Source of the DNA: Gnetum montanum
Taxonomy: Eukaryota > Plantae > Gnetophyta
Length of the DNA stretch: 64,000 bases
Assembly: GCA_015680685.1 (NCBI GenBank)
Contig: MNCI01000738.1
Coordinates: 276,908-340,907 of the forward strand
Direction of reading: 5' to 3'
In this document: positions 1-64,000 of the stretch, one piece after another
Layout: every line of letters starts with the position of its first letter
Position numbering within the stretch: position 1 is the first letter of the stretch
Program-made: the position numbers and the translations under genes
Notes under the pieces: generated by a model
The model's database searches: none
The model's input: only the letters and a program-made list of their open reading frames with translations
Told to the model about the DNA's origin: nothing

Positions 1-1979
1 AGACTCCTGTAATCCTATTTATGACAAGCATCGAATCACCCCTAATCACCAGGTGTCGAACATTGAGTTCGCTAGCAGTTAGTAATCCCCTGAGGAGTCC
101 CTTGTACTCTACCACGTTGTTCATACAGGGAAAGGTCAAGCGATAAGCGTGAAGACACACATCCTCAGGTGATAGCATAATAACTATAGCGACATTGCCG
201 CCTCTAACAGTTGAAGCACCGTCGAAGTACAACGTTGCTTCGAGGCCTGTTAGGATAGGGCTTAAGCTATGTACATGTTCATCCAGAAATTCAGGCTCTA
301 TGGTTTCCTGACTGTCAATAGGTGATGTGACCAATTGGTCAGCTATCGCTTGGCCTTTCGTGGAAGATTGGCCAATGTAATGTAGGTCGAATTCTGCCAT
401 GATAGCTTTCCAATGAGCTATTCTGCTACTTTTGTATAAGTTATGCGTAATGGCCCTAAGAATATTATTTTTATAGATGATGTTGACATGGCTACGAAAA
501 AGATAATGTATACACTTCTTGAGCGTAAATACTAACGCTAAGTAGTTACGCTCTACTTCGTTGTACCTCGTTTCATACGCACATAGAGCATGACTCAAGT
601 AGTAGATGGGTACTTCCGACCCATCATTCCTCCTTTGACAGAGTAACGCAGCTAAGGCTACGTCTGAAGTTGCGAGGTATATATAAAATGGTTGATCCCT
701 TTGTGGCAGAAAAACTATTGGCAAGCATTGAAGCTCTTACTTCAAGCTATCAAACACACGCTGACAATCGTCTGTCCATTCGAAATTAACCCCCTTTTTA
801 ACCAAATGTTGTATAGGGTGTAGCTTGTCAGTTAATCTCAAGATGAATCACTTGATAAACTGTAACCTTCCCTGTAATCCGTGTAATTGCTTAAGACTTG
901 TAGGGGGTGTCTGTTCAACAATGGCCTTGACTTTGTCAGGATCTACGCATATGCCAGTTTTCGATACAACAAAACCTAGCATGCGTCTGGTTTTGACTCC
1001 GAACACACATTTTTTTGGGTTGAGTCGGAGGTCATATTTAGAGCATCTTTTAAGGACTAACTCCAGATCCTCTAAATGATCTTCTGACTTTAATGACTTA
1101 ACAACTATATCATCAATATAATCATTTAGTCTCCCTAGGAGGTAATCCCTATACATGTATGTCATGGCTCACTGATATGTTGCTCCGGCATTTTTTAAAC
1201 CAAAAGGCATCATGGTGTAACAAAAAAGTTCCCCAAGGAGTCATAAATGTCGTTATTAGCTGGTGCTCTGGATTAATGCATATTTGGTTGTAGCCTGAGA
1301 AGCCATCCATGAAGGACAAAAGCGCATGTCCAACGGTTGTATCTACCAATTGATCGATACTCGGCAATGGTAAGTTATCTTTGATTGTAGCTTTGTTCAA
1401 GTCCCGGAAGTCTATGCAGATGCGTATTCCTCCAGTCTTTTTAGGGACCACTACAATGTTAGATACCCAATCTTAGTAATCAACTGCGTAGATAAAACCT
1501 GCCTGGTACAGTTTAGTGATTTCATCACGTACTGCTAGCGCGACTTCTAGTTTGATCTTTCGTGCTTTCTATCTAATGGCTTTAATATGGGGATCTAGGA
1601 TTATGTTGTGTTGAATTAATCTCGGGTCTAGTCCCGACATATCCTCGTATGACCATGCAAACACCGTGATGTTATTCTAGAAAACCTATTTTATGTCATC
1701 ACTTACCTTTTGATCTAATAGAGAACTAACCTTGAGAGTTTTAGTCCCACCCCTATACATAACCACAGAGACCTCGTTGAGTGGATCTTCGGTTACATCC
1801 CCAGCTTCTAGATCTAGCGTGCACGTCGATTGCTCTGGCCAGTCTAGAGATGTTTCCGACATGGCTATGATTGCGTCATTAAGGGCTAGGTTAGTTTCTA
1901 TTAATGTGGGATCAAGCTGTCTAATGATTTCACCATGTGAGCTTGCTAAAACTAGCGGTGCAGATAAAATTTCATCCAT
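1..1979 (-). pseudogene. pol: pol (RT - RNase H - aRH) of Tat-A, with stops and frameshifts
   Basis: RT motifs VPKKTGGIRICIDFRDLNKA, LSFMDGFSGYNQI, YIDDIVV, LRLNPKKCVFG. RH region ~420-720. aRH at ~1-240 reads LYFDGASTVRGG...FPCMNNVVEYKGLLRGL...LVIRGDSMLVI. Confidence 0.93.
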
Positions 1980-2314
1980 CTGTCAATTATCCTCCAAAAT
2001 TGTCAAATAGGAGAGTAATTAGAAAGATACTAAGTTCAATGTGATAAGTGCTTAACGAATAACACTTAGTTTAGTGTACAAGATGTGACGTGGCGTTACT
2101 GAGCGTAAAGCCAACTGAATTTTAAATTTCACGAACAGCTTATGATTAATGAGACCTGATTACGAGGAGATAAGATATAGTAGTTTAGGGTCATTTCGGA
2201 CTGTAATGCGTGCGATATCTGATGCAATTAATGCCTCAATCCTCAGGTTCCAGCTCACACCAACATTAAGGCAAGTCTCGCTGAAATTGGGTATCAAGTC
2301 GGTTAAATTTTGCA

Positions 2315-2322
2315 TATAAGTA
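2315..2322 (+). promoter_or_regulatory. Putative TATA box of the antisense gene
   Basis: TATAAGTA ~150 bp upstream of ATG 2471. A TGACGTGGC (ABRE/G-box-like) motif lies at 2086-2094. Confidence 0.4.
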
Positions 2323-2470
2323 AGCAGTTTTCCTTTAGAACAGGCTGTTTGCTATCGCGAATTTGAATTCTTAGCTGTTACAAAGAGAAAGGAGGAGGAG
2401 CAGAAGACTGGAGTGCATTGTTTGCAAAGGCGTGAAGGTGCGAAAGTGTGAAGGTGTTAGAGCTGTAACA

Positions 2471-5400
2471 ATGGAACCTAAATTGAGAGGGAAGAATGCA
2501 AAATTAGCCAAGATTGACGAGGTGCAAGGGAGCGTGTAGCGTGCATCGCAGGCAATGGTCGAAGTTAGAGACCCTACGCCTTTGAATCGGTAGGTCATCC
2601 CTTGCTTATTTGTGTTACTTTTGCAATGTTTATTCTTGTAGCGTCATCCAGGTAAATTAGAATTTTAGACTATAGACCTCACGTTAGCACGAGGGTTTAT
2701 ACACTAGGATCGCGTCTATCGTCGTTGTCAGGGACAAACCTTGTACTGTTGCAAGGGTTTAGGCGATTTTGACATGAATAACTAAGCGTAATCTATAGAT
2801 TTTCTATATTTTAAGCATGCAAATATGAATCTAGAAATTGATGTGTTTATTGTTTCCTCTATACAATATCATGTTAAGACCTGTCCTAATCTTCTTAGAT
2901 ATAGTTGGGGTTTTATGCTGTGTAAACCCAATCGTACCTAATGTGCCTCCCCCTCAGACTCGGTTGCATGGGAAGGCCATATGGTTTCGAAAGGGTGCGT
3001 TGGAGTTTCTGCAATTTTTACTGCATAACTACAGTGTCATTGTATGGTCACACCTGTCTAGAGATGTTGCCGGCGCCATTCTGGAGCACCTGTTAGTGGG
3101 CTCTACGCAGGGGATTCTGGCTTTCTTGACAGATGGGGCCATCGACACTGGTCATCCCCAGGACCGCGAACTTAGCACCAGAGGATTGAGGTGCTTAAGT
3201 TGGATATGGAAAATGGCTCAGTTTAGCTGTTACCACACATACAACACTTTGTTCGTGGCCCGTCATGTCTCGACTGCCTTCCAGAACCCACCAGGCACGG
3301 TGTATTATTTAGGGGGTAAGTGATTTTATTGATGGTATTGTTATTATATGTCTATTTTCTGAAGCATAAGACAAACGTATGGGATATGGTACAGGTTTTT
3401 TATCCATGAGAACAAGTTAGTAGGCAATGGTGATACCTTAACTTGGACTAAAACGACAATAAAGGCGTTTACCTCTACCAGCAATGTACGTGCTGGTGTA
3501 ATGGGGCAGATCGACTTTGACCTTCATGAGTATCCCACCTGTTATGCTGATGCTTTCGAGAATTGCCAGAATCTCAGGTGGCTACATGACGATTGGACTT
3601 TGGATCCTCCCCTTACCATTGCGAACGTGCAGAGGAAACTTCCTCCATTTCCTTTGCCATTTGGACCTGGTAAAACTGCTGCATATTCTATTGTTGCATG
3701 GTATAATTGTGAATTGTGAATGTCGCATAATAGTATTTTTTGTTTTGACATGTGTCTTGCATTTTTTAGTTAGGAAATCCTGGGAGATTACCCTTACAAT
3801 TTCCAACCGTGAGGCGAATACCCTTTTTCTTCGCTATGGTGACATCAAGGAGGCACAGCGCTGGCTCAGCCATGCCGTGACCCCGGTTGCGGTGGTCACC
3901 AAGCAAGGCTAATGCACTTATTTTTGGCCGTAACCCCTGATGTCCCTGCCAGTGAAATGTTAACCTTGGTCAACTCCTTCAGCGAAAGGGCTGAGCGCTT
4001 TTGTACGCGCGTGCATCACGTACGTGTATATTTTGATATTGATGCCTAGCTTTTTAAAGACCTCTTTGGCATCCCCTCCGATGGCCTTCCTAGAGAGGAA
4101 AAGGCGAAGAGGAGCCTTGCTTTCCAGGAGTTGCTGGAGGAGTGGTTAGGGGCCAAAAAGGAGCCTAAGGGGATCCCTTGTGAGAGGATTGAACTAGAGA
4201 TTGCCAAGATGATTTATTCCCTGTTCTGGGCCCAGGCTTTCCCCAAAACACTCTCACAGGGGAAGTTCTTTTCTATAGAACAGACCCGCATCATGCGGGA
4301 GGTTATGGAGGAAGGGATCCAGTTCAACTGGGCAAGCTATTTTGCTAAGGGATTACGCACTGAGATGATCAGGCTTCGCCAGAAGCTTGATTCCTGTTTC
4401 AACGTGCATTACACCTTCTTCATAGCTTGCCTTCGGCATTTTTCCGAATTTTTGATCATCCAGAGGAATAGGGTTTGGGTACAGCAAGACTGAGATTGGC
4501 TATCCAAACCTTGGATTACCCACATTTTTGGCACTCCCCGTGGACAGGATCCCCCAGAAGGGATTGACGAATCTCTGTCTATAACGACAAGGGATTTCGC
4601 AGCATCTCGAGTGCGAGGTCCCAACAGCGTAGGTGGGGTGATGTCCACTTACACTGACGATGCCTCGTGAGGGAAACGCTTGGTGGTAGAAATTGTAGAG
4701 CCTTTAGCTCGGTGTAAAAGGCTTCGCTTGGTCAAGGCCCCTGTGGAGCCTAGGAGTGGCACAGGTCGAACTATGCAAGTCAGAGTTCAGTGGAGTAAAC
4801 CTCCACCTGGTAAACGTAAAAGAAATGTAGTGAGAGTTATTGTATTACACAATTTTTATTTAAGATATTTTGAATTGTCTAACTATGTATGTGATATGAA
4901 CAGCGAGACCTACGGAGTGATTGACCCCTGAAACAGGGGCAGTGATATTAAGCCATGGGGAAGGGGCCCTAGTTTTGGAAGAAGAGGCCCCAGCTGTTAG
5001 GACTAATGATGCATAGACCATTGTGCATGAGGAGAGGGAGGAGGCGGGTATTGTTGACGCACTCCCCACTGTAACAGGCAGAGGTGGTAAGTGTATTGGA
5101 TGTTTTGAGGTGTTTTTTTAGTAATTATGACTTCTAACTAAATTACGTTACAGGTGAAGAAGATGCATACACGCCCGCCTCTATAAGCAGAACATGGAGA
5201 GAGTTTCCTGACAAATTCGCCTTCATGGAAGGCGTTGTCAGCGATATGATCGAGCACCTCAAACGTGTCGATCCTGGAGCTGGTATGTTATAACTATAAT
5301 AGGTTTATTTTATCAGAAAGTGGTAATGTTTCACTCATATTTATTATGTTTACTATCAGGAGCTCGCCTTTGATGGAACCCAACGGAGCCCATTGATTTG

Positions 5401-6488
5401 GACATAGTGGGGCCTCCATCTGATGGGGCGGTCGTGCCACGCAGCATTTATGAGGAGATGCGTAAATGTGCGTTACGCTCGACTCGCTCCTTGTGGGAGA
5501 GTAAGAGTGTCAATGAAGACCTCTGGAAAAGGCTGCAGAGGTTAGAGAGGGAGAAGGAGTCTCTGGCCAAAGAGGTCGAAGACATAAAATCGCGATGCGA
5601 GTTCCTGCAGGCATGGGCAACGAGTGATGAGGACTGGCGCACAGCTATGATTGACTACTCTCGCTATTGGATCGTAATCAGGAACAGTGTGCAAACCAGT
5701 CAGAAGTTGGTGAAGCAGCGGATGCAAATAGAGTTGTTATGTCAGAAAAGCCAAGACTGGAAGGATTTATGTGCAAGTGTGCAGGAATGGGGGCAAAAAG
5801 AAAAGGATCACAAGCATCTGTATAAGCGAGAAAGTGTCGCTTATCGTCAGCATTACCGTGATTCTGTCGTCGAAGCTCAAACCTTGCGAGTATTCCTTGA
5901 TGTCATTGGTGCGTCTAAAGCTTTTGAGAGGTTCCAGGAGCAGGTGACAGTAAGCGCGTCACTGGAAAGAGAAATGACTCTTCCCTGGAGCGAGACTACT
6001 ATCCCTACTTTCTTCCCTGATCCGCCTCATTGGACTAGTGTGGAAAAGGGGAAGGTAAAGGTTGGAGCTACTCTGGGGAACGACGTATGGTCTGAACTAA
6101 TGGAAGATGAGATTATGCAGCGTCTATGGGTTGGTTTAAAACAGCTCCCTTTTGCTACGAAAGAAGGACCTTTGCGAGTAAGTTTAAACATTATTGCATC
6201 TAAATTTTTCTGATTATGGGGTTAAGTCTTTGCTAATGTATTTGCTGTATGCAGATACAAGAATTAGAGGGCGAAGGTGAACAGGGTGAAGAACGAGCAG
6301 AGGAAGAGGAGCGTGATAGCAAAGAGCATCCTCTTGTGGAGCCGACATCGGAACAAGGACCTCATGGGGATGGCATTCCTCACGAAGGAATACCTCCTAA
6401 GAAGGACAGCCCACTTGAGGACGATTTGTTAGGCTTGGAGCCCGACTTAAGGGATACGGGTGATAGTGGCACCAGTGGGGATGCGTAA
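2471..6488 (+). pseudogene. Antisense multi-exon accessory gene inside Tat-A (FCP1/NIF-like domain + PMD-like domain + coiled-coil + acidic tail), decayed
   Basis: Predicted exons ~2471-2589 (uncertain), ~2874-3315, 3395-3669, 3770-4809, 4904-5086, 5154-5282, 5360-6177, 6255-6488. Introns are short, AT-rich and GT..AG. The last five junctions join in frame. Premature stops are TGA/TAG, and 1-nt frameshifts fall near 3315/3396 and 3908. Confidence 0.85.
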
Positions 6489-6685
6489 CTATGACTTACG
6501 CATGATTTTATTGACTGGAATTGAACAATAGTTATATGAATATTGAAAAGACTAGCATTAAGATATTCTATATCATTTTAGATGCTATTTATTTTATTTT
6601 TTATTGGTTTTATCTCTCGATTTGCAATGCGTAAGTGTAATTGTTAAAAGTTTTGAATAATTTACGTTGTTGTGAAATAGAATTG

Positions 6686-6902
6686 CTAGTTTAAGGCCAT
6701 CGCGGGCCATCGTGTAACATTTTCATAAGATATCAATGAACTAGTTTAAGGCCATTGCGGGCCATGGCTAGTTTAAGGCCGTTGCGGGCCACAACTAGTT
6801 TAAGGCCGTTGTGGGCCTTGGCTAGTTTAAGGCCGTTGCGGGCCACCACTAGTTTAAGGCTGTTGCGGTCCTCAACTAGTTTAAGGCTATCGCAAGCCTA
6901 CT
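6686..6902. repeat. 27-bp tandem repeat CTAGTTTAAGGCCGTTGCGGGCCnnnn
   Basis: Six contiguous copies start at 6741, 6768, 6795, 6822, 6849 and 6876; a detached copy starts at 6686. Confidence 0.95.
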
Positions 6903-7129
6903 GCGTAAGTTTGGAAGCATAATTGATAATACCATAGATTTTTGAGTAATTGAACTAAAATGATCAAAGAGCGTAAATAGCGTATATGAAGAAACGTGAA
7001 TGGCGTAATGAATAGCAAGTGTAAATATATATGAATATATGAAAGAAGATGGACAATGCAAATTGCTAAGCGTAAAAGGAAAAATTAGTAAAGATGTAAA
7101 AATGCGCATAAATACCATTCAGATCGATC

Positions 7130-10100
7130 AATCACTAATTCGTAATTGTTTCTTTATGGCCTTTATGCTCAGTGGTGCATAAGGACGGGAAGGTTTGCAG
7201 TCTGACTCTTCTACACCACCATCCTAAAATGGGAGTTCGACCTAGGCTAGACTATCATCGTTCGTTTCGGTTTGTTTAGGAATTCGGGGATAGGTCTGAT
7301 CGTCCGATGTTTCTATCTCCAAACCCCGCTCTTCCTCGACATTGTTGATAGTCCTGGGGGTGATTTCGTCACCACGTATTACAACCTCTCTCCCTACGTA
7401 GGGTAGGTGTATTTCCTTATGGATTGGTGACGAAACCACCCTTAGTTGTGCTAGCCATGACCTCCCTAGAATCAAGTTGAACCCGGGCATCTCCTTGACG
7501 ACAAGGAATGTGGCATCCGTTGGGAATTGATCCCCTGCCACGAATTTGATGCACACCATCCCTTTGACCTGAACTTGTGCTCCATTGAACGACTTTATGC
7601 ACGTTGTCATTAAGGGACTGATCTGGTTAACCAGACCAAACCTATCCACGATGGGATAAGGAATGACATTTATAGCTACGCCATCGTCCACGTGCACCCT
7701 ACGGATCCAGTATTGACTGACCCGGATGGTGATAAACATGGGTTCAGTTGTCACTTGACCTTTCTCAGGATCATCTTTGATGGATTCATCATGAACGGTC
7801 AACAAGATAGGCCTAGGCCGCTCAACATCTGAGGGAAACATGACAACGTGTATCGCTTCCTCCTCCGCTGGTAAGCTTTCCTCCACAGGTATGGATGTTA
7901 GCATACGGACCATGGCCTCACGGTCTTTTTGAGATGTCATGAGTAGGTCATAGAGGCTCAGCGTTGTGTTTTTTTGTTTCAGAGCCTGTTTGACCTACGT
8001 AAATACGTCGAGCAAGTCCCGTTCTTTGCTGGCTTGTTTGTCCCCCCTGTCTTCTTCCATCTGCCCCAAGAGACGGATCTCCCAGGGTGGAACAGCATCA
8101 GTCGGAGGGTTGTTCTTTTTCTTGGCGAGGGTGGATGGTTGTGTTTTTGCACCCTTATCCTGCCCAAGAGGCGCAGACGAAGGAACAAAGGCCAAATGTT
8201 TGGGCCTAGCGAAGCCTAGCGTAAGGTGATTTTTTGCGGCATTACCAGACGCCTCCCCTTCCTTTTGTTTATTAGGTGATGTGTTAGAGGCTTGCCGCTA
8301 CGTAGAAGGGGCAGCTGATGATTTTGGCACCCTAAGAATGAAAGGCACCTTAGGCGTGGGCGCGGACATAGCCGCGGCTTTACTGTTACTGGGAGGTTGA
8401 GTTGAATCTAGAGAAGGCGCCCGAATGATGAAGGGTGGCCTTGAGGCATCTTTAGCTACCGGTGAAAAGCTTGTCCCCCTTGGTGAGTTGGTAGGTACAC
8501 CAAAAATAAAAGGTTGTTTGTGTGGTACTTTCCTCTCATTGTCTGTACTCACCATGTTGATCGTGTAGGGTGCGTTGTTTGCATTCAACGGATCCTGGTA
8601 CACGTGCAATGCTTGGTTTTTCGAGCATGTTGGACTACTACCGTTTAGTTTCAAATGACCATCATCGATCATGCATTGAATGTTGTCTTTCAATGCCCAG
8701 CAGTAATCTGGGTCATGACCACACAACTGGTGGTAGTCACAAAAATCATCCAGCCTGAAAGACCTCTGAACTGGTGGTTCGTCAGGTAGGGCTAAAGAAT
8801 GATTCTTTAGCAGTTCACAATGACGTCTGTGATGCTTCAGAGCTTCCTCGGATACCTTCTTAGGCTGAATGTATCCTGCCCCTAATAATTTTTTTAACAG
8901 TTCTGAGTGTTTTACAGACAGGGCTATATACTTTGAGCGATCTTTACGCTCAAAGTTTGGTTTTAACTGGGGGGATTTGTAGGAGCAGCTGTGCCTTGAC
9001 TGGTGCTGCTCGCACTAGCCATGGTCTCGGGTGATGGTGTAGGTGCCTTTTTATTTTTGTTCTTTGTGCCCTCAGCCAGTGCAGCTACTATCGTTGTCGT
9101 CGCTTTACCTTTGTCTTTGCCCTTGTTGTGAGCATTTTTGTAGGCGACACACGTCGAGTCCTTGCTAGCCTCCGCAGTGTCCTGAATGCTTTTGGTCTAG
9201 GAAAAAGCCTGATGTAAGGAGCTGGGGGAAAGATAATACAGCTTAGATTTGATAAAATCGTTAACTGCTCCTTGGAATATGGCTAGCAAATGGGCCTCCA
9301 CGATTGGCTCACGGATTTCATTCAAAGTAGTAGTCCACCGCTATATAAACTTTTGGACTAGTTCGAGGGGGTCTTGTTTCACTCCCATAAGTTGATCTAA
9401 CGTGACTTTCGGCTTTAGGTTGTATTTAAAGTGGGTCACGAACTGTGTCAAGAGCTCTTCCAAGGTTGAGATGGAAGAGCGAGGGAGGGCTCGATACCAA
9501 TCCAAAGCTTTCCCTGTTAGAGACATAGCAAAGACATGGATAATCGTGTGAGGCCACTATTGTAACAACAAGGATTCAGATCTAAAGGTGACCAAGTGAG
9601 CGTTAGGATCTCCCTCCCCATTATACTTGGTAAAATGAGGTAAGGACATCCTTGGGGGCAATGACAGCATGGGGACCGTTGGACTAATGGGATCATCTTG
9701 ATAGAAGTCCATGATCTGTATAGTGTCTGAGCCAGCGGCCTTAAGGCGTCTAACCTCCTTGGTGAGGGTTTGAATAAGTAAGAATGCTTGATCTAAGCTT
9801 ATAGATGAAGATGCTTGAGTAGGGGGAGCAGGGGGTTGAACCGAAAGAGCTGTGCCAGGGAGTGGAAATGGAGGAATGGGTTGACTGGTAGGTGGTGCAG
9901 CGGGGATCCCCGCGGACGAAGCTACCTGAGAAGACCACCACCCACTGGGTTGCGCAGAGAGATTAGCCACCGCTGGCTGTGCGGGATAGGGATAGGGATA
10001 TTGTGGGATCATCTGCGGAATATGCGTTGCAGGTGCAGCCAAGGGTTGCATACCATATACCGCAGACTGGTTATGTTGTGCCGTGGGGATGATCCACTAA

Positions 10101-10876
10101 CTCACGATGGGCTGTTGTATGGATGTCTGTGGTTGAACGACGGCTATGATCTGTTGGGTTGGAGGGGGTGGTAGCGATAAAGTCTGCACCGGGCAAGTTG
10201 TAGATATGGCATGAGGTTGGATCTGAGGGATGAAATAAGGCACGGTGGATACTGGGACCACTGACGGAATGCTGATTACGCATGGTGATGAAACCGCCCC
10301 CATGTTATTTTGGGGTATTTACACCTGCAGCCGAGATGGCTGTGTAGTGGCTTGTGGGACAACAGGAACGTGAGTTTGTGTGGTCACGGCGGGATTAAGA
10401 TGGGAGGCTTCTCTGTTGAGAGGGAATAAGGGATTTATGTAGGTATGGGGGCTCAGAGTGTGATATGAATGTTCAGATTGGGCTGCAAATTCATCATCCT
10501 CTTCCTCCCCATTCTGGGATTCCAACATAGCTCGTGTAGCCTGGCTCCTAGCCATGACCAACTGTGTTATAATTTCGTGGTGATGTTCTGTTAAAGGAAT
10601 AATGTCGTAGGCTGTTGGGGTAAAATCCTGACCCCCTCTATGGATGAGCTCAAAGTTTCTTTTTGCTTCGATCTCGGCTCGACTAAGGGCAAGCTTTGCC
10701 TAGATCTTGACGCATATGAAGTTATATTCCTCAGGCGTCATGATGGTGAAAATAGGGTCTTTGCCCTGTAGTCTCAATGACCGACGCGATGGTCCCTAAG
10801 GTTCTACAACACCAGAGGCTGGTCGGGTGATGGCGATAGGGTTTACAGATGTGGCACCCGAGTCAGTGGTAATCAT
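7130..10876 (-). pseudogene. gag: gag-protease of Tat-A
   Basis: ATG 10876 in GCCGCCATG context; Pro/Gln-rich N-terminus; FTKYNGEGDPNAHL and SLTGKALDWYRALPRSSI capsid motifs; Tat-type knuckle FCDYHQLCGHDPDYCWAL; protease RVHVDDGVAINVI...FNLILGRSWL. Mostly one frame, broken by TAG/TAA stops. Confidence 0.92.
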
Positions 10877-11134
10877 GGCGGCTGTGGTTGTGTATGCAGA
10901 ATCCATTGAACCAGTGGGTTAATGACAACGAGTGACTAGATCTAAAAGACGATGGACAAAGAAGATCGCTATTAGGCTTTCTACCTTGTAGGATTCCAAA
11001 GGAATCGTTATTGTGACCGATCTACACTGCACAATATTTCATAAACTTCCCTGGAGGTATTACGTTCACATTTTTGGAGACGCGGGTATAGATCGCTAAC
11101 AGGGCTACCCGTAAAAATACGAATCAGAGCCTAC

Positions 11135-11152
11135 GCCCTCCTTCTAGCGCCA
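11135..11152 (-). other. Primer binding site complementary to the 3' end of tRNA-Asn
   Basis: Minus strand TGGCGCTAGAAGGAGGGC, 6 nt after the LTR-terminal ...TTACA; matches the plant tRNA-Asn 3' end CCCTCCTTCTAGCG-CCA as I recall it. Confidence 0.85.
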
Positions 11153-11158
11153 GAAAAT

Positions 11159-12759
11159 TGTAACGATGGAAAATGTCGGCAGCTGGAATACCAAACAAAA
11201 TCCATGTACACAGTCTTAACCACGGATTCGTGTGAGGGCTGTGCTAGAGAAAACGAATCCGTAGTGTCTTGAATGGTCTTATCGATCAGACAGGGACTTA
11301 CTAAATCAGCAAATCGATGAAGATTGTAGACATTTTGTGAGACGATCTGATTCGATAAATTGTGAAAGGAGAGGAAAATGATGTAAATAAATTGCAATAA
11401 TGACAACGTTAACATGACAAAGGGAATTGGATCTAAGAGCAATGTGTGATTTCAAGATCTATACTTTGACCCGAAGGAAACGAGTATTTTGTATACAAAG
11501 TTACAATGGGAAGATCCCGATTATCTTGTGTGGAAACATACACAAAATAATAAGAAAATTGTTTAACAAGGAGTGCATAATAGAGCTTGTTCTACCTCAA
11601 AAGCCAAAGATGGAGTGCAAGGAAGGTCAAGCTCGGACGCCTATCAACCAACTATGTCTGACCAATAGATCTTGCCAACCTCACCAGGCGATCTCACGAT
11701 CTCTGATCTATCTTCTTCGCTTTGGATAGTCTCTGCTCAAAACTGCCAAGGATCACCAATGGGAGAACTGTATCTTCGCCCAAAAGGGGATGATCGCTCC
11801 TACTGCCAAAATGCTCCAAAAGAAAATGTTTTTTGTTTCTGCTCAAGGATGATAACTGCCAAAAAGTTGAAGATGCTAACTGCTACTCTCTCAAAATGTC
11901 CAGAAGTCCCTTTGCTAAAAAAGTCATCCTTTTTTCTTCGCCAACTGAGGTATTTATAATATGCAGAAAAGGCACAGCCTTGATGACACGTATATCGAAT
12001 TTTCCAAATACCGTTGACTTGACGAACTGGCTATGTGTCGTCACATGGCAACGTACGTTGTCAAAACTTTGGTGAAGTTGCTTCATGATTACGCAAAAAT
12101 ACGCTTATCAGCGTATCGCGCGTATGGATAGCAAATGCGTAACTGCTTTAGCCGACTTTACACTGTATTTCACTTGTTTACGCTGTGTCACGTGGCAAAG
12201 CATAACAAAGCATGGAAATAGTGAGTCTGGCTATTTTATGCTCCTTTACATAGGAAAGCGTAGTGAAGCGTAAAACATGATCAACCCGGTGATAAGTTAC
12301 GCTGGCGTACGCTGTGTAGCGTAACGAGCGTAAGGCGATCAATCTGCAAAAGAAAATGGCCATTCTATCATGCTTCCTTTGGACTTTCCCTTTGACTCTT
12401 TTTGAAGCTCATTACGCTACTTTACGTAACAGAGCATAAACCTGACCCTGGGCAAAAGACTTAGGAGGATATGCGAGAACTCGCATATTACACTGTTCAG
12501 GCCTTAAACTTCACCAAATCTGCTGAAGTAAGTCACCTTCTAATGTCAGACTATGTTAAGAAAAATTACACTAAGTTTCATTACGCTATGTTGCATAATG
12601 TAGCGTAAAAATAGAAACATAGTAAAAATTGGAATTTGCAAGGAAGTTGGAGACTTGATGCCGAGCGCCGTTTCGCCTTGCTTTGCCTTGTTCTACCTTC
12701 CAGAATTCTGTCACGAACTTTTGCCTGAATCGTGAATCTTCACCTGAGGCCGATTCACA
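11159..12759 (-). repeat. 5' LTR of Tat-A (outer boundary approximate)
   Basis: TG at 11159 next to the PBS; minus-strand TATAAATA at 11951-11958; candidate terminus TTCACA at 12759 where CpG content drops. The partner LTR is not in the window. Confidence 0.7.
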
Positions 12760-14240
12760 ATTTTCACGGTGTTTTATATATGGCTCAAAAGAATTACTTT
12801 CACAATAACCTTTTTACTTATAAATACCTTTGTATCTCATCTTTTCCAAATTTGATTGGAATTGGTATAGAAAATGCCATGGCAAGACTTCTTATAAGCA
12901 CAAAACATCACCATCCAAACCTTCTTATTTTGCTAAGATATGTAGGTATCGATATTACTGCTTATCCAAGGCCCATGGTGGACATAATAGATGTTGTATA
13001 TCACTTGCAAGGAATCTTGCAAGCATGTTATATGTTGCAACTTTCATTCTCATTCTTGGATTCTCCTCTAGATCATTTCTCTTTAGGGGTATCATACACC
13101 TTGTCAAAATAAGATTTTGAACCTCCATGTTGTTCTACCATATCTTTTTGATTGCAAGGAAAATTAATATATATCTTCTTGATCATTAAACACTATTTTC
13201 TTTCATCAACTAATTCTCCCACTACATTATCTAATTTTAGTAATATATAATTACATTATCTAATTTTAGGAGTATGAAATTATATTATCTTAATTCTTAA
13301 TGATCTTTATACCCCCATTAAGACATTAACTCTAGCAATATAATTAATTATGTGCCATAGAGATCTTAAGGGTATCTACAAAGCTTATTTTTCCAACAAT
13401 GTATGATAGTTATCCTTATGTTGTCGACTTTTAAGGTATAGTTCATGATATCATCAAATTATCAAGTAACCATATGATAAATCTGACCTCACCATTGTGT
13501 CCAAAGGGTTGAAATCTATAGCAAAAAATTCTTCATTCATAGAAAAAGGCTTTCAAAATCAAAAGTTATGGATTCTAGAGTTTAGAACCTTTTGTCACGA
13601 AAAACAAGATTTTCCAAGGGGTAACCTATCCTAGTTCTACTCCACAGCAAGCATACTTTATTATGAAATTCTTATCCATGTTGCTACCAAGGCATCAAAT
13701 TCTAATTTTGAATATTATTTCTATGTGTTCTTGATTTAAAATAATGGTTTGATAATGGAAATTTTAAATTTTTCATTAGTTGATGGGAATTTCAAATTTT
13801 CCTTTAGTTGATGGAAAATTTAAATCTTTTGTCTATTGACACCAAATTTTTCCATTGTGCAGTAGGCAAGGATGGTGCTAACAATAACCACTATAGTGTG
13901 TGGGTGGAGGCATTCGAAGCAAAGCATGCAACATTGGGAGCAAATCAGCAAGTAGGACGATGGATTCTAGGGGTTAGGATGGGTGTGTTAATGCACAGAC
14001 TATCATTTTCAGCATCAATATGTAGGTGATTGTGGAGGTTGTCATGGAGGAATCATTGCATGGGCATGATTAAGGTTGTAAACAGGTTAACATGGCCTAC
14101 ACATGGGCTATGTGAAGGGCTAGCATGGCTCATATAGCATTTCTATGGCTTGCGTGGCCCATGGTAATGTACTGCATTGCGGGGAAGATTTTGAGCACTA
14201 GAATTGACTATTATTAGTGACATTGGAGGCATTGGAGGTA

Positions 14241-14535
14241 CCCTTTATGAGTAGCATCATTGGTGCCTACGAAGTGCCATGGAAGCCCTTTATGGATTAC
14301 ATCATCTTTGCCCACATAGCACTGAGCCCTTTATGGACAACATTGTCAATGCTCATGGAGTGTTAGGAGAGCCCTTTATGGGTAGTGGCGTTACTGCCTA
14401 TAGAGCACTAGGAAAGCCCTTTATGAGTGGTTCCATCAATTACCATGGAGTGTTGGGGAGTCCTTTATGGATGACATTGTTAATGCCCATGAAGACTTAA
14501 TGGAGCCCATTATGGACAATGATATTGATGCCTGT
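14241..14535. repeat. Decayed ~45-bp minisatellite with core GCCCTTTATGG
   Basis: Cores at 14241, 14286, 14327, 14372, 14417, 14461 and 14506 (spacings 41-45). Confidence 0.85.
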
Positions 14536-16665
14536 CGATGCATGATGATGATATGCACATGGCGATAGTAGAGTGGTAGGATGCAATACATGGTAGTGGT
14601 AGAGAAGAAAGTGGCAGATTTTGAAAGTAGTGCAATCGAGTGGCAAGTAGCAAGTAGTAGGTGGTGGTGAAGCATAGTGTGATAGGGTAACATGTGGCAG
14701 TAGAGGGTAGTAGCCCTTGAAATAAGGGCTGCACTACCTTTACTATCCTACACACCCTACACATTTTTTAAATAAGATTTAAGGCTAAAGGTTAAACTTG
14801 TGACCTCCCACTATTTCTGCCCCCCGCTACCCCCCCTTCCCGACCCCCCACATTTTAAAATTATATATATAGAGTATTTGTTTAATTCATAACATTGGGG
14901 TTTAGGGTCAAACCCACATCCTCCCGCTCAATATAATAATAATAATATAATATTATTTTAATACATGCAAAGTAAGAAACTTTAAACAATGATATCTCTC
15001 AAACTGTAAATCTGATCAAGAAAAAAATTGTACCATTAGAATTATCTCGATGATACTATGCATTAGACATAGTCTTATGGTTCAAAAAAAAAGTTGAATT
15101 TTTAAGATTTTAAAAGATCCAAATAACTTATTCTACCAAAAGGACATGTGCAAGTTGATATATGAAAGAGATGATGACTTATAAATGACTCTAAGTTTAT
15201 TATGATAATGAGTTTAACAAAATAAGATCAATTTAATTCATGGTTACTAATGTTTTGGGAGAAACTTAATAATGGACTTAATTAATTAATATTTATAGTA
15301 TTAAGATGGCTAACAGTTACTTATACCAATGTTTCCTTGTCTTACGAACATCTCTTTCAATTGATGAATCTTGATGAGGCATAATCAGATCTTCATTGGT
15401 TAATCATATCCATGAAAGAACTTTGTTGGTTGGTGGGATCTATGTCTTTTGTAGATATATGATCCATTGATCATAAAATCAATGGAAAGGTATCTTCTAG
15501 CTTACATCATAGACATATGATGCATCTGGTGATGATCAATGGCTTTCCCTATGTTATGGGTTCATGGTTCATCATCAAGTTCATGTTGTAGTTGGCCTAT
15601 GATTCTAAATGGCCCTTGGGTCATGGTTTGCTTTAATACCAATTGTGGCATCCCATCTTCAGATGTATGGAAAACATCAAATATACATTATATTAGACAT
15701 TATGCATAAGAAGACAATATACCAAATGTCAAATATATGTAACATTCAACATTATGCATAAAAAATAATAAATAAAGTATAGAAATAGATAGAAAAGAAT
15801 TCTTTATTGATGTAAAATAGTGTATCCAAATCATGCTCTAAGAGTGTCCCTTGAGTTTTTCTTCCTTTAACATCCATACCTTAGATGTAATCTAGAAATT
15901 CCACCATAGTTAGGCCTACAACTAGCTAGAAGGAATGACTAGTCCACTTCTTGTCCTACTTCACTTGGCTTCTTGTAACTTTCCTATACTAGCTCTGCCA
16001 CTCCATTTTTTGTGTGACCTCTAAGCTTGGGTATAAATGCCTTAGGTTAAATCTCCAAAGATTACCTCAAGAGGCATGTATATTATTACAATGCATCCTT
16101 TCAGGTCTCAATTACAACTACCCTTTCTGGTCTTCTTATGATAACAATAACACTTGTTATTAAGAGGCACCATCATCATTATGTAGTAGCACCATTTGGG
16201 AATGGAGATGTTACAAGAAATGTATGAAAGGTCAATGCATCATTGACTAATTGGTAGACCTCATGATTATATATCTTAAATTATTAAGAAAGAAGAATTT
16301 CCATATGAAAAATATCCATATGCTCTGTATTAATAGAAAAAATGAACACACTTACTTCATCATCTTAGAAAAACATGTATCCACCTAACTCTTAATCCTC
16401 TAATCTATATACTATTCTTTCTCCTTGACTTTGCTCAACCTATCTAGTAGTTTTTTTTATTTACCCTTGTATTTTCTATTATAGGTAGATATGCTCTTGA
16501 CAAGTTATGGTATCTTACCTCCCCTAAATCTTGCTTGGGTTAACATCTTATCCCATACCAAAAACTTACGTCTTTCTATTAGCATGTCATATAACACAAG
16601 CAATAACATAATCACAACTAGTTCATGATGAACTAGGATTTCTCTATATCTCTTATCTAATCTTT

Positions 16666-19170
16666 TGAGGGCCAAGAACTTGGAAGGGGGGTTGAATACG
16701 TTCCTCAATGAAAACAAGTTCTAGCCACCAAATAAAACGCAAAATTTATGTGATTCCCCAACTTGCATAGTCCACACCGAGTAGATTCTTTGCACACCTC
16801 CAAACTTTATTTCTTCTAAAACATGGCTTAAAGCACATAACAACCTTTACAAGATTTGACCTCTGCTATGGAGAGTTTCATCACAATGAAATCTCTCGAC
16901 CTTGCAAGGTTTCAAAAATCTCAAAATGTGATTTGAAAGGCACCACACCCTATATAAGATCTAAGCTTCACTTCAAAATTTTTCTTAACTATGAAACCAC
17001 TAAATCCCACAAGGTCCCAACAAGCTTATAATGTGGTTTCAAGGATCCCACAACCTTTACAAAATTAAGCTTCACTCCCAAGTGTTTTGACTCTGAAAAA
17101 CCACTCAATCCTATAGGATCTCAACAAGCTCAATACAAATGTCTTCTTGTAAGAAGCACATCAACCCCATAGGGAAACAATAAAAAATGTAAAAAGCAAG
17201 GAAAGAATGTAACTACAATTATAAGACATTGCTGTTGAGGCTCAATTCAACATATAACCAAGAAATGATGTGATAATGTAGGAAAAGTGTACAAAAGAAT
17301 AGATATGATAATGATTTCTTTGATGTTGATAACACTTGCAAAATTCCCAATATTTTAGAGTCTACTTATAGCCTCGTAGTTTCTAAAAATACCTCAAAAT
17401 TCATACAATGGCTATTCAATAGCTAGTATAAATGTCTCCATTGAGATTGGAACATCTTTTTGTATTTAGCTTCAACTTTGGGGAGACGTCTCCTTCATGA
17501 ATGAGATGTCTCTAGGGAGATGTCTTTTAAAAGGATATGTCTCCTATTTTAGGGATATGTCTTCTTCTGAATGCACTCCTCTTAGTAAGACATCTTCTAT
17601 TTCTTAGAGACAACTTCTCAACTTTTGAGCTCTAGTTTTTAAGGCTTTCTCTCATTGATTTTATTTCTTCCTAATCCTTAGAGCATCTTCATTTATCTTG
17701 TAGTTTTCATACATGTTCATGATCTCATCTTTCCTATGTATTCTTCATAACAACATCTCTACATAGATCTTACGACATCTCAACATAGACCTTGTTTTCA
17801 AAGTCAACTCTTGTTCTGAAGTCCTTGCTCATTTATGATCCTACTAGACTACAAACACATTTCAATATTGTCCATTTTTCTCAAGATTTTGACATACCAA
17901 AAGGTCAAAAATGTCCCCCCTTTTTGTGATGTCTAAAACTTAAGAAAATGGTTTAGTATATCCCAAAGAAATATAGTGTAGAGATATTTAAAAGTTAAAT
18001 GGTACAAATGTATATATAGATATAGCAAAGTATAATCCATTCAAAAATATATAAACTTATCATGATTTACATTTTGATTCTAACTAAATATAAACTAAAT
18101 ATTCTACCCTCTCCTCCTTTTTGGATAGCATCCAAAAAAAGGTGGGAATAATGAGAAGGACCAATCATAATTATTAATAAAGTTCCATCATTGCTGCATA
18201 ACATCATATGATGTTTCCATAGAAATATAAAAATTTAGATAAGGAAGAAAACTTGATCAATATTAGTTAAATATTCCATAGGGATGATTAAGAAAAAAAC
18301 TCATTAAGAGCTTCCCCTTATCTATTCACAGACCATGTTAGGAGTAGATAATCAATGAAGTGAATCCAAGCATAACTAATCCAATCTATTCAATTGATAT
18401 TTAAGAATATTTAAAACTAAAGATTGAACTCCAAATTCTAAGCACTGAAGATCAAGTAACCTATATCTAAATAAATAATTCATTAGTAACAAATAAACCA
18501 ATATCTCATGATTCTATAATCACCCAATACTCTACTCCTTTTGAAACATCAACAAAAAGATAAGGAATAGTGATTTCATGATAGGTGAGTAAAAACATGC
18601 ATATTCAACTTTTAAGACAAATAAACACATATTATCATGCTAAATATATTAAAATATAAAACACAACCATTCATATTTTTGACCAAAATTAATTCATAAA
18701 CTAATATATGATAATAATGTTAAGACAAAAAATAGCATATATATATACCTCATTTCTTAAAAAAAGAGATCATGAACACCTTTTCTAGTTCCAATATACC
18801 ATTATGAGTACTTGAGATCTCTAAGATGAGTACTTCTCAACTCATATTTGCAATAAGTGCCTTAGGTATTTAAAATGATACATTCTCAATAGACAAAAGG
18901 TCAGACATGAACCATTAAATCCTTAACATAGTGCTCAAAATTAAGTTTATATAACATATAAAGTTCAAAATTCTTCAACAATGACGATCATATTTTGGTA
19001 AGAAATTTAAATAAATTTCCTCTTTTACTTGCAAAACTTTACCAAATGAATATGCTCTTCCTTGCTTTCTTTTTCGATATAGGTGCTAGAGATTTGAAGC
19101 TTGTAGTTATGATATCATATCTTTGAGAGAATCACTCAAGACTCCCCCTACACTGATGCTCCCCTTACAT
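16666..19170 (-). mobile_element. SIRE/Maximus-like Ty1/Copia 3' fragment: 3' LTR (~16666-17909) plus multiple-PPT region
   Basis: GGGGGGTTGAATA U5 signature near 16686; palindromic GGAGACGTCTCC-type repeats at 17481-17620; TCCCCCCTTTTTGTGATG PPT at ~17914, with further PPT-like copies at ~18111, ~18533 and ~19142. Confidence 0.7.
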
Positions 19171-20040
19171 ATATGACCCATCTTTTGAAACATCTATTGT
19201 AATTCATGCATTGGAATCTACACTAGATGTCTTGAAGACAAAATAGATTGCTTGTATGTAGTTTAGATGACCAACTATCAAAGTAGACATCTATCCTACC
19301 AAGGCCAAAAATAAAGATGCTTTTTTTGAGGTTTGGAACCTCTGAACACCTCTAAACAAGTTCCCATAGCCCCTAGAACCTTCTAGACTTGTCATAATAA
19401 GTCTAAAACACCATCAAACATGGTGATTTTAAATTACTATAGATAGTTCAAGTTCTAAGCTTTTACTATCATGTCAAGGATGGTGTCACCTATCTTAATA
19501 AATAACAAATCCATTTACTTAGTGATTATTAAATTTTACTAGTAAATGAGAAAATATTACCTTTTTATTATTGGGTAAACATTACCAAGTTCTTTAGAAG
19601 CTAATGCCACCATCCCTTTACTTAAGGTTTACATGACAAAGATAGTCTTAAAAGTCTAACTTGACTGAACAAATTAAAAATAAAAGTAAAAGTGTTACCA
19701 TGTCATGGTACTATAAATGTTTTAATTATTTATTCCTTCTTCTATTACAAGACTTCTCTTTCTTACTCTTCTATTCTTTCTAGCCTCTTTGCATTCTTAA
19801 ATTTAAAAGAATTTTTCATGACTAATTATTCATGATTTTAATTAAAATATTATTTTTTATAGTTTGAAACGTTTTATTTATAAAACATTTATATAGATTA
19901 TATGATTTGTATTAACTTTTATTAAATAGATTAGAACCCTTTGTTTACTAGGTTTTGGTTATTTTTTTTCAAATAGTCTCATATTGATTACTAAAATATT
20001 ATATAATCATCTTTCATATATGTAATTTCTTTATAGTTTA

Positions 20041-20087
20041 AACTCCACCAATATTAGTCCCAGGCCCATATATGTAAGGAGGAGGAT
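20041..20087 (+). ncRNA. Degenerate twister-ribozyme remnant at the RTE 5' end
   Basis: AACTCCACCAATATTAGTCCCAGGCCCATATATGTAAGGAGGAGG aligns with the plant twister pattern AACTCCGCC-AAT-GCCGGTCCCAAGCCCGG-ATAAA-GGAGGAGGG. Probably inactive. Confidence 0.6.
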
Positions 20088-22460
20088 TGGTATTAGGTTG
20101 GAAGCTAGTTGTAAAACCATGCTAAATCCCATGGATGAATTTTTTTCTAGATTTTGTATATGCTATGGAATTTCTTTGATGTAATGTGATGCATTTAAGG
20201 GCTTAATTACTATGGAAAATATATAAGATCTTACTAGGAAATCCTCCAAAAATTATGTTTAACATCATTACCTAGATGTTGTGGAAAGCAGATAAGATTT
20301 TCCACATTAAGAATGAATATGGGTAAAGAAGTAGTTCTATTGGAAAAAAATTTTAATGGAAACCTAAAACATTAATACTCTCAACAAAAAATTCTTTGAA
20401 GTTATCAGCACCATGAAAAGATGAAGAATCAAAATTTCTTGCCACCAAGAAATAAGAGGGAAAAGAGAAAAACTACAAATTTAGGCAAGGGTTAGAAACT
20501 TTTCTACTTAGGAAAAAAATCATCAAAATGATGGGGGCATCATCGTTGAACAATCTATCAAATTTAAAGTGATACAAGTATACTAGTAGAATATTGAACT
20601 ATCAACATCAAACTTATGCTTGAAAATGAGATCATTAACATCATTAATATTTATGCTTCATAAATTGGCCAAGAAAACATTATCAAACAAGATTTTTCGG
20701 ATTCTACAAATCTAGTGCTTCAGAAATTTTTCAGAAAGAAATCATATTTATTAGAGGGGATTTTAATGACTATGTTGAATCTATAAAAATAGGATATGAT
20801 AAGATTAATAAAGGACATGGATTTAGAGAACATCATGATATGAAAGATTTACTATTGTAATTTGTAAATCCTTATGACATTGCAATTGGAAATGTTCATT
20901 TTCATAAGAGGGCAGAACATTTAATCACATATAAGAATGATATGGATTTAAAAATTGATTATTTTTTATTGCACAAAAGAGACTAGAAAATGTGCAAAGG
21001 CTATAAGGTTATACCTAGAGAGTATCTTATAGCTCAATATCGACTAATGGTCATGGTCTTATCTATACAAAACTTCAAATATAGCATAAGAAAAGGGACT
21101 AAATAAATAAAATGGTGAAATTTGAAGGAAGAAAATATAATCTTATTTAGAGAAAAATTTCTTTAAGAAGATACCTAAAATTGATATTTTTCTATAATAT
21201 AATTTGAGACCAAATGAAAAATTGCATTTGGAAAATTGAAAGAACATTTTAAGTGAAAAAAAAAGGAAAAATACATCCCAAAGGAGAAATGATGGTGGAG
21301 TGATGAAGTACAACATACTATCCAAAATAAGAAAAAATGCTTAAAGGAATGATAGTAAAGTGGAAACTAAGAAAATAAGTTGTTATATAAAGTGGTAAAA
21401 AATGAGGTCATAGTAGTAGTTATTAAATCCAAACATAAGGTCTTAGACTACGTTTTTGAGAAATTAGGAACAAAGGAAGGAGAAAAATCTATTTATAAAT
21501 TTGTAAAATCAGAAATGAGAAATGTATGAACATTGATAATGTCAAATGCATTGATAAGATAAATGGAAGAAATTTTGTAAAAGATAATGATAATTTGGAT
21601 AGGTGAAAATTTATTTTTAAAAATTATTAAATAAATAATTTCCAAGAGAAGACATCCAAGAAAAATAATTAAATTTTGGTTTTATTAATGAAATTTTCTT
21701 CTTTGAGGTAAAGAAAACTTTATTAAAGATGAAAAAATAAAAAGGTTGTTAGACTAGATAACATTTCTATAGAAGCTTAGAAAGCAGTCAAAGATACTAA
21801 AATTTCTTGGCTAATAAAATTATTTAACAAATTATTGAAGGATGTATAGATGCCCAGCAATTACAGTAAAAACATTATTATTACCATCTACAAAAACAAA
21901 GGAGATGTGCAAAACTATGCAAACTATAGATAAATCAAGCTAATGAGCTATACTATGAAGCTTTAGGAGATAGTTAGAGAATATTATCCTAGACTTAAAT
22001 CAATAGTATTAGAAAATCAATTTGAATCTATGCCATAGAAAGATACTAGTCACAATAGGTCTACATTAAGACTATACACTTAGCTTGTACTTCTTTATAG
22101 TATTATGGATGAATTAATAAAAGAAATACAAGATGAATTCCCTTAGTGTATATTATTTGCAGATGATATTGTATTGGTGGATAATACTCCATAAAATGTT
22201 ACTTCTAAAATGAAGAAATGAAAACATATTCTAGAATCAAAAGGCTAAAAAAAATAGTAGAAGTAAAGTAGAATATATGAAATGAAATTTCAATAATATC
22301 ATAAATAGTGATGGAATATAAGTGGTAATTGAAGGTGAAAAAGTCCCTTACTATAAAAAATTCCTCTACCTAGGAATAATCCTCTAATTAGATGGTGAAA
22401 TTGATAAATATATAAAAATAGAATTGAGATATGATGGTCAAAATACTAAAGAATGATAAC
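20041..22460 (+). mobile_element. RTE-clade non-LTR retrotransposon, heavily decayed (AP endonuclease + RT)
   Basis: Relics of IINIISAYAPQ, IGGDFNGHV, IDYFL, KVIPGE..QHRL, GPDNIPIE, IYKNKGDVQN.ANYR.IKLMS.TMKL, ENQF..MP, LFADDIVLV, LESKG and F.YLG. Confidence 0.9.
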
Positions 22461-22483
22461 AGCATATACAACTTCAACAATAT

Positions 22484-23405
22484 TAATGAGTTTCAGTCTT
22501 TTGCATCAACTAGGCCCTGTCGATGCAACCTGTTGTGTCAACTAGGTCCCATGGACTAGGCCCTATCAATGAGGCCCCGTTGATGTAGTCTATTATGTTG
22601 ACATGGCCCCATCAATGCATGGGTCTATCCTAGTCTATTAATACATGCTCACAAGCTACATTTATGGCATCAATTATCAGAGTAGTAGCGAAGCTTTTGT
22701 AGTTTGTCTATTTGAAAGTTAAAATATTTTTCCTAATTGTTTGCACCAGGAGTCATTGAGTGTATGAATCTTTATTCAAGCACAATAGTGTGTGTGGCAA
22801 TGAAGATGAACTTCTTGAAAAACCTTACAACATTTTGGATAGCTTAAATGTTTCATTTATGCATTTAATGTTTTCAATTATTTATACAATGTGTTCTTGT
22901 AATTAAGCTAATAAAGTAATTAAGCAAGATAAGCTAGATAGATTAAATACATAAGTAGGAACACTTTGAGTGTAACACATATTCACTTGGTAATCCCAAC
23001 AATGTTATTGCATGGTATGCTTGGTCATGTAGCGGTTGGTAACCTAGCAGTGGATACATGGGTTCAGGGCATGTGCAAAAAGTGGGACTAGATGCTTATG
23101 TTAGAATTTCTTAGATACTAGTTATTTAGTTAAATTAAATTAGTTAATCCAATTACTTTTATCTTCCTTTAAATACTAAAATCATAAAATAAAAAATGAT
23201 AAATATTAGATGCCTCAATTACACTTAACCATACTGGTATATGTTACAAGTGTAATTGGGAAGACAACAAATGATCTTAAGGCAAGGTTCACTTCCTAAA
23301 AGACTGTTGTTCTAGAAACTATAAATTTCATGGAATTTTACTAGATCACACATAAACACTTTGTGATTCTTATGGTTGGGTGTAGGGGTACCTCACCACT
23401 CATCA
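22484..23405 (+). repeat. 5' LTR of Athila-1
   Basis: T(A)ATGA...TCATCA; colinear with 34862-35764. Confidence 0.92.
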
Positions 23406-23406
23406 T

Positions 23407-23424
23407 TGTTGCCTTTGCCAAGGA
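23407..23424 (+). other. Decayed tRNA-Asp PBS
   Basis: TGTTGCCTTTGCCAAGGA versus the Athila consensus TGGCGCCGTTGCCGGGGA, directly after the LTR. Confidence 0.7.
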
Positions 23425-23986
23425 CTTTGTTTGTTGAATGTGTGCTATCTAGGATTAGTGAATACTATCAATATCATTGGATGAACTCAAGGTCAACATC
23501 ACTCTCAAATGACATCTAATTTTATTTGTTTTGCAAAATTTCTTCTTCTCACAGGCATGAAAATGTCAAACTACTAGTCCCACATGAGTGCAAAGTAGTA
23601 TATACTCATCTAGATGAGTATATATTGGACTTCACCTTTATCTTACATCAACATGAATAACTATGATGCCATGATATGGAGGGCAACATCATCTGACCTC
23701 CTGATTGATTTGTACCAAGGATGCTATTTCAAACTCTTAAGAAGTTGGGAATTCTAGATTTTCATGAGGAATACGTTGTGAATGATTATGACTCTCAGGA
23801 CTACAATCCCACTAAAACACAATGTAAGTGATATCAACATCAAAAGAAGCATCATGAGGCTATGAAGAAAAAAATTTCACTAATCCCCTATTCCTACTAG
23901 ATTAAGATAACAATGAGGATCCTCCCTTTGAAGATTCTCAACATGAAGATTCTCCACACCTTGTTGTTGGTAATGAGCATGCGACC

Positions 23987-26900
23987 TTGAATCTACAATC
24001 AACTATTCATAAACTAGGTTCAAGAAAATGTGGTAGTCAAGGTAGGGACTCAGGTAAACATCACAATAGTAAGGGATCTAGGGATGGAGGTCATAATGAG
24101 CAAAAACGTAGTGGCCAATACCATGGTGGTGATTGTGGTCCACCTTCTCCTCCATCCTCTTCATCTGATTTTAAACATTCCTCCTCATCTACTAGTTCTC
24201 ATAGAAGCCATTGTCGAAATAATCATGATGAAGGTGATCAACAAGACAACAATGATTTTCAAATCCATCAAGAATGCAGAGGTGATAGAAACCATCATTA
24301 ACATCATCAACACAATCATGATGATGAACCTCTGCTACCAAATCAAAGCATGCTCAAAATTGCAGAGGTAGTAAAGATCCCAACCAAGCATATGAAAGAT
24401 AGATAGATCAAGTGCTTAGACATGAATAGTATTCCATGATTTGAGGGGAATACAATTTTGATTCATAGAACTATCTACAAGATTTCCATGATGTTTGTGC
24501 CTTACAAAACATTGAAAATGACTAGAAAAAACTCAAGCTTTTCCCTAGGACACTCATTAAGAAAGCTAAGAGCTGGTACTACTCCCTAGAACTGGAATCC
24601 ATTCACTGATATAGTACCATGTTAGAGCTATTTAATGACAAATACCAAATGTACTCGAGAGTGTCTAATCTAAGAAGGAAAATCCAATGCTGGAAATAGG
24701 GAATACATGAACACTTGGATGCCACCATGGATAGATACTATTCACTCTTACACCCATGCCCTAGCCATGGTTATTCTTAGAGGGAACAAATTCACCACAT
24801 CATAGATGGGCTTAGAGAAAAATGAGAAGAACTTTTGGGGTGTATGCGGAAGGGAGATTGTCTGATCTAAGAGCTCATCATATCTAAAGGCTGATAGAGT
24901 AGGTAGTAAAAGAAGAAGGTGACTTATGAAAATGGGAAAATGTAGAAGAGTATAATAGAAACCTTTCCATCCAGAAATGGGAGGTCCAATTTTATGATGA
25001 GGGAGAGTTATCACTTGATGAAGTGGTGAACAGGAAAACCTTGCCCATTCAAAAATCTATTTCTAATATTTTGGCAAAGGTTGATAACTTATGGGACTCT
25101 TTGGATGAAAAATTCTAAACTACTATGAAGATTGCTAAAGAATCTAGAGAGAAAAATAGTGATCATAATCATAGGAGGTGAAAAGAAGCTAAACATGCCT
25201 ACCAAAGAGATAAAGGCAAAGCTGCTACCATAGAAGAAGTTGTGGAAACTAACTCTAATGATGAAATTGGATGTGACATCTATCAATATGAATATACAAA
25301 AGGGTGTTTTCCTATAGTGTCAAACTTACAAGAGTCTAAGGTGTATGCATTGAATCTCTGATTAGCATGTAGGCAAGCATCTAGATGATTACCTTATCCT
25401 CAAGGTAATCCAAGATAGTTCCACTAACAACAACAAGCTTACTACCCAAGTGGAGCTCCACCACATCCATATGAACAATATCAATAATGCAACAACCACA
25501 ATCATGGGGAATGCCATTACCAAGGTAGTAATATCCTTACAGAAAACCAAATCCATATGGATACTATGTTTAGCAACCCATCTCTCCAAGACATTTTTCA
25601 AGTCATGCCTCATTTCAGCATCATTAGTACCCTCTGAAGTATCATTGAACACATTCAACATCTACTTAAGAAGAAAACCCATATTCATATCATCCTCTAC
25701 ATTCATCTACATACATAGCTTTGCCCTTCACCTAGTTAGCTCTTGCTCTGTCCATGTAAGGTGAGATTCCTTCATAGTTGCAACAACAAAATGCTACAAG
25801 GGTTGTACATTCACAATTGGCTTTTTAGCTGAGTGGTTCATACAATTGATCTAGAAAAAGATCCTTCTTCCAATCCAATAGTCCTCTCCAACCCTCGTAA
25901 CCTAGTACAGTTGATTGCCCTACATCTCTAGTACCCTCATCCTCTACATCAAATACCTTTGAGTGCCCTTCAAATCAAACACCACCTTAGCTCCCCACTA
26001 TGATGCTAACTCATGCTATTTTTGATTGGATCAAGGCTAGCAATCTTTTCGCTAAAATATTTGACCTAGGAAGTCCTTTCATTTACTTATAGATCACTAG
26101 ACATGAGCCATGCAAGGCTCTTTTTGATTTTATTTCTAGTGTCAACCTCATCTCTCATGACATTTACAAGGCTAGAGCCTACCACCTCCCAAGAAGAGAA
26201 ATATCCATTTAGAATTGGCAAACCAGTCAATCACTATTCCTTTGGGATTACTGGAGGACATTGTAACCACAATTAGTGGGTGGTCCTATCCTACCAATTT
26301 TCTAGTGATTAAGGTTGAAAACTACAAAGGTGACTTTCCCATCATTATGGGAAGAGCATGGTTAAGCACTATAGATGCATGTATGGACATAAGGAACCTC
26401 TCCTTGGAAATCTCCAAGGAAAATGAATTTGAAAAGTTAGAGAAGAAGTTTATTCTATGCATTGTGTATAGTGATAATGGATGCAATTGTGTGCAAAATA
26501 TTTGGTCCACCAAAAGTACAGACATCAAAGTATGTAATTAGTGTGCACTAAAAATAGATATTCAAAGGTGTCTGTACATAGCAGCCACAAAACAAAAGGG
26601 CACCTAGTGGCTGATAGCTAACTCAAATAGTAGCACATTATGCATGGAACCAACTAAGAGCCTAACATGTGCTTATTTTGAAAGCATGAATGAACTTAAG
26701 AAAGGTCATCACTAACTCTATGAAGATGAAGATGATGACACCTATTAGGGAGAGTTGAAAATCCTTTGATAATTTCAAGCAGGAGCCCCTAGAACTAAAA
26801 TTCCTACCAACCAACATGGAATATGAATTTTTAAACAATGGTAAATTAGTCATAATTAATGTCAAACTTGCTCCTGAACAAAGAGAAAATCTATTTAAGG

Positions 26901-29560
26901 TGGTTAAAAAATGGCCAAAAAAATTTTCTTTGTCATAGCCTAAGTTGATAGGAATCAATCCAGGGATATGCCAACATTGCATTTACACTAACCTAGCCAT
27001 GAAGCCAAGAACGCAGCCATAGAGATAGCTAAATTCAAAATTGAAGCATATCATAAAAGAGAAAATAGAGCAACTCCTCAATATGGGGTTCATTTATCCC
27101 ATTGTAGATAGTGAGTGGGTTAGCCCATTTATAATTGTGCTAAAGAAAGTTGGCAAGTGGTAGATCTGCATTAACTTTAGGCTGTTGAATACGGTAATAT
27201 TTAAAGATCATTTTCTATTGCCATTTGTGGATCAAGTGTCGGACATCATATCTAGGCATTGCTATTATAGCTTCTTGGATGGTTATAGTGGCTATAACCA
27301 AATCCAAATTGTGCTAGAAGATAAGGCCAAGACAATATTCACAAGTTCCTGGGGGACTTTTGCATATTGTAAGATGCCATTCGGTTTGTGCAATACCCCT
27401 ACAACATTTCAACACCTAGTCCTTAGTATTTTCCAATAGTAGATCAGTAGTGATGTGGAAGTCTCCATGGATGACATCCAAACCTATGAAGCTACATTTG
27501 GGCAAACCTTGAACTGCCTTGAGCAAGTATTAAAGAGATGTGTCGAAACAAATTTGCAACTCAACTATCAAAAAAATCATCTTATGGTCCAATAAGGCAC
27601 TATGTTAGGTTACCGAATTTCATAAGAAGGGATTAAGGTAGACCTAGCAAAGATAAAGGTCATCCAATGAATTACACGCTAACCAAAGATAGTCAAAGAT
27701 GTTAGATCATTCCTTGGACACACTGGCTACTACCAGCGACTCATAGAGAATTTTTATAAGATTACAAAGTTGTTGGTTGAGCTGACAAAGAAAGATGCTC
27801 TGTTCATCTAGACCAAGGAATGTAAACATGAATTCCAGGAATTGAAGGAGAAACTTGTAGAAACTCCAATTCTATGGGCACCAGATTGGTCTAGACCATT
27901 TTACATAATAACAAATGCATCTAATTATGATTTGGAAATGGTGCTCATGTAGTGGATGTAATATGAATGTAGTCGATGATAAGAAACATTCATATTACAT
28001 CCACTACATGAGCCAACACATTGTAGATGCATAGTTAAATTACACCACTACAAAGAAAAAATTAATGGTAGCGATGTACACTTTTAAAAAGTTTAGGCAC
28101 TATGTGCTTGGCTATAAAGTATTTGTGCACATGAATCATAGTGAAATTTACTTCCTCATGAACAAGCTAGCCATGAGCCCTTGTATCATATAGTGGCTTG
28201 TGATCTTGTAAGAATTCAATCTCACAATGGTAGATCAAAAAGGAACCAAAATTGTGGTCACTAACCACCTCTCTAACTTAAGATGGGATAATAAAGAGGA
28301 GGACAGCCCACTCTCTGATCAGCTTCTAGATGAACTCGCATTTATAATGATTAAACAAAATAGAAACAACATGGTGAAATGGCATCCTTAGCTATCTTAT
28401 CACTTAAGAGATGCCACAAGATCTTGACTTTAAAAAGAAGCAATAATTTCTTCATTGGACCAAATACTTCATGGAAATCAACAAACATCATTACAAGGTG
28501 TGTGTTGATGGCCTAATTTGTTGGTGTGTCCTTGATGAAGATTAATTGTGTGTGCTCTAGGATGCTCATGAAGGACCTTGTAGAGGCCAATATGTAGAGA
28601 GACATATGGCCATAAAAATCCTAATGGCAAGATACTATTGGCCTAGAATATTCAAAGATGCCCACAAGTTTGTTTGATCTTGTGAATGTTGTTAATGAGA
28701 TGGTGGGATGACCACTCAAATGGAAGGTCCTCAATAGTGAATTCAACCATTAGAGCATTTTGACATATGGGGCATTAACTTCATGGGTCCCATCATATCC
28801 ATTTCCAATGGGAAGGCATATATCATTGTAGTAGTTGACTATACAAAAAATGGCTAGACGTAGTAGACATTACTGATTGTACATCGTCCACTATTTCTAG
28901 ATGTATACAAAAAAATGTTGTAAATAGGTTTTGGATGCCATGTACACTAATTTTTAACAATGGAACTCATTTCATAGGAGCCACTTTTAGAAAGTTGATG
29001 CAATGCTTGGGGGTTAAACATAAATTAACAACACCATACCATCCCCAAGCTAGTGGTCAAGTAGAGGTAACTAACTAAGAGATCACAAAGATCTTAATAA
29101 GGACCATATGCAAATATAGAAGAGATTGGAGCACCAAACTCAAGAATGCTCTCTGGGCCTATTTCTCAACATGGAAACTCCCTATTAGCTACTCTTCCTA
29201 CAAGCTAATGTATGGAAAACTTCCAATACTCCACAATTCAGTTCGAGCTCTGTACACTCTTAACAATTTGTGATATAGATCTTGACCTAAGTCTAGCACA
29301 AAAAGAAAGATTGATCAACCTAAATGTGCTAGAGGAAAATTGATTGGTGGCCTTATCTTTGAATCAGATGTACAAGGCATTCAACAACCAAAATCATGAC
29401 CTCAAAATATGAAAAGTAACATTTCAACTAGGAGCTAAGATTCTCTATTGGAAACTCACACATGTAACCCAAAAGAAAAAAAATTCAAACATTGTGGGAG
29501 AAAGCTTATATAATTGATCAAACCTTTTCCTTTGGGGACATGTTAATCTACAAACCTAAA
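23987..29560 (+). pseudogene. gag-pol: gag-pol of Athila-1 (boundaries approximate)
   Basis: gag KLKLFPRTL..KAKSWY (~24530); PR LANQSITIPLGLLEDI...PIIMGRAWL (26215); RT SEWVSP, KDHFLLPF, YSFLDGYSGYNQI, MPFGLCN, MDD (27110-27480); RH LNYTTT (~28035); INT DIWGINFMGP, TTPYHPQASGQVEV (28760-29070). Confidence 0.92.
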
Positions 29561-31761
29561 AGCCCAAATAAAAATTAGTTGCTCAACATCTAGCAAGTGA
29601 AAGCTTTCATAGAGCCAAGACAAGCCAGTGCAACTACCACATCGATGGATGGACAACCACGTTCCATTTTTAAGATCTCCTTCTTTCAACTAAGTCATGG
29701 GGGAGATGGCCATCCATGCTAATGATCCATATGGCTTCTCAATTTTTTCTACTTTTTGTTTTCTAAGTTTTTGATTTTAGAACTTATTTATTTTACAAAT
29801 TTTTTATTTTTAAAATTTTTCCAATTTTGCACATCATTAGTACCTTTGAATCTTTCTTGATTATTTTACACTTTCTCATATATATTTTTTTTTCAAGTAT
29901 GATTTTTCATTATTTTTTCTAATAAAAGTGCTTTATTACTACAGGACATAGTGCCACTATTGCTATTTACTAATGATGGTTTGTGCTTAATGTTATGATT
30001 GTTGATGTTTGGTTTCTATTTTTGAATTCTGATGTTTGATGACTATGACATGGTTTATTTTTCATGGAACAAGTAGTGAGTCCACGTCATTTTCCCATCC
30101 AATAAAATCTATGATTTTCCTTGTTCTTGGAGTTTGAGGTCCCCTCCATTAAAGAAACTTTTAATCAATTGGTGACCTTGGTAGTTCTAGAATTAGGAAA
30201 GATTCAAAGGGTTGTAGAGGATGTGACTTCAAGGGGACTGAATACTCCTTATACTCTTTTTCTTACCTAAGTGCTTGGGTGTTTTTCATGAAATTCTTAC
30301 CTTTCCATTCCAACCACTAATAGGAAGTCAAATAAAGTTTTTGCATGGTGTGGTCTCCATCCAAAAATTAAAAATAAATAACAATAAAAATAAATAAAAA
30401 CATGATGAAAATTCAAAGCACACCCCTGAGACAAATAAATAGGTTACAAGCATTGGTTATGGAACTAGAAAGACATGCACCCATGCCTAAAGTTCCCCTC
30501 TAACTAGGGCCCTCTTTTTGTCACTTCCTACTTCTCTTTTCTTCTCTTTTTGGAATGGTGGTTGTTTTATGGAAGTACTACCATGTCGTGGATGAGTAGA
30601 TTGATCTCAGAGTGGGAATGTAAAGTCATTGAAAGAGGCTAGTTTTGATCTAGACTAAGGATGGATCTTCTTAGGTCATTTTAAACACATATTCTAGAAG
30701 GAACTTCCTAAGACCTCAATTTAGGATTCCATCCCACCTTCTCAGTCATCCATTTATGATGTCATAACTCACCTCATTTCTAGTTTCTATGTTATGCTTG
30801 ATGTCTTAGTTTGACATGTTTGAATTCTTGGATAGATTCTTTTTGGTTGGTCCTTAACTTTTCATGATCATTAATCAACTGTGGGGCCCATTGATTCCTT
30901 AGTTGGGGTTATGCAAGGGCAACAAGGGCATGAGCATACTATGGGGAGGACCCACTTGCATATCTCTTGATTTGGTTAGTTAATTCCCTTACCTTTGACA
31001 TCATTGCAATCCTATCTTTTGCATACTCCATTATGCAAACCACTCTATGCATCTTGAACTCTCATTTTCCATCCCATTTTTAATACTTTTCCTAATTTTC
31101 TTAATTTTTGGACTTCAAAATCTTGTTCTCACATTTTCATCATGATTATGGCTATTTTGGCTTCCATTTGATCCTAATTTCATTCAAAATATCTTTTTAA
31201 TTTTTAGGTTTTGACCAAGTCAACAAATGTCAATGGTGATCAATAGCTACATCGATGAGGCCCCATTGACATAGTAGACCATGTCGACTGGGCCCTATTG
31301 AAGTAATGCAAAAATAGTATAAATACCATTGAACAATTGGATTTTTCACATTTGGTCCATAATGCCCAAGAAGTTTTTGCAATTTTCAAAGCCAAAATCT
31401 TCCCAAGACTATAACTCTTACACCGTTTATCCAAATCACATCATTTTTTTAACCCTGTAGTTACTAGAGGTAAGCTCTTAGTCATGGGAATAGCAAACCC
31501 CAATGTTTTTATGAAATTTTTTTGAAATTTTTCCTAACTCCCCCAAAGGGTTAAGATGTAAAATTCTATTAAATCATTAATTTTTTAGAATTTAACCCTT
31601 CCAACAACTTTGGTAAACCAAAGATTAAATTAATAATTAAATATTCAATCCATCCAACCATAATCACACCCTAGCTAAATGTAACCTCCCTATGAAACAA
31701 GGTATTCCAATCATTCTAAGTTACATAATAATTACTAATTCATTGTTATGTGTGATAACAG

Positions 31762-34650
31762 ATGCCACCAAGACCAAAGAGATCATAGAAGGAAGAAGCA
31801 TTGCAACCATGGAAGAAATGACCTAGAGGAGGAAGGGGCCAATAAGAATGTGGCCAAGAATAGGTTGAGGCAACCCATGCAATAGGACCCCTTAGAGATG
31901 AAGTTGAGGTGGAATCTATGTAACATATTTCCAAAGAAGAAGCTACATCAAAACACTCACAATGAGGTGATGCATTAGGCCTTATACCTAGAATGGAAGT
32001 CACACTCACACAGGCCTGCCTTGACACAATTGAGAACTATGAAATTTAATGCTTAGTTCTTTAAGAACTAAATGTTAGGCCATTCCTTGAACAAGCTCTA
32101 GAAGATGTCAGAGGTCAACTAAAAGCCTCTCCCATATGGACAATCATCACTTCTAGTGGGGAGTGGTGCATGGAAGAAATGTATCTCTTCTGGAACAACA
32201 GGAGAGCAAGAGTCACTATGACAATCAAGGATATTTAAGTATCCTACTTGGTAATAGCCATTACATAGGTCCTTGGGTTGCCTGATGCAAGAACATCATT
32301 GTTAGAGCTTTCAACATAAGTCAATCCTAGAGCAATGGAGGAATGGATTTAATGGTGTTATGGGGTCGATCACAAGGATTTTGGCATGCTCACACTAGTG
32401 GAGTAAGTCTATTTAAGATAGTAGCCTACAATCTCAATCTAGTGGTGAGGCCTAGTAAGGTGATAGCCTTATTCACCTAAGCATGTGCTACTCTAAGTGA
32501 AAAATTTCCATCAAATCTTACACAACTAGTCTTTCTAGAAATAGAGAAGTGCTTCAAGAAAAATGAACATGGAAGAAAGACCCTAACTTTTTCCTACCTT
32601 GTCAAAAAATTATGCAAAAGTGTAGGAATAGTCCACTATGCAAATGATATACTTAGGCATGCTCCTAATTCTTTGTGGGCTAAGATGATGAAGGACAAGA
32701 TTCCTACCATGACAATAGAAGAGGAGTAGCAATGACCACCTCCACCACCTACTCATGAGCAAACATCAAATTCTTGTAATGTGGTTGAGCGCATGTGAAA
32801 AATCCAAGAGCAGTTCTTGTAATAATGAGTGTAGTAGGTAGGAACTAGTGATGGAGACCCATCTATGTATAGACCAGTCATGAGTCACCTCAAAGAAGTG
32901 GCTCCTATAATCAGCTAGATTAAGGGAGGTGGATCAATGATATCTACCCAATGAATGTAGTTGCATGTGAGGTTGGATCCAAGTTCTTGAGAGGTGATGA
33001 TGTCTCTTTCTCAACATCATCTATTCCTAGAAATATCTGGAAATGTTGCTTCCTTTTTGGTATGCTTGGAGGAGGGTGAAGAGGCAACCATATTGATGAT
33101 GTAGCACTAGGGGCAAGAAATAGCTATAGAGATCATTGTTGATCAAGTTGTCGAAGTGTTAAACACACCTACAACATTTAAACTAGATGATTTTACACCA
33201 AGAGATGTGTAGACATTTGTAGGAACAATTAGAGATAATTGAGTATAGCCTAGCATGAAGAACTACTGGACTATCTAGTGGGAACCGAGCAACCAATTCC
33301 AAATATCTTTGATTTTTTGGATGCCATCACTACAACCTAGTTGGAGCTACTAGAGGCAAAGGGTAGGTGCCTCATCTTAGAAGGATAACTTGAAATAGCT
33401 CAAGAAAAAAATTAAAGCTTGGTCACAGAAGTTGCCAAGTTATGTGCCTAAATTGTTAACCTTACTTTTATCAACCTTGCATTGACATGAGATGAAGCTT
33501 TTTAATAGCTTTAAGAATAGCTAAAGAAGTTTGAGGGAGAAATGGTAATGGTAGTCTTCAATTAGCATAAGCTAAAACTCATGCAATATGAAAGGATTTG
33601 ATGTAGATGTGCCAATAAAATGTGTTCTTAACCATAGAAAATCATCACCTATGAAATGATGATGTGCAAAAACAACAGCTAGAAGAATTTATCCATCAAT
33701 AGTAGGAGTAGCTTTCTAGGGAAAATGTCAAATTGAGGAGATTATTAGTGGAGAATTGTAATCTCTCCATGGAGGAGATCTACATATTACACTAGAAATT
33801 AGCCATCCAGATTACTACCTAGAAAAATGAGGCTCTAAAATTTAAAAAGGTTAAAAATCATTACAAAGACCAAGTTGGCCTACAGAAGGAGGTAAATGAA
33901 AAAAATATCCAACTAGCAAAGGAAAAAGTTAACGAGGTCCTCCAACAACTCCAACAAGGTAGATAAATTTAGCAACCTATCATTAATGGGATTGATGCCT
34001 ACAATAAGGTAGAAATCCCCATGAAGGAGTCGTATATTGAAGAGATGAAAAAATACATGGAGCTATCCAACCTTTGCTATGAAAACCTATAAATTTTGAC
34101 TATTTGATAGCCATGGTCTAAGCTTGAGAAGCAAGTTGATAGATCATACTTATTGTACGAGGCCATGTTCAAGGCTCATAAAGACAACAAGCAAAAGCTT
34201 GCAATGGAAAATGCTAAACTCGAGGTTCTCAAGGTGAAATTCACTAATCAAAGACCAGTTGCAAAGAACCTAGCAAAATTAATGAATGAATACTAGGTAC
34301 TATAGGACACACTCCAAGCATTTGACATTGAGCACAAGCATTTTTTGGCCTAGTTTATCAATGTTAAGGAGCTATTTCTTATTTTGCCTTATCCTTGGGA
34401 TGTTCAAACCTTGGCCCACATTGGCGAAGCTATGTGGACCATTAATGATCCCAAGAGTAAAGAAGAGAAACTGAAGGCATTGCTTAATGCTTTTTGAATC
34501 CCACATAAAGTTGTAATAGTAGTAGGATATCCATAGCTACCTTGGCCACCATGCATGCCTAAAGCCAGTGAATGTCCTTTAGAGCCTCAAGAGCCACCAC
34601 CACTTGGGACTATCTAACCTTGTCCACCAACTTCACACCATCGAAGAATG
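31762..34650 (+). pseudogene. Athila-type accessory ('env-like') ORF with coiled-coil C-terminus, decayed
   Basis: TAACAG|ATG start (MPPRPKRS..); VLGLP and QLVFLEIEKCF..TLTFSYLVKKLCKSVGI motifs resemble Athila 3' ORFs; homologous to the minus-strand ORF at 44640-47528. Confidence 0.7.
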
Positions 34651-34861
34651 TGCTATTTAATTTTGAAGAATCATGTCATGGTGTTCAATTTTGTGTTATG
34701 AATATCATAATTTTTGTAATGTGTTGGTCTATACACTGGGCACTTAGTACTGTTATGTCTATGTTATTTTGTTTTGTTATGTCGAAAACTAGTTAATAAT
34801 TTCATACCTTCCCAATTTTATAAAGAACTAAAGGATGAGTTTTCATTTATTCATGGGGGTA

Positions 34862-35764
34862 TGATGAATTTTAGTCTATTACATCAATTGGACCCCATGA
34901 ACTAGGCCTCGTTGATGTAGTCTATTGTGTTGACTGGGCCACGTCGACTAGGCCCTGTCAACAAGGCCTCGTGGATGCAAGGGTTTATTCTAGTTTATAA
35001 ATACCTACTCACCAGTCACATTTATGGAATCAATTATCAAAGTATTAGTGAATATTTTGTATTTTTTCTATTTGAAAGTTAGAATATTTTTCTCAAGTGC
35101 CTACAACAAGAGTCATTGAGTGTATGGATCTTTATTCGAGCATTATTGTACCTAGGCATAATAGTATGTGCAACAATAAAGATGAACTTCTTGATAAACC
35201 TTGTAGCATTTTGGATAGCTTAAATGTTTCATTTATCCATTTAATTCTTTCAATTATTTATTCAATTATTTCTTTTAATTAAGAAAGATAAGCTAGATAG
35301 ATTAAACACATAAGTATGAATGCTTTGAGTGTAACACATATTTACTTGGTAATCTTAGCAATGTTATTGCTTGGTACACCCAGTACCGTAATGCTTGGTA
35401 TACTAGCAATGGATACATGGGTTTAGGACATGTGCATAAAGTGGGATTGCATTCTTATGTTAGGACTACATAGATACTAGTTAATTAGTTAAATTAAATT
35501 AGTTAATCCAATTACTTTTATCTCCCTTTAAATACCAAAACCATAAAATACAAAATGATAAAAATTAGATGACTTAATTACACTTAATCATACCAATATA
35601 TGTCAAAAGTATAATTGGGTAGACAAAAAATGGCCTTAAGGCAAGGCTCACTTCCTAGAAGACTAGTGCGCCAGAAACTACAAAGTCCATGGAATTCAAT
35701 CGGATTGTGCATGAACGCTTTGTGATTTGTATGGTTGGGCGTAGGGGTACCTCATTGCTCATTA
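34862..35764 (+). repeat. 3' LTR of Athila-1
   Basis: TGATGA...TCAT(T)A after the PPT and followed by TSD AATAT. Confidence 0.92.
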
Positions 35765-37082
35765 AATATAGAATAAACAAATACAACCTTAAAAAAAGAA
35801 GAAGAAGAAGAATAAATGTAGCAAAATAATGAAATATTATTCAAATTTATATAAACAAATAATTTCTATGTATGTAAGAAGTAATAAAAAGAAGAGATTG
35901 TAGTGCTTCTTCATCTTTATATGTGATGCAAAGAAGTCTTGTGACATTGGTTAGAAATGTTAACATTGTTAAAATAGATTTAGTATCCATTGATTATCTT
36001 CTTAGAATTTCAAAAAGTAATACTAATAAATGGATAAATATTGATCCATAGAGAAATACCTAAAAAAAGAAGATATTGATTTATGGAATAATCCTTAAAT
36101 AAAGGAATTTTGAATAACCAAAAGAACATATCAAACTATTAGAAAATCAAATATTTAAAAGTAGGATGCATAACATGTAATATCTTGATTAATTAAGATT
36201 TAGTGATGAATAACAAAATTATTTAATGATTGAAAATCTTCTATGCTCACTTAATTTTGGGAAATCCAACATTATAAAAACTTGTCATGGATGTATTATT
36301 TCTCATTATGAGTTATAAAGGCTTTCTACTAGCTATTTAATTTAATTGTTATTGAAGGTCATATATTAAACATTAATGAGATATCAGATAATTTGAATGT
36401 AGAGGTGATAACATTACATGGAAGTTAGATTTAATTGAAGTAGTTAATTAATTCCATAAGTGAGAGATATATAAAAATTATTAAATTACTAATAGAAAGC
36501 TATAGATTGAAATACTAGAGTTGAAATACACAAACATGATAATAGTAAAGGTGTCTCAAGACTTAAGAAAGGTTATGAGATTTAGTAAAAGGGCTAGTGA
36601 AGTGACCATGAAGCCACAATATCCAAGGATAATAAAAGTAGAAGGAGATGTAATGTATGAATCAAATAAATTGAAAAAATAGACAATATTTAGCAACAAG
36701 TGAAATAGGTGCAAGATGATATGTATTAAAAATCATAATATAAGTAATTAAGTGTTGACTAGAGTAAATATTGTTGGTAAATATATGTTAGCTATCATGT
36801 TAGTAAGGCATAGCTCACTTGCTTAGAGCATGCAACTTATGATTTACAAGTTTTACATTTGATTTCAAGGGATTTGATAAGATATGTACCAACCTTGAAG
36901 TAGGGTAAAAAAATTTGTTTAAGCTTTGACATCAAGTAGATAGCTAATCTAGAACATCATTGTTAAATTCTTATCTCATTTGTTGGTTAATATATATGGA
37001 ATAAAGAAACCATAATCATGATACACTATCTACAAGAACAAGCAGTCATGATTTTTTAAGAATTATTAGTTAACCACATGGT

Positions 37083-37100
37083 TAACATGGTATTAGAGCT
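37083..37100 (+). other. Isolated LTR-end plus tRNA-iMet PBS relic
   Basis: TAACA|TGGTATTAGAGCT, one mismatch to TGGTATCAGAGC. No coding sequence follows. Confidence 0.45.
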
Positions 37101-40100
37101 AGATATCATGTTTAACTCACTTCATGTGCATAGGTATGTCAAGTCTAAAGAATGTAATGAGTGAAATCCAAGAGAAAATGAAAGATATGCCCTAGTATAT
37201 ATGGAATTGTCAAAGTAGAGATCATAGTAAAATACTCATTGGCTACCATACCTAAAATAGTAATAATGAGTTTGATATTATTGACTATTAAGAGCAAGGT
37301 TTCCTTGGTAAGCTTATATAAGTGAGATTTTTTCTTTGTAGGTAATAGATCATAAGTTTGAGTTAGTCTTGAGACATAATTATGTTTCTTTTGTTATAAT
37401 CAAATTTCTACTACTAATGTACTATATGATTCTATTATATGTTGCATAGTCCTAGTTGATCTTGTAACCAAAGTAAACATTTTTATTAAACATATAATAG
37501 CTCTCATATATAATGGTCTTATTTCTTGTTATTTTTATATAATTAGATATTAATATTATAGTAGAGCTAGAAATTATATGTTTATTTTCCTCAAATTACA
37601 TGGGTAAGGATAGGTTTGGTGAAAATAAGCTAAGTGTAGGGATGTAAGAAATGTTAGAAATTGGCTATAGAATCTTTGATCTTGTAGGACTTTGATAGAA
37701 TTATAAATTTTAAAATTTTATAGAATTTTGAATATTTTAAATGAATTATAAACAAATGCATCTTGTAATTTCAATTATGATGAATATTATTTATTAAATT
37801 ATTCTAAATTATGTAGAAATCATGTTGCAATGTAGAGTGACACTTGATATTAAATAACAAATTCTAGAAAATTATAGAAATCTTTTGTGATATGAAGATT
37901 TGATAATTATTTCTAACTATTAGTTACAATCTCATCCATTTTTTTATAGAATGATAAACTTAAGAAAATTTCTAGCTAGAAACTTAATTAATTTTTTTTA
38001 AGAAAACATAGTGATAATTCTTCATCATTTTATTTCTTCTCAAGATTGAAGTATGAAGAGAAAAGGTAAGTTTTAAGATCATGACTTTCTTCCATGTGCT
38101 CTTAAATCAAAAATAAATCATTCAACTACTTTTATAGTTAGTGAAGATGAATCACTTACTTTTCTTTTACAATGTTTGTGATGACATATATTCTACCTTT
38201 TAATATAGACTATATTTCATAGGAAAGTTATATAAGTATGCAAAAAAATTTATTTTACTAGCCTAGAACTTACATAGGAATTATAATAGGTATCTACTGT
38301 CGCTAGGTAGAATAGGATGAGAATAGAAGGAAGATGAGTGTTAGAGCTACAATATCTTTACTCTTACACAAGCATTCATCTTTGGAGACTAAATACATAG
38401 CTGGTAAAAATAAGATAAAAATTTTCACATAAGATTACTTATCATGATAAAAAAATAATGAATTTATTATTTCTTGGTTAGCCAAATGCTTAACATAGGT
38501 TCTTGATCATGTGTTTCTCTAGCCTAACTAATTTGTTGGCTAACAAAAATATCACTTCTTTTGAAATTGTTGAATTTATTATTATGAAAATAGAGTTTGA
38601 AGTCATAGGTTTTAGTTCTTCTAGGTTCATACTTATAAATATGGTTTGAATAAATTCAAAAAAAGGCATGAGTAACATCCAAGAGGTGATGATAGATTAT
38701 TGAATAAAGTTTGAGCATGAAGTTTGTATTAAATCAAATGCAACATTAACAATGACTAGAAAAGTAAACAAAATAATTATAAAAATGATAGAATGTTATG
38801 GAACTAAAGAATTGACTTTTAAAATCATGAAACATTAGTTATATGTATGCCATAGTTTTCCTAGCACATATATGTTCTACTTCTTGAAAGCCTCATCCAA
38901 CTCACGATAATCCTGTAGTTTATGAACCACTAAAATATATACTTATTAATAATAATTTTTTTAAAATAAAAATTATATACTATGAAAATGAAAATTATGA
39001 CTAAAAATATGAATTAAACACTTATGGTGAACTAAGAACAAGTATGCTTCTTCACTCTTTTAGGCATTTTCTTTCATATCTCTTGTGTTCCTAAGAATAG
39101 CTTGTGGTCTTTCTCCATCTTACCTAGTATACTCCCTATTATTTATAGGTTGATGATGTTCATTGAATTCTATTTTTATTTTCTAGCCATCTAGAAGAGA
39201 ATCCAACCCTCTTGCCTTTGCTTAAAATTTCTTTTTACCCTTTCCTACTATTATATTTTAGTAATAGTTAATAAGAAAATGACAAATAACAAAAATATTC
39301 ATGAAGATTTATCTCAATAATATATATATTATCAAATAAGAATAGAAAATTAACTAAATAATATCTAATTCAAATGTAGACTAAGACATCCACTTGTAGT
39401 TGGTCAAAATGAATAGAATCTCTATGGTACTTGCTAATTGCTTGATAAATACATAAAAAATATAATTATTAACAATAATTTGCAGTACTTAAATTTATAT
39501 CATATTACAAATAAATGTAATTTTAACCTTAAAAACACTTATTATTCTATAAATTTATTATGTATCATTTATTATAGTTTTATGTTATATTTAGACAATG
39601 AGTGTAGTTTATTTTCAAAAGTGTACAAGTCTTAATTATGTTTTTAAAATAATGCATTTAGAAAGTATTCTTGTGAAAGTGAAATAATAATAACATATTT
39701 ATGAAGGTACAAAACTCATGATAGTATCAAATACAAAGTAAACAATATTATTATTATTAAATGTTATTTTCTTATTTGTTATCACATTAAAACTTTTATA
39801 TCATTAGTTTGTTGTATTTTTTTCATTATGTTAATTTAATTATTTAATTATAAATATCATTAAAATAAAAAAATTTTACTTATAGATGAAATTAGTAATA
39901 TCTAAGTTTTAATTTAGTTATATTTTATAAGTTCAAGAACAAGAAAAAATGAACTATCACATATAGTGTTAATTTATGCTCTATAGTTTGGATTGTAGCA
40001 TGGCCCAGATTATGAAATAAATTGTTAAAGCTCATGTAACCATTGGAATTTTACAATCAATTAATTTGAGATAAAATACCTTCACATCTTTCATCCAATA

Positions 40101-41299
40101 TTTCTATGAGTTGAATTTTTATTATAAAAATAAAATTTACAAGGATTTTTCATGGAATCTACATTGCATTATTTTTTTAGAAAATTCTAAATAAGAAAAA
40201 ACTATTATTGAAAGATATGTGATAAGACCAAATTGTATTGAACCTTATCTAGTTCTATATGTTTACAATTTTAAAAGTATTTAAACCCATTCTTGTACAT
40301 TTAGAGGGGGTTTTTTAGAAATCCCATTTAGGGAACTTTCAAGAGAATCCTACCATAGTTTTAAGGATAATGTCATTGTTATTTCTTTCCTTTGTGATGA
40401 AGTTATTATTTAAAATAATTTAATACAAAAAACATGCTAAAATTGAGATGAGAGCAAGACCATTAAAGTCTACAAGGGCTATCTATCTTGTTGTAATAGG
40501 AGGCCATCTTTTTCTTTTTCATAGATTAGATGGAAAACATTAGATGTTCTTTGATATAATATTGTATTATTTTCTTCAATGAGAGTTATGTTCTATTTCA
40601 TTATTTGTTTCTTATGATTAGAATAAAAAGGACTTATTATAGAATTGTATCCATGATTGATAGACATTGGTATGAAAGTAATTGATCTTAACATTTTCTT
40701 TAGGATTATGATTTTTTCATTTTAATGTGTTTTGATTCCTTCAAGAATGAGATCCATGAATATGAGTCATGTGTTGGTCATAGACAAGGTGAAGCAAAGA
40801 AGGTAATCTAGCATCAAATTTTGGCTAGTAGGTCATTTTTATTAATACTTCTATAGTGAGTTTACCAATCATGCAATGTGTATGCCTAACTAAATGACTA
40901 AATTGCAAATACATGAAAATGCATAAAATATTGATTGTAATAAAAAATGTTTATAACTAAAAATAATCTAAATTGATTGCTATATTTTACCTCAAGTGGT
41001 CCAATCCAGTATATGGTTTCCTTTAGACATGTTAGTGCTATCATCAATCATGTCTAATCAATTACATGAAAAAGGAAATTAGCACAATCATTATTCAAAA
41101 TATATAGATGTAACTTTTATACATTTAAGAAAATATTAGAATAGAAATAGACAAAAACCATATAGCATAAAAATTTTAATTATTGTATTTAACCATATAT
41201 TAATATTATAATTCAATATCATATTATGAACCATAGAAATATCATGTTCTAAGTTACTTGTAATGCTTTTATCCTCTTTAAAATGTATATCTTCAATGT

Positions 41300-43650
41300 C
41301 TTCATTCACTATGTAACTTTTGAAACCTTCATCTTGTTCTTCATAAAGATTCCTAGGTTACACTCTACAACCACATACCAAGCTCAGTTGAATATTATAT
41401 ATATAAACCATGATTTTCTTGATATGCCATGATGAACATATCATCATATGTCTTTGTTCTTTGAATTATTTTTTTATATTAACCAATGTAAACCTTATGT
41501 CATCTTGTTTACCACTAATGGGTTGATTTATAAATTTAAAAAATTAATAAAAAGGAATTTTCAAATTATTCTAACAAGATATAAGAGATCTCTATGGACA
41601 TATGTGAACCAGTGAATGTAAGTAAAAGGAAAATTAGTTTCAATTTCACATATATCCACTAAGATCCCTTAGCTCTATCAGGCTAGTTTTAGAATTTTTC
41701 TTAGGGAATTTTTCAAATTGATAACTTAATGTTGACCAATAAAATTAAACATGTGAAGTGGAATTATTTATATAAGACTCTTACTACTAAGCCAATAACT
41801 CATTGTTTAAAAATTCATTCTCTATTATGTTGCATTTTTTCATGAAAAATCTATAACATAAGTACAAGATCAAGTCATATCAAATTTCTTATACTTTAAA
41901 CTAAGATATCATGTAATATTTGATACATTACATAATGCATTATAATTACTTATTTTTGAACCTTGATGTATATTCCCTAGTATGAATTTTTTCTAACATA
42001 TTTCCATGAATACCTTTGGAGGATTAAAGATATATTTTGAATTCTCAACAATTTAGTGAAATAAACCTTACAATTATACATATTTATAATGTTACTTTAT
42101 AAAATATTTAACTAATTAAATGTATATTAAAAGTAACCTAGCTATTTTATGAACTAGACTAATTGAATATACTAAGATATGTTCTCTTCAAATTCATTTA
42201 AAAGAATGCAATAGTGTGGCTATTCACACATTACTCATGACAAATTATATATAACACTAGTAAATAAAGCTCTTTCAAGAGATTCTTTCCTAGAGCTATT
42301 ATCATCATCACCATCATCATTTCTAGGAATTACATTCTTAAACATAGTAATGTTATTCATAGACCTTAAGAATAAATACAGTATCTCATCTATTAGGTAA
42401 CTTTGTGCAATGGATTCTTCTAGTTAGCTTTGATTTCTAACATATTTTGTAGAATAAGGATGTACCTTGTAACTGGATACATCCAAAAAAAATGTACTAC
42501 TCCACATGTTTAAAGCTTTATCAACAAATGCACTACAAGATATACCATGATATTTAATTATATTCTCAAGATCATAAAATATCCTCACTATATTCTAAAT
42601 TATTACATCTTCTGAATTTCAACCACCTTTCTTGTTACACATTTTAAGAAAAATAAAAATTATAAATAAACTTTCTAATAGTTGGTTTTAGATAATGTCT
42701 TCAATAGTAGTTATTTCATAAGCACATGATAGTCATGCCTTTTCTAATTCATAACCTTTATTTCATTGATTTGCACACATCTTGAAATATTTAACGTGGA
42801 TCAATTAGGTACTTTAATGCTCTTCAAAGATGAAGAAAATTGTTATTTCCTAGCTTTGGTAAAGTTAGCTAAAAATATAAGAAGAATGATTATATTTCCA
42901 TGTAGCTAAGATTATAGTTTTGAATGAATATGTAACTACAAATTTACATCTTCTCTTGAATTATTATTATTCTTTGTAAAATCTTTCAAATTTAATAGCA
43001 TGAGTTAAACTTTTATAAATAACTTTCTCAACATGCATGACATTTAGATTGTATTGAATAGTAAGTTCTTATAAGATATGTACATCTAGTTAAAAAATTC
43101 CAAATGTGTTAGTAGGTTTTTTTAAAAAAAAAACTATAAGAAAGATTATGTATTTATAGTGAGACAATACCTTTCAATATAGAAGTATAAAAAGAATTAA
43201 TATTTTATGCCAACCTATATTTTTCCTATTCTATCTTATTTTTCAAATTTTTTAAAAACATTTTCTAGTCACCATCCTTTGTAACAAACTTCTTTATATA
43301 TTAAAAACAATATTATTACTAGTCAAAGCAAATGAAGAAAATCTTAATTTCTTCTTTCCATTAAAAGGTAGAATGATAGTGATTCTCTATAGCCAAGAAA
43401 TATCAATGCCTCATATACCATAAGTTTTTATAATGCTTTAATCATAATGAATCAATATCTAGATCATCATGAGAATAAGTTAATTTTCCTTTTCTACTTC
43501 AACTTGAAATATTTTCATATGCAAGAAAATTATGTATTTTTCATTTGAAAGTAATATTCTCTATGGATGAGAAGTGGAGAAATCACAAGACTCTACCATA
43601 CAATTCATGAGTGCTAGCATGTGACCAAATCATAATCCATGGATGGACAA
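41300..43650 (-). mobile_element. CACTA (En/Spm) TnpD-type transposase remnant
   Basis: Minus-strand relics YNLNVMHVEK (~43030), LKSIKVP..NISRCV..KRHDYHVLM (~42720-42830), DUF4218-like HL..CGVVH..WMYPV.RY..KYVRNQ..EESIAQSYL (~42390-42550) and DUF4216-like KQDDI.FTLVN..FIMAYQ..WYVV (~41350-41520). Confidence 0.82.
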
Positions 43651-44639
43651 TGTTATTATGCTAGTAATTGATGTTAAGTTCAAGATAGTTGTCTTCTTAC
43701 TTTGAGTTAGTGAAGTTCAAGTGTATGGTTTAAATCTTAGTAAGACATATGATTGGTTGATGTTGTAAGGCTCTTAATGCCCCTACTGGTAAACATAATT
43801 AAAGGTACAACTCTAAGTCTAACTGACTAGGAAAACATAAATCTATCTCAACCTAATGTGATGGATATCTGGTCTTGGTCTACCATACTTGCCTTGGACT
43901 CATGTAGTCATCAATGGGATTACCAAGTCGTATTACTAATTAGTGAATCAAGTAATGCCACTACTAGGTTACTAGATAACTACACTTAGCACTCGAAATC
44001 AGTTATATCCATACTACTTACTAATGACATGTAAAGTAAAGTGCTTGCAATGTAAATGATTAACTAAGAAAATAGTAAAGATTATGCTAAGTAAACAAAT
44101 GAAACTAAGGGAATGCTTCAATGATGAAAAGAAATCTTGATCTTTATTACCATCATGAACTACATCCAAGTACAATTCACTTGAATAAAGATTCTAGAAA
44201 ATTGTCAAAAATCACACTGTAGTTATTCACTCTTTCTTACAACTTTGAAATAAAACTACAAGAGTTTCTCTAAGAGTTGGAATGAAAAGTTATGGATTAT
44301 GTGCCTAAGTGTCAATATTTATAGGGTTGCACACATCTTGAGACATTGCATCAACAACGACATAGCATGGGTTATGACATTGTTGCTATGATATCATAAA
44401 TATGATATTGCAGTGCAACAAAAATTGACTTTATCATACCCTCCCCTCAATTGACTGGAAACTTGTCCTTGAGTTAAAACAAAATGTGGATAAATTCACT
44501 TACAAAATTGTAAGGTATATTGGACTATACATGACTAACTAACTATTTACATGACTTAGAATGCCATAGTAGTGTTTTTACAAAATGACATAGTTACATG
44601 AAAAAAATTTGAAGTAGCTCAATGTAGTTTATGTTCTAT

Positions 44640-47528
44640 TTAGTGAAGGCTCTTCCATCAGCTTCTTTCCTTTGTCATTAGGCTTCTAAAATTGATATCT
44701 ATTTAAGGCTTCTTGAACCTTCTCTTCTTCCATCCTTGGGTCATGTACTATACATGCTTATTAAGCAATGTTAGATAGTGAAGGCTCTTCCATCAGCTTC
44801 TTTCCTTTATCATTAGGCTTCTAAAATTGATATCTATTTAAGGCTTCTTGAACCTTCTCTTCTTCCATCCTTGGGTAATGTACTATACATGCTTATTAAG
44901 CAATGTTAGATGGAGCAGGTACATCCCATAAACATGCTAGTTGCAGAAACATCTTATCTTCTTTCACATACAAGGTTGCAAACTACCATCTTTCTTATTC
45001 AAATACATTATCCATATTTCCAACCTCTTTGTATTCTAACATGTGATGCACTAGGTTTTCTGCTACATCTCTTTGCCCATGGTAGCTAGCCTTGACAACT
45101 TCTAACTCTGAGTTTGCCACATGTAACTTCTTTAGTGCATCTTTTCTATGGCAAACTCTTTCTTGTACATAGCATAAATGATCACCACCTACTTCTCTAA
45201 CTCATTCTAAGGCCCACCTACTATTAACATGGCCAAGTTAGCATAGCAAAGGTTTGGTAACCTCATGTATTCTATCTAGTCTTCTATTTGTAGGTCCTTG
45301 TTCTTTAGCTTAGCTTGGTGGACATGGACTAGACTAAAAATATGGATTGCTAATATGGATTTTGTGTAGAAAGGGAACTATGTTTGGCCTTTTATATCTA
45401 GATCTCTTTTTCATTTATTTGTTTGTACAAGCCCACTTGGTCTCTAAAATTCTCTTTGAGAGGTTCATGCTTCTTGGTCTCATTTTACCACATGGTTATT
45501 TCAATTTCTGACTTCTAGTAGATGGTGTGGACTTCTTCCATTGATAAGTTTCTGTTCTCATGGGCCAAGAGACTCATGTCATTGTTGCATTTAAATAGTT
45601 GTTCTCAAAGTTGTTGGATGTTCTTCTCAAGAACATTGTTGTGCTTTTTAATACTTGTCAACTAAGCATTATCAATAACTAACTTTTTATTCATTTCTTA
45701 TAAGGCAGTGAGTGATTTGGTGTGTGCATACTACCACCGATGCATCCCACACTAACTTATCCTTCTTTCTGTCCATCTTCATGTTATGATTAATTAGGCA
45801 CCTCACATGGTTGGTTCTAAATTTCTCAAGTTGGTCAGGTGCTATGAATTATGTAGGATCTCTTCTTTCAGCTCTCAAGGTAGCTAACTCTTCTTGCAAT
45901 AGCTACACCTCATTTTTTGCATGCTCAGCCTTGGATTTAGCCATAACCAACTTTTCTTTTGTGGCAATAAGATTAGACTGAACTATACTAATATCACTTG
46001 GGATATAAAAAATATTTTGCATTACTTACCTATCTACAGTAGTCTAGCTAGAATGTCTTCATACTCCACAGGATTCATTGAGATTCGAGAAACAATTTGA
46101 ACATCTTGTGCTCTAGAGATATCATTCAATGACATAACAAGAATGTTGAAAGATTTCTTAATGTGATTAGTGATGACCTTTGTTGCTCTTCCTACATCTT
46201 GGTGTTACATAACCATGATAGTAACACCTTCACCAGTTTTGAGCATTACATGGAATGATGTAGCATTCCCAAATATCTATTGTGTCCAATCATCCTTTCT
46301 CATGCTTGGAGTGATACTTACCCACTAGCTAGGTCTATGAATACTATGGGCCTTTCAAAGCTATCCTATAATTTATACCAACTATTCCCCTCCCTTAGTC
46401 CTTAACTTATTATTTTTGCAAGTTGTTGCATATGGCTCATAGATTGTTGATAATCTTGTGGTAGCAATGGCAGTACTTCTTACTGATATTACTGTTAATG
46501 TTGCTTAGCTTGCAGTTGGCTACTAAGTCCTACTCATTTCTACTAACTAATAGTAGTAATGTTACCAGTAGGAGTGGAACCTATAGCTCCCTCAATGCCT
46601 ATTTATTTTTCTACCTGATCCTTCTTTGGTGTCATTAGCTTGAGCATCTCTACATAGGAAGCATTCTAGGCCTTCCTAGGGACATCATTGGGGTACCCTA
46701 TGATTTCAGCTTGCTTGTATAGCTTCTTGATGAGGGATTCCCTACCTTCTTCTCTTCAAATCGACTCTAGATCTTGAGGAAGAATAGATGGATGATGTTA
46801 GAATTGAATTTTTCCATCAAGATTGCACTTCCTCTGGCTACATATGTAGATATCCTATTGATTCTTTTTGTTGGAAACAAGTGGTAGGTTTCTATCTTAA
46901 AGTATATATTCTCCTTAGCTGTGAGCTCACTATAATCTTTATCTTCTTTTCTATATGCTCTATGTAACCATAGCCTCTTTGCATCATTATCTAATCTCAT
47001 TGAGATTTGTGTCACATTACCCCTTCATTTGGGATGTTGAGGGCCTTTATAATTGTCTCTATTAAGTAAGGCACAAAGACTCCTTTGATTTTGATTATAG
47101 CATTGTTTGCTTATTCTACTAGAATTGGTATGTTTTCCTAGATACCACTCACCACTATTAGAAAGCATAGATCATAAAGGAGATGCTTGGAGTTTCATCT
47201 TTACAGTTTCTAGTGTAAACTTCATGAAAGGACCAAAATTCAACTCCACAATGCCTATGAATATGATAGATTTTTCTTGTATTGCTTGGAGGTATTTCAA
47301 AGATAAGGTTAGGCATTGCCCCTATTTAGGCACTATTAGAACCTCTACCTCCCCTTGTGTAGAATGCTCAGTAATATAAGTTTTTTGGTGAATGCTAAAT
47401 GATTGGACCACCTACTTTGCATGTTCTACTTGGGGAGTTTGTTCTTCTACTTAGCCTCTTCGATGGCCTCTTCGCCTCTTGCTCCTATGTTGGGAAGGTC
47501 CTTTAGCTATTGGTATCTTATGGATCAT
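44640..47528 (-). pseudogene. Accessory ORF of Athila-2, decayed
   Basis: ELNFGPFMKFTLETVKMKLQASPL.SMLSNSGEWY...ALNIPNEG aligns with Athila-1 ELNVRPFLEQALEDVRGQLKASPIWTIITSSGEWC...VLGLPDA. Confidence 0.7.
44641..44910. repeat. Near-perfect 135-bp tandem duplication
   Basis: 44641-44775 versus 44776-44910; two substitutions seen. Confidence 0.95.
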
Positions 47529-49754
47529 CTACAATTAATATGGGTTTAAGATTATTAAAGTGTCTATATTAGTTCTTAATAGTTCTTTATCTTTCTCATA
47601 CCCTTGGTTAGATCCAATTCTTATCTTAGTATGATTGGAGAGTGTTGGCACATTTTGGCCATTTTATGAAGCTAAAATATGAAATAAATGGATATAAAAA
47701 TATAAAATAGTAAAAGATATGCATTGGAAAACCCTAAGAAAATTTTTTCTGTCTTTTCTTTTGAAAATGATTTATTTAGTGCTTTTCTTTTAGTTGAAAT
47801 TGTAATTTGAAATATCGGATGAATTTTTCTCAATTCATAGCATCTCTGGACTATCAAGTTTAAATGGATACATAGGTAATCAATATTATTTTTAGAATTT
47901 AAGATAATATTGTTACAAAGTCCTTATGTTATAGATTCTAGTGGAAATAATCAATTTGAAATAAGCATTTAGACAAAATCCCATGGCTAAGATGCTAACA
48001 ATTTGACAAGTGCAAAGTTAAGGTGTACTGCAACGTTATTAAGAAAAATCCTCTATGATTTCCTCCTCTATAAAATGAAAAAGATAATTGAAACTAGGGA
48101 ATAGTGAACATCTACTCTTAATCTATGAAATTATATCAAAGTTACTAGAGTAGCAACAGATTAGAAGTTAATATTATGAAATCAATAACCTTAATTCAAT
48201 GAGAGTAGAAACAATTAATGCAACTCATCATCATCAAGAAACTTTTTATTTGCTACCTAAGAAATGGCATCTATTCAAGGAGAAAATCAATGTTTTCTAG
48301 TAACATTGCATCATGGTTCTTCCTTGCACTTCATCAAAATCAATGAATTCCTCACTCACCTACATGTTGAAAATATTAATAGCAACAACTAAAGTTTTTT
48401 GTTGAAAATAGTTAACCCTAATGCACGGTAGCATTGGAAACATAGCTAGGGTAAAGCCAAAAAATCAAAGAGGCAATTTAATGCTTAATGGTGGTTCAAT
48501 CCATCTAAGAGAGGGCCAATTGCAAACCCTTAATAAATGATTTGAAATAAATGAAAAATTCAAATTTCAATGCCAATGGTAATAGTCAAGGTGATGTCAA
48601 TACGAAGACCATGATTAGCTAAAGATGTGACTTGTACCAATAGTGATGGAGTTGGAAGCACCAATGGTTGCAAGATAAAGATGAGCCAATAGGTGGAGCT
48701 CCATGCATTTTAAACAGTTTTGCAATTACCAAAGCATACATCAACATGCTAGGGATGTTGGATGAAGCTGTGGTTTCAACATATGCTTGCATACCATGGA
48801 GACATCACTCCTGAACCAATTACATGCCCATGAGCAATGCAGTGGTGAGGGTAACTAATACAACAACAACAAACCCTTATGCCTAAACAACAAAAAAAAA
48901 TCATGTTTCATTCGTAGGAATGTTTGGATGAAGTATTATTAAAAATATTACTTATTCCATGGAAACCATAAGTTACAATATAATTTTGAGAAGATAATAC
49001 ATGTGCATATAACAACGACTATATAGGTTTATGGACCTTTATTTAGCCTATGTTAATTTTAATATGGAGGATGTATAAAGAAACTAACTAAATTTCCTAA
49101 ATGTGTGCACTTAAAAAGACACTTGCGGATTATGGCATGTATTTCTCCAATATTTTTTGTAACACCCTATGTGACTTTTATGATATTTGTTACCAACAGA
49201 ACACTTGGCAACCATAGCTCAAATTTCTCATAATCTCCATGGAAGCTTTAACTCCTGAGGTAGTTAAATATTTATATTCCTAAGATATTTGTAAGGCCCT
49301 TAACTCCTCATGGTTATTTTAACTACCTTAAGCACCCTATAAAAGAACCTTAAAAGATAGATTTGGGCGTGGGGGAGATTAGGAAAAGACAATTGAAGAT
49401 TATTTGTAAGATGACATGCTAAAGACATAAATTCACTACTTTGTTGTAATCCTATGAGTTCATTTCTTCCTGTTTTGTTCGAGTTACTTAGCTAATGGTT
49501 TAGATAGTATTATTACTAGCATTTAATTTGGGGGTTTTTCCTAGGTTATTTTTGTAGCTCTATTTTTTCATAATATTACACTCCTATTAGGAGTTTCCAT
49601 AAAAGAGCTAATGTTGTTGAAAAGCCTCAGGAGCAATTTAATAGTAATGTCTTAAAGAAATTGCCTATTTTGAGGATAGAGAATCAAGGAAAGTCTTTAG
49701 TATTTTGATGGGACTAAAATAGCTTCTTTATTTTTTACAAGTGCATTACCTTAG

Positions 49755-52675
49755 TGTTGGTGACCATTTGGGACGCAACCGCCAACGAGTGTCCTCGAAT
49801 AGGATTTAGGTGCCTACTGGTCTNNNNNNNNNNNNNNNNNNNNNNNNNNNNNNNNNNNNNNNNNNNNNNNNNNNNNNNNNNNNNNNNNNNNNNNNNNNNN
49901 NNNNNNNNNNNNNNNNNNNNNNNNNNNNNNNNNNNNNNNNNNNNNNNNNNNNNNNNNNNNNNNNNNNNNNNNNNNNNNNNNNNNNNNNNNNNNNNNNNNN
50001 NNNNNNNNNNNNNNNNNNNNNNNNNNNNNNNNNNNNNNNNNNNNNNNNNNNNNNNNNNNNNNNNNNNNNNNNNNNNNNNNNNNNNNNNNNNNNNNNNNNN
50101 NNNNNNNNNNNNNNNNNNNNNNNNNNNNNNNNNNNNNNNNNNNNNNNNNNNNNNNNNNNNNNNNNNNNNNNGAAAGACTTGACAATTTCTAATTGAAATA
50201 CCATGGAAATTCACTTTAAAGATAAAAAGAAGCTATTCTAGTCCCATCAAAATACCAAAGATTTTCTGAACCCTCTCGACTACTGAATTGTTCAACGGCA
50301 TAATTACAAGCAGAGGCTCTCTTACAACAATCCCAATAGCAGTTCCCACACATTGCAGAATAACAAAATTTACTACTAAAATGCTCTTAAGGCTTTTAAA
50401 CACAAGCGCTTCTATGGCAAAATTTTAATAGAAATTTCTATCGGGCAACAAGAACAGTAAGAGCAATCTAAAAATCTCAAAATTACTTGCCAAGGATGAT
50501 ACTATCTAAACCACTAGCTAAACAATTTAAATAAAACAAAAATAAAACATAACTCACATGACTATGACAAAGAGGCTGAAATCTTTCCTTTAGCAAGCCA
50601 TCTTACAAGCAATCATCTTTACAAATCTTCTTTACAAATGCTCTTCTCAAGACCCCAAAGTGTATCTTCAACTGAGAGCCTAAGTGCTAGCTAATAGCTT
50701 TCCAAAGTATGATCTCCAAAAGTGTGATGTATCAAGTGTCTTTTTTCAAAATCCCCCAAAAAGTTCCTTTCACTCCTTGACCCCTGAAGCCTTTTTATAG
50801 GGTTTAAAGGTAGGTAGGGAAGTTACATATTCAAAAATATCTTACCTAACTTCTCTCCCAAGTAACTTAGCCAACCAATTAGGAGATTACTTGCCCAACA
50901 AGTTAGGAGGAAGTTATGTAGTTAGGGGGTTAGGAAGTTATACATAGAATTAGGAGAAATTTATGCTAACATTAATATTTGTAAATATTATATTAAATGT
51001 AATGTGATATTACAAATAAAAATGTTTAATATTTTAACACCAATATTGCAAATATTTTATGAGTAGTAACTTATATATATATAATAATGTTTTTTAAAAA
51101 TAATATTTTAAGACTTGGGATAATTAAAGGCAAGTTTTTAAACCAGGGCTTCACACTCTAGGTACTTCATTAATGGTTATTATATCTATATATATGTATA
51201 TATGTTGATTAATTTGTTAGATATTTTAACCACTCGATGCTTTCGTAAAGTTATAAACGAGTGGTAGTGATAAAATAATTTTACATACATCTTGCTGTAA
51301 ATGTGAGTGAAAACGGCAAAGTTAATGGCTAAAAATAATTCNATAAATGTGAGTGAAAACGGCAAAGTTAATGGCTAAAAATAATTCTTCTTCGTCTTCC
51401 CTGGTAAATCGCACAGATAATCAACAACAGTTCCAAAACAGCAGGCGTAATCGGCTGGTTCGTTTTCTCCTTTCTCTTATCTCTGCACAAAACCTGTAAG
51501 AATCGACACATGTTCTAACCAAGATCCAAAGTGCTATTTCAACCAAAACTGTATGTCTGAACTACCACCACGCAATAAGGCCCTGCAAAATTGTAATCAA
51601 CTGCCACCGTAGGAGAAGGCTCTGCTGCTGCATCTGGCATCGTTGTCGTGTGGTGTGGTGTTCAGGTGCTGGAGGAGAAGGATTTTTCTTGAAAAACAAT
51701 GTGTTGAACATATGGTTCTAAATACAGGATTTTTAGTTACCTGGGATTTTTGTTTTGCCCCAAATTGGCTTAGGGCTTCTTGCATTTTTTTTAAATTTTT
51801 TTCTGAATCATCACCACCATTTTCATTGATCGCAGAACTAGGGGTGAATATATTGTGGATCTGCATTCGGCGAAACCGCAGGAACCTTCAGAACCATTGT
51901 AACCAGCACAACTGAAATCTCTACGGCCTGCAAAACTTAAAATAAAATTGGGGCTCCAATAAAATGTGACTCCTTTCTCTGTACATTGTGTGAAAGAGGG
52001 TTTCGATTTTTTAAAAATATCCCTCCGTTTATGGCAAAGATGTTTCATGCCCAGGGACTTGGTTATGCCCATCTATTTTCGCGGTGCCCGTCTGCGCCAA
52101 GATGAATATTGCGCAGTGGGCAATTTTGAACATTTACTGCGGCATGATTTTCCTGGAACACCGTGATTTTCCTTCGCCTTCTCCTACACCTGCACCTCCA
52201 CTAATATTATGTTTATTTGTATGGTGTTTGCTTCCCTGCCATTGTTGCGATCAATAGGTATATGGTGTTAGGACGTTAGTCCAACTGTAGCCTCCTTTTC
52301 CTCCACTCTCATTGCTACTGATTTTTATTTTATTTTTTGATTTGCAAGGAGTTTCAAATGTTATCTTAAGGCCAAAGGATACAATCGAGCTTAACAACCG
52401 GAATCTTCAACTTAGTGCTTTTCACGTAAGTAATATAATTCCTTCCTTGCTATAGTACTATCTTCCAATCTTTAATAAAGGAATAATCTAGCACTTTCAT
52501 TTTGTATCCAGAAGGCTTCAACATCAAATTATTTACCAATGGATTAATCCTCCAAAAACACCCATCAACCCACAACACTAAAGCTGTAATTTACTTCTAA
52601 ATTTACAACCATAGATTCTTCCAATTTTTAATAAAATATTCCAACTGTTCCATGGAATGGTCAAATGTGCCAACA
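49755..52675 (-). mobile_element. Solo LTR (or gap-collapsed element) of a Tat-B-related family, inverted inside the Tat-B 5' LTR
   Basis: TGTTGG...CCAACA termini; TSD CTTAG (49750-49754 / 52676-52680). Its reverse complement starts TGTTGGCACATTTGACCATT like the host LTR and shares the GGTATTTTGATGGGACT..AATAGCTTCTT block. Confidence 0.88.
49824..50171. other. Assembly gap (348 N)
   Basis: Run of N. Confidence 0.99.
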
Positions 52676-53438
52676 CTTAGTATTTCAATCAGGAAATTAT
52701 CAAATGTTTTTGAAAGCTCTATTGAATGCAATCTTTGACATCTATTAAGTAGCCAAAATAGAGACTCATAATTTGTTGTTTATGCAGTAATCTTTGGTAG
52801 TATAATAAGATTACCTTTATAAAATTACTTGTTGAGCTCAAAAAGTTTGAACAATTCATAGTTATTGAATTAGGAATAGGTTTATTATGAATTGTTTACT
52901 CATATCAATTTATCTTACTTAAATATGTGATATTTCATGCAAATCTGCTTTCTTTTATTTCTCTTACTAAGTCCATTGAATCTTTCTCTATTTTTAGTTT
53001 TCTTGTGGAACTTTCTCTCTAATGAAGATTAGGAGTAGATTGGCAAAGTTTTTCTTAAATGTTTTTGCAAAATTTTATTTGTTACAATTAGTGTACTATA
53101 GGGACCATATAGACCAAGTGATTGAACAAAATAGGAACCTTCAACAACTCAGAGTATTTAACAAAGTTATTAGAATCTCTTTTATGATAGTCAATTACAG
53201 TTTTATACATAACCTAGCCATTTCAACATTTGCAAGAACAAACACATACTCACATCTAGTACATTTCATAACTACTATGTCTGTTTGGAGGTATATGGGC
53301 CTTGGTGTTGCCAAAGAGAAACAAGCACCTAAATCTTATTTGAAGAACACCTTTGATCCCTTGAATTTTCAATGTCATGAAACCATGAGGCTCTCAACCA
53401 TTAGTGGTCAGATTCCAAAAAATTACCAATAGTTCTTT

Positions 53439-53455
53439 TGGAACTAGAAGAAGGG
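53439..53455 (+). other. Decayed tRNA-Asn PBS of Tat-B
   Basis: TGGAACTAGAAGAAGGG versus TGGCGCTAGAAGGAGGG. Confidence 0.75.
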
Positions 53456-53880
53456 AAAAAGATCTATTATGTAGGGTAATTTATCACCTAAGTTCATAAG
53501 CCTAATAATCCTAATGTGCAAAAGGTTCCTTTGATGCTATAAGGAGGGCTAAAAGTTTGACCTCTACATTTATAAGCCTAATAATCATAGCATACCAACA
53601 ATTATTTGTTACTAAAAGGGTTTAATAAATTTGATACTATTTTCAGTTCATGACCAAAAAAACTAATAGTTTGGAAGATTTTAAAGGTTCCAAAGATATT
53701 CTTGATTATAATACTAATCATTCATTAGAAGAAGAATAAAAAAAGGTTCTTGAGTTTAGAACAAGTAGTGGAGTAAAGACTAGAAAGATAAGAAGATCAC
53801 CCCTTCTATTTGGTTTATTAATCTATAAGAGAAAATCAAATAAATATAAGAGTTCAACAATCAAATGTAATTCTAATAGG

Positions 53881-56800
53881 ATGGCAAATCCTTGGCAAAA
53901 AGCTACACCATTAGGATTTCAAAACTACAACGATATTCCTAAGGTAGTTTACAAATATTTTCTTGAGCCTTTTATTCCTAGAAAAACTTACTTTGTTGAA
54001 GAATACATTCACTTATTTGAGTTAGCTTTAGATCATGAAAATGATCAATACCAAGATCAAGCTTGTAGGTTGTTCATAGAAAATTTAAAGGATATGGCTC
54101 AGATTTGGTATTCAAACTTGCTAAGAAATATTATCACAAGTCAGGATGATATAAAGAGTCTTTTTTAGCTAAATTTGGCAATCAATTGGATCAACAATAG
54201 CTATACTATGGGTTGATATAAGCTAATTAAGAAGTCAAAGAGTCAATTAGAGATTTCACCATGAAGTTTCAATGAATTTATGGGTTATTTCAAAGAAAAT
54301 ATAGACCATCAAATGAAATTCTTAGAGATACTTATCTTAAGGTTGTGAATCCCAATATTTCAATCTAGTTGAGAAGAACTCAAAACTTGATAACATTGAA
54401 TGACTACTTTAGTGAAGCTATATAAGTAGGAAAATAACTAAAGTGCAGGATTTTGCTTAACTTAAAGCATTACCAGAACTATCTCGTGTTAAGACGGAGC
54501 AAGAGTTTGAAAGTAGAGAATTTGGAAAAGGAAAATTATTGAGAGACTTGTCCAACAAGGGGGTTAAATTAGAGAAATCTCTGGCAAAAGCTAAAATAAA
54601 ATAAATAGAAAATATAAGCATCAAGATACTAAGTTAGTAGGAGATGAGGATGAAAGTGATGTTACATCCAACTTTCTTGATATTGAATTAGATAATGAGT
54701 TATCTAGTGTGCATTATGGAAGAAAATCTTCTAATAATGGATCTAGTAATACTTCTTCTCTATGAAGTTTTGAAGAAGATACATCATCAAATGAAGAGTG
54801 TAATAAAAATGAGAAAAATGGATATAGTCTATGATCAAAAGAAAGATTAACTACTTCCCAACCTCCAAACATTATTTCTAATCCTAAAGATCTCAAACGT
54901 ATTAGGACCAATATCAGCATATATCAATTAATACTGATAGGTGATCATCAAAGAAAGGCTTTAGAGTTTATTAAAGTTAAAAAGAGAGTTAGAGAGTTAG
55001 ATTTATGCTCTATGTCCAACAATGATGATAAACCAAAAAACTAGTTATGATTGTACTCCATACAAGGAAGCTCCTCATTTTCTTTTGACAATGAAGTTAA
55101 ACGACAAGAATCTTCATAATTATTTAGTTGATTCTAGAGCTACCTATACTATTATGTCATTATATATATGCAAAAAACTTGGTTTGATTCTTGAAAAATC
55201 AAATAGAAAGATTGTTCAAGTGGACAAGATTAGAGTGAAGATTGTGGATCCGCTACCCAATGTTTAATTAGAAATCACTTATAAACCTTGTACCAAAAGT
55301 AGAGTAACTAGTCAAGTGGTAGACATACCAAATTCACATAGCCTTTTGTTAAGTAGAAGTTGGAGTATGAATTTCTTAGGTTATATATCAACATATTACT
55401 TTCATATGTGGCTACCTTGGAAAGGGGAACCAAATCAAATATACATATACAATGAGCCTTTGATGAATGAAAACATTACTTCAAATTGAAAAATAAAGTC
55501 ATTAATAGAAGAGCTTTTGAAACTAGAATTTGCACACTTCAAGAAGTTCATAACTTGGAAAGAGAGAAATTTCAAGATGGAAGCAAAAGGAAACTATACT
55601 TTAATGGTTCTTGTAACTCAAAAGATGTAGGAGTTGGAATAGTTGTAGTGAAAGATTATTCCCCAAAAATATTCAAAGCAATTCATCTAGCTTTCCATTA
55701 TACAAATAACAAGGTTGAATATGAAGCTTTGTGTATTGGAATTAAGATAGTATTAGAAAACGAAATCAAGGAAATCACCATTAAGAAAGATTCAAGATTA
55801 GTTTGTGAATAGGTTAAAGGTAATTATGTAGTAAAAATCTCATTCTTATGCACCTAAAAACATATTGTCTATAAAATGTTTGATCAGTTTCATCACTACT
55901 AAATAGACCATATTGGGAGAGAAGATAATTATATAGTTGATGACTTGGCAAAAGAATCTTCATCATTAGATGTGAAAGAAATAGAAGGTTATGAAGGTGT
56001 AATGATTGAAAAAGAATATTAACCATCAGTACTAGGTAACATAAAGCATTTACAAGTATTCAAAGATGATGATCAATTGCTTAGATTATTGAAAAATAAG
56101 CAAGAATTCCAAAGTCAAATTATACCTAAAATAATGTCAAAGTTTAAGATAAATTTGATTCCCAAAAATATGATTGATTATGAACATGAATTTAGTAAAA
56201 ATCAACTTATTAGAAAGGATATATAGAATCTAGATGATCAAGCTTATGAAGTAGTAAATTTTGAATCTACTAAGATGTCAAAGATGTTAAATGTCATAAA
56301 GGAAAAGGATTTAGTCTTCAAGAGAAATCTATTATTACTCCTAAAAATAATATTGAAAATTTTGTTTGGTCTTATCATCATCTTAAAACGTTTCAACCAG
56401 AGGTGATGAGACATAAGTTTCATTTGATAGATGGTTGTAAGATAAGCAAAAACAAAGGAAATTTAATACATCATTTAAGCCAACTATGGAAGTTGAGATC
56501 AAGAAGTTATTACAAGCTTGAGTCATATATCTGGTTTGATATTCGACATGGCTTGCTAACCTTGTACCAGTAAGAAAGTAGAATGGTGATATTATACTTT
56601 GTGTGGATTTTAGAAATTTGAATGAAGCCTTAGGAAAAGATAAACACCCACTTTCTAGAATTGATAAGATGTTGATTAAAGTAATAGGTTGTTAGGTATA
56701 TTCTTTCTTAGATGGATTTTCAAGCTATAATCAAATCATGGTAGATAACGGTGATAGATATAAAACAACATTTATCACTAATTTGGTAACTTTTTCTTAC

Positions 56801-58904
56801 CAAAGAATGCCATTTGGATTGTCAAACACCAGAGATAATTTTCAAATAATAATGGATTTAGCCTTTAAAGGTTTAATAGGTGAGTTCATTGTAGTTTATT
56901 TGGATGATATCACTATGTTTTCAAAAATGAAGAAAGATCATATTGCTCATCTCTAAAAATTTTTTAACAAATGTCATGAGTATGGTATTTCATTCAATCT
57001 AAAAAAATGTATCTTTGGGATGAAGTCTATAAGTTTACTAGGCCATGTAATCTATCAAGAAGAAATTACTATAGATAACTCTCAAATTTAAGTAGTACAA
57101 AACATTGAACATTCAACAAGTAAAAAGTCTCTTTGATCTTTCTTTGGAAAAATAAATTTCATTACAACATTTATCCCTGGATTCCTCGAAATTACTAAAC
57201 CTTTGAGGAATATGCTAAGAAAGATATCATAGTGGAGAAAACACTAGAATTTTGGAGAGCCTTAGTAGAAATTAAAAAGGTCATTTAAGAAGCTCCATAC
57301 TTGGTAAAGCCAAAATTGAAAGAAGACTTTTGGTTATAGAGCTTGGCTTCAAATGATTTAGTTGCTACCATTTTAAGTCAAAAAGATGAAGGTTAAGCTG
57401 AAATGATTGGATTTTTTGGATATCAATTGAAAGGTTTAGAGATAAATTATTCAAACTTAGAGAAACAAGGATTTACAATCATTAAAGCATTTCAACATTT
57501 CAAATATTACTTGGAAATATCATTATTTCACATTATGTTAATAGAGCCTTCAATCAAACAATTCTTAGCTCAAAATGAAATTGAATTGAAAAGAGGAAGG
57601 TGGCTCATAAATCTTCAAATTTTCAAATTTTCTTTGGAAATAAGAAAGACTATTAAAGGAATGGAATTAGCCAAGTTAAGGGATAAAGAAGAAAAAATAT
57701 CGATATTAAGAATTCATGAAGGAAATTGGTATGATAAAATTCTAGAATTCCTTAGCATAATAATGGTTTCAAATTATTCAAATGCTAGTTATAAAAGAGC
57801 TTTCATCAAGTAGGTAAATAAATTTGTGAAGGTGAAATTTTATACAAAAAGGATTTTAGATGGGATTTTTTGGAATGTGTTCACAATGATCAAATTGGTC
57901 CTATCTTAGAACCATTTCATGATCATTCCAATTTATTTTATGAATCTCCTAAGTCTACTTTGCAACATATACTTTGTTATGGTTTTTATTGGCCTAATAT
58001 GTACCAAGATATTAGTTTGTAAATTCGAAGATGTTACAAATGTCAAATTTATGGACCAAATATCAAAAAGGCTAGAGCTCCTTTAAAACCAACAATGGGG
58101 CTTAGATTTTATTGGTACAATTACTCCTTCAAGATCTAGACATAAGTTTATTCTCATAGCTACCGATTACTTTACCAAATGCTCTAAATCAAAGGCTCTA
58201 AAACAAGTTTAGCATCAAACATGTTTAAGTTCTTGGAAAATTAAATTCTAAGTCATTTTGGTCTACCTAAAGTGTTGGTATCTAATAATGAACCTGCTTT
58301 TCAATTTGAAGAATTTATAACATGGGCATCAGAGAAATCCATCTTTTTATTTTCTTCTTCAAATTATTATCCTCAATAAAGTGGCTTAACTGAATCTACA
58401 AATAAAAAACTTATTTCCTACATTAAGAAGTCCATGGATGGAAATCCAAAAGGTTGGATTCATTGGTTGTTATCTGCATTATGGATTGATTGTATCAGAT
58501 TTAAGAAGGCTATTGGAATGTTAGCTTATAACTTTATCTATGGTTTACTTGCTAGAATTATGAACAAGATTATAAGTTTAGCCTTAGATTTTGTACAAAA
58601 GTATAGTGAGAAAGCTGATAAAGATAGAAATTTCATGACCTTACTCATTAAAGGGAAGCCGAAATGAAGAGAGCTAAAGATAATTTACTAAAGAATGCTT
58701 CTCAACTTAAAAGGTAGTTTTAAGATCGGTGCTATTATATTATTATGGAATATGAGGAAGCTAAATAAATTTTTAGCAATATGGATTGGTCTATTTCAAA
58801 TCAAGAAACAATTATTAGAAGACACCTACAAATTATTGATGCTAGAGGGAATAGAGTTGCAGTTTCTGTATAATGTTTTACATATAAAACATTATTTTGG
58901 ATAA
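53881..58904 (+). pseudogene. gag-pol: gag-pol of Tat-B
   Basis: gag ACRLFIENLKDMAQIWY; PR LHNYLVDSRAT..IM (55022); aRH KLYFNGSC..TNNKVEYEAL..GI..KDSRLV (55590-55810); RT LCVDFRNLN, FLDGFSSYNQI, MPFGLSN, VYLDDI; RH NYSNLEKQ; INT GLDFIG..ATDYFTK..SSNYYPQ. Confidence 0.92.
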
Positions 58905-60234
58905 CTATCCCAAACTTAAATCTATATTTATAAATTAATATATGTATATGTATATAGTAATATATGTGTGTGTGTATGTAACTATATAACATTTAATATA
59001 CATAGTAGTAAATAATAAACTTTTATATGCAAATTTTAATATATATATACTTAGTAGTCACATTTTTAACAAAAGTATAAAATTATATCATATTTAACCA
59101 TGACATATATATCCTATACATATGATTAGGTGATTCTATATAATATCTTTTAAAAAAACATGTATATGTTAACATATTAGTTTAGGAATATTTAATTTAA
59201 AGTTTTAGTTCAATTGTTAAATTTATGTTATCCTAACTGATCATTACTTGTGATGAGTGTAAGTGGAAGTGATGGTTAGATAACTACTTAGTGATGAATT
59301 AATTTCAACAACCAAATAGTGGAATTCGAATTGGCCTACCATATAATGATGGAAAGATAATTAATTTGGGCAAAGCGGGAAAGTTGATTAGTGAAATTGG
59401 TGGGAATTTCAAACTTTCTTTACACTATAAAAAGAGATGTGGATTTCTTAGAATTGCATCATTTCTCAATTCAAAGCTTAAGTGGAGAAAACAAGTGAGG
59501 TGTTTGAGTATGAAGTAGAAAGATGGTTCTTGGAGAAAGAGCAATGAGAAGGTCATTTATTCCATATGTCATGGGACATTGTCTAGAGCATGTATTAAGA
59601 GCCTATTGTAAGGCAAACACCCATGGAGCATCAAGTGAAAGCCACTTCTTACTTTAGGATTCAAATGAGTTTAGATTTCTCACTGGTGGACTTTCTATAC
59701 ATTCCAATGTTTGGGGCAATTTCCATGAATATAACACTCAAGATCAAAGAGATTCTAGTAGATATGATTCATGGGGAAAGGATTTTATGTATTAAGAAGA
59801 AAAAGCATCTAATTGGAAAGAACCTCAAACACCAATAGCTAAAGAGATGGATGTAGAGACAAAAAAAGTCGTGGAAAGCAAAGTGAAGTTCAAGATGAGG
59901 CTTCCACTATGCAAAAGGAGGAAAGAAATGCATTCATCATAATTGAAATACATATGAAAGGACTCTCAATATGAGAATTCCTAAAAGAGTTACTCTAACT
60001 ATTCTCTTTCCACCCACAAAATAGTTTATATGATATTGAGTTTGTATAGTTTCCTAAGTTTTATTAGAAATGAGGTTTTTATTTCATCAAACCTTAAGTT
60101 TGGTGAAAGATTTCATCAAAAAATATTTGTATTTTTGTAAAAATTTTGAATAAAGTCTTCGTTGGATGATGATTTAGCTAGTGAGTAATTTTAAGCACCA
60201 GGATTTCAAAGGAGTTTTAGTTGGGGGAATGAAA

Positions 60235-63118
60235 TGTTAGCACATTTTGGCCATTTTATGAAGTAGAAATATGAAATAAAAAGATATTAAAATATATAAG
60301 AGTAAAATATATGCATTGGAAGACCATAAGAAAACTTTGCCTATCTTTTCTTTAGAAAATGATTTATTTAGTGCTACCCTTTTAGTTGAAATTGTAATTT
60401 GGAATATGGGATGAATTGTTTCTCAATTCACAATATCTCTAGACCATTGAGTTTAAATGGATACACATGCAATCAATATTTTTTTTAGGCATTTAGGATA
60501 AGCCTATTACAAAGTCCTTATGTTATATATTTTGGTGGACATAATCAATTTGAATCAAGCATTTAGATAAAAACACATGACTAGGATGCCAACAATTTAA
60601 AAAGTAGAAAGTTAAGATGTATTGTAATGTTATTAAGAAAAATCCTTTGTGATTTTCTACTCTATAAAATGAAAAAGATAATTAAAACTAAGGAATAGTG
60701 AAGTTCTACCATTAATCTATGAAATTATATCAAATTTATAAGAGCAGTAATAGATTAGCAGTTAATATTATCAAATCAAATACCTTTCTTCAACAAGGGT
60801 AGAAATAATTAATGCAACTCATAATCATCAAGCAAATTTGTTTTTGTTACCTAAGGAACAAGATTTATTCAAGGAGAAAATTGATGTTTTCTAGTAACAT
60901 CACATCATGGTTCTTCCCTAAACTTCATCAAAATTGATGAATTCCCCACTTAGCTATGTGCAAAAAAAAGTAACATCAAGAACTAAAATTTTTAAATGAA
61001 AATGGATAATCCTAACACATAGCAACGTTGGCAACATAGCCAAGGTAAAGCCAAAAAATTAGAGAGGTGATTCAATCAAGCTTAGAGAGGGCCAATTATA
61101 AACCCTACATAAATGATTTAAAATAAATGAATAGTTGAAATTTCAATGGAAATGACAACGGTGGAGTTAATGTCGATGTGAAGACCATGATTAGGTAGAG
61201 ATGTGGCTTGTACCAACAGCAATGGTGTTGGGAGCACCAGTGGTTGTAGGATAAAGATGAACCAATAGGTGGAGCTCCAAGCATTTCAAATAGTGCTACA
61301 ATTGTGAAAGCATACATCAACATGCTAGGGGTGCTAGATGAAGTTGTGGTTTCAACACATGCTTGCTCACCATGGCAAAAATACTATTATGCTAGTTACA
61401 TGCCCATGAACAATGCAGTAATGATGGTAGTGCAACAACAACAACAAAATAGTAGAAAACCCTTGCACCTGAACACCACTAGAGAAATCACATTTCAATT
61501 TTAGGAAATTTTGGATGAAGCATTATTAAAAATACTACTTATACCATTGAGGCCATAAGTTATGATATAATTTTGAGAAAATAATACATGTGCATATAGT
61601 AATGGCTATGTGGGTCTTTGAAGCTTTATTTAGCCTAAGTTAATTTTCATATGGGGGATGTATAAAGAACGTAACTAAATTTTCTAAATATGTGCACTTG
61701 AAAAGACACTTGCCAATTGTGGCATGTATGTCTCCAATATTTTTTTTGTAACTTCCTATGTGACTTTTATGATATTTGTTACCAAGGAACACTTGACAAC
61801 CATAGCTCAAATATCTAATAGTCCCCATGGAAGATTTCGCTCCTAAGGTAGTTAAATATTTATATTCCTAAGATATTTGTAGGGCCCTCAACTCCTCATA
61901 ATTATTGTAACTATGTTAAGGATCCTATAAAAGAACCTTAAAAGGTAGATTTTGTGGGTGGGGAGATGGGCTAGGGTTTGCGGTGGAAAGACTACAAAAA
62001 GAAAATTTGAGATTATTTGTAAGATGGCTCACTAAAGACATCAATTTATCTACCTTTTTTTAATCCTATGAATTCATTTCTTCCTATATTATTTTAGTTA
62101 CTTAGCTAATGGTTTAGATAGTATTGTGATTGGCATTTAATTTTGGGATTTTTCCTACATTGCTTTTATAGCTCTATTTTTGCATAATATTAGACTCCTA
62201 TTAAGATTTACCATAGAAGATCTTATGTTGTTAAAAAACCTCAAGAGAAATTTAATAGTAATGTCTTAACCAAATTGCTTATTTTGAGCAAAGAGAATCT
62301 AGGAAAATCTTTGGTATTTTGATGGGATTGAAATAGCATCTTTATTTTTTTAAATTGTACTACCTTACTATTTCAATAAAGAAATTGTCAAATGTTTTTG
62401 AAATCTCTATTGAATGCAATTTTTGACATCTATTAACTAGCCAGAATAGAGACTCATACTTTTTTGTTTAGACAATAATTTTTGCTAGTATAATAAGATT
62501 GCCTTTATGAAATTGCTTGTTGAGCTCAGAAAGTTTGAAGAATTCATAGTTATTGAATTAGGAATAGCTTTATTATGAATTGTTTACTTGTATTAATTTA
62601 TCTTGGTTAAATATGTGAGATTTCATGAAAATATTCTTTTTTTTCTTTCTCTTACTAAGTCCATTGAATCTTGCTCTATTTTTAGTTTTCTTATGGAACT
62701 TTCTCTTTGAGGAAGATTAGGAGTAGACTGGCAAAATTTTTCTCAAATATTTTTACAAAATTTTATTTGTTACAAGTAGTGTACTATAGGGACCATATAG
62801 ACTAAGTGATTGAACAAAATAGGAACCTTCAACAACTCATAGTATTTGACAAAGTTAGCGGAATCTCTTTTACAATAGCGATTAGAGTTTTACACATAAC
62901 CCAACCATTTCAACATTTGCAATAGCAAACACATACTTACATCTAGTACATTTCATAACTACTAAGTTTATTTGGAGGTATTTGGGCCTTGGTGTTGCTA
63001 GAGACCAACATTCACTTAAACCCTATTTGAAGAACACCCTTGATCCTGTGACTTCCCAAGGTCACAAAACCATAGGGCTCCCACTCATTGGTGGTTGCAT
63101 CCTAAATACTTGCTAGAA
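60235..63118 (+). repeat. 3' LTR of Tat-B (end approximate)
   Basis: TGTTAGCACATTTTGGCC start after the PPT; colinear with the 5' LTR. Confidence 0.9.
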
Positions 63119-64000
63119 AAGGATTAGAAAAATTTTCAAAATGAAACCCCTTAGGTGTTATATCTTTTAATTACCTATGACCTTCCATAGCTATCATTTT
63201 TTTGCTTGCTATGGCTTAAAATTGTTGGTATGGTCACTTAAGAAAATAAGTTTGATTGATTAATAATAAGGTTCTTATTATTTCTTATACTTACCCATTA
63301 TGGTATCTTTTGGGTGTTAAGAATTTTTGGCTCAAATTTTTACTTGTATTGTGCAATGTAACCTCCCCCACACTCCCCTCCCCATGACTAAGTTGAACAC
63401 TTCAAGATCAACAAGCTTTAAACATTTTAAAAATTAGAGCTATGGGGATGAGGTTATGGCCTTGGGAAGTTAGTGTGCAAGAGCTTTGAGGAAAATGAGT
63501 CAAATGTAATTTTTAGAAGATGTGAAGCTTGTCCAAAGGGTATTGGGCCATTAATGATGCATAGTTTTCAAGAATCTAGCATTGAAAGTTTATAAGGAAG
63601 GAATCTCAAGTAATGAAAGTTTATTGGATGGATAGGAGATGTGTTATGAATTTTAGGTGTATGGATAGCTTATTTGATGATATGGAAAGTATTTTTTGAG
63701 TCTTGATTATTTTAGAATGCATAGGATGATGTGAAATTTCTTGTCAAGTATGAAATATAAGAGTTATGCAAGTGGATCCTCCTCAAAGTAGGCTCCAACC
63801 CTTAGTGCCCTTGTATAACCACACCTAAAAGTGTCCCTAGATACTCAAGAAGTTGAATGTAAGACATATTTGTCTAGCAAAACACATAAATTAGTATTGC
63901 TAAATTAGAAAAATAACACTATATTATATAAAACCATAAAGTTACAATTAAATGGACAATGAGGTGAGATGGATTATAGAAGGGATTGCTAAAACTTGGA
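63119..64000 (-). mobile_element. Continuation of Athila-2 (non-coding region upstream of the accessory ORF)
   Basis: The reverse complement of 63763-63830 matches Athila-1 30900-30962, and ~63440-63460 matches Athila-1 ~31397-31418, in the expected order. Confidence 0.75.

Follow-up and report, generated by a model that had tools for sequence, protein, structure and literature searches.

At one end of the window, the 64,000-nt stretch of Gnetum montanum DNA analysed here, lies an LTR retrotransposon that reads along the minus strand. Its 5′ LTR (11159–12778, minus strand; about 1.6 kb, ends approximate) runs to ...TTACA before the primer-binding site (PBS); reads carry varied flanks behind 12774. 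The PBS (11135–11152, minus strand) is complementary to a tRNA 3′ end, which we take to be that of tRNA-Asn; tRNA and Rfam searches gave no matches. A decayed gag–protease (gag–PR) frame with one frame change near 9010 follows (7128–10720, minus strand), matching Retrotrans_gag at 30.7 bits, above the Pfam cut-off, and two protease families below theirs (Asp_protease_2, E = 0.15; RVP_2, E = 0.17). pol (1–1979, minus strand) consists of an ATG, a linker, reverse transcriptase (RT), the native RNase H (RH) and an additional RNase H (aRH), the ‘retroviral’ order of Tat elements; the Pfam matches are RVT_1, RT_RNaseH and RVT_3, the last two in that order within 2–736. The window ends before the integrase and 3′ LTR of the element. 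With LTR, tRNA PBS, gag, PR (weakly supported) and RT in gypsy order, and with the aRH besides the native RH that marks Tat, the element is, as judged from its sequence, a Tat clade (Ty3/gypsy, OTA) retrotransposon. The order RH then aRH is common to Retand and to the Tat elements of ferns, hornworts and gymnosperms (PMC10508981).

Between gag–PR and RT lies a spacer of 5,136 bp. The last part of the gag–PR frame (9014–7131, minus strand, four internal stops) closes with a TGA at 7130–7128 and pol restarts at ATG 1979, in frame with RT, as a preliminary description of the locus had it. That description took the 5.1 kb for an expanded, Ogre-like intron that serves as a cargo bay, without LTRs or terminal inverted repeats (TIRs) around it. 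We likewise found neither an LTR nor a long direct repeat at its bounds, and no convincing TIR: the best inverted match between its two ends (17 nt, 82%) is at chance level. The 5.1 kb is not passive filler, however, as it holds a predicted eight-exon gene in antisense orientation to the element.

The predicted gene spans 2471–6488 on the plus strand, with about 1,078 codons in eight exons separated by seven GT–AG introns. Exon 1 (2471–2589), the least certain, begins with ATG 2471 and contains one TAG. Exon 2 (2879–3315), whose acceptor may lie 11 bases upstream with the phase unchanged, encodes a putative NIF domain, and exon 3 (3395–3669) is open and without a family match. Exon 4 (3770–4809), with a frame change near 3900 and three stops, encodes a middle domain without a named family; exon 5 (4904–5086), with two stops, an acidic low-complexity linker; and exon 6 (5154–5282) is open. 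Exon 7 (5360–6177) is coiled-coil-like, and its single stop, at 5371, is missing from nearly all sister reads. Exon 8 (6255–6488) encodes an acidic tail (32% D+E) and ends with TAA. A likely 3′ UTR (6490–6680, plus strand, 75% AT) is followed by a tandem array (6682–6899) of seven copies of a 27–28-bp unit, the number of which appears variable among sister copies, given DNA joints inside the array. The gene faces pol head-to-head across a 491-bp spacer between the two ATGs (1980–2470), which is likely the promoter of the antisense gene and might be divergent, and gag–PR tail-to-tail, with the array between the convergent ends. A 10-nt micro-exon (2642–2651) and an acceptor at 2898 were dropped because they break the phase and cut motif I of the NIF domain; joints at 3304–3367 and 5252–5358 were rejected as splices, being present in DNA contigs and without GT–AG ends.

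Several features support this gene model. First, AT content is 65–77% in the seven introns versus 46–55% in the eight exons, and T exceeds A on the plus strand in all seven introns (320 versus 224, p = 2 × 10−5), contrasts that are inflated because introns and frames were picked by eye before the statistics. Second, this copy keeps the phase at six of the seven junctions (for the best open frames, with the first acceptor shifted by one base to its AG), and the seventh, out of phase here, comes into phase with one extra base present in five of eight sister reads from one run. Third, stops number 7 in the 1,069 codons of the gene model (0.7%), every one TAG or TGA, versus 249 in 5,309 (4.7%) for the five remaining frames. 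This is close to the 4 in 628 of gag–PR, which agrees with the earlier observation that the insert has decayed much as the element has. We conclude that the 5.1 kb very probably holds an integral antisense gene of the element. The earlier reading of a passive expanded intron, the content of which is not a gene, would accord with the lack of a mature antisense transcript among the RNA reads described below, but the in-phase introns, open exon frames and NIF domain on the plus strand largely refute it, and we regard it as extremely improbable.

The encoded protein would comprise, in order, the NIF domain, the middle domain, the coiled-coil-like part and the acidic tail. Exon 2 scores 23.5 bits against Pfam NIF (PF03031; cut-off 21.8), all six of its phmmer matches among 1.84 billion representatives carry NIF, and it is 25–32% identical to its best matches, with motifs collinear across 145 aa. 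Its fold model (pLDDT 73) has CTDNEP1, SCP1 and FCP1 as top PDB matches, a result that is not independent of the sequence match because NIF proteins made up the alignment behind the model; a single-sequence prediction was unusable (pLDDT 42). In sister RNA reads the motif I region is encoded again, by differing sequence. By these matches and the fold model, exon 2 is an FCP1/SCP-type NIF domain with a HAD fold. The canonical residues of FCP1/SCP phosphatases are DxDx(T/V) at motif I and DD at motif IV. In the alignment, this copy keeps the first Asp of motif I and lacks both its second Asp and the DD of motif IV; its nearest matches show DxNG at motif I. Enzyme activity finds no support given these missing residues, and the domain is probably phosphatase-like but inactive as an enzyme. 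It shares a collinear domain and the same fold with plant-type FCP1-homology (NIF) proteins, SCP1, CTDNEP1 and FCP1, and differs from them in those residues and in its fusion to middle, coiled-coil-like and acidic parts.

The remaining parts have few relatives. Coiled-coil Pfam matches to exon 7 are weak and below cut-off, and a metagenome match to the same exon was set aside as chance (17 residues, no further similarity). Homologue searches with the middle domain found none, and Atlas gave no more than leads, the neighbours of exon 4 there being unnamed Streptophyta proteins. No near host homologue of the antisense gene was found, its best matches being the distant ones given above, and PDB sequence searches gave no matches. 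Scans of viral sequences found no relatives of the element and turned up, in a viral contig, a single NIF protein, which is distant. Pfam matches to PMD and Transposase_28 (TRP28) were absent from the antisense gene, as was PMD from two short ORFs near the LTR.

In DNA data the insert behaves as part of a multi-copy family, in support of the preliminary description. Median summed DNA-contig depth is 11,396 in the 5.1-kb spacer (11 bins), 20,202 in gag–PR (8), 7,329 in the LTR (3) and 43,204 in pol (4), as computed from 26 of 30 bins with boundary bins excluded. Only 1% of the aligned DNA contigs continue into unlike sequence, and no direct joint of PR to RT occurs among the 15 joints listed of 72. 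A further full-length copy did not appear in these data. Eight runs, with four organism labels and from three studies, contain 26–45% of the words of 1500–7600, above the 16% for which the PR and RT flanks could account. Because the insert is as deeply covered as gag and the LTR, and in several related species, the 5.1 kb is family anatomy across these species and not a private insertion. Four exons of the antisense gene were compared with the window's two further gypsy elements and matched neither.

Such a gene could also be a passenger: an old nested piece of a DNA transposon (a MULE- or CACTA-like accessory gene) or a captured host gene, hitch-hiking without a role in a non-autonomous lineage, where it broke gag–pol, which is then supplied in trans. 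Plant DNA transposons commonly carry accessory genes of several exons, an Atlas lead at 0.84 (a lead only) is a Ulp1-like/DUF1985 cluster, and no spliced RNA was found in the runs described below. A comparison for purifying selection among the 33 listed exon variants found 13 synonymous versus 9.5 expected (p = 0.12) and 16 at the third position (p = 0.05; pol control, 12 of 28), which leaves room for a gene without a role. Against such an origin, searches of the 5.1 kb for marks of a nested DNA transposon or LTR element found no TIRs, LTRs, transposase or gag–pol domain; the gag–PR, pol and antisense frames are about equally intact; the spacer is deep and present in several species; and there are no near host homologues, nor any for the middle domain. 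We consider this origin without a role improbable, although it may be right on the origin and wrong on the present role.

An integral antisense gene leaves pol behind 5 kb of opposing sequence, and the minus strand offers candidate splice signals. As had been noted earlier, ...TTGACAG precedes ATG 1979, with a branch-like CTAAT about 39 nt upstream, inside the head-to-head spacer. By a home-made, simple plant-like score, the acceptor at 1980 ranks 5th of 276 minus-strand AGs in 1975–7130; a YAG directly precedes 7 of the 210 ATGs of the element. The acceptor thus exceeds background without standing out, and the 15 bases leading up to its AG are purine-rich. A candidate donor (GT at 7115–7114) adjoins a U-rich stretch (7015–7115, minus strand, 50% U), and donor and acceptor are both in phase 0. 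Two in-frame TGA codons, at 7130 and 7121, stand just before this donor, so that a Gag–PR/RT fusion is possible only if both arose through decay in this copy. Splicing of pol across the 5.1 kb, from 7115 to 1980, is plausible from these signals, and we give the production of pol by splicing an even chance.

RNA reads bear on both genes. In six RNA runs carrying the species label of the source, no splice junctions were found, including those of the antisense introns, at a depth below 5 in the pol acceptor bin and below 0.4 in the donor bin. Reads pass unspliced through introns 2 and 6 (63–94 reads at 3372–3384 from 6–8 start places, in one run), so the aligned RNA is pre-mRNA, element-sense RNA or DNA and not mature antisense mRNA. 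In the deepest run, 607 of 726 RNA reads are less than 90% alike to this copy.

Alternatively, with the same integral antisense gene in place, the 491-bp spacer would be a divergent promoter that yields a separate pol mRNA from ATG 1979, and gag–PR RNA would be partly terminated at the tandem array. The own in-frame ATG of pol, its head-to-head arrangement with the antisense ATG and the two stops ahead of donor 7115 fit this proposal, as do 20 of 26 minus-strand first mates that begin at 2404, inside the spacer, in one run. The latter look like library artefacts because the same run has a larger start pile-up with adapter-like ends at 3507, inside an antisense exon; strand is uncalibrated in these reads. 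A fairly strong acceptor and a U-rich-flanked donor in the right phase both exist and also speak against the proposal, and the precedent of Ogre, as portrayed in passages of PMC6317226, favours splicing. We rate a divergent promoter with a separate pol mRNA as a live alternative, if a rather unlikely one.

In Ogre (Tat IV/V), as in the present element, Gag–PR is parted from RT–RH–aRH by a non-pol region, which in Ogre can be removed by splicing, according to passages of PMC6317226 and PMC4408406. RH is again followed by aRH, which in Ogre lies between RH and integrase. Unlike the 5,136 bp found here, however, the Ogre spacer has a mean of 274 bp with no gene reported in it; 89% of Ogre elements have a tRNA-Arg PBS, whereas the PBS here is another; and the extra ORFs of Ogre are placed 5′ of gag or 3′ of pol, with PMD as their domain. 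Because the element misses these usual marks (PBS and spacer size), the term ‘expanded Ogre intron’ is an analogy rather than shown descent, although the in-phase donor at 7115 does permit an Ogre-like splice.

Retand, Grande, RIRE2 and TatIII elements (TRP28, PMD–coiled coil, gene23) resemble the present one in having an antisense accessory gene that includes a coiled-coil part and stands beside tandem-repeat arrays, in a 3–6.5-kb region found in most copies, as passages of PMC11963269, PMC7264820 and PMC4408406 describe; in the same accounts, gene23 of Grande is driven by a promoter of its own and its product is nuclear. The ORFs that these passages describe sit between pol and the 3′ LTR and were detected as plain ORFs, whereas the present gene lies between PR and RT and has seven predicted introns and a NIF domain in place of a PMD or Transposase_28 match. 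A Tat element of orchids, Gypsy_Pa_2799, has likewise acquired an extra gene with an enzyme domain of host type, an AlkB m6A demethylase ORF; as portions of that report (PMC9289625) present it, the domain is different, gag–pol is one ORF and activity was demonstrated, whereas none is indicated here. As a functional analogy only, with no homology claimed to this animal element, CERV of Caenorhabditis elegans Cer1 is an accessory protein of an LTR retrotransposon that is made from spliced mRNA and without which intron-retaining genomic RNA is not exported (passages of PMC10309623).

Taken as a whole, we lean towards a model in which an eight-exon antisense accessory gene between gag–PR and RT encodes a nuclear RNA regulator and pol is made by splicing out the 5.1 kb. 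Introns opposite the genomic RNA strand are not spliced from genomic RNA and survive reverse transcription, and antisense is the orientation that allows a retroelement to keep a multi-exon gene. Like maize Grande gene23, the gene would be driven by its own promoter, in 1980–2470. The splice from 7115 to 1980 would, in some of the transcripts, fuse Gag–PR to RT, as in Ogre, and the unspliced RNA would be both genome and Gag–PR message. The antisense protein might be a scaffold or decoy that binds either the tail of RNA polymerase II in its phosphorylated form or the partners of that tail, and it might help transcription or the export of the intron-retaining genome; that it is a nuclear regulator acting through its NIF domain is a tentative suggestion, on the unlikely side. 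More speculatively, and in our judgement unlikely in this full form, a non-angiosperm Tat lineage may house a seven-intron antisense gene in its gag–pol intron, with a captured RNA polymerase II CTD-phosphatase-like protein, a counterpart of HIV Tat/Rev, setting how much spliced pol mRNA is made relative to unspliced genome through the host transcription–splicing machinery and the 27-bp array serving as its landing pad.

The antisense extra ORF is a known theme of Tat elements; what is new here is its position, introns and domain, with a function that we infer. Our literature search found no antisense spliced gene between PR and RT and no NIF domain in a retrotransposon; some survey supplements, Steinbauerova 2008/2011 and subscription gymnosperm-genome papers lay outside it and could hold a prior description. 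NIF/HAD is absent from Neumann’s table of extra-ORF domains and from the domains named in the consulted portions of the orchid screen’s text (PMC9289625). What antisense extra genes do for plant LTR retrotransposons is still to be settled, as passages of PMC7264820 and PMC11963269 put it. Most such genes have domains of unknown function, and the recognizable phosphatase-family domain found here gives a direct handle for tests. The antisense gene also raises the question of how pol is produced across 5 kb of opposing gene. Finally, surveys, as described in passages that include PMC11963269, took as extra ORFs plain frames of 250 codons or 600 bp that stood 5′ or 3′ of the polyprotein only, and one, by part of its account, removed elements with nested insertions (PMC6317226). 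A spliced gene between PR and RT would escape such screens, so giant plant genomes may commonly contain this design without its having been annotated.

On the minus strand, the element has an LTR at about 12778–11159 (approximate ends), a PBS read from the sequence at 11152–11135 and a gag with a Pfam Retrotrans_gag match (30.7 bits). The protease (PR)-like region, whose Pfam matches fall under the cut-off, ends at TGA 7130–7128. Pol restarts 5.1 kb from this stop at ATG 1979, in frame with reverse transcriptase (RT), native RNase H (RH) and additional RNase H (aRH), and the order of RH then aRH marks a Tat element of 'retroviral' order. These positions bear out the preliminary description, which had placed the gag–PR stop near 7130 and the pol restart at 1979 and had noted neither LTR nor TIR around the intervening DNA; our repeat comparison of the ends of the stretch likewise found no LTR, TIR or long direct repeat bounding it. 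The acceptor-like AG and branch-like CTAAT described ahead of the pol ATG are also present, the AG ranking fifth among the 276 minus-strand AGs of the stretch by an ad hoc simple score and the CTAAT lying ~39 nt upstream.

The PR–RT gap of this multi-copy Tat family holds a predicted accessory gene, antisense to the element, with seven introns and a phosphatase domain. A composition scan of its plus strand found GC-rich blocks interleaved with short AT-rich blocks, and the gene model runs on that strand from ATG 2471 to TAA 6488 with seven GT–AG introns (2590–2878, 3316–3394, 3670–3769, 4810–4903, 5087–5153, 5283–5359 and 6178–6254). Introns and frames were picked by eye, so the contrasts in this and the next two paragraphs are descriptive and not blind tests; exon 1 is the least certain. 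All seven introns are 65–77% AT, compared with 46–55% in exons, and all seven carry more T than A on the plus strand (320 versus 224, p = 2e-5). Plant introns have an excess of T over A on the sense strand.

The best open frames keep phase at six of the seven junctions (the first with its acceptor at the AG at 2878); at the seventh, one extra base, present in five of eight reads from a single sister RNA run, puts the junction in phase there. Together the exons add up to 3,235 bases (about 1,078 codons) and contain a single frame change near 3900.

Stops number 7 in 1,069 codons of these exons, compared with 249 in 5,309 in the other five frames. Gag–PR has 4 in 628 and pol, over two stretches, 6 in 641, in agreement with the earlier impression that the stretch has decayed like the element. 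Almost no sister read or contig shares the stop at 5371; in one run it is absent from 20 of 21 reads. The gene's ATG and the pol ATG point apart, head-to-head across 491 bp, and a tandem array of seven copies of a 27–28 bp unit (6682–6899) separates the converging ends of the gene and gag–PR.

Exon 2 encodes a NIF domain of the FCP1/SCP type, which scores 23.5 bits in Pfam against a cut-off of 21.8. All six phmmer matches among 1.84 billion representatives contain NIF, at 25–32% identity. Plants account for three of them (sunflowers, Sphagnum and ragweed; two without a functional name), and the other three are unnamed. Two of the unnamed matches are not evidently plant, and a viral contig matched in our scans (L002, 8001–8162) codes for a distantly related NIF protein of broadly this type. 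Alignment shows the motifs to be collinear across the entire domain. A structure model (pLDDT 73) has CTDNEP1, SCP1 and FCP1 as top matches, a fold match that is not independent of the 10-sequence alignment on which the model was built. With D-I-V-G in place of DxDxT/V at motif I, and no DD at motif IV in this copy, exon 2 probably encodes a pseudophosphatase. The middle domain gave no Pfam match and no homologue by word search, its Atlas neighbours being unnamed Streptophyta proteins (0.90, weak recognition); exon 7 has weak coiled-coil matches only and exon 8 encodes an acidic tail.

The earlier reading of the stretch as an expanded intron serving as a cargo bay stands in part: an in-phase donor exists, but the stretch holds a predicted antisense gene. 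The candidate donor is the GT at 7115. It precedes a 100-base segment with 50% U and shares phase 0 with the AG at 1980; we give even odds to pol being made by splicing between the two. Such splicing would fuse Gag–PR to RT in an Ogre-like manner; in Ogre, a spacer with a mean length of 274 bp is removed by splicing from some of the transcripts (PMC6317226). The fusion requires that two in-frame TGA codons, 15 and 6 bases ahead of the donor, both represent decay. There is a smaller but appreciable chance that a separate pol mRNA arises from an internal promoter in the head-to-head spacer.

RNA was compared in six runs. Four of them gave 726, 151, 35 and 131 reads over 1850–7400, mostly <90% alike, and no splice joint over that interval, at depths of <5 at the acceptor and <0.4 at the donor. 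Unspliced reads cross introns 2 and 6 of the antisense gene, and in one run, of unrecorded library type and uncalibrated strand, the first mates lie mainly on the minus strand across cargo, gag and pol alike. In one study minus-strand first-mate starts pile up at 2404 (20 of 26), inside the head-to-head spacer, and at 3507 (65 of 93, and another run has 7 of 8), and the same study has adapter-like loose ends at 3063; the pile-ups could be artefact or transcript ends.

We placed 100,493 contigs of one DNA run on 1–13000, 1% of which continue into unlike sequence; no PR-to-RT joint occurs among the 15 of 72 joints listed. Median summed depth, which is not copy number and is inflated in pol by other families, was 11,396 for the spacer, 20,202 for gag–PR, 7,329 for the LTR and 43,204 for pol (26 of 30 bins). 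Part of 1500–7600 is present in 12 of the 23 sequencing runs listed, and eight of these (four organism labels, three studies) contain 26–45% of its words, the PR and RT flanks making up 16% of the interval; the best-matching run may be the source sample itself. Depth, contig continuity and word shares together indicate that the spacer is multi-copy, diverged and common to related species, at the scale of short contigs, full-length linkage being beyond their reach; within that scale, this is as would be expected of an integral part of the family. A test for selection counted 13 synonymous changes among 33 listed exon variants, not significantly above the 9.5 expected (p = 0.12); its pol control gave 12 of 28. 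Bin 5209–5642 has a depth of 30,935, nearly 3x the spacer median; this segment may also occur in other families, or may be unusually conserved.

In the published accounts examined, Retand, Grande, RIRE2, Ogre and TatIII have antisense extra ORFs next to tandem arrays, always 3′ of pol or 5′ of gag, encoding PMD, TRP28 or SMC-like domains (PMC11963269, PMC4408406, PMC6317226). Those ORFs flank the polyprotein, whereas the predicted gene here sits in the PR–RT gap and has introns and a NIF domain. Arabidopsis PMD proteins reportedly cooperate with a phosphatase (PMC7156037). In the literature covered by our search, we met no description of an extra gene located between PR and RT, nor of one that bears introns or a NIF domain; an orchid Tat element is known to have captured an enzyme (PMC9289625). 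The element resembles Ogre in part and Retand in part and is classed as neither. Its nearest RH–aRH protein found is 39% identical. An order with aRH ahead of RT, as in a neighbouring element of the window, is reported from gymnosperms and clubmosses only, and the RH–aRH order was not found in Pinaceae or Cycas (PMC10508981, PMC13468544). The two orders together make the host likely a gymnosperm other than a pine, or else a clubmoss.

Other repeats share the window. A second, older Tat element (47643–62342, plus strand; LTR-like pair ~12.6 kb apart, 83–88% identity) carries aRH ahead of RT, followed by RH and integrase. A repeat pair at 52676–53424 and 62364–63111 (9.69 kb apart, 82–89% identity) overlaps its region, as does a run of N at 49825–50171, an assembly gap or mask that accounts for six overlapping ORFs called there. 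A decayed gypsy element (22550–35575, plus strand; LTR-like pair 12.36 kb apart, 80–86%) retains gag, RT, RH and integrase, gave no match in an aRH search and appears Athila-like by layout, with coding-like, coiled-coil-like pieces in the ~5 kb between integrase and 3′ repeat. A near-perfect 135-bp tandem duplication (98%) lies at 44641–44911 and a degenerate 45-bp repeat cluster at 14241–14514.

Being opposite to the genomic RNA, the antisense gene's introns would outlast reverse transcription, the converse of a published reporter logic (PMC12786077). The gene would probably be driven by its own promoter, as is Grande gene23 (PMC7264820), and its product would likely be nuclear. A CTD-phosphatase-like domain short of full catalytic residues, joined to a coiled coil and an acidic tail, would fit a scaffold that binds the phosphorylated polymerase II tail or its partners. 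Tentatively, such a scaffold might aid transcription or export of the RNA that keeps the 5 kb intron, a role for which CERV of Cer1 would be a functional analogue (PMC10309623).

Follow-up and report, generated by a model that had tools for sequence, protein, structure and literature searches.

The open reading frame at 2871-3323 on the plus strand of the window (the whole 64,000-nt stretch of Gnetum montanum DNA that was analysed) holds a NIF/FCP1-homology HAD domain. The domain is predicted to form exon 1 of a seven-exon antisense gene of ~1,060 codons at 2871-6488 (+), and the host element is, judged by its sequence, a Tat-type Ty3 element. Very likely the family carries, as an accessory gene, a NIF domain that is itself probably inactive.

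All peptides quoted for the domain in the preliminary description sit in a single stop-free frame on the plus strand, from the ATG at 2871 to the TGA at 3323. This frame matches Pfam NIF (PF03031) above the gathering cut-off (23.4 bits, cut-off 21.8, E 5.2e-5), with HAD_SAK_2 as a weak additional match. Among 1.84 billion representatives there are 13 matches at E 0.001 or better (best E 4.2e-8), all 13 of them NIF proteins, with 25-33% identity to the window domain in alignments that span most of the ORF. A profile of 38 relatives, from which the window row was left out, recovers residues 2-148 at E 1.1e-18 and has a single match in the six frames of the window, namely this same domain; Atlas gives NIF for 29 of 30 matches. 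The NIF/HAD identity first proposed is thus upheld by Pfam, by the relatives-only profile and by the matches themselves. As to its extent, earlier given as 2874..3530, NIF similarity reaches as far as ~3315, whereas 3316-3530 is taken up by a predicted intron and a stretch of exon 2, without a NIF match.

The AlphaFold2 model of the domain, made from a 39-row alignment, has a mean pLDDT of 83.4. Foldseek matches it to CTDNEP1, SCP1-3, Tim50, Fcp1 and UBLCP1 at 11-19% identity, CTDNEP1 and SCP1 being best (E 8e-6 to 1e-5), and VIA structure comparison has SCP1 as its top match (Z 13.0, rmsd 2.9, 129 aligned residues); haloacid dehalogenases have the same fold (Z 9.8-10.6). The HAD fold is borne out in this way by a model that, being built on an alignment of NIF relatives, is biased toward the NIF fold; the fold match is partly circular, and it is therefore the sequence evidence that carries the NIF identity. 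Other searches returned little: phmmer against PDB sequences gave 7 weak unrelated matches, none NIF; word-indexed searches with the ORF gave no match at near or longer lengths; and metagenome contigs searched with the domain yielded no relative. The 52 proteins gathered by a profile search are all 40% identical or less, which means that no annotated member of the element family is among them.

The catalytic residues were compared with those of 38 aligned relatives, picked from 82 proteins to limit redundancy. The features concerned are as follows.

2871..3315, plus strand: exon 1 of the antisense gene, the NIF/FCP1-homology HAD domain by Pfam, profile and fold; 148 codons, stop-free
2898..2909, plus strand: HAD motif I; D10 retained, V12 (N in relatives), G13 retained
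3045..3053, plus strand: HAD motif II; W59 and S60 retained, H61 (S or T in relatives)
3189..3191, plus strand: HAD motif III; R107, where all 38 relatives have K
3258..3275, plus strand: HAD motif IV region; A130-R131-H132 against D-D-S, and T135 against K (D, D and K in 38 of 38)

Motif I of the window domain reads D10-I11-V12. At position 12 the relatives have Asn (36 of 38) or a gap (2 of 38), and the second motif I acid was therefore already absent before the window domain diverged; the loss of this acid claimed in the preliminary description is correct as to the V12 now found there, but the change is from Asn rather than from Asp. The claimed loss of the DD motif is confirmed by A130-R131-H132. 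K107, D130, D131 and K135 are invariant in the relatives, and all four are replaced in the window domain, so that the catalytic loss is wider than was noted, the motif III Lys and Lys135 having gone as well, in keeping with the probable inactivity already suggested. Altogether D10, G13, R40, F46, W59, S60, W113, T126, N139 and P140 are retained and V12, H61, R107, A130, R131, H132 and T135 are substitutions; i.e. among the features of active HAD phosphatases the motif I nucleophile Asp (D10) and the motif II Ser (S60) are present, and the second Asp of DxDx(T/V), the motif III Lys and the motif IV acids of the D(D/N) or G(D/N)xxxD pattern are missing. In the NIF family protein Nem1 all four HAD motifs are reported to be required for the enzyme, and on the motif roles given in the part of that paper covered (PMC13543951) the substitutions leave the window domain without its general acid, without the motif III Lys and without ligands for Mg2+. 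The retention of D10 together with S60 is an observation that counts against a dead domain.

Whether the catalytic loss belongs to the family or to this copy was a question posed at the outset. DNA contigs from three organisms (A, B and C), about three quarters of each run, were aligned onto 2875-3290; 3,706, 2,972 and 3,963 contigs aligned, respectively, a depth that is not a copy number. They are mostly 80-95% alike, which points to a family with many divergent copies. With every bin covered, another letter stands at >=55% in any run at 24 places, none of them in codons 10, 12, 60, 61, 107, 130-132 or 135, the alignment representing copies at least 80% alike and letters at least at that frequency, such that a minority subfamily with acidic residues could escape it. 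The substitutions are hence the majority state of the aligned copies in three organisms. The 24 majority differences fall at the three codon positions in the ratio 9:1:14, and 16 are synonymous against 7.6 expected by random placement (20,000 draws, P=0.0003). This excess indicates that the frame was under selection in the history of the family, in a majority state without the catalytic set; it speaks of the past, not of today. The domain has thus probably been selected, and is probably inactive, rather than representing the decay of one copy.

The nearest relatives are the D-x-N-G NIF subfamily, to which, or to whose degenerate repeats, all 13 best matches belong. Members carry the name "FCP1 homology domain" or, in plants and by automatic transfer, TIM50, and occur in plants, cryptophytes and environmental records (e.g. 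P0001 of Helianthus, the P0007 cluster of Sphagnum and P0043 of Cryptomeria). They share with the window domain a full-length alignment, the motif order, the first Asp, the motif II Ser and the NP motif; unlike it they retain N12, K107, D130, D131 and K135, all five of which it is without, and the window domain differs further in residing in a retrotransposon and in being fused to unrelated exons. The FCP1, SCP, CTDNEP1 and UBLCP1 phosphatases and Tim50 have the fold in common with the window domain, which is only 11-19% identical to them and is without DxDx(T/V), the motif III Lys and the motif IV acids. A profile of the D-x-N-G alignment scores UBLCP1 (E 5e-10) above SCP1 (E 5e-6). The preliminary description had linked the domain to the Pol II CTD. 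This link is not sustained: the best matches are D-x-N-G proteins, and the fold search ranks CTDNEP1, SCP1-3, Tim50, Fcp1 and UBLCP1 together, so that no substrate is favoured. In the literature no report of a substrate of the D-x-N-G subfamily was found. Fungal NIF proteins with DXNXT are termed pseudophosphatases in the covered part of a 2026 survey (PMC13216928), and we infer that these belong to the same subfamily.

The donor of the domain is less readily placed. Its tree branch is very long (2.6-4.2 changes per column), and three trees disagree, two setting it beside P0080-type proteins and one with environmental proteins, the placement varying with the model. AU tests on 31 rows, chosen from 105 domains and two loci with two long rows dropped, reject no grouping (seed-plant p 0.50, gymnosperm-like 0.40, environmental 0.77).

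Downstream of exon 1 the predicted antisense gene continues as follows.

3316..3364, plus strand: predicted intron 1; 49 nt, GT-AG, 76% AT, unusually short, this copy being out of frame across it
3365..3700, plus strand: predicted exon 2; open frame of 111 codons, with no Pfam match
3774..4809, plus strand: predicted exon 3; a first region similar to hypothetical proteins of plants, followed by low-complexity sequence
4904..5086, plus strand: predicted exon 4; two stops
5087..5153, plus strand: predicted intron between exons 4 and 5; GT-AG
5154..5282, plus strand: predicted exon 5
5360..6177, plus strand: predicted exon 6; coiled-coil-like, with weak coiled-coil Pfam matches below cut-off; one stop
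6255..6488, plus strand: predicted exon 7; a low-complexity, acidic tail with the stop codon

The six candidate introns are GT-AG, 49-94 nt long and 70-77% AT, and the best frame is kept at 5 of 6 junctions, an agreement that is inflated by the choice of splice sites by eye among candidates. The gene is broken in this copy by two frame breaks and six in-frame stops; exon 3 has one frameshift near 3905 and three of the in-frame stops. Near 3909-3952 a 44-nt stretch looks like an intron but is not AT-rich, and is therefore read as a frameshift. Exons downstream of exon 1 match no Pfam family above cut-off. For the exon 3 region Atlas gives unnamed plant clusters, with high confidence, together with a sub-threshold DUF1985 lead, and a single-sequence model has pLDDT 41.9; this region may resemble the extra-ORF domains of Athila and Ogre, a likeness that Pfam did not confirm. 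No DNA-binding domain was identified in the gene product by Pfam or Atlas.

RNA reads of related copies cover the gene in all four runs (362, 32, 187 and 41 reads), 13 of the 622 being at least 95% alike. Reads of run X13 are strongly one-sided over 2968-3635, i.e. exons 1-2, which fits plus-strand RNA under the usual library convention, strandedness not being recorded for the run, and those of two oligo-dT runs are not one-sided. In these four low-depth runs no spliced joint of any intron was seen. Expression of the family's antisense gene is suggested by the reads.

Matches to gag, RT and RNase H flank the gene on the minus strand; its carriage by a transposable element, claimed at the start, is supported. 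The parts of the element within the window are listed here.

1..1979, minus strand: pol, with RT (RVT_1) and two RNase H domains, the second being RVT_3 (E 5.7e-8); it has stops and a frameshift and leaves the window before any integrase
1980..7115, minus strand: predicted intron between protease and RT; 5,136 nt, donor AATG/GTATTT, acceptor TTGACAG/ATG
7116..7994, minus strand: protease region, placed by eye from retropepsin-like motifs; no Pfam match
8301..10760, minus strand: gag region, broken; Retrotrans_gag at 9344-9556, E 4.4e-6
6682..6899, no strand assigned: repeat array, seven units of 27-28 bp, following closely on the antisense gene
12089..12608, no strand assigned: 10 clustered GCGTAA/TTACGC motifs upstream of gag, where the 5' LTR region probably lies

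We take 7116..7994 to be the protease on the strength of retropepsin-like motifs, and with the protease thus placed by eye only, the order gag, protease, RT, RNase H, additional RNase H is the Tat structure. Integrase and the 3' LTR would be situated off the left end of the window. The arrangement RT-RNase H-additional RNase H is known as the "retroviral" Tat structure and is reported, in the parts of the two sources covered, from angiosperms, several gymnosperm groups, ferns, clubmosses and hornworts (PMC13468544; PMC10508981). The donor at 7115 and the acceptor at 1980 are both in phase 0 and would join the two pol frames, with the acceptor side missing from the RNA alignment; the predicted intron encloses the whole antisense gene. 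Neither a second LTR nor a clear primer site was found in the window, nor were terminal inverted repeats found at the ends of the 5.1-kb insert, and viral contigs searched with the RT of the element gave no relative. The architecture is known from one full copy and from a motif shared across it.

Within 1-12,700 no hexamer scores higher than this motif, GCGTAA/TTACGC (z 11, against 4.3-5.9 for the best hexamer in four other chunks of equal size). It is present 28 times in the element, where shuffled sequence averages 3.1 (maximum 8 of 200 shuffles), 12 times inside the insert against 1.5 (maximum 6 of 200) and 16 times in the element outside the insert against 1.9 (maximum 8), and is found once in the other 51,300 bases of the window. 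Its copies are found in coding and non-coding sequence alike. In the seven 2-kb bins that the element spans, the CpG observed/expected ratio is 0.58-0.81 and the CWG ratio 0.66-1.23; in the other 25 bins CpG o/e is 0.00-0.49, mostly <0.3. The shared motif, the CpG content and the lack of terminal inverted repeats favour the gene as a long-standing part of the element rather than a recent nested insertion. A role in silencing, which the preliminary description had raised, receives indirect support only, from the motif enrichment and the CpG retention; the motif could, however, be a host transcription-factor site and the CpG retention could come from younger age or from a trait of the lineage such as its composition, and these would explain the observations too. 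VANC proteins bind short motifs that are enriched in their own VANDAL transposons and cause loss of methylation, according to the covered part of PMC5735166. The likeness lies in an accessory gene within an element enriched for one short motif; the differences are that VANC binding and demethylation are experimental, whereas here motif enrichment and CpG retention are read from sequence alone, and that the present element is a retrotransposon.

These features may be joined in a mechanism which, taken as a whole chain, we judge to have about an even chance of being right: a catalytically dead module that binds phosphate groups would act, in an antisense accessory protein, to support the element's own expression. 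The domain would have been acquired from a D-x-N-G gene, have lost its metal-binding site and have been retained as a binding module. With the gene antisense, its own introns would stay in the genomic RNA of the element and survive copying, the survival of the introns of antisense genes through reverse transcription following from established retrotransposon biology. With the gene lying within the gag-pol intron, it would be spliced out of the polyprotein message and would leave the polyprotein uninterrupted. Since the motif IV acids are gone, Mg2+ should not bind and hydrolysis is unlikely; the replacement of acidic or small polar site residues by R107, R131, H132 and H61 would suit a metal-free gripping of phosphate on protein or nucleic acid. 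The product, in which the module is fused to an unnamed domain, to a part resembling a coiled coil and to an acidic tail, would be an adaptor; the dispersed GCGTAA sites would be its most plausible place of action, and it would keep silencing of its own family in check in the way that VANC does for VANDAL transposons. A more specific version, judged unlikely on the present analysis, is a sequence-specific anti-silencing protein that would read (A/T)GCGTAA, grip a phosphorylated chromatin or transcription factor by the HAD pocket and keep the family under-methylated.

Other explanations have to be weighed against a dead phosphate-binding module. The domain might be a decoy that, by binding the phosphorylated CTD of RNA polymerase II, would protect it from the CTD phosphatases of the host. 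In favour of this are SCP1 at the head of the VIA matches, the high Foldseek ranks of SCP1-3 and Fcp1 and a domain that looks dead yet selected; the element would also be transcribed by Pol II, as the covered part of PMC7264820 has it. However, every one of the 13 best relatives is a D-x-N-G protein or a degenerate repeat thereof, and the D-x-N-G profile prefers UBLCP1 to SCP1. CTDNEP1 and Tim50, which are not known as CTD enzymes, also match the model about as well, and the decoy is improbable. A changed enzyme is quite improbable as well; Asp10 would then be the nucleophile of a Mg-independent HAD reaction, or would form a new site with His61, His132 and a nearby Cys. Such activity would fit the retained D10 and S60, the conservative replacement of Lys by Arg, the lack of any majority change at the site codons and the fold shared with haloacid dehalogenases (Z 9.8-10.6), and some proteins with degenerate motifs do keep activity (PMC13216928, as far as covered); against it stand the reported requirement for all four motifs in Nem1 (PMC13543951, likewise in part), the alteration of five polar site positions and the very long branch.

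Two further explanations concern the gene as a whole. The 5.1-kb insert might be a passenger, a nested transposon or captured host gene that is useless to the retrotransposon, its domain a relic of earlier selection. One full copy has been seen, and the covered parts of the sources put extra ORFs 5' or 3' of the polyprotein region and not inside it (PMC6317226; PMC7264820), while the Ogre spacer averages 274 bp (PMC6317226). But the motif is enriched both inside and outside the insert, CpG content is uniform over the element, the insert ends have no terminal repeats, candidate splice sites join both pol frames and there are thousands of divergent contigs per organism, which makes a passenger distinctly unlikely. 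The product might instead be a real accessory protein whose HAD domain is dead and provides only a folded spacer or a surface for protein contact, neither binding phosphate nor acting against silencing, the motif being the site of a host factor. This is quite unlikely. In its favour, the retained positions are mostly core residues, Tim50 offers a fungal precedent for a non-catalytic NIF fold (PMC13216928, in part) and neither Pfam nor Atlas found a DNA-binding domain; against it, most aligned copies have basic residues or His at several positions of the site, and the motif is not confined to non-coding sequence of the element but occurs in its coding parts too.

The gene appears to be of a known kind, a retrotransposon accessory gene with a borrowed host-type domain, in which the NIF domain and the intron position are apparently new. 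The element resembles Tat elements in the order gag, protease, spacer, RT, RNase H and extra RNase H. Ogre has a spliced intron between protease and RT with a mean of 274 bp (PMC6317226, in the part covered), and the present spacer lies in the same place, here with in-frame candidate splice signals; unlike that of Ogre it measures 5.1 kb and encloses a whole antisense gene. Antisense extra ORFs are common in Tat elements, where the covered parts of the sources place them between pol and the 3' LTR and describe them as mostly without recognisable origin (PMC7264820, PMC11963269, PMC6317226). Those of Retand, Grande and RIRE2 are kept across a Ty3 family, have coiled-coil-type parts and lie near a tandem array, as does the window gene, and those of Retand and Grande are likewise antisense (PMC7264820, PMC11963269, both in part). 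Phalaenopsis (orchid) Ty3 elements with an AlkB-type domain (PMC9289625) are similar in having a recognisable host-type enzyme domain. From all of these, as far as the sources were covered, the window gene differs in its position, its six predicted introns, its HAD domain and an active site that is lost rather than retained. No HAD or NIF is among the domains named in the covered part of a screen of 121 angiosperm genomes with 15 non-canonical domains; the portion of the PMC6317226 supplements covered holds no NIF, HAD or phosphatase term, and the eORF domain table may lie outside it; and "phosphatase" does not occur in the main text of PMC13547354 or PMC13468544. In a literature coverage from which subscription papers mostly fall out, no report was found either of a retrotransposon with a NIF domain or of a gene lying within the protease-RT intron.

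In plant LTR retrotransposons the extra ORFs are mostly without recognisable origin or function (PMC7264820, PMC6317226, in the parts covered), and this one opens with an identifiable enzyme domain, whose active site, disabled in most copies, together with its selected frame names a pocket and a class of ligand to test. An intron-bearing antisense gene in the predicted protease-RT intron would escape surveys for single long ORFs on the polyprotein's upstream or downstream side. The motif and the CpG retention provide a direct test of sequence-specific anti-silencing in LTR retrotransposons, a question that bears on how LTR families reach high copy number in methylated plant genomes; if true, the anti-silencing reading would make this gene a retrotransposon counterpart of VANC.

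The CpG and CWG content of the window changes abruptly at the end of the region that holds the broken Tat-type Ty3 element. The CpG observed/expected ratio is 0.58-0.81 in 1-14000 versus mostly 0.0-0.3 in 14001-64000, and the CWG ratio drops with a similarly abrupt step from 0.66-1.23 to mostly 0.1-0.5; the exceptional bin, 50001-52000, adjoins an N gap (CpG 0.49, CWG 1.36). Repeats in the window are as follows:

22550-35575, long direct repeat pair
47643-62342, long direct repeat pair
6682-6899, tandem array within the element, unit 27-28 bp
14239-14514, tandem array, degenerate unit of about 45 bp
44641-44910, tandem duplication of 135 bp, 99% identity

The two direct repeat pairs, with spacings of about 12.36 and 12.59 kb and copies about 80-88% alike, are probably paired LTRs from older retrotransposons that are rich in AT. 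Decayed frames resembling protease and RNase H were seen by eye at 26176-26538, 55471-55809 and 57397-57810.

GCGTAA/TTACGC occurs 28 times in 1-12700, preceded by A or T at 27 sites. The sites lie in pol and gag, upstream of gag, and within the exons of the antisense gene as well as on either side of that gene; the inverted pair GCGTAA-N7-TTACGC is seen twice (5460-5478 and 6483-6501). RNA reads of run X13, derived from related copies, lie at 2300-2470 on the strand of the antisense gene, nine molecules starting at 2404, and this interval is possibly the 5' part of the antisense transcript.

Six metagenome loci (L001-L006, e.g. L001:72-842 and L004:106-2670), rich in GC and CpG, carry a D-x-N-G NIF gene as a single ORF with motif IV intact, 77-94% alike from locus to locus. 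Low-complexity ORFs adjoin it, and the loci may represent accessory regions of a different mobile element. An NPPGTV-like stretch is common to their NIF genes and the window domain (antisense exon 1), but a pairing of the two is without support in trees. In several Asteraceae host proteins (P0001, P0002, P0004, P0006 and P0009) there is a second NIF repeat whose motifs I and IV are degenerate, a loss in host genes parallel to that of the window domain.
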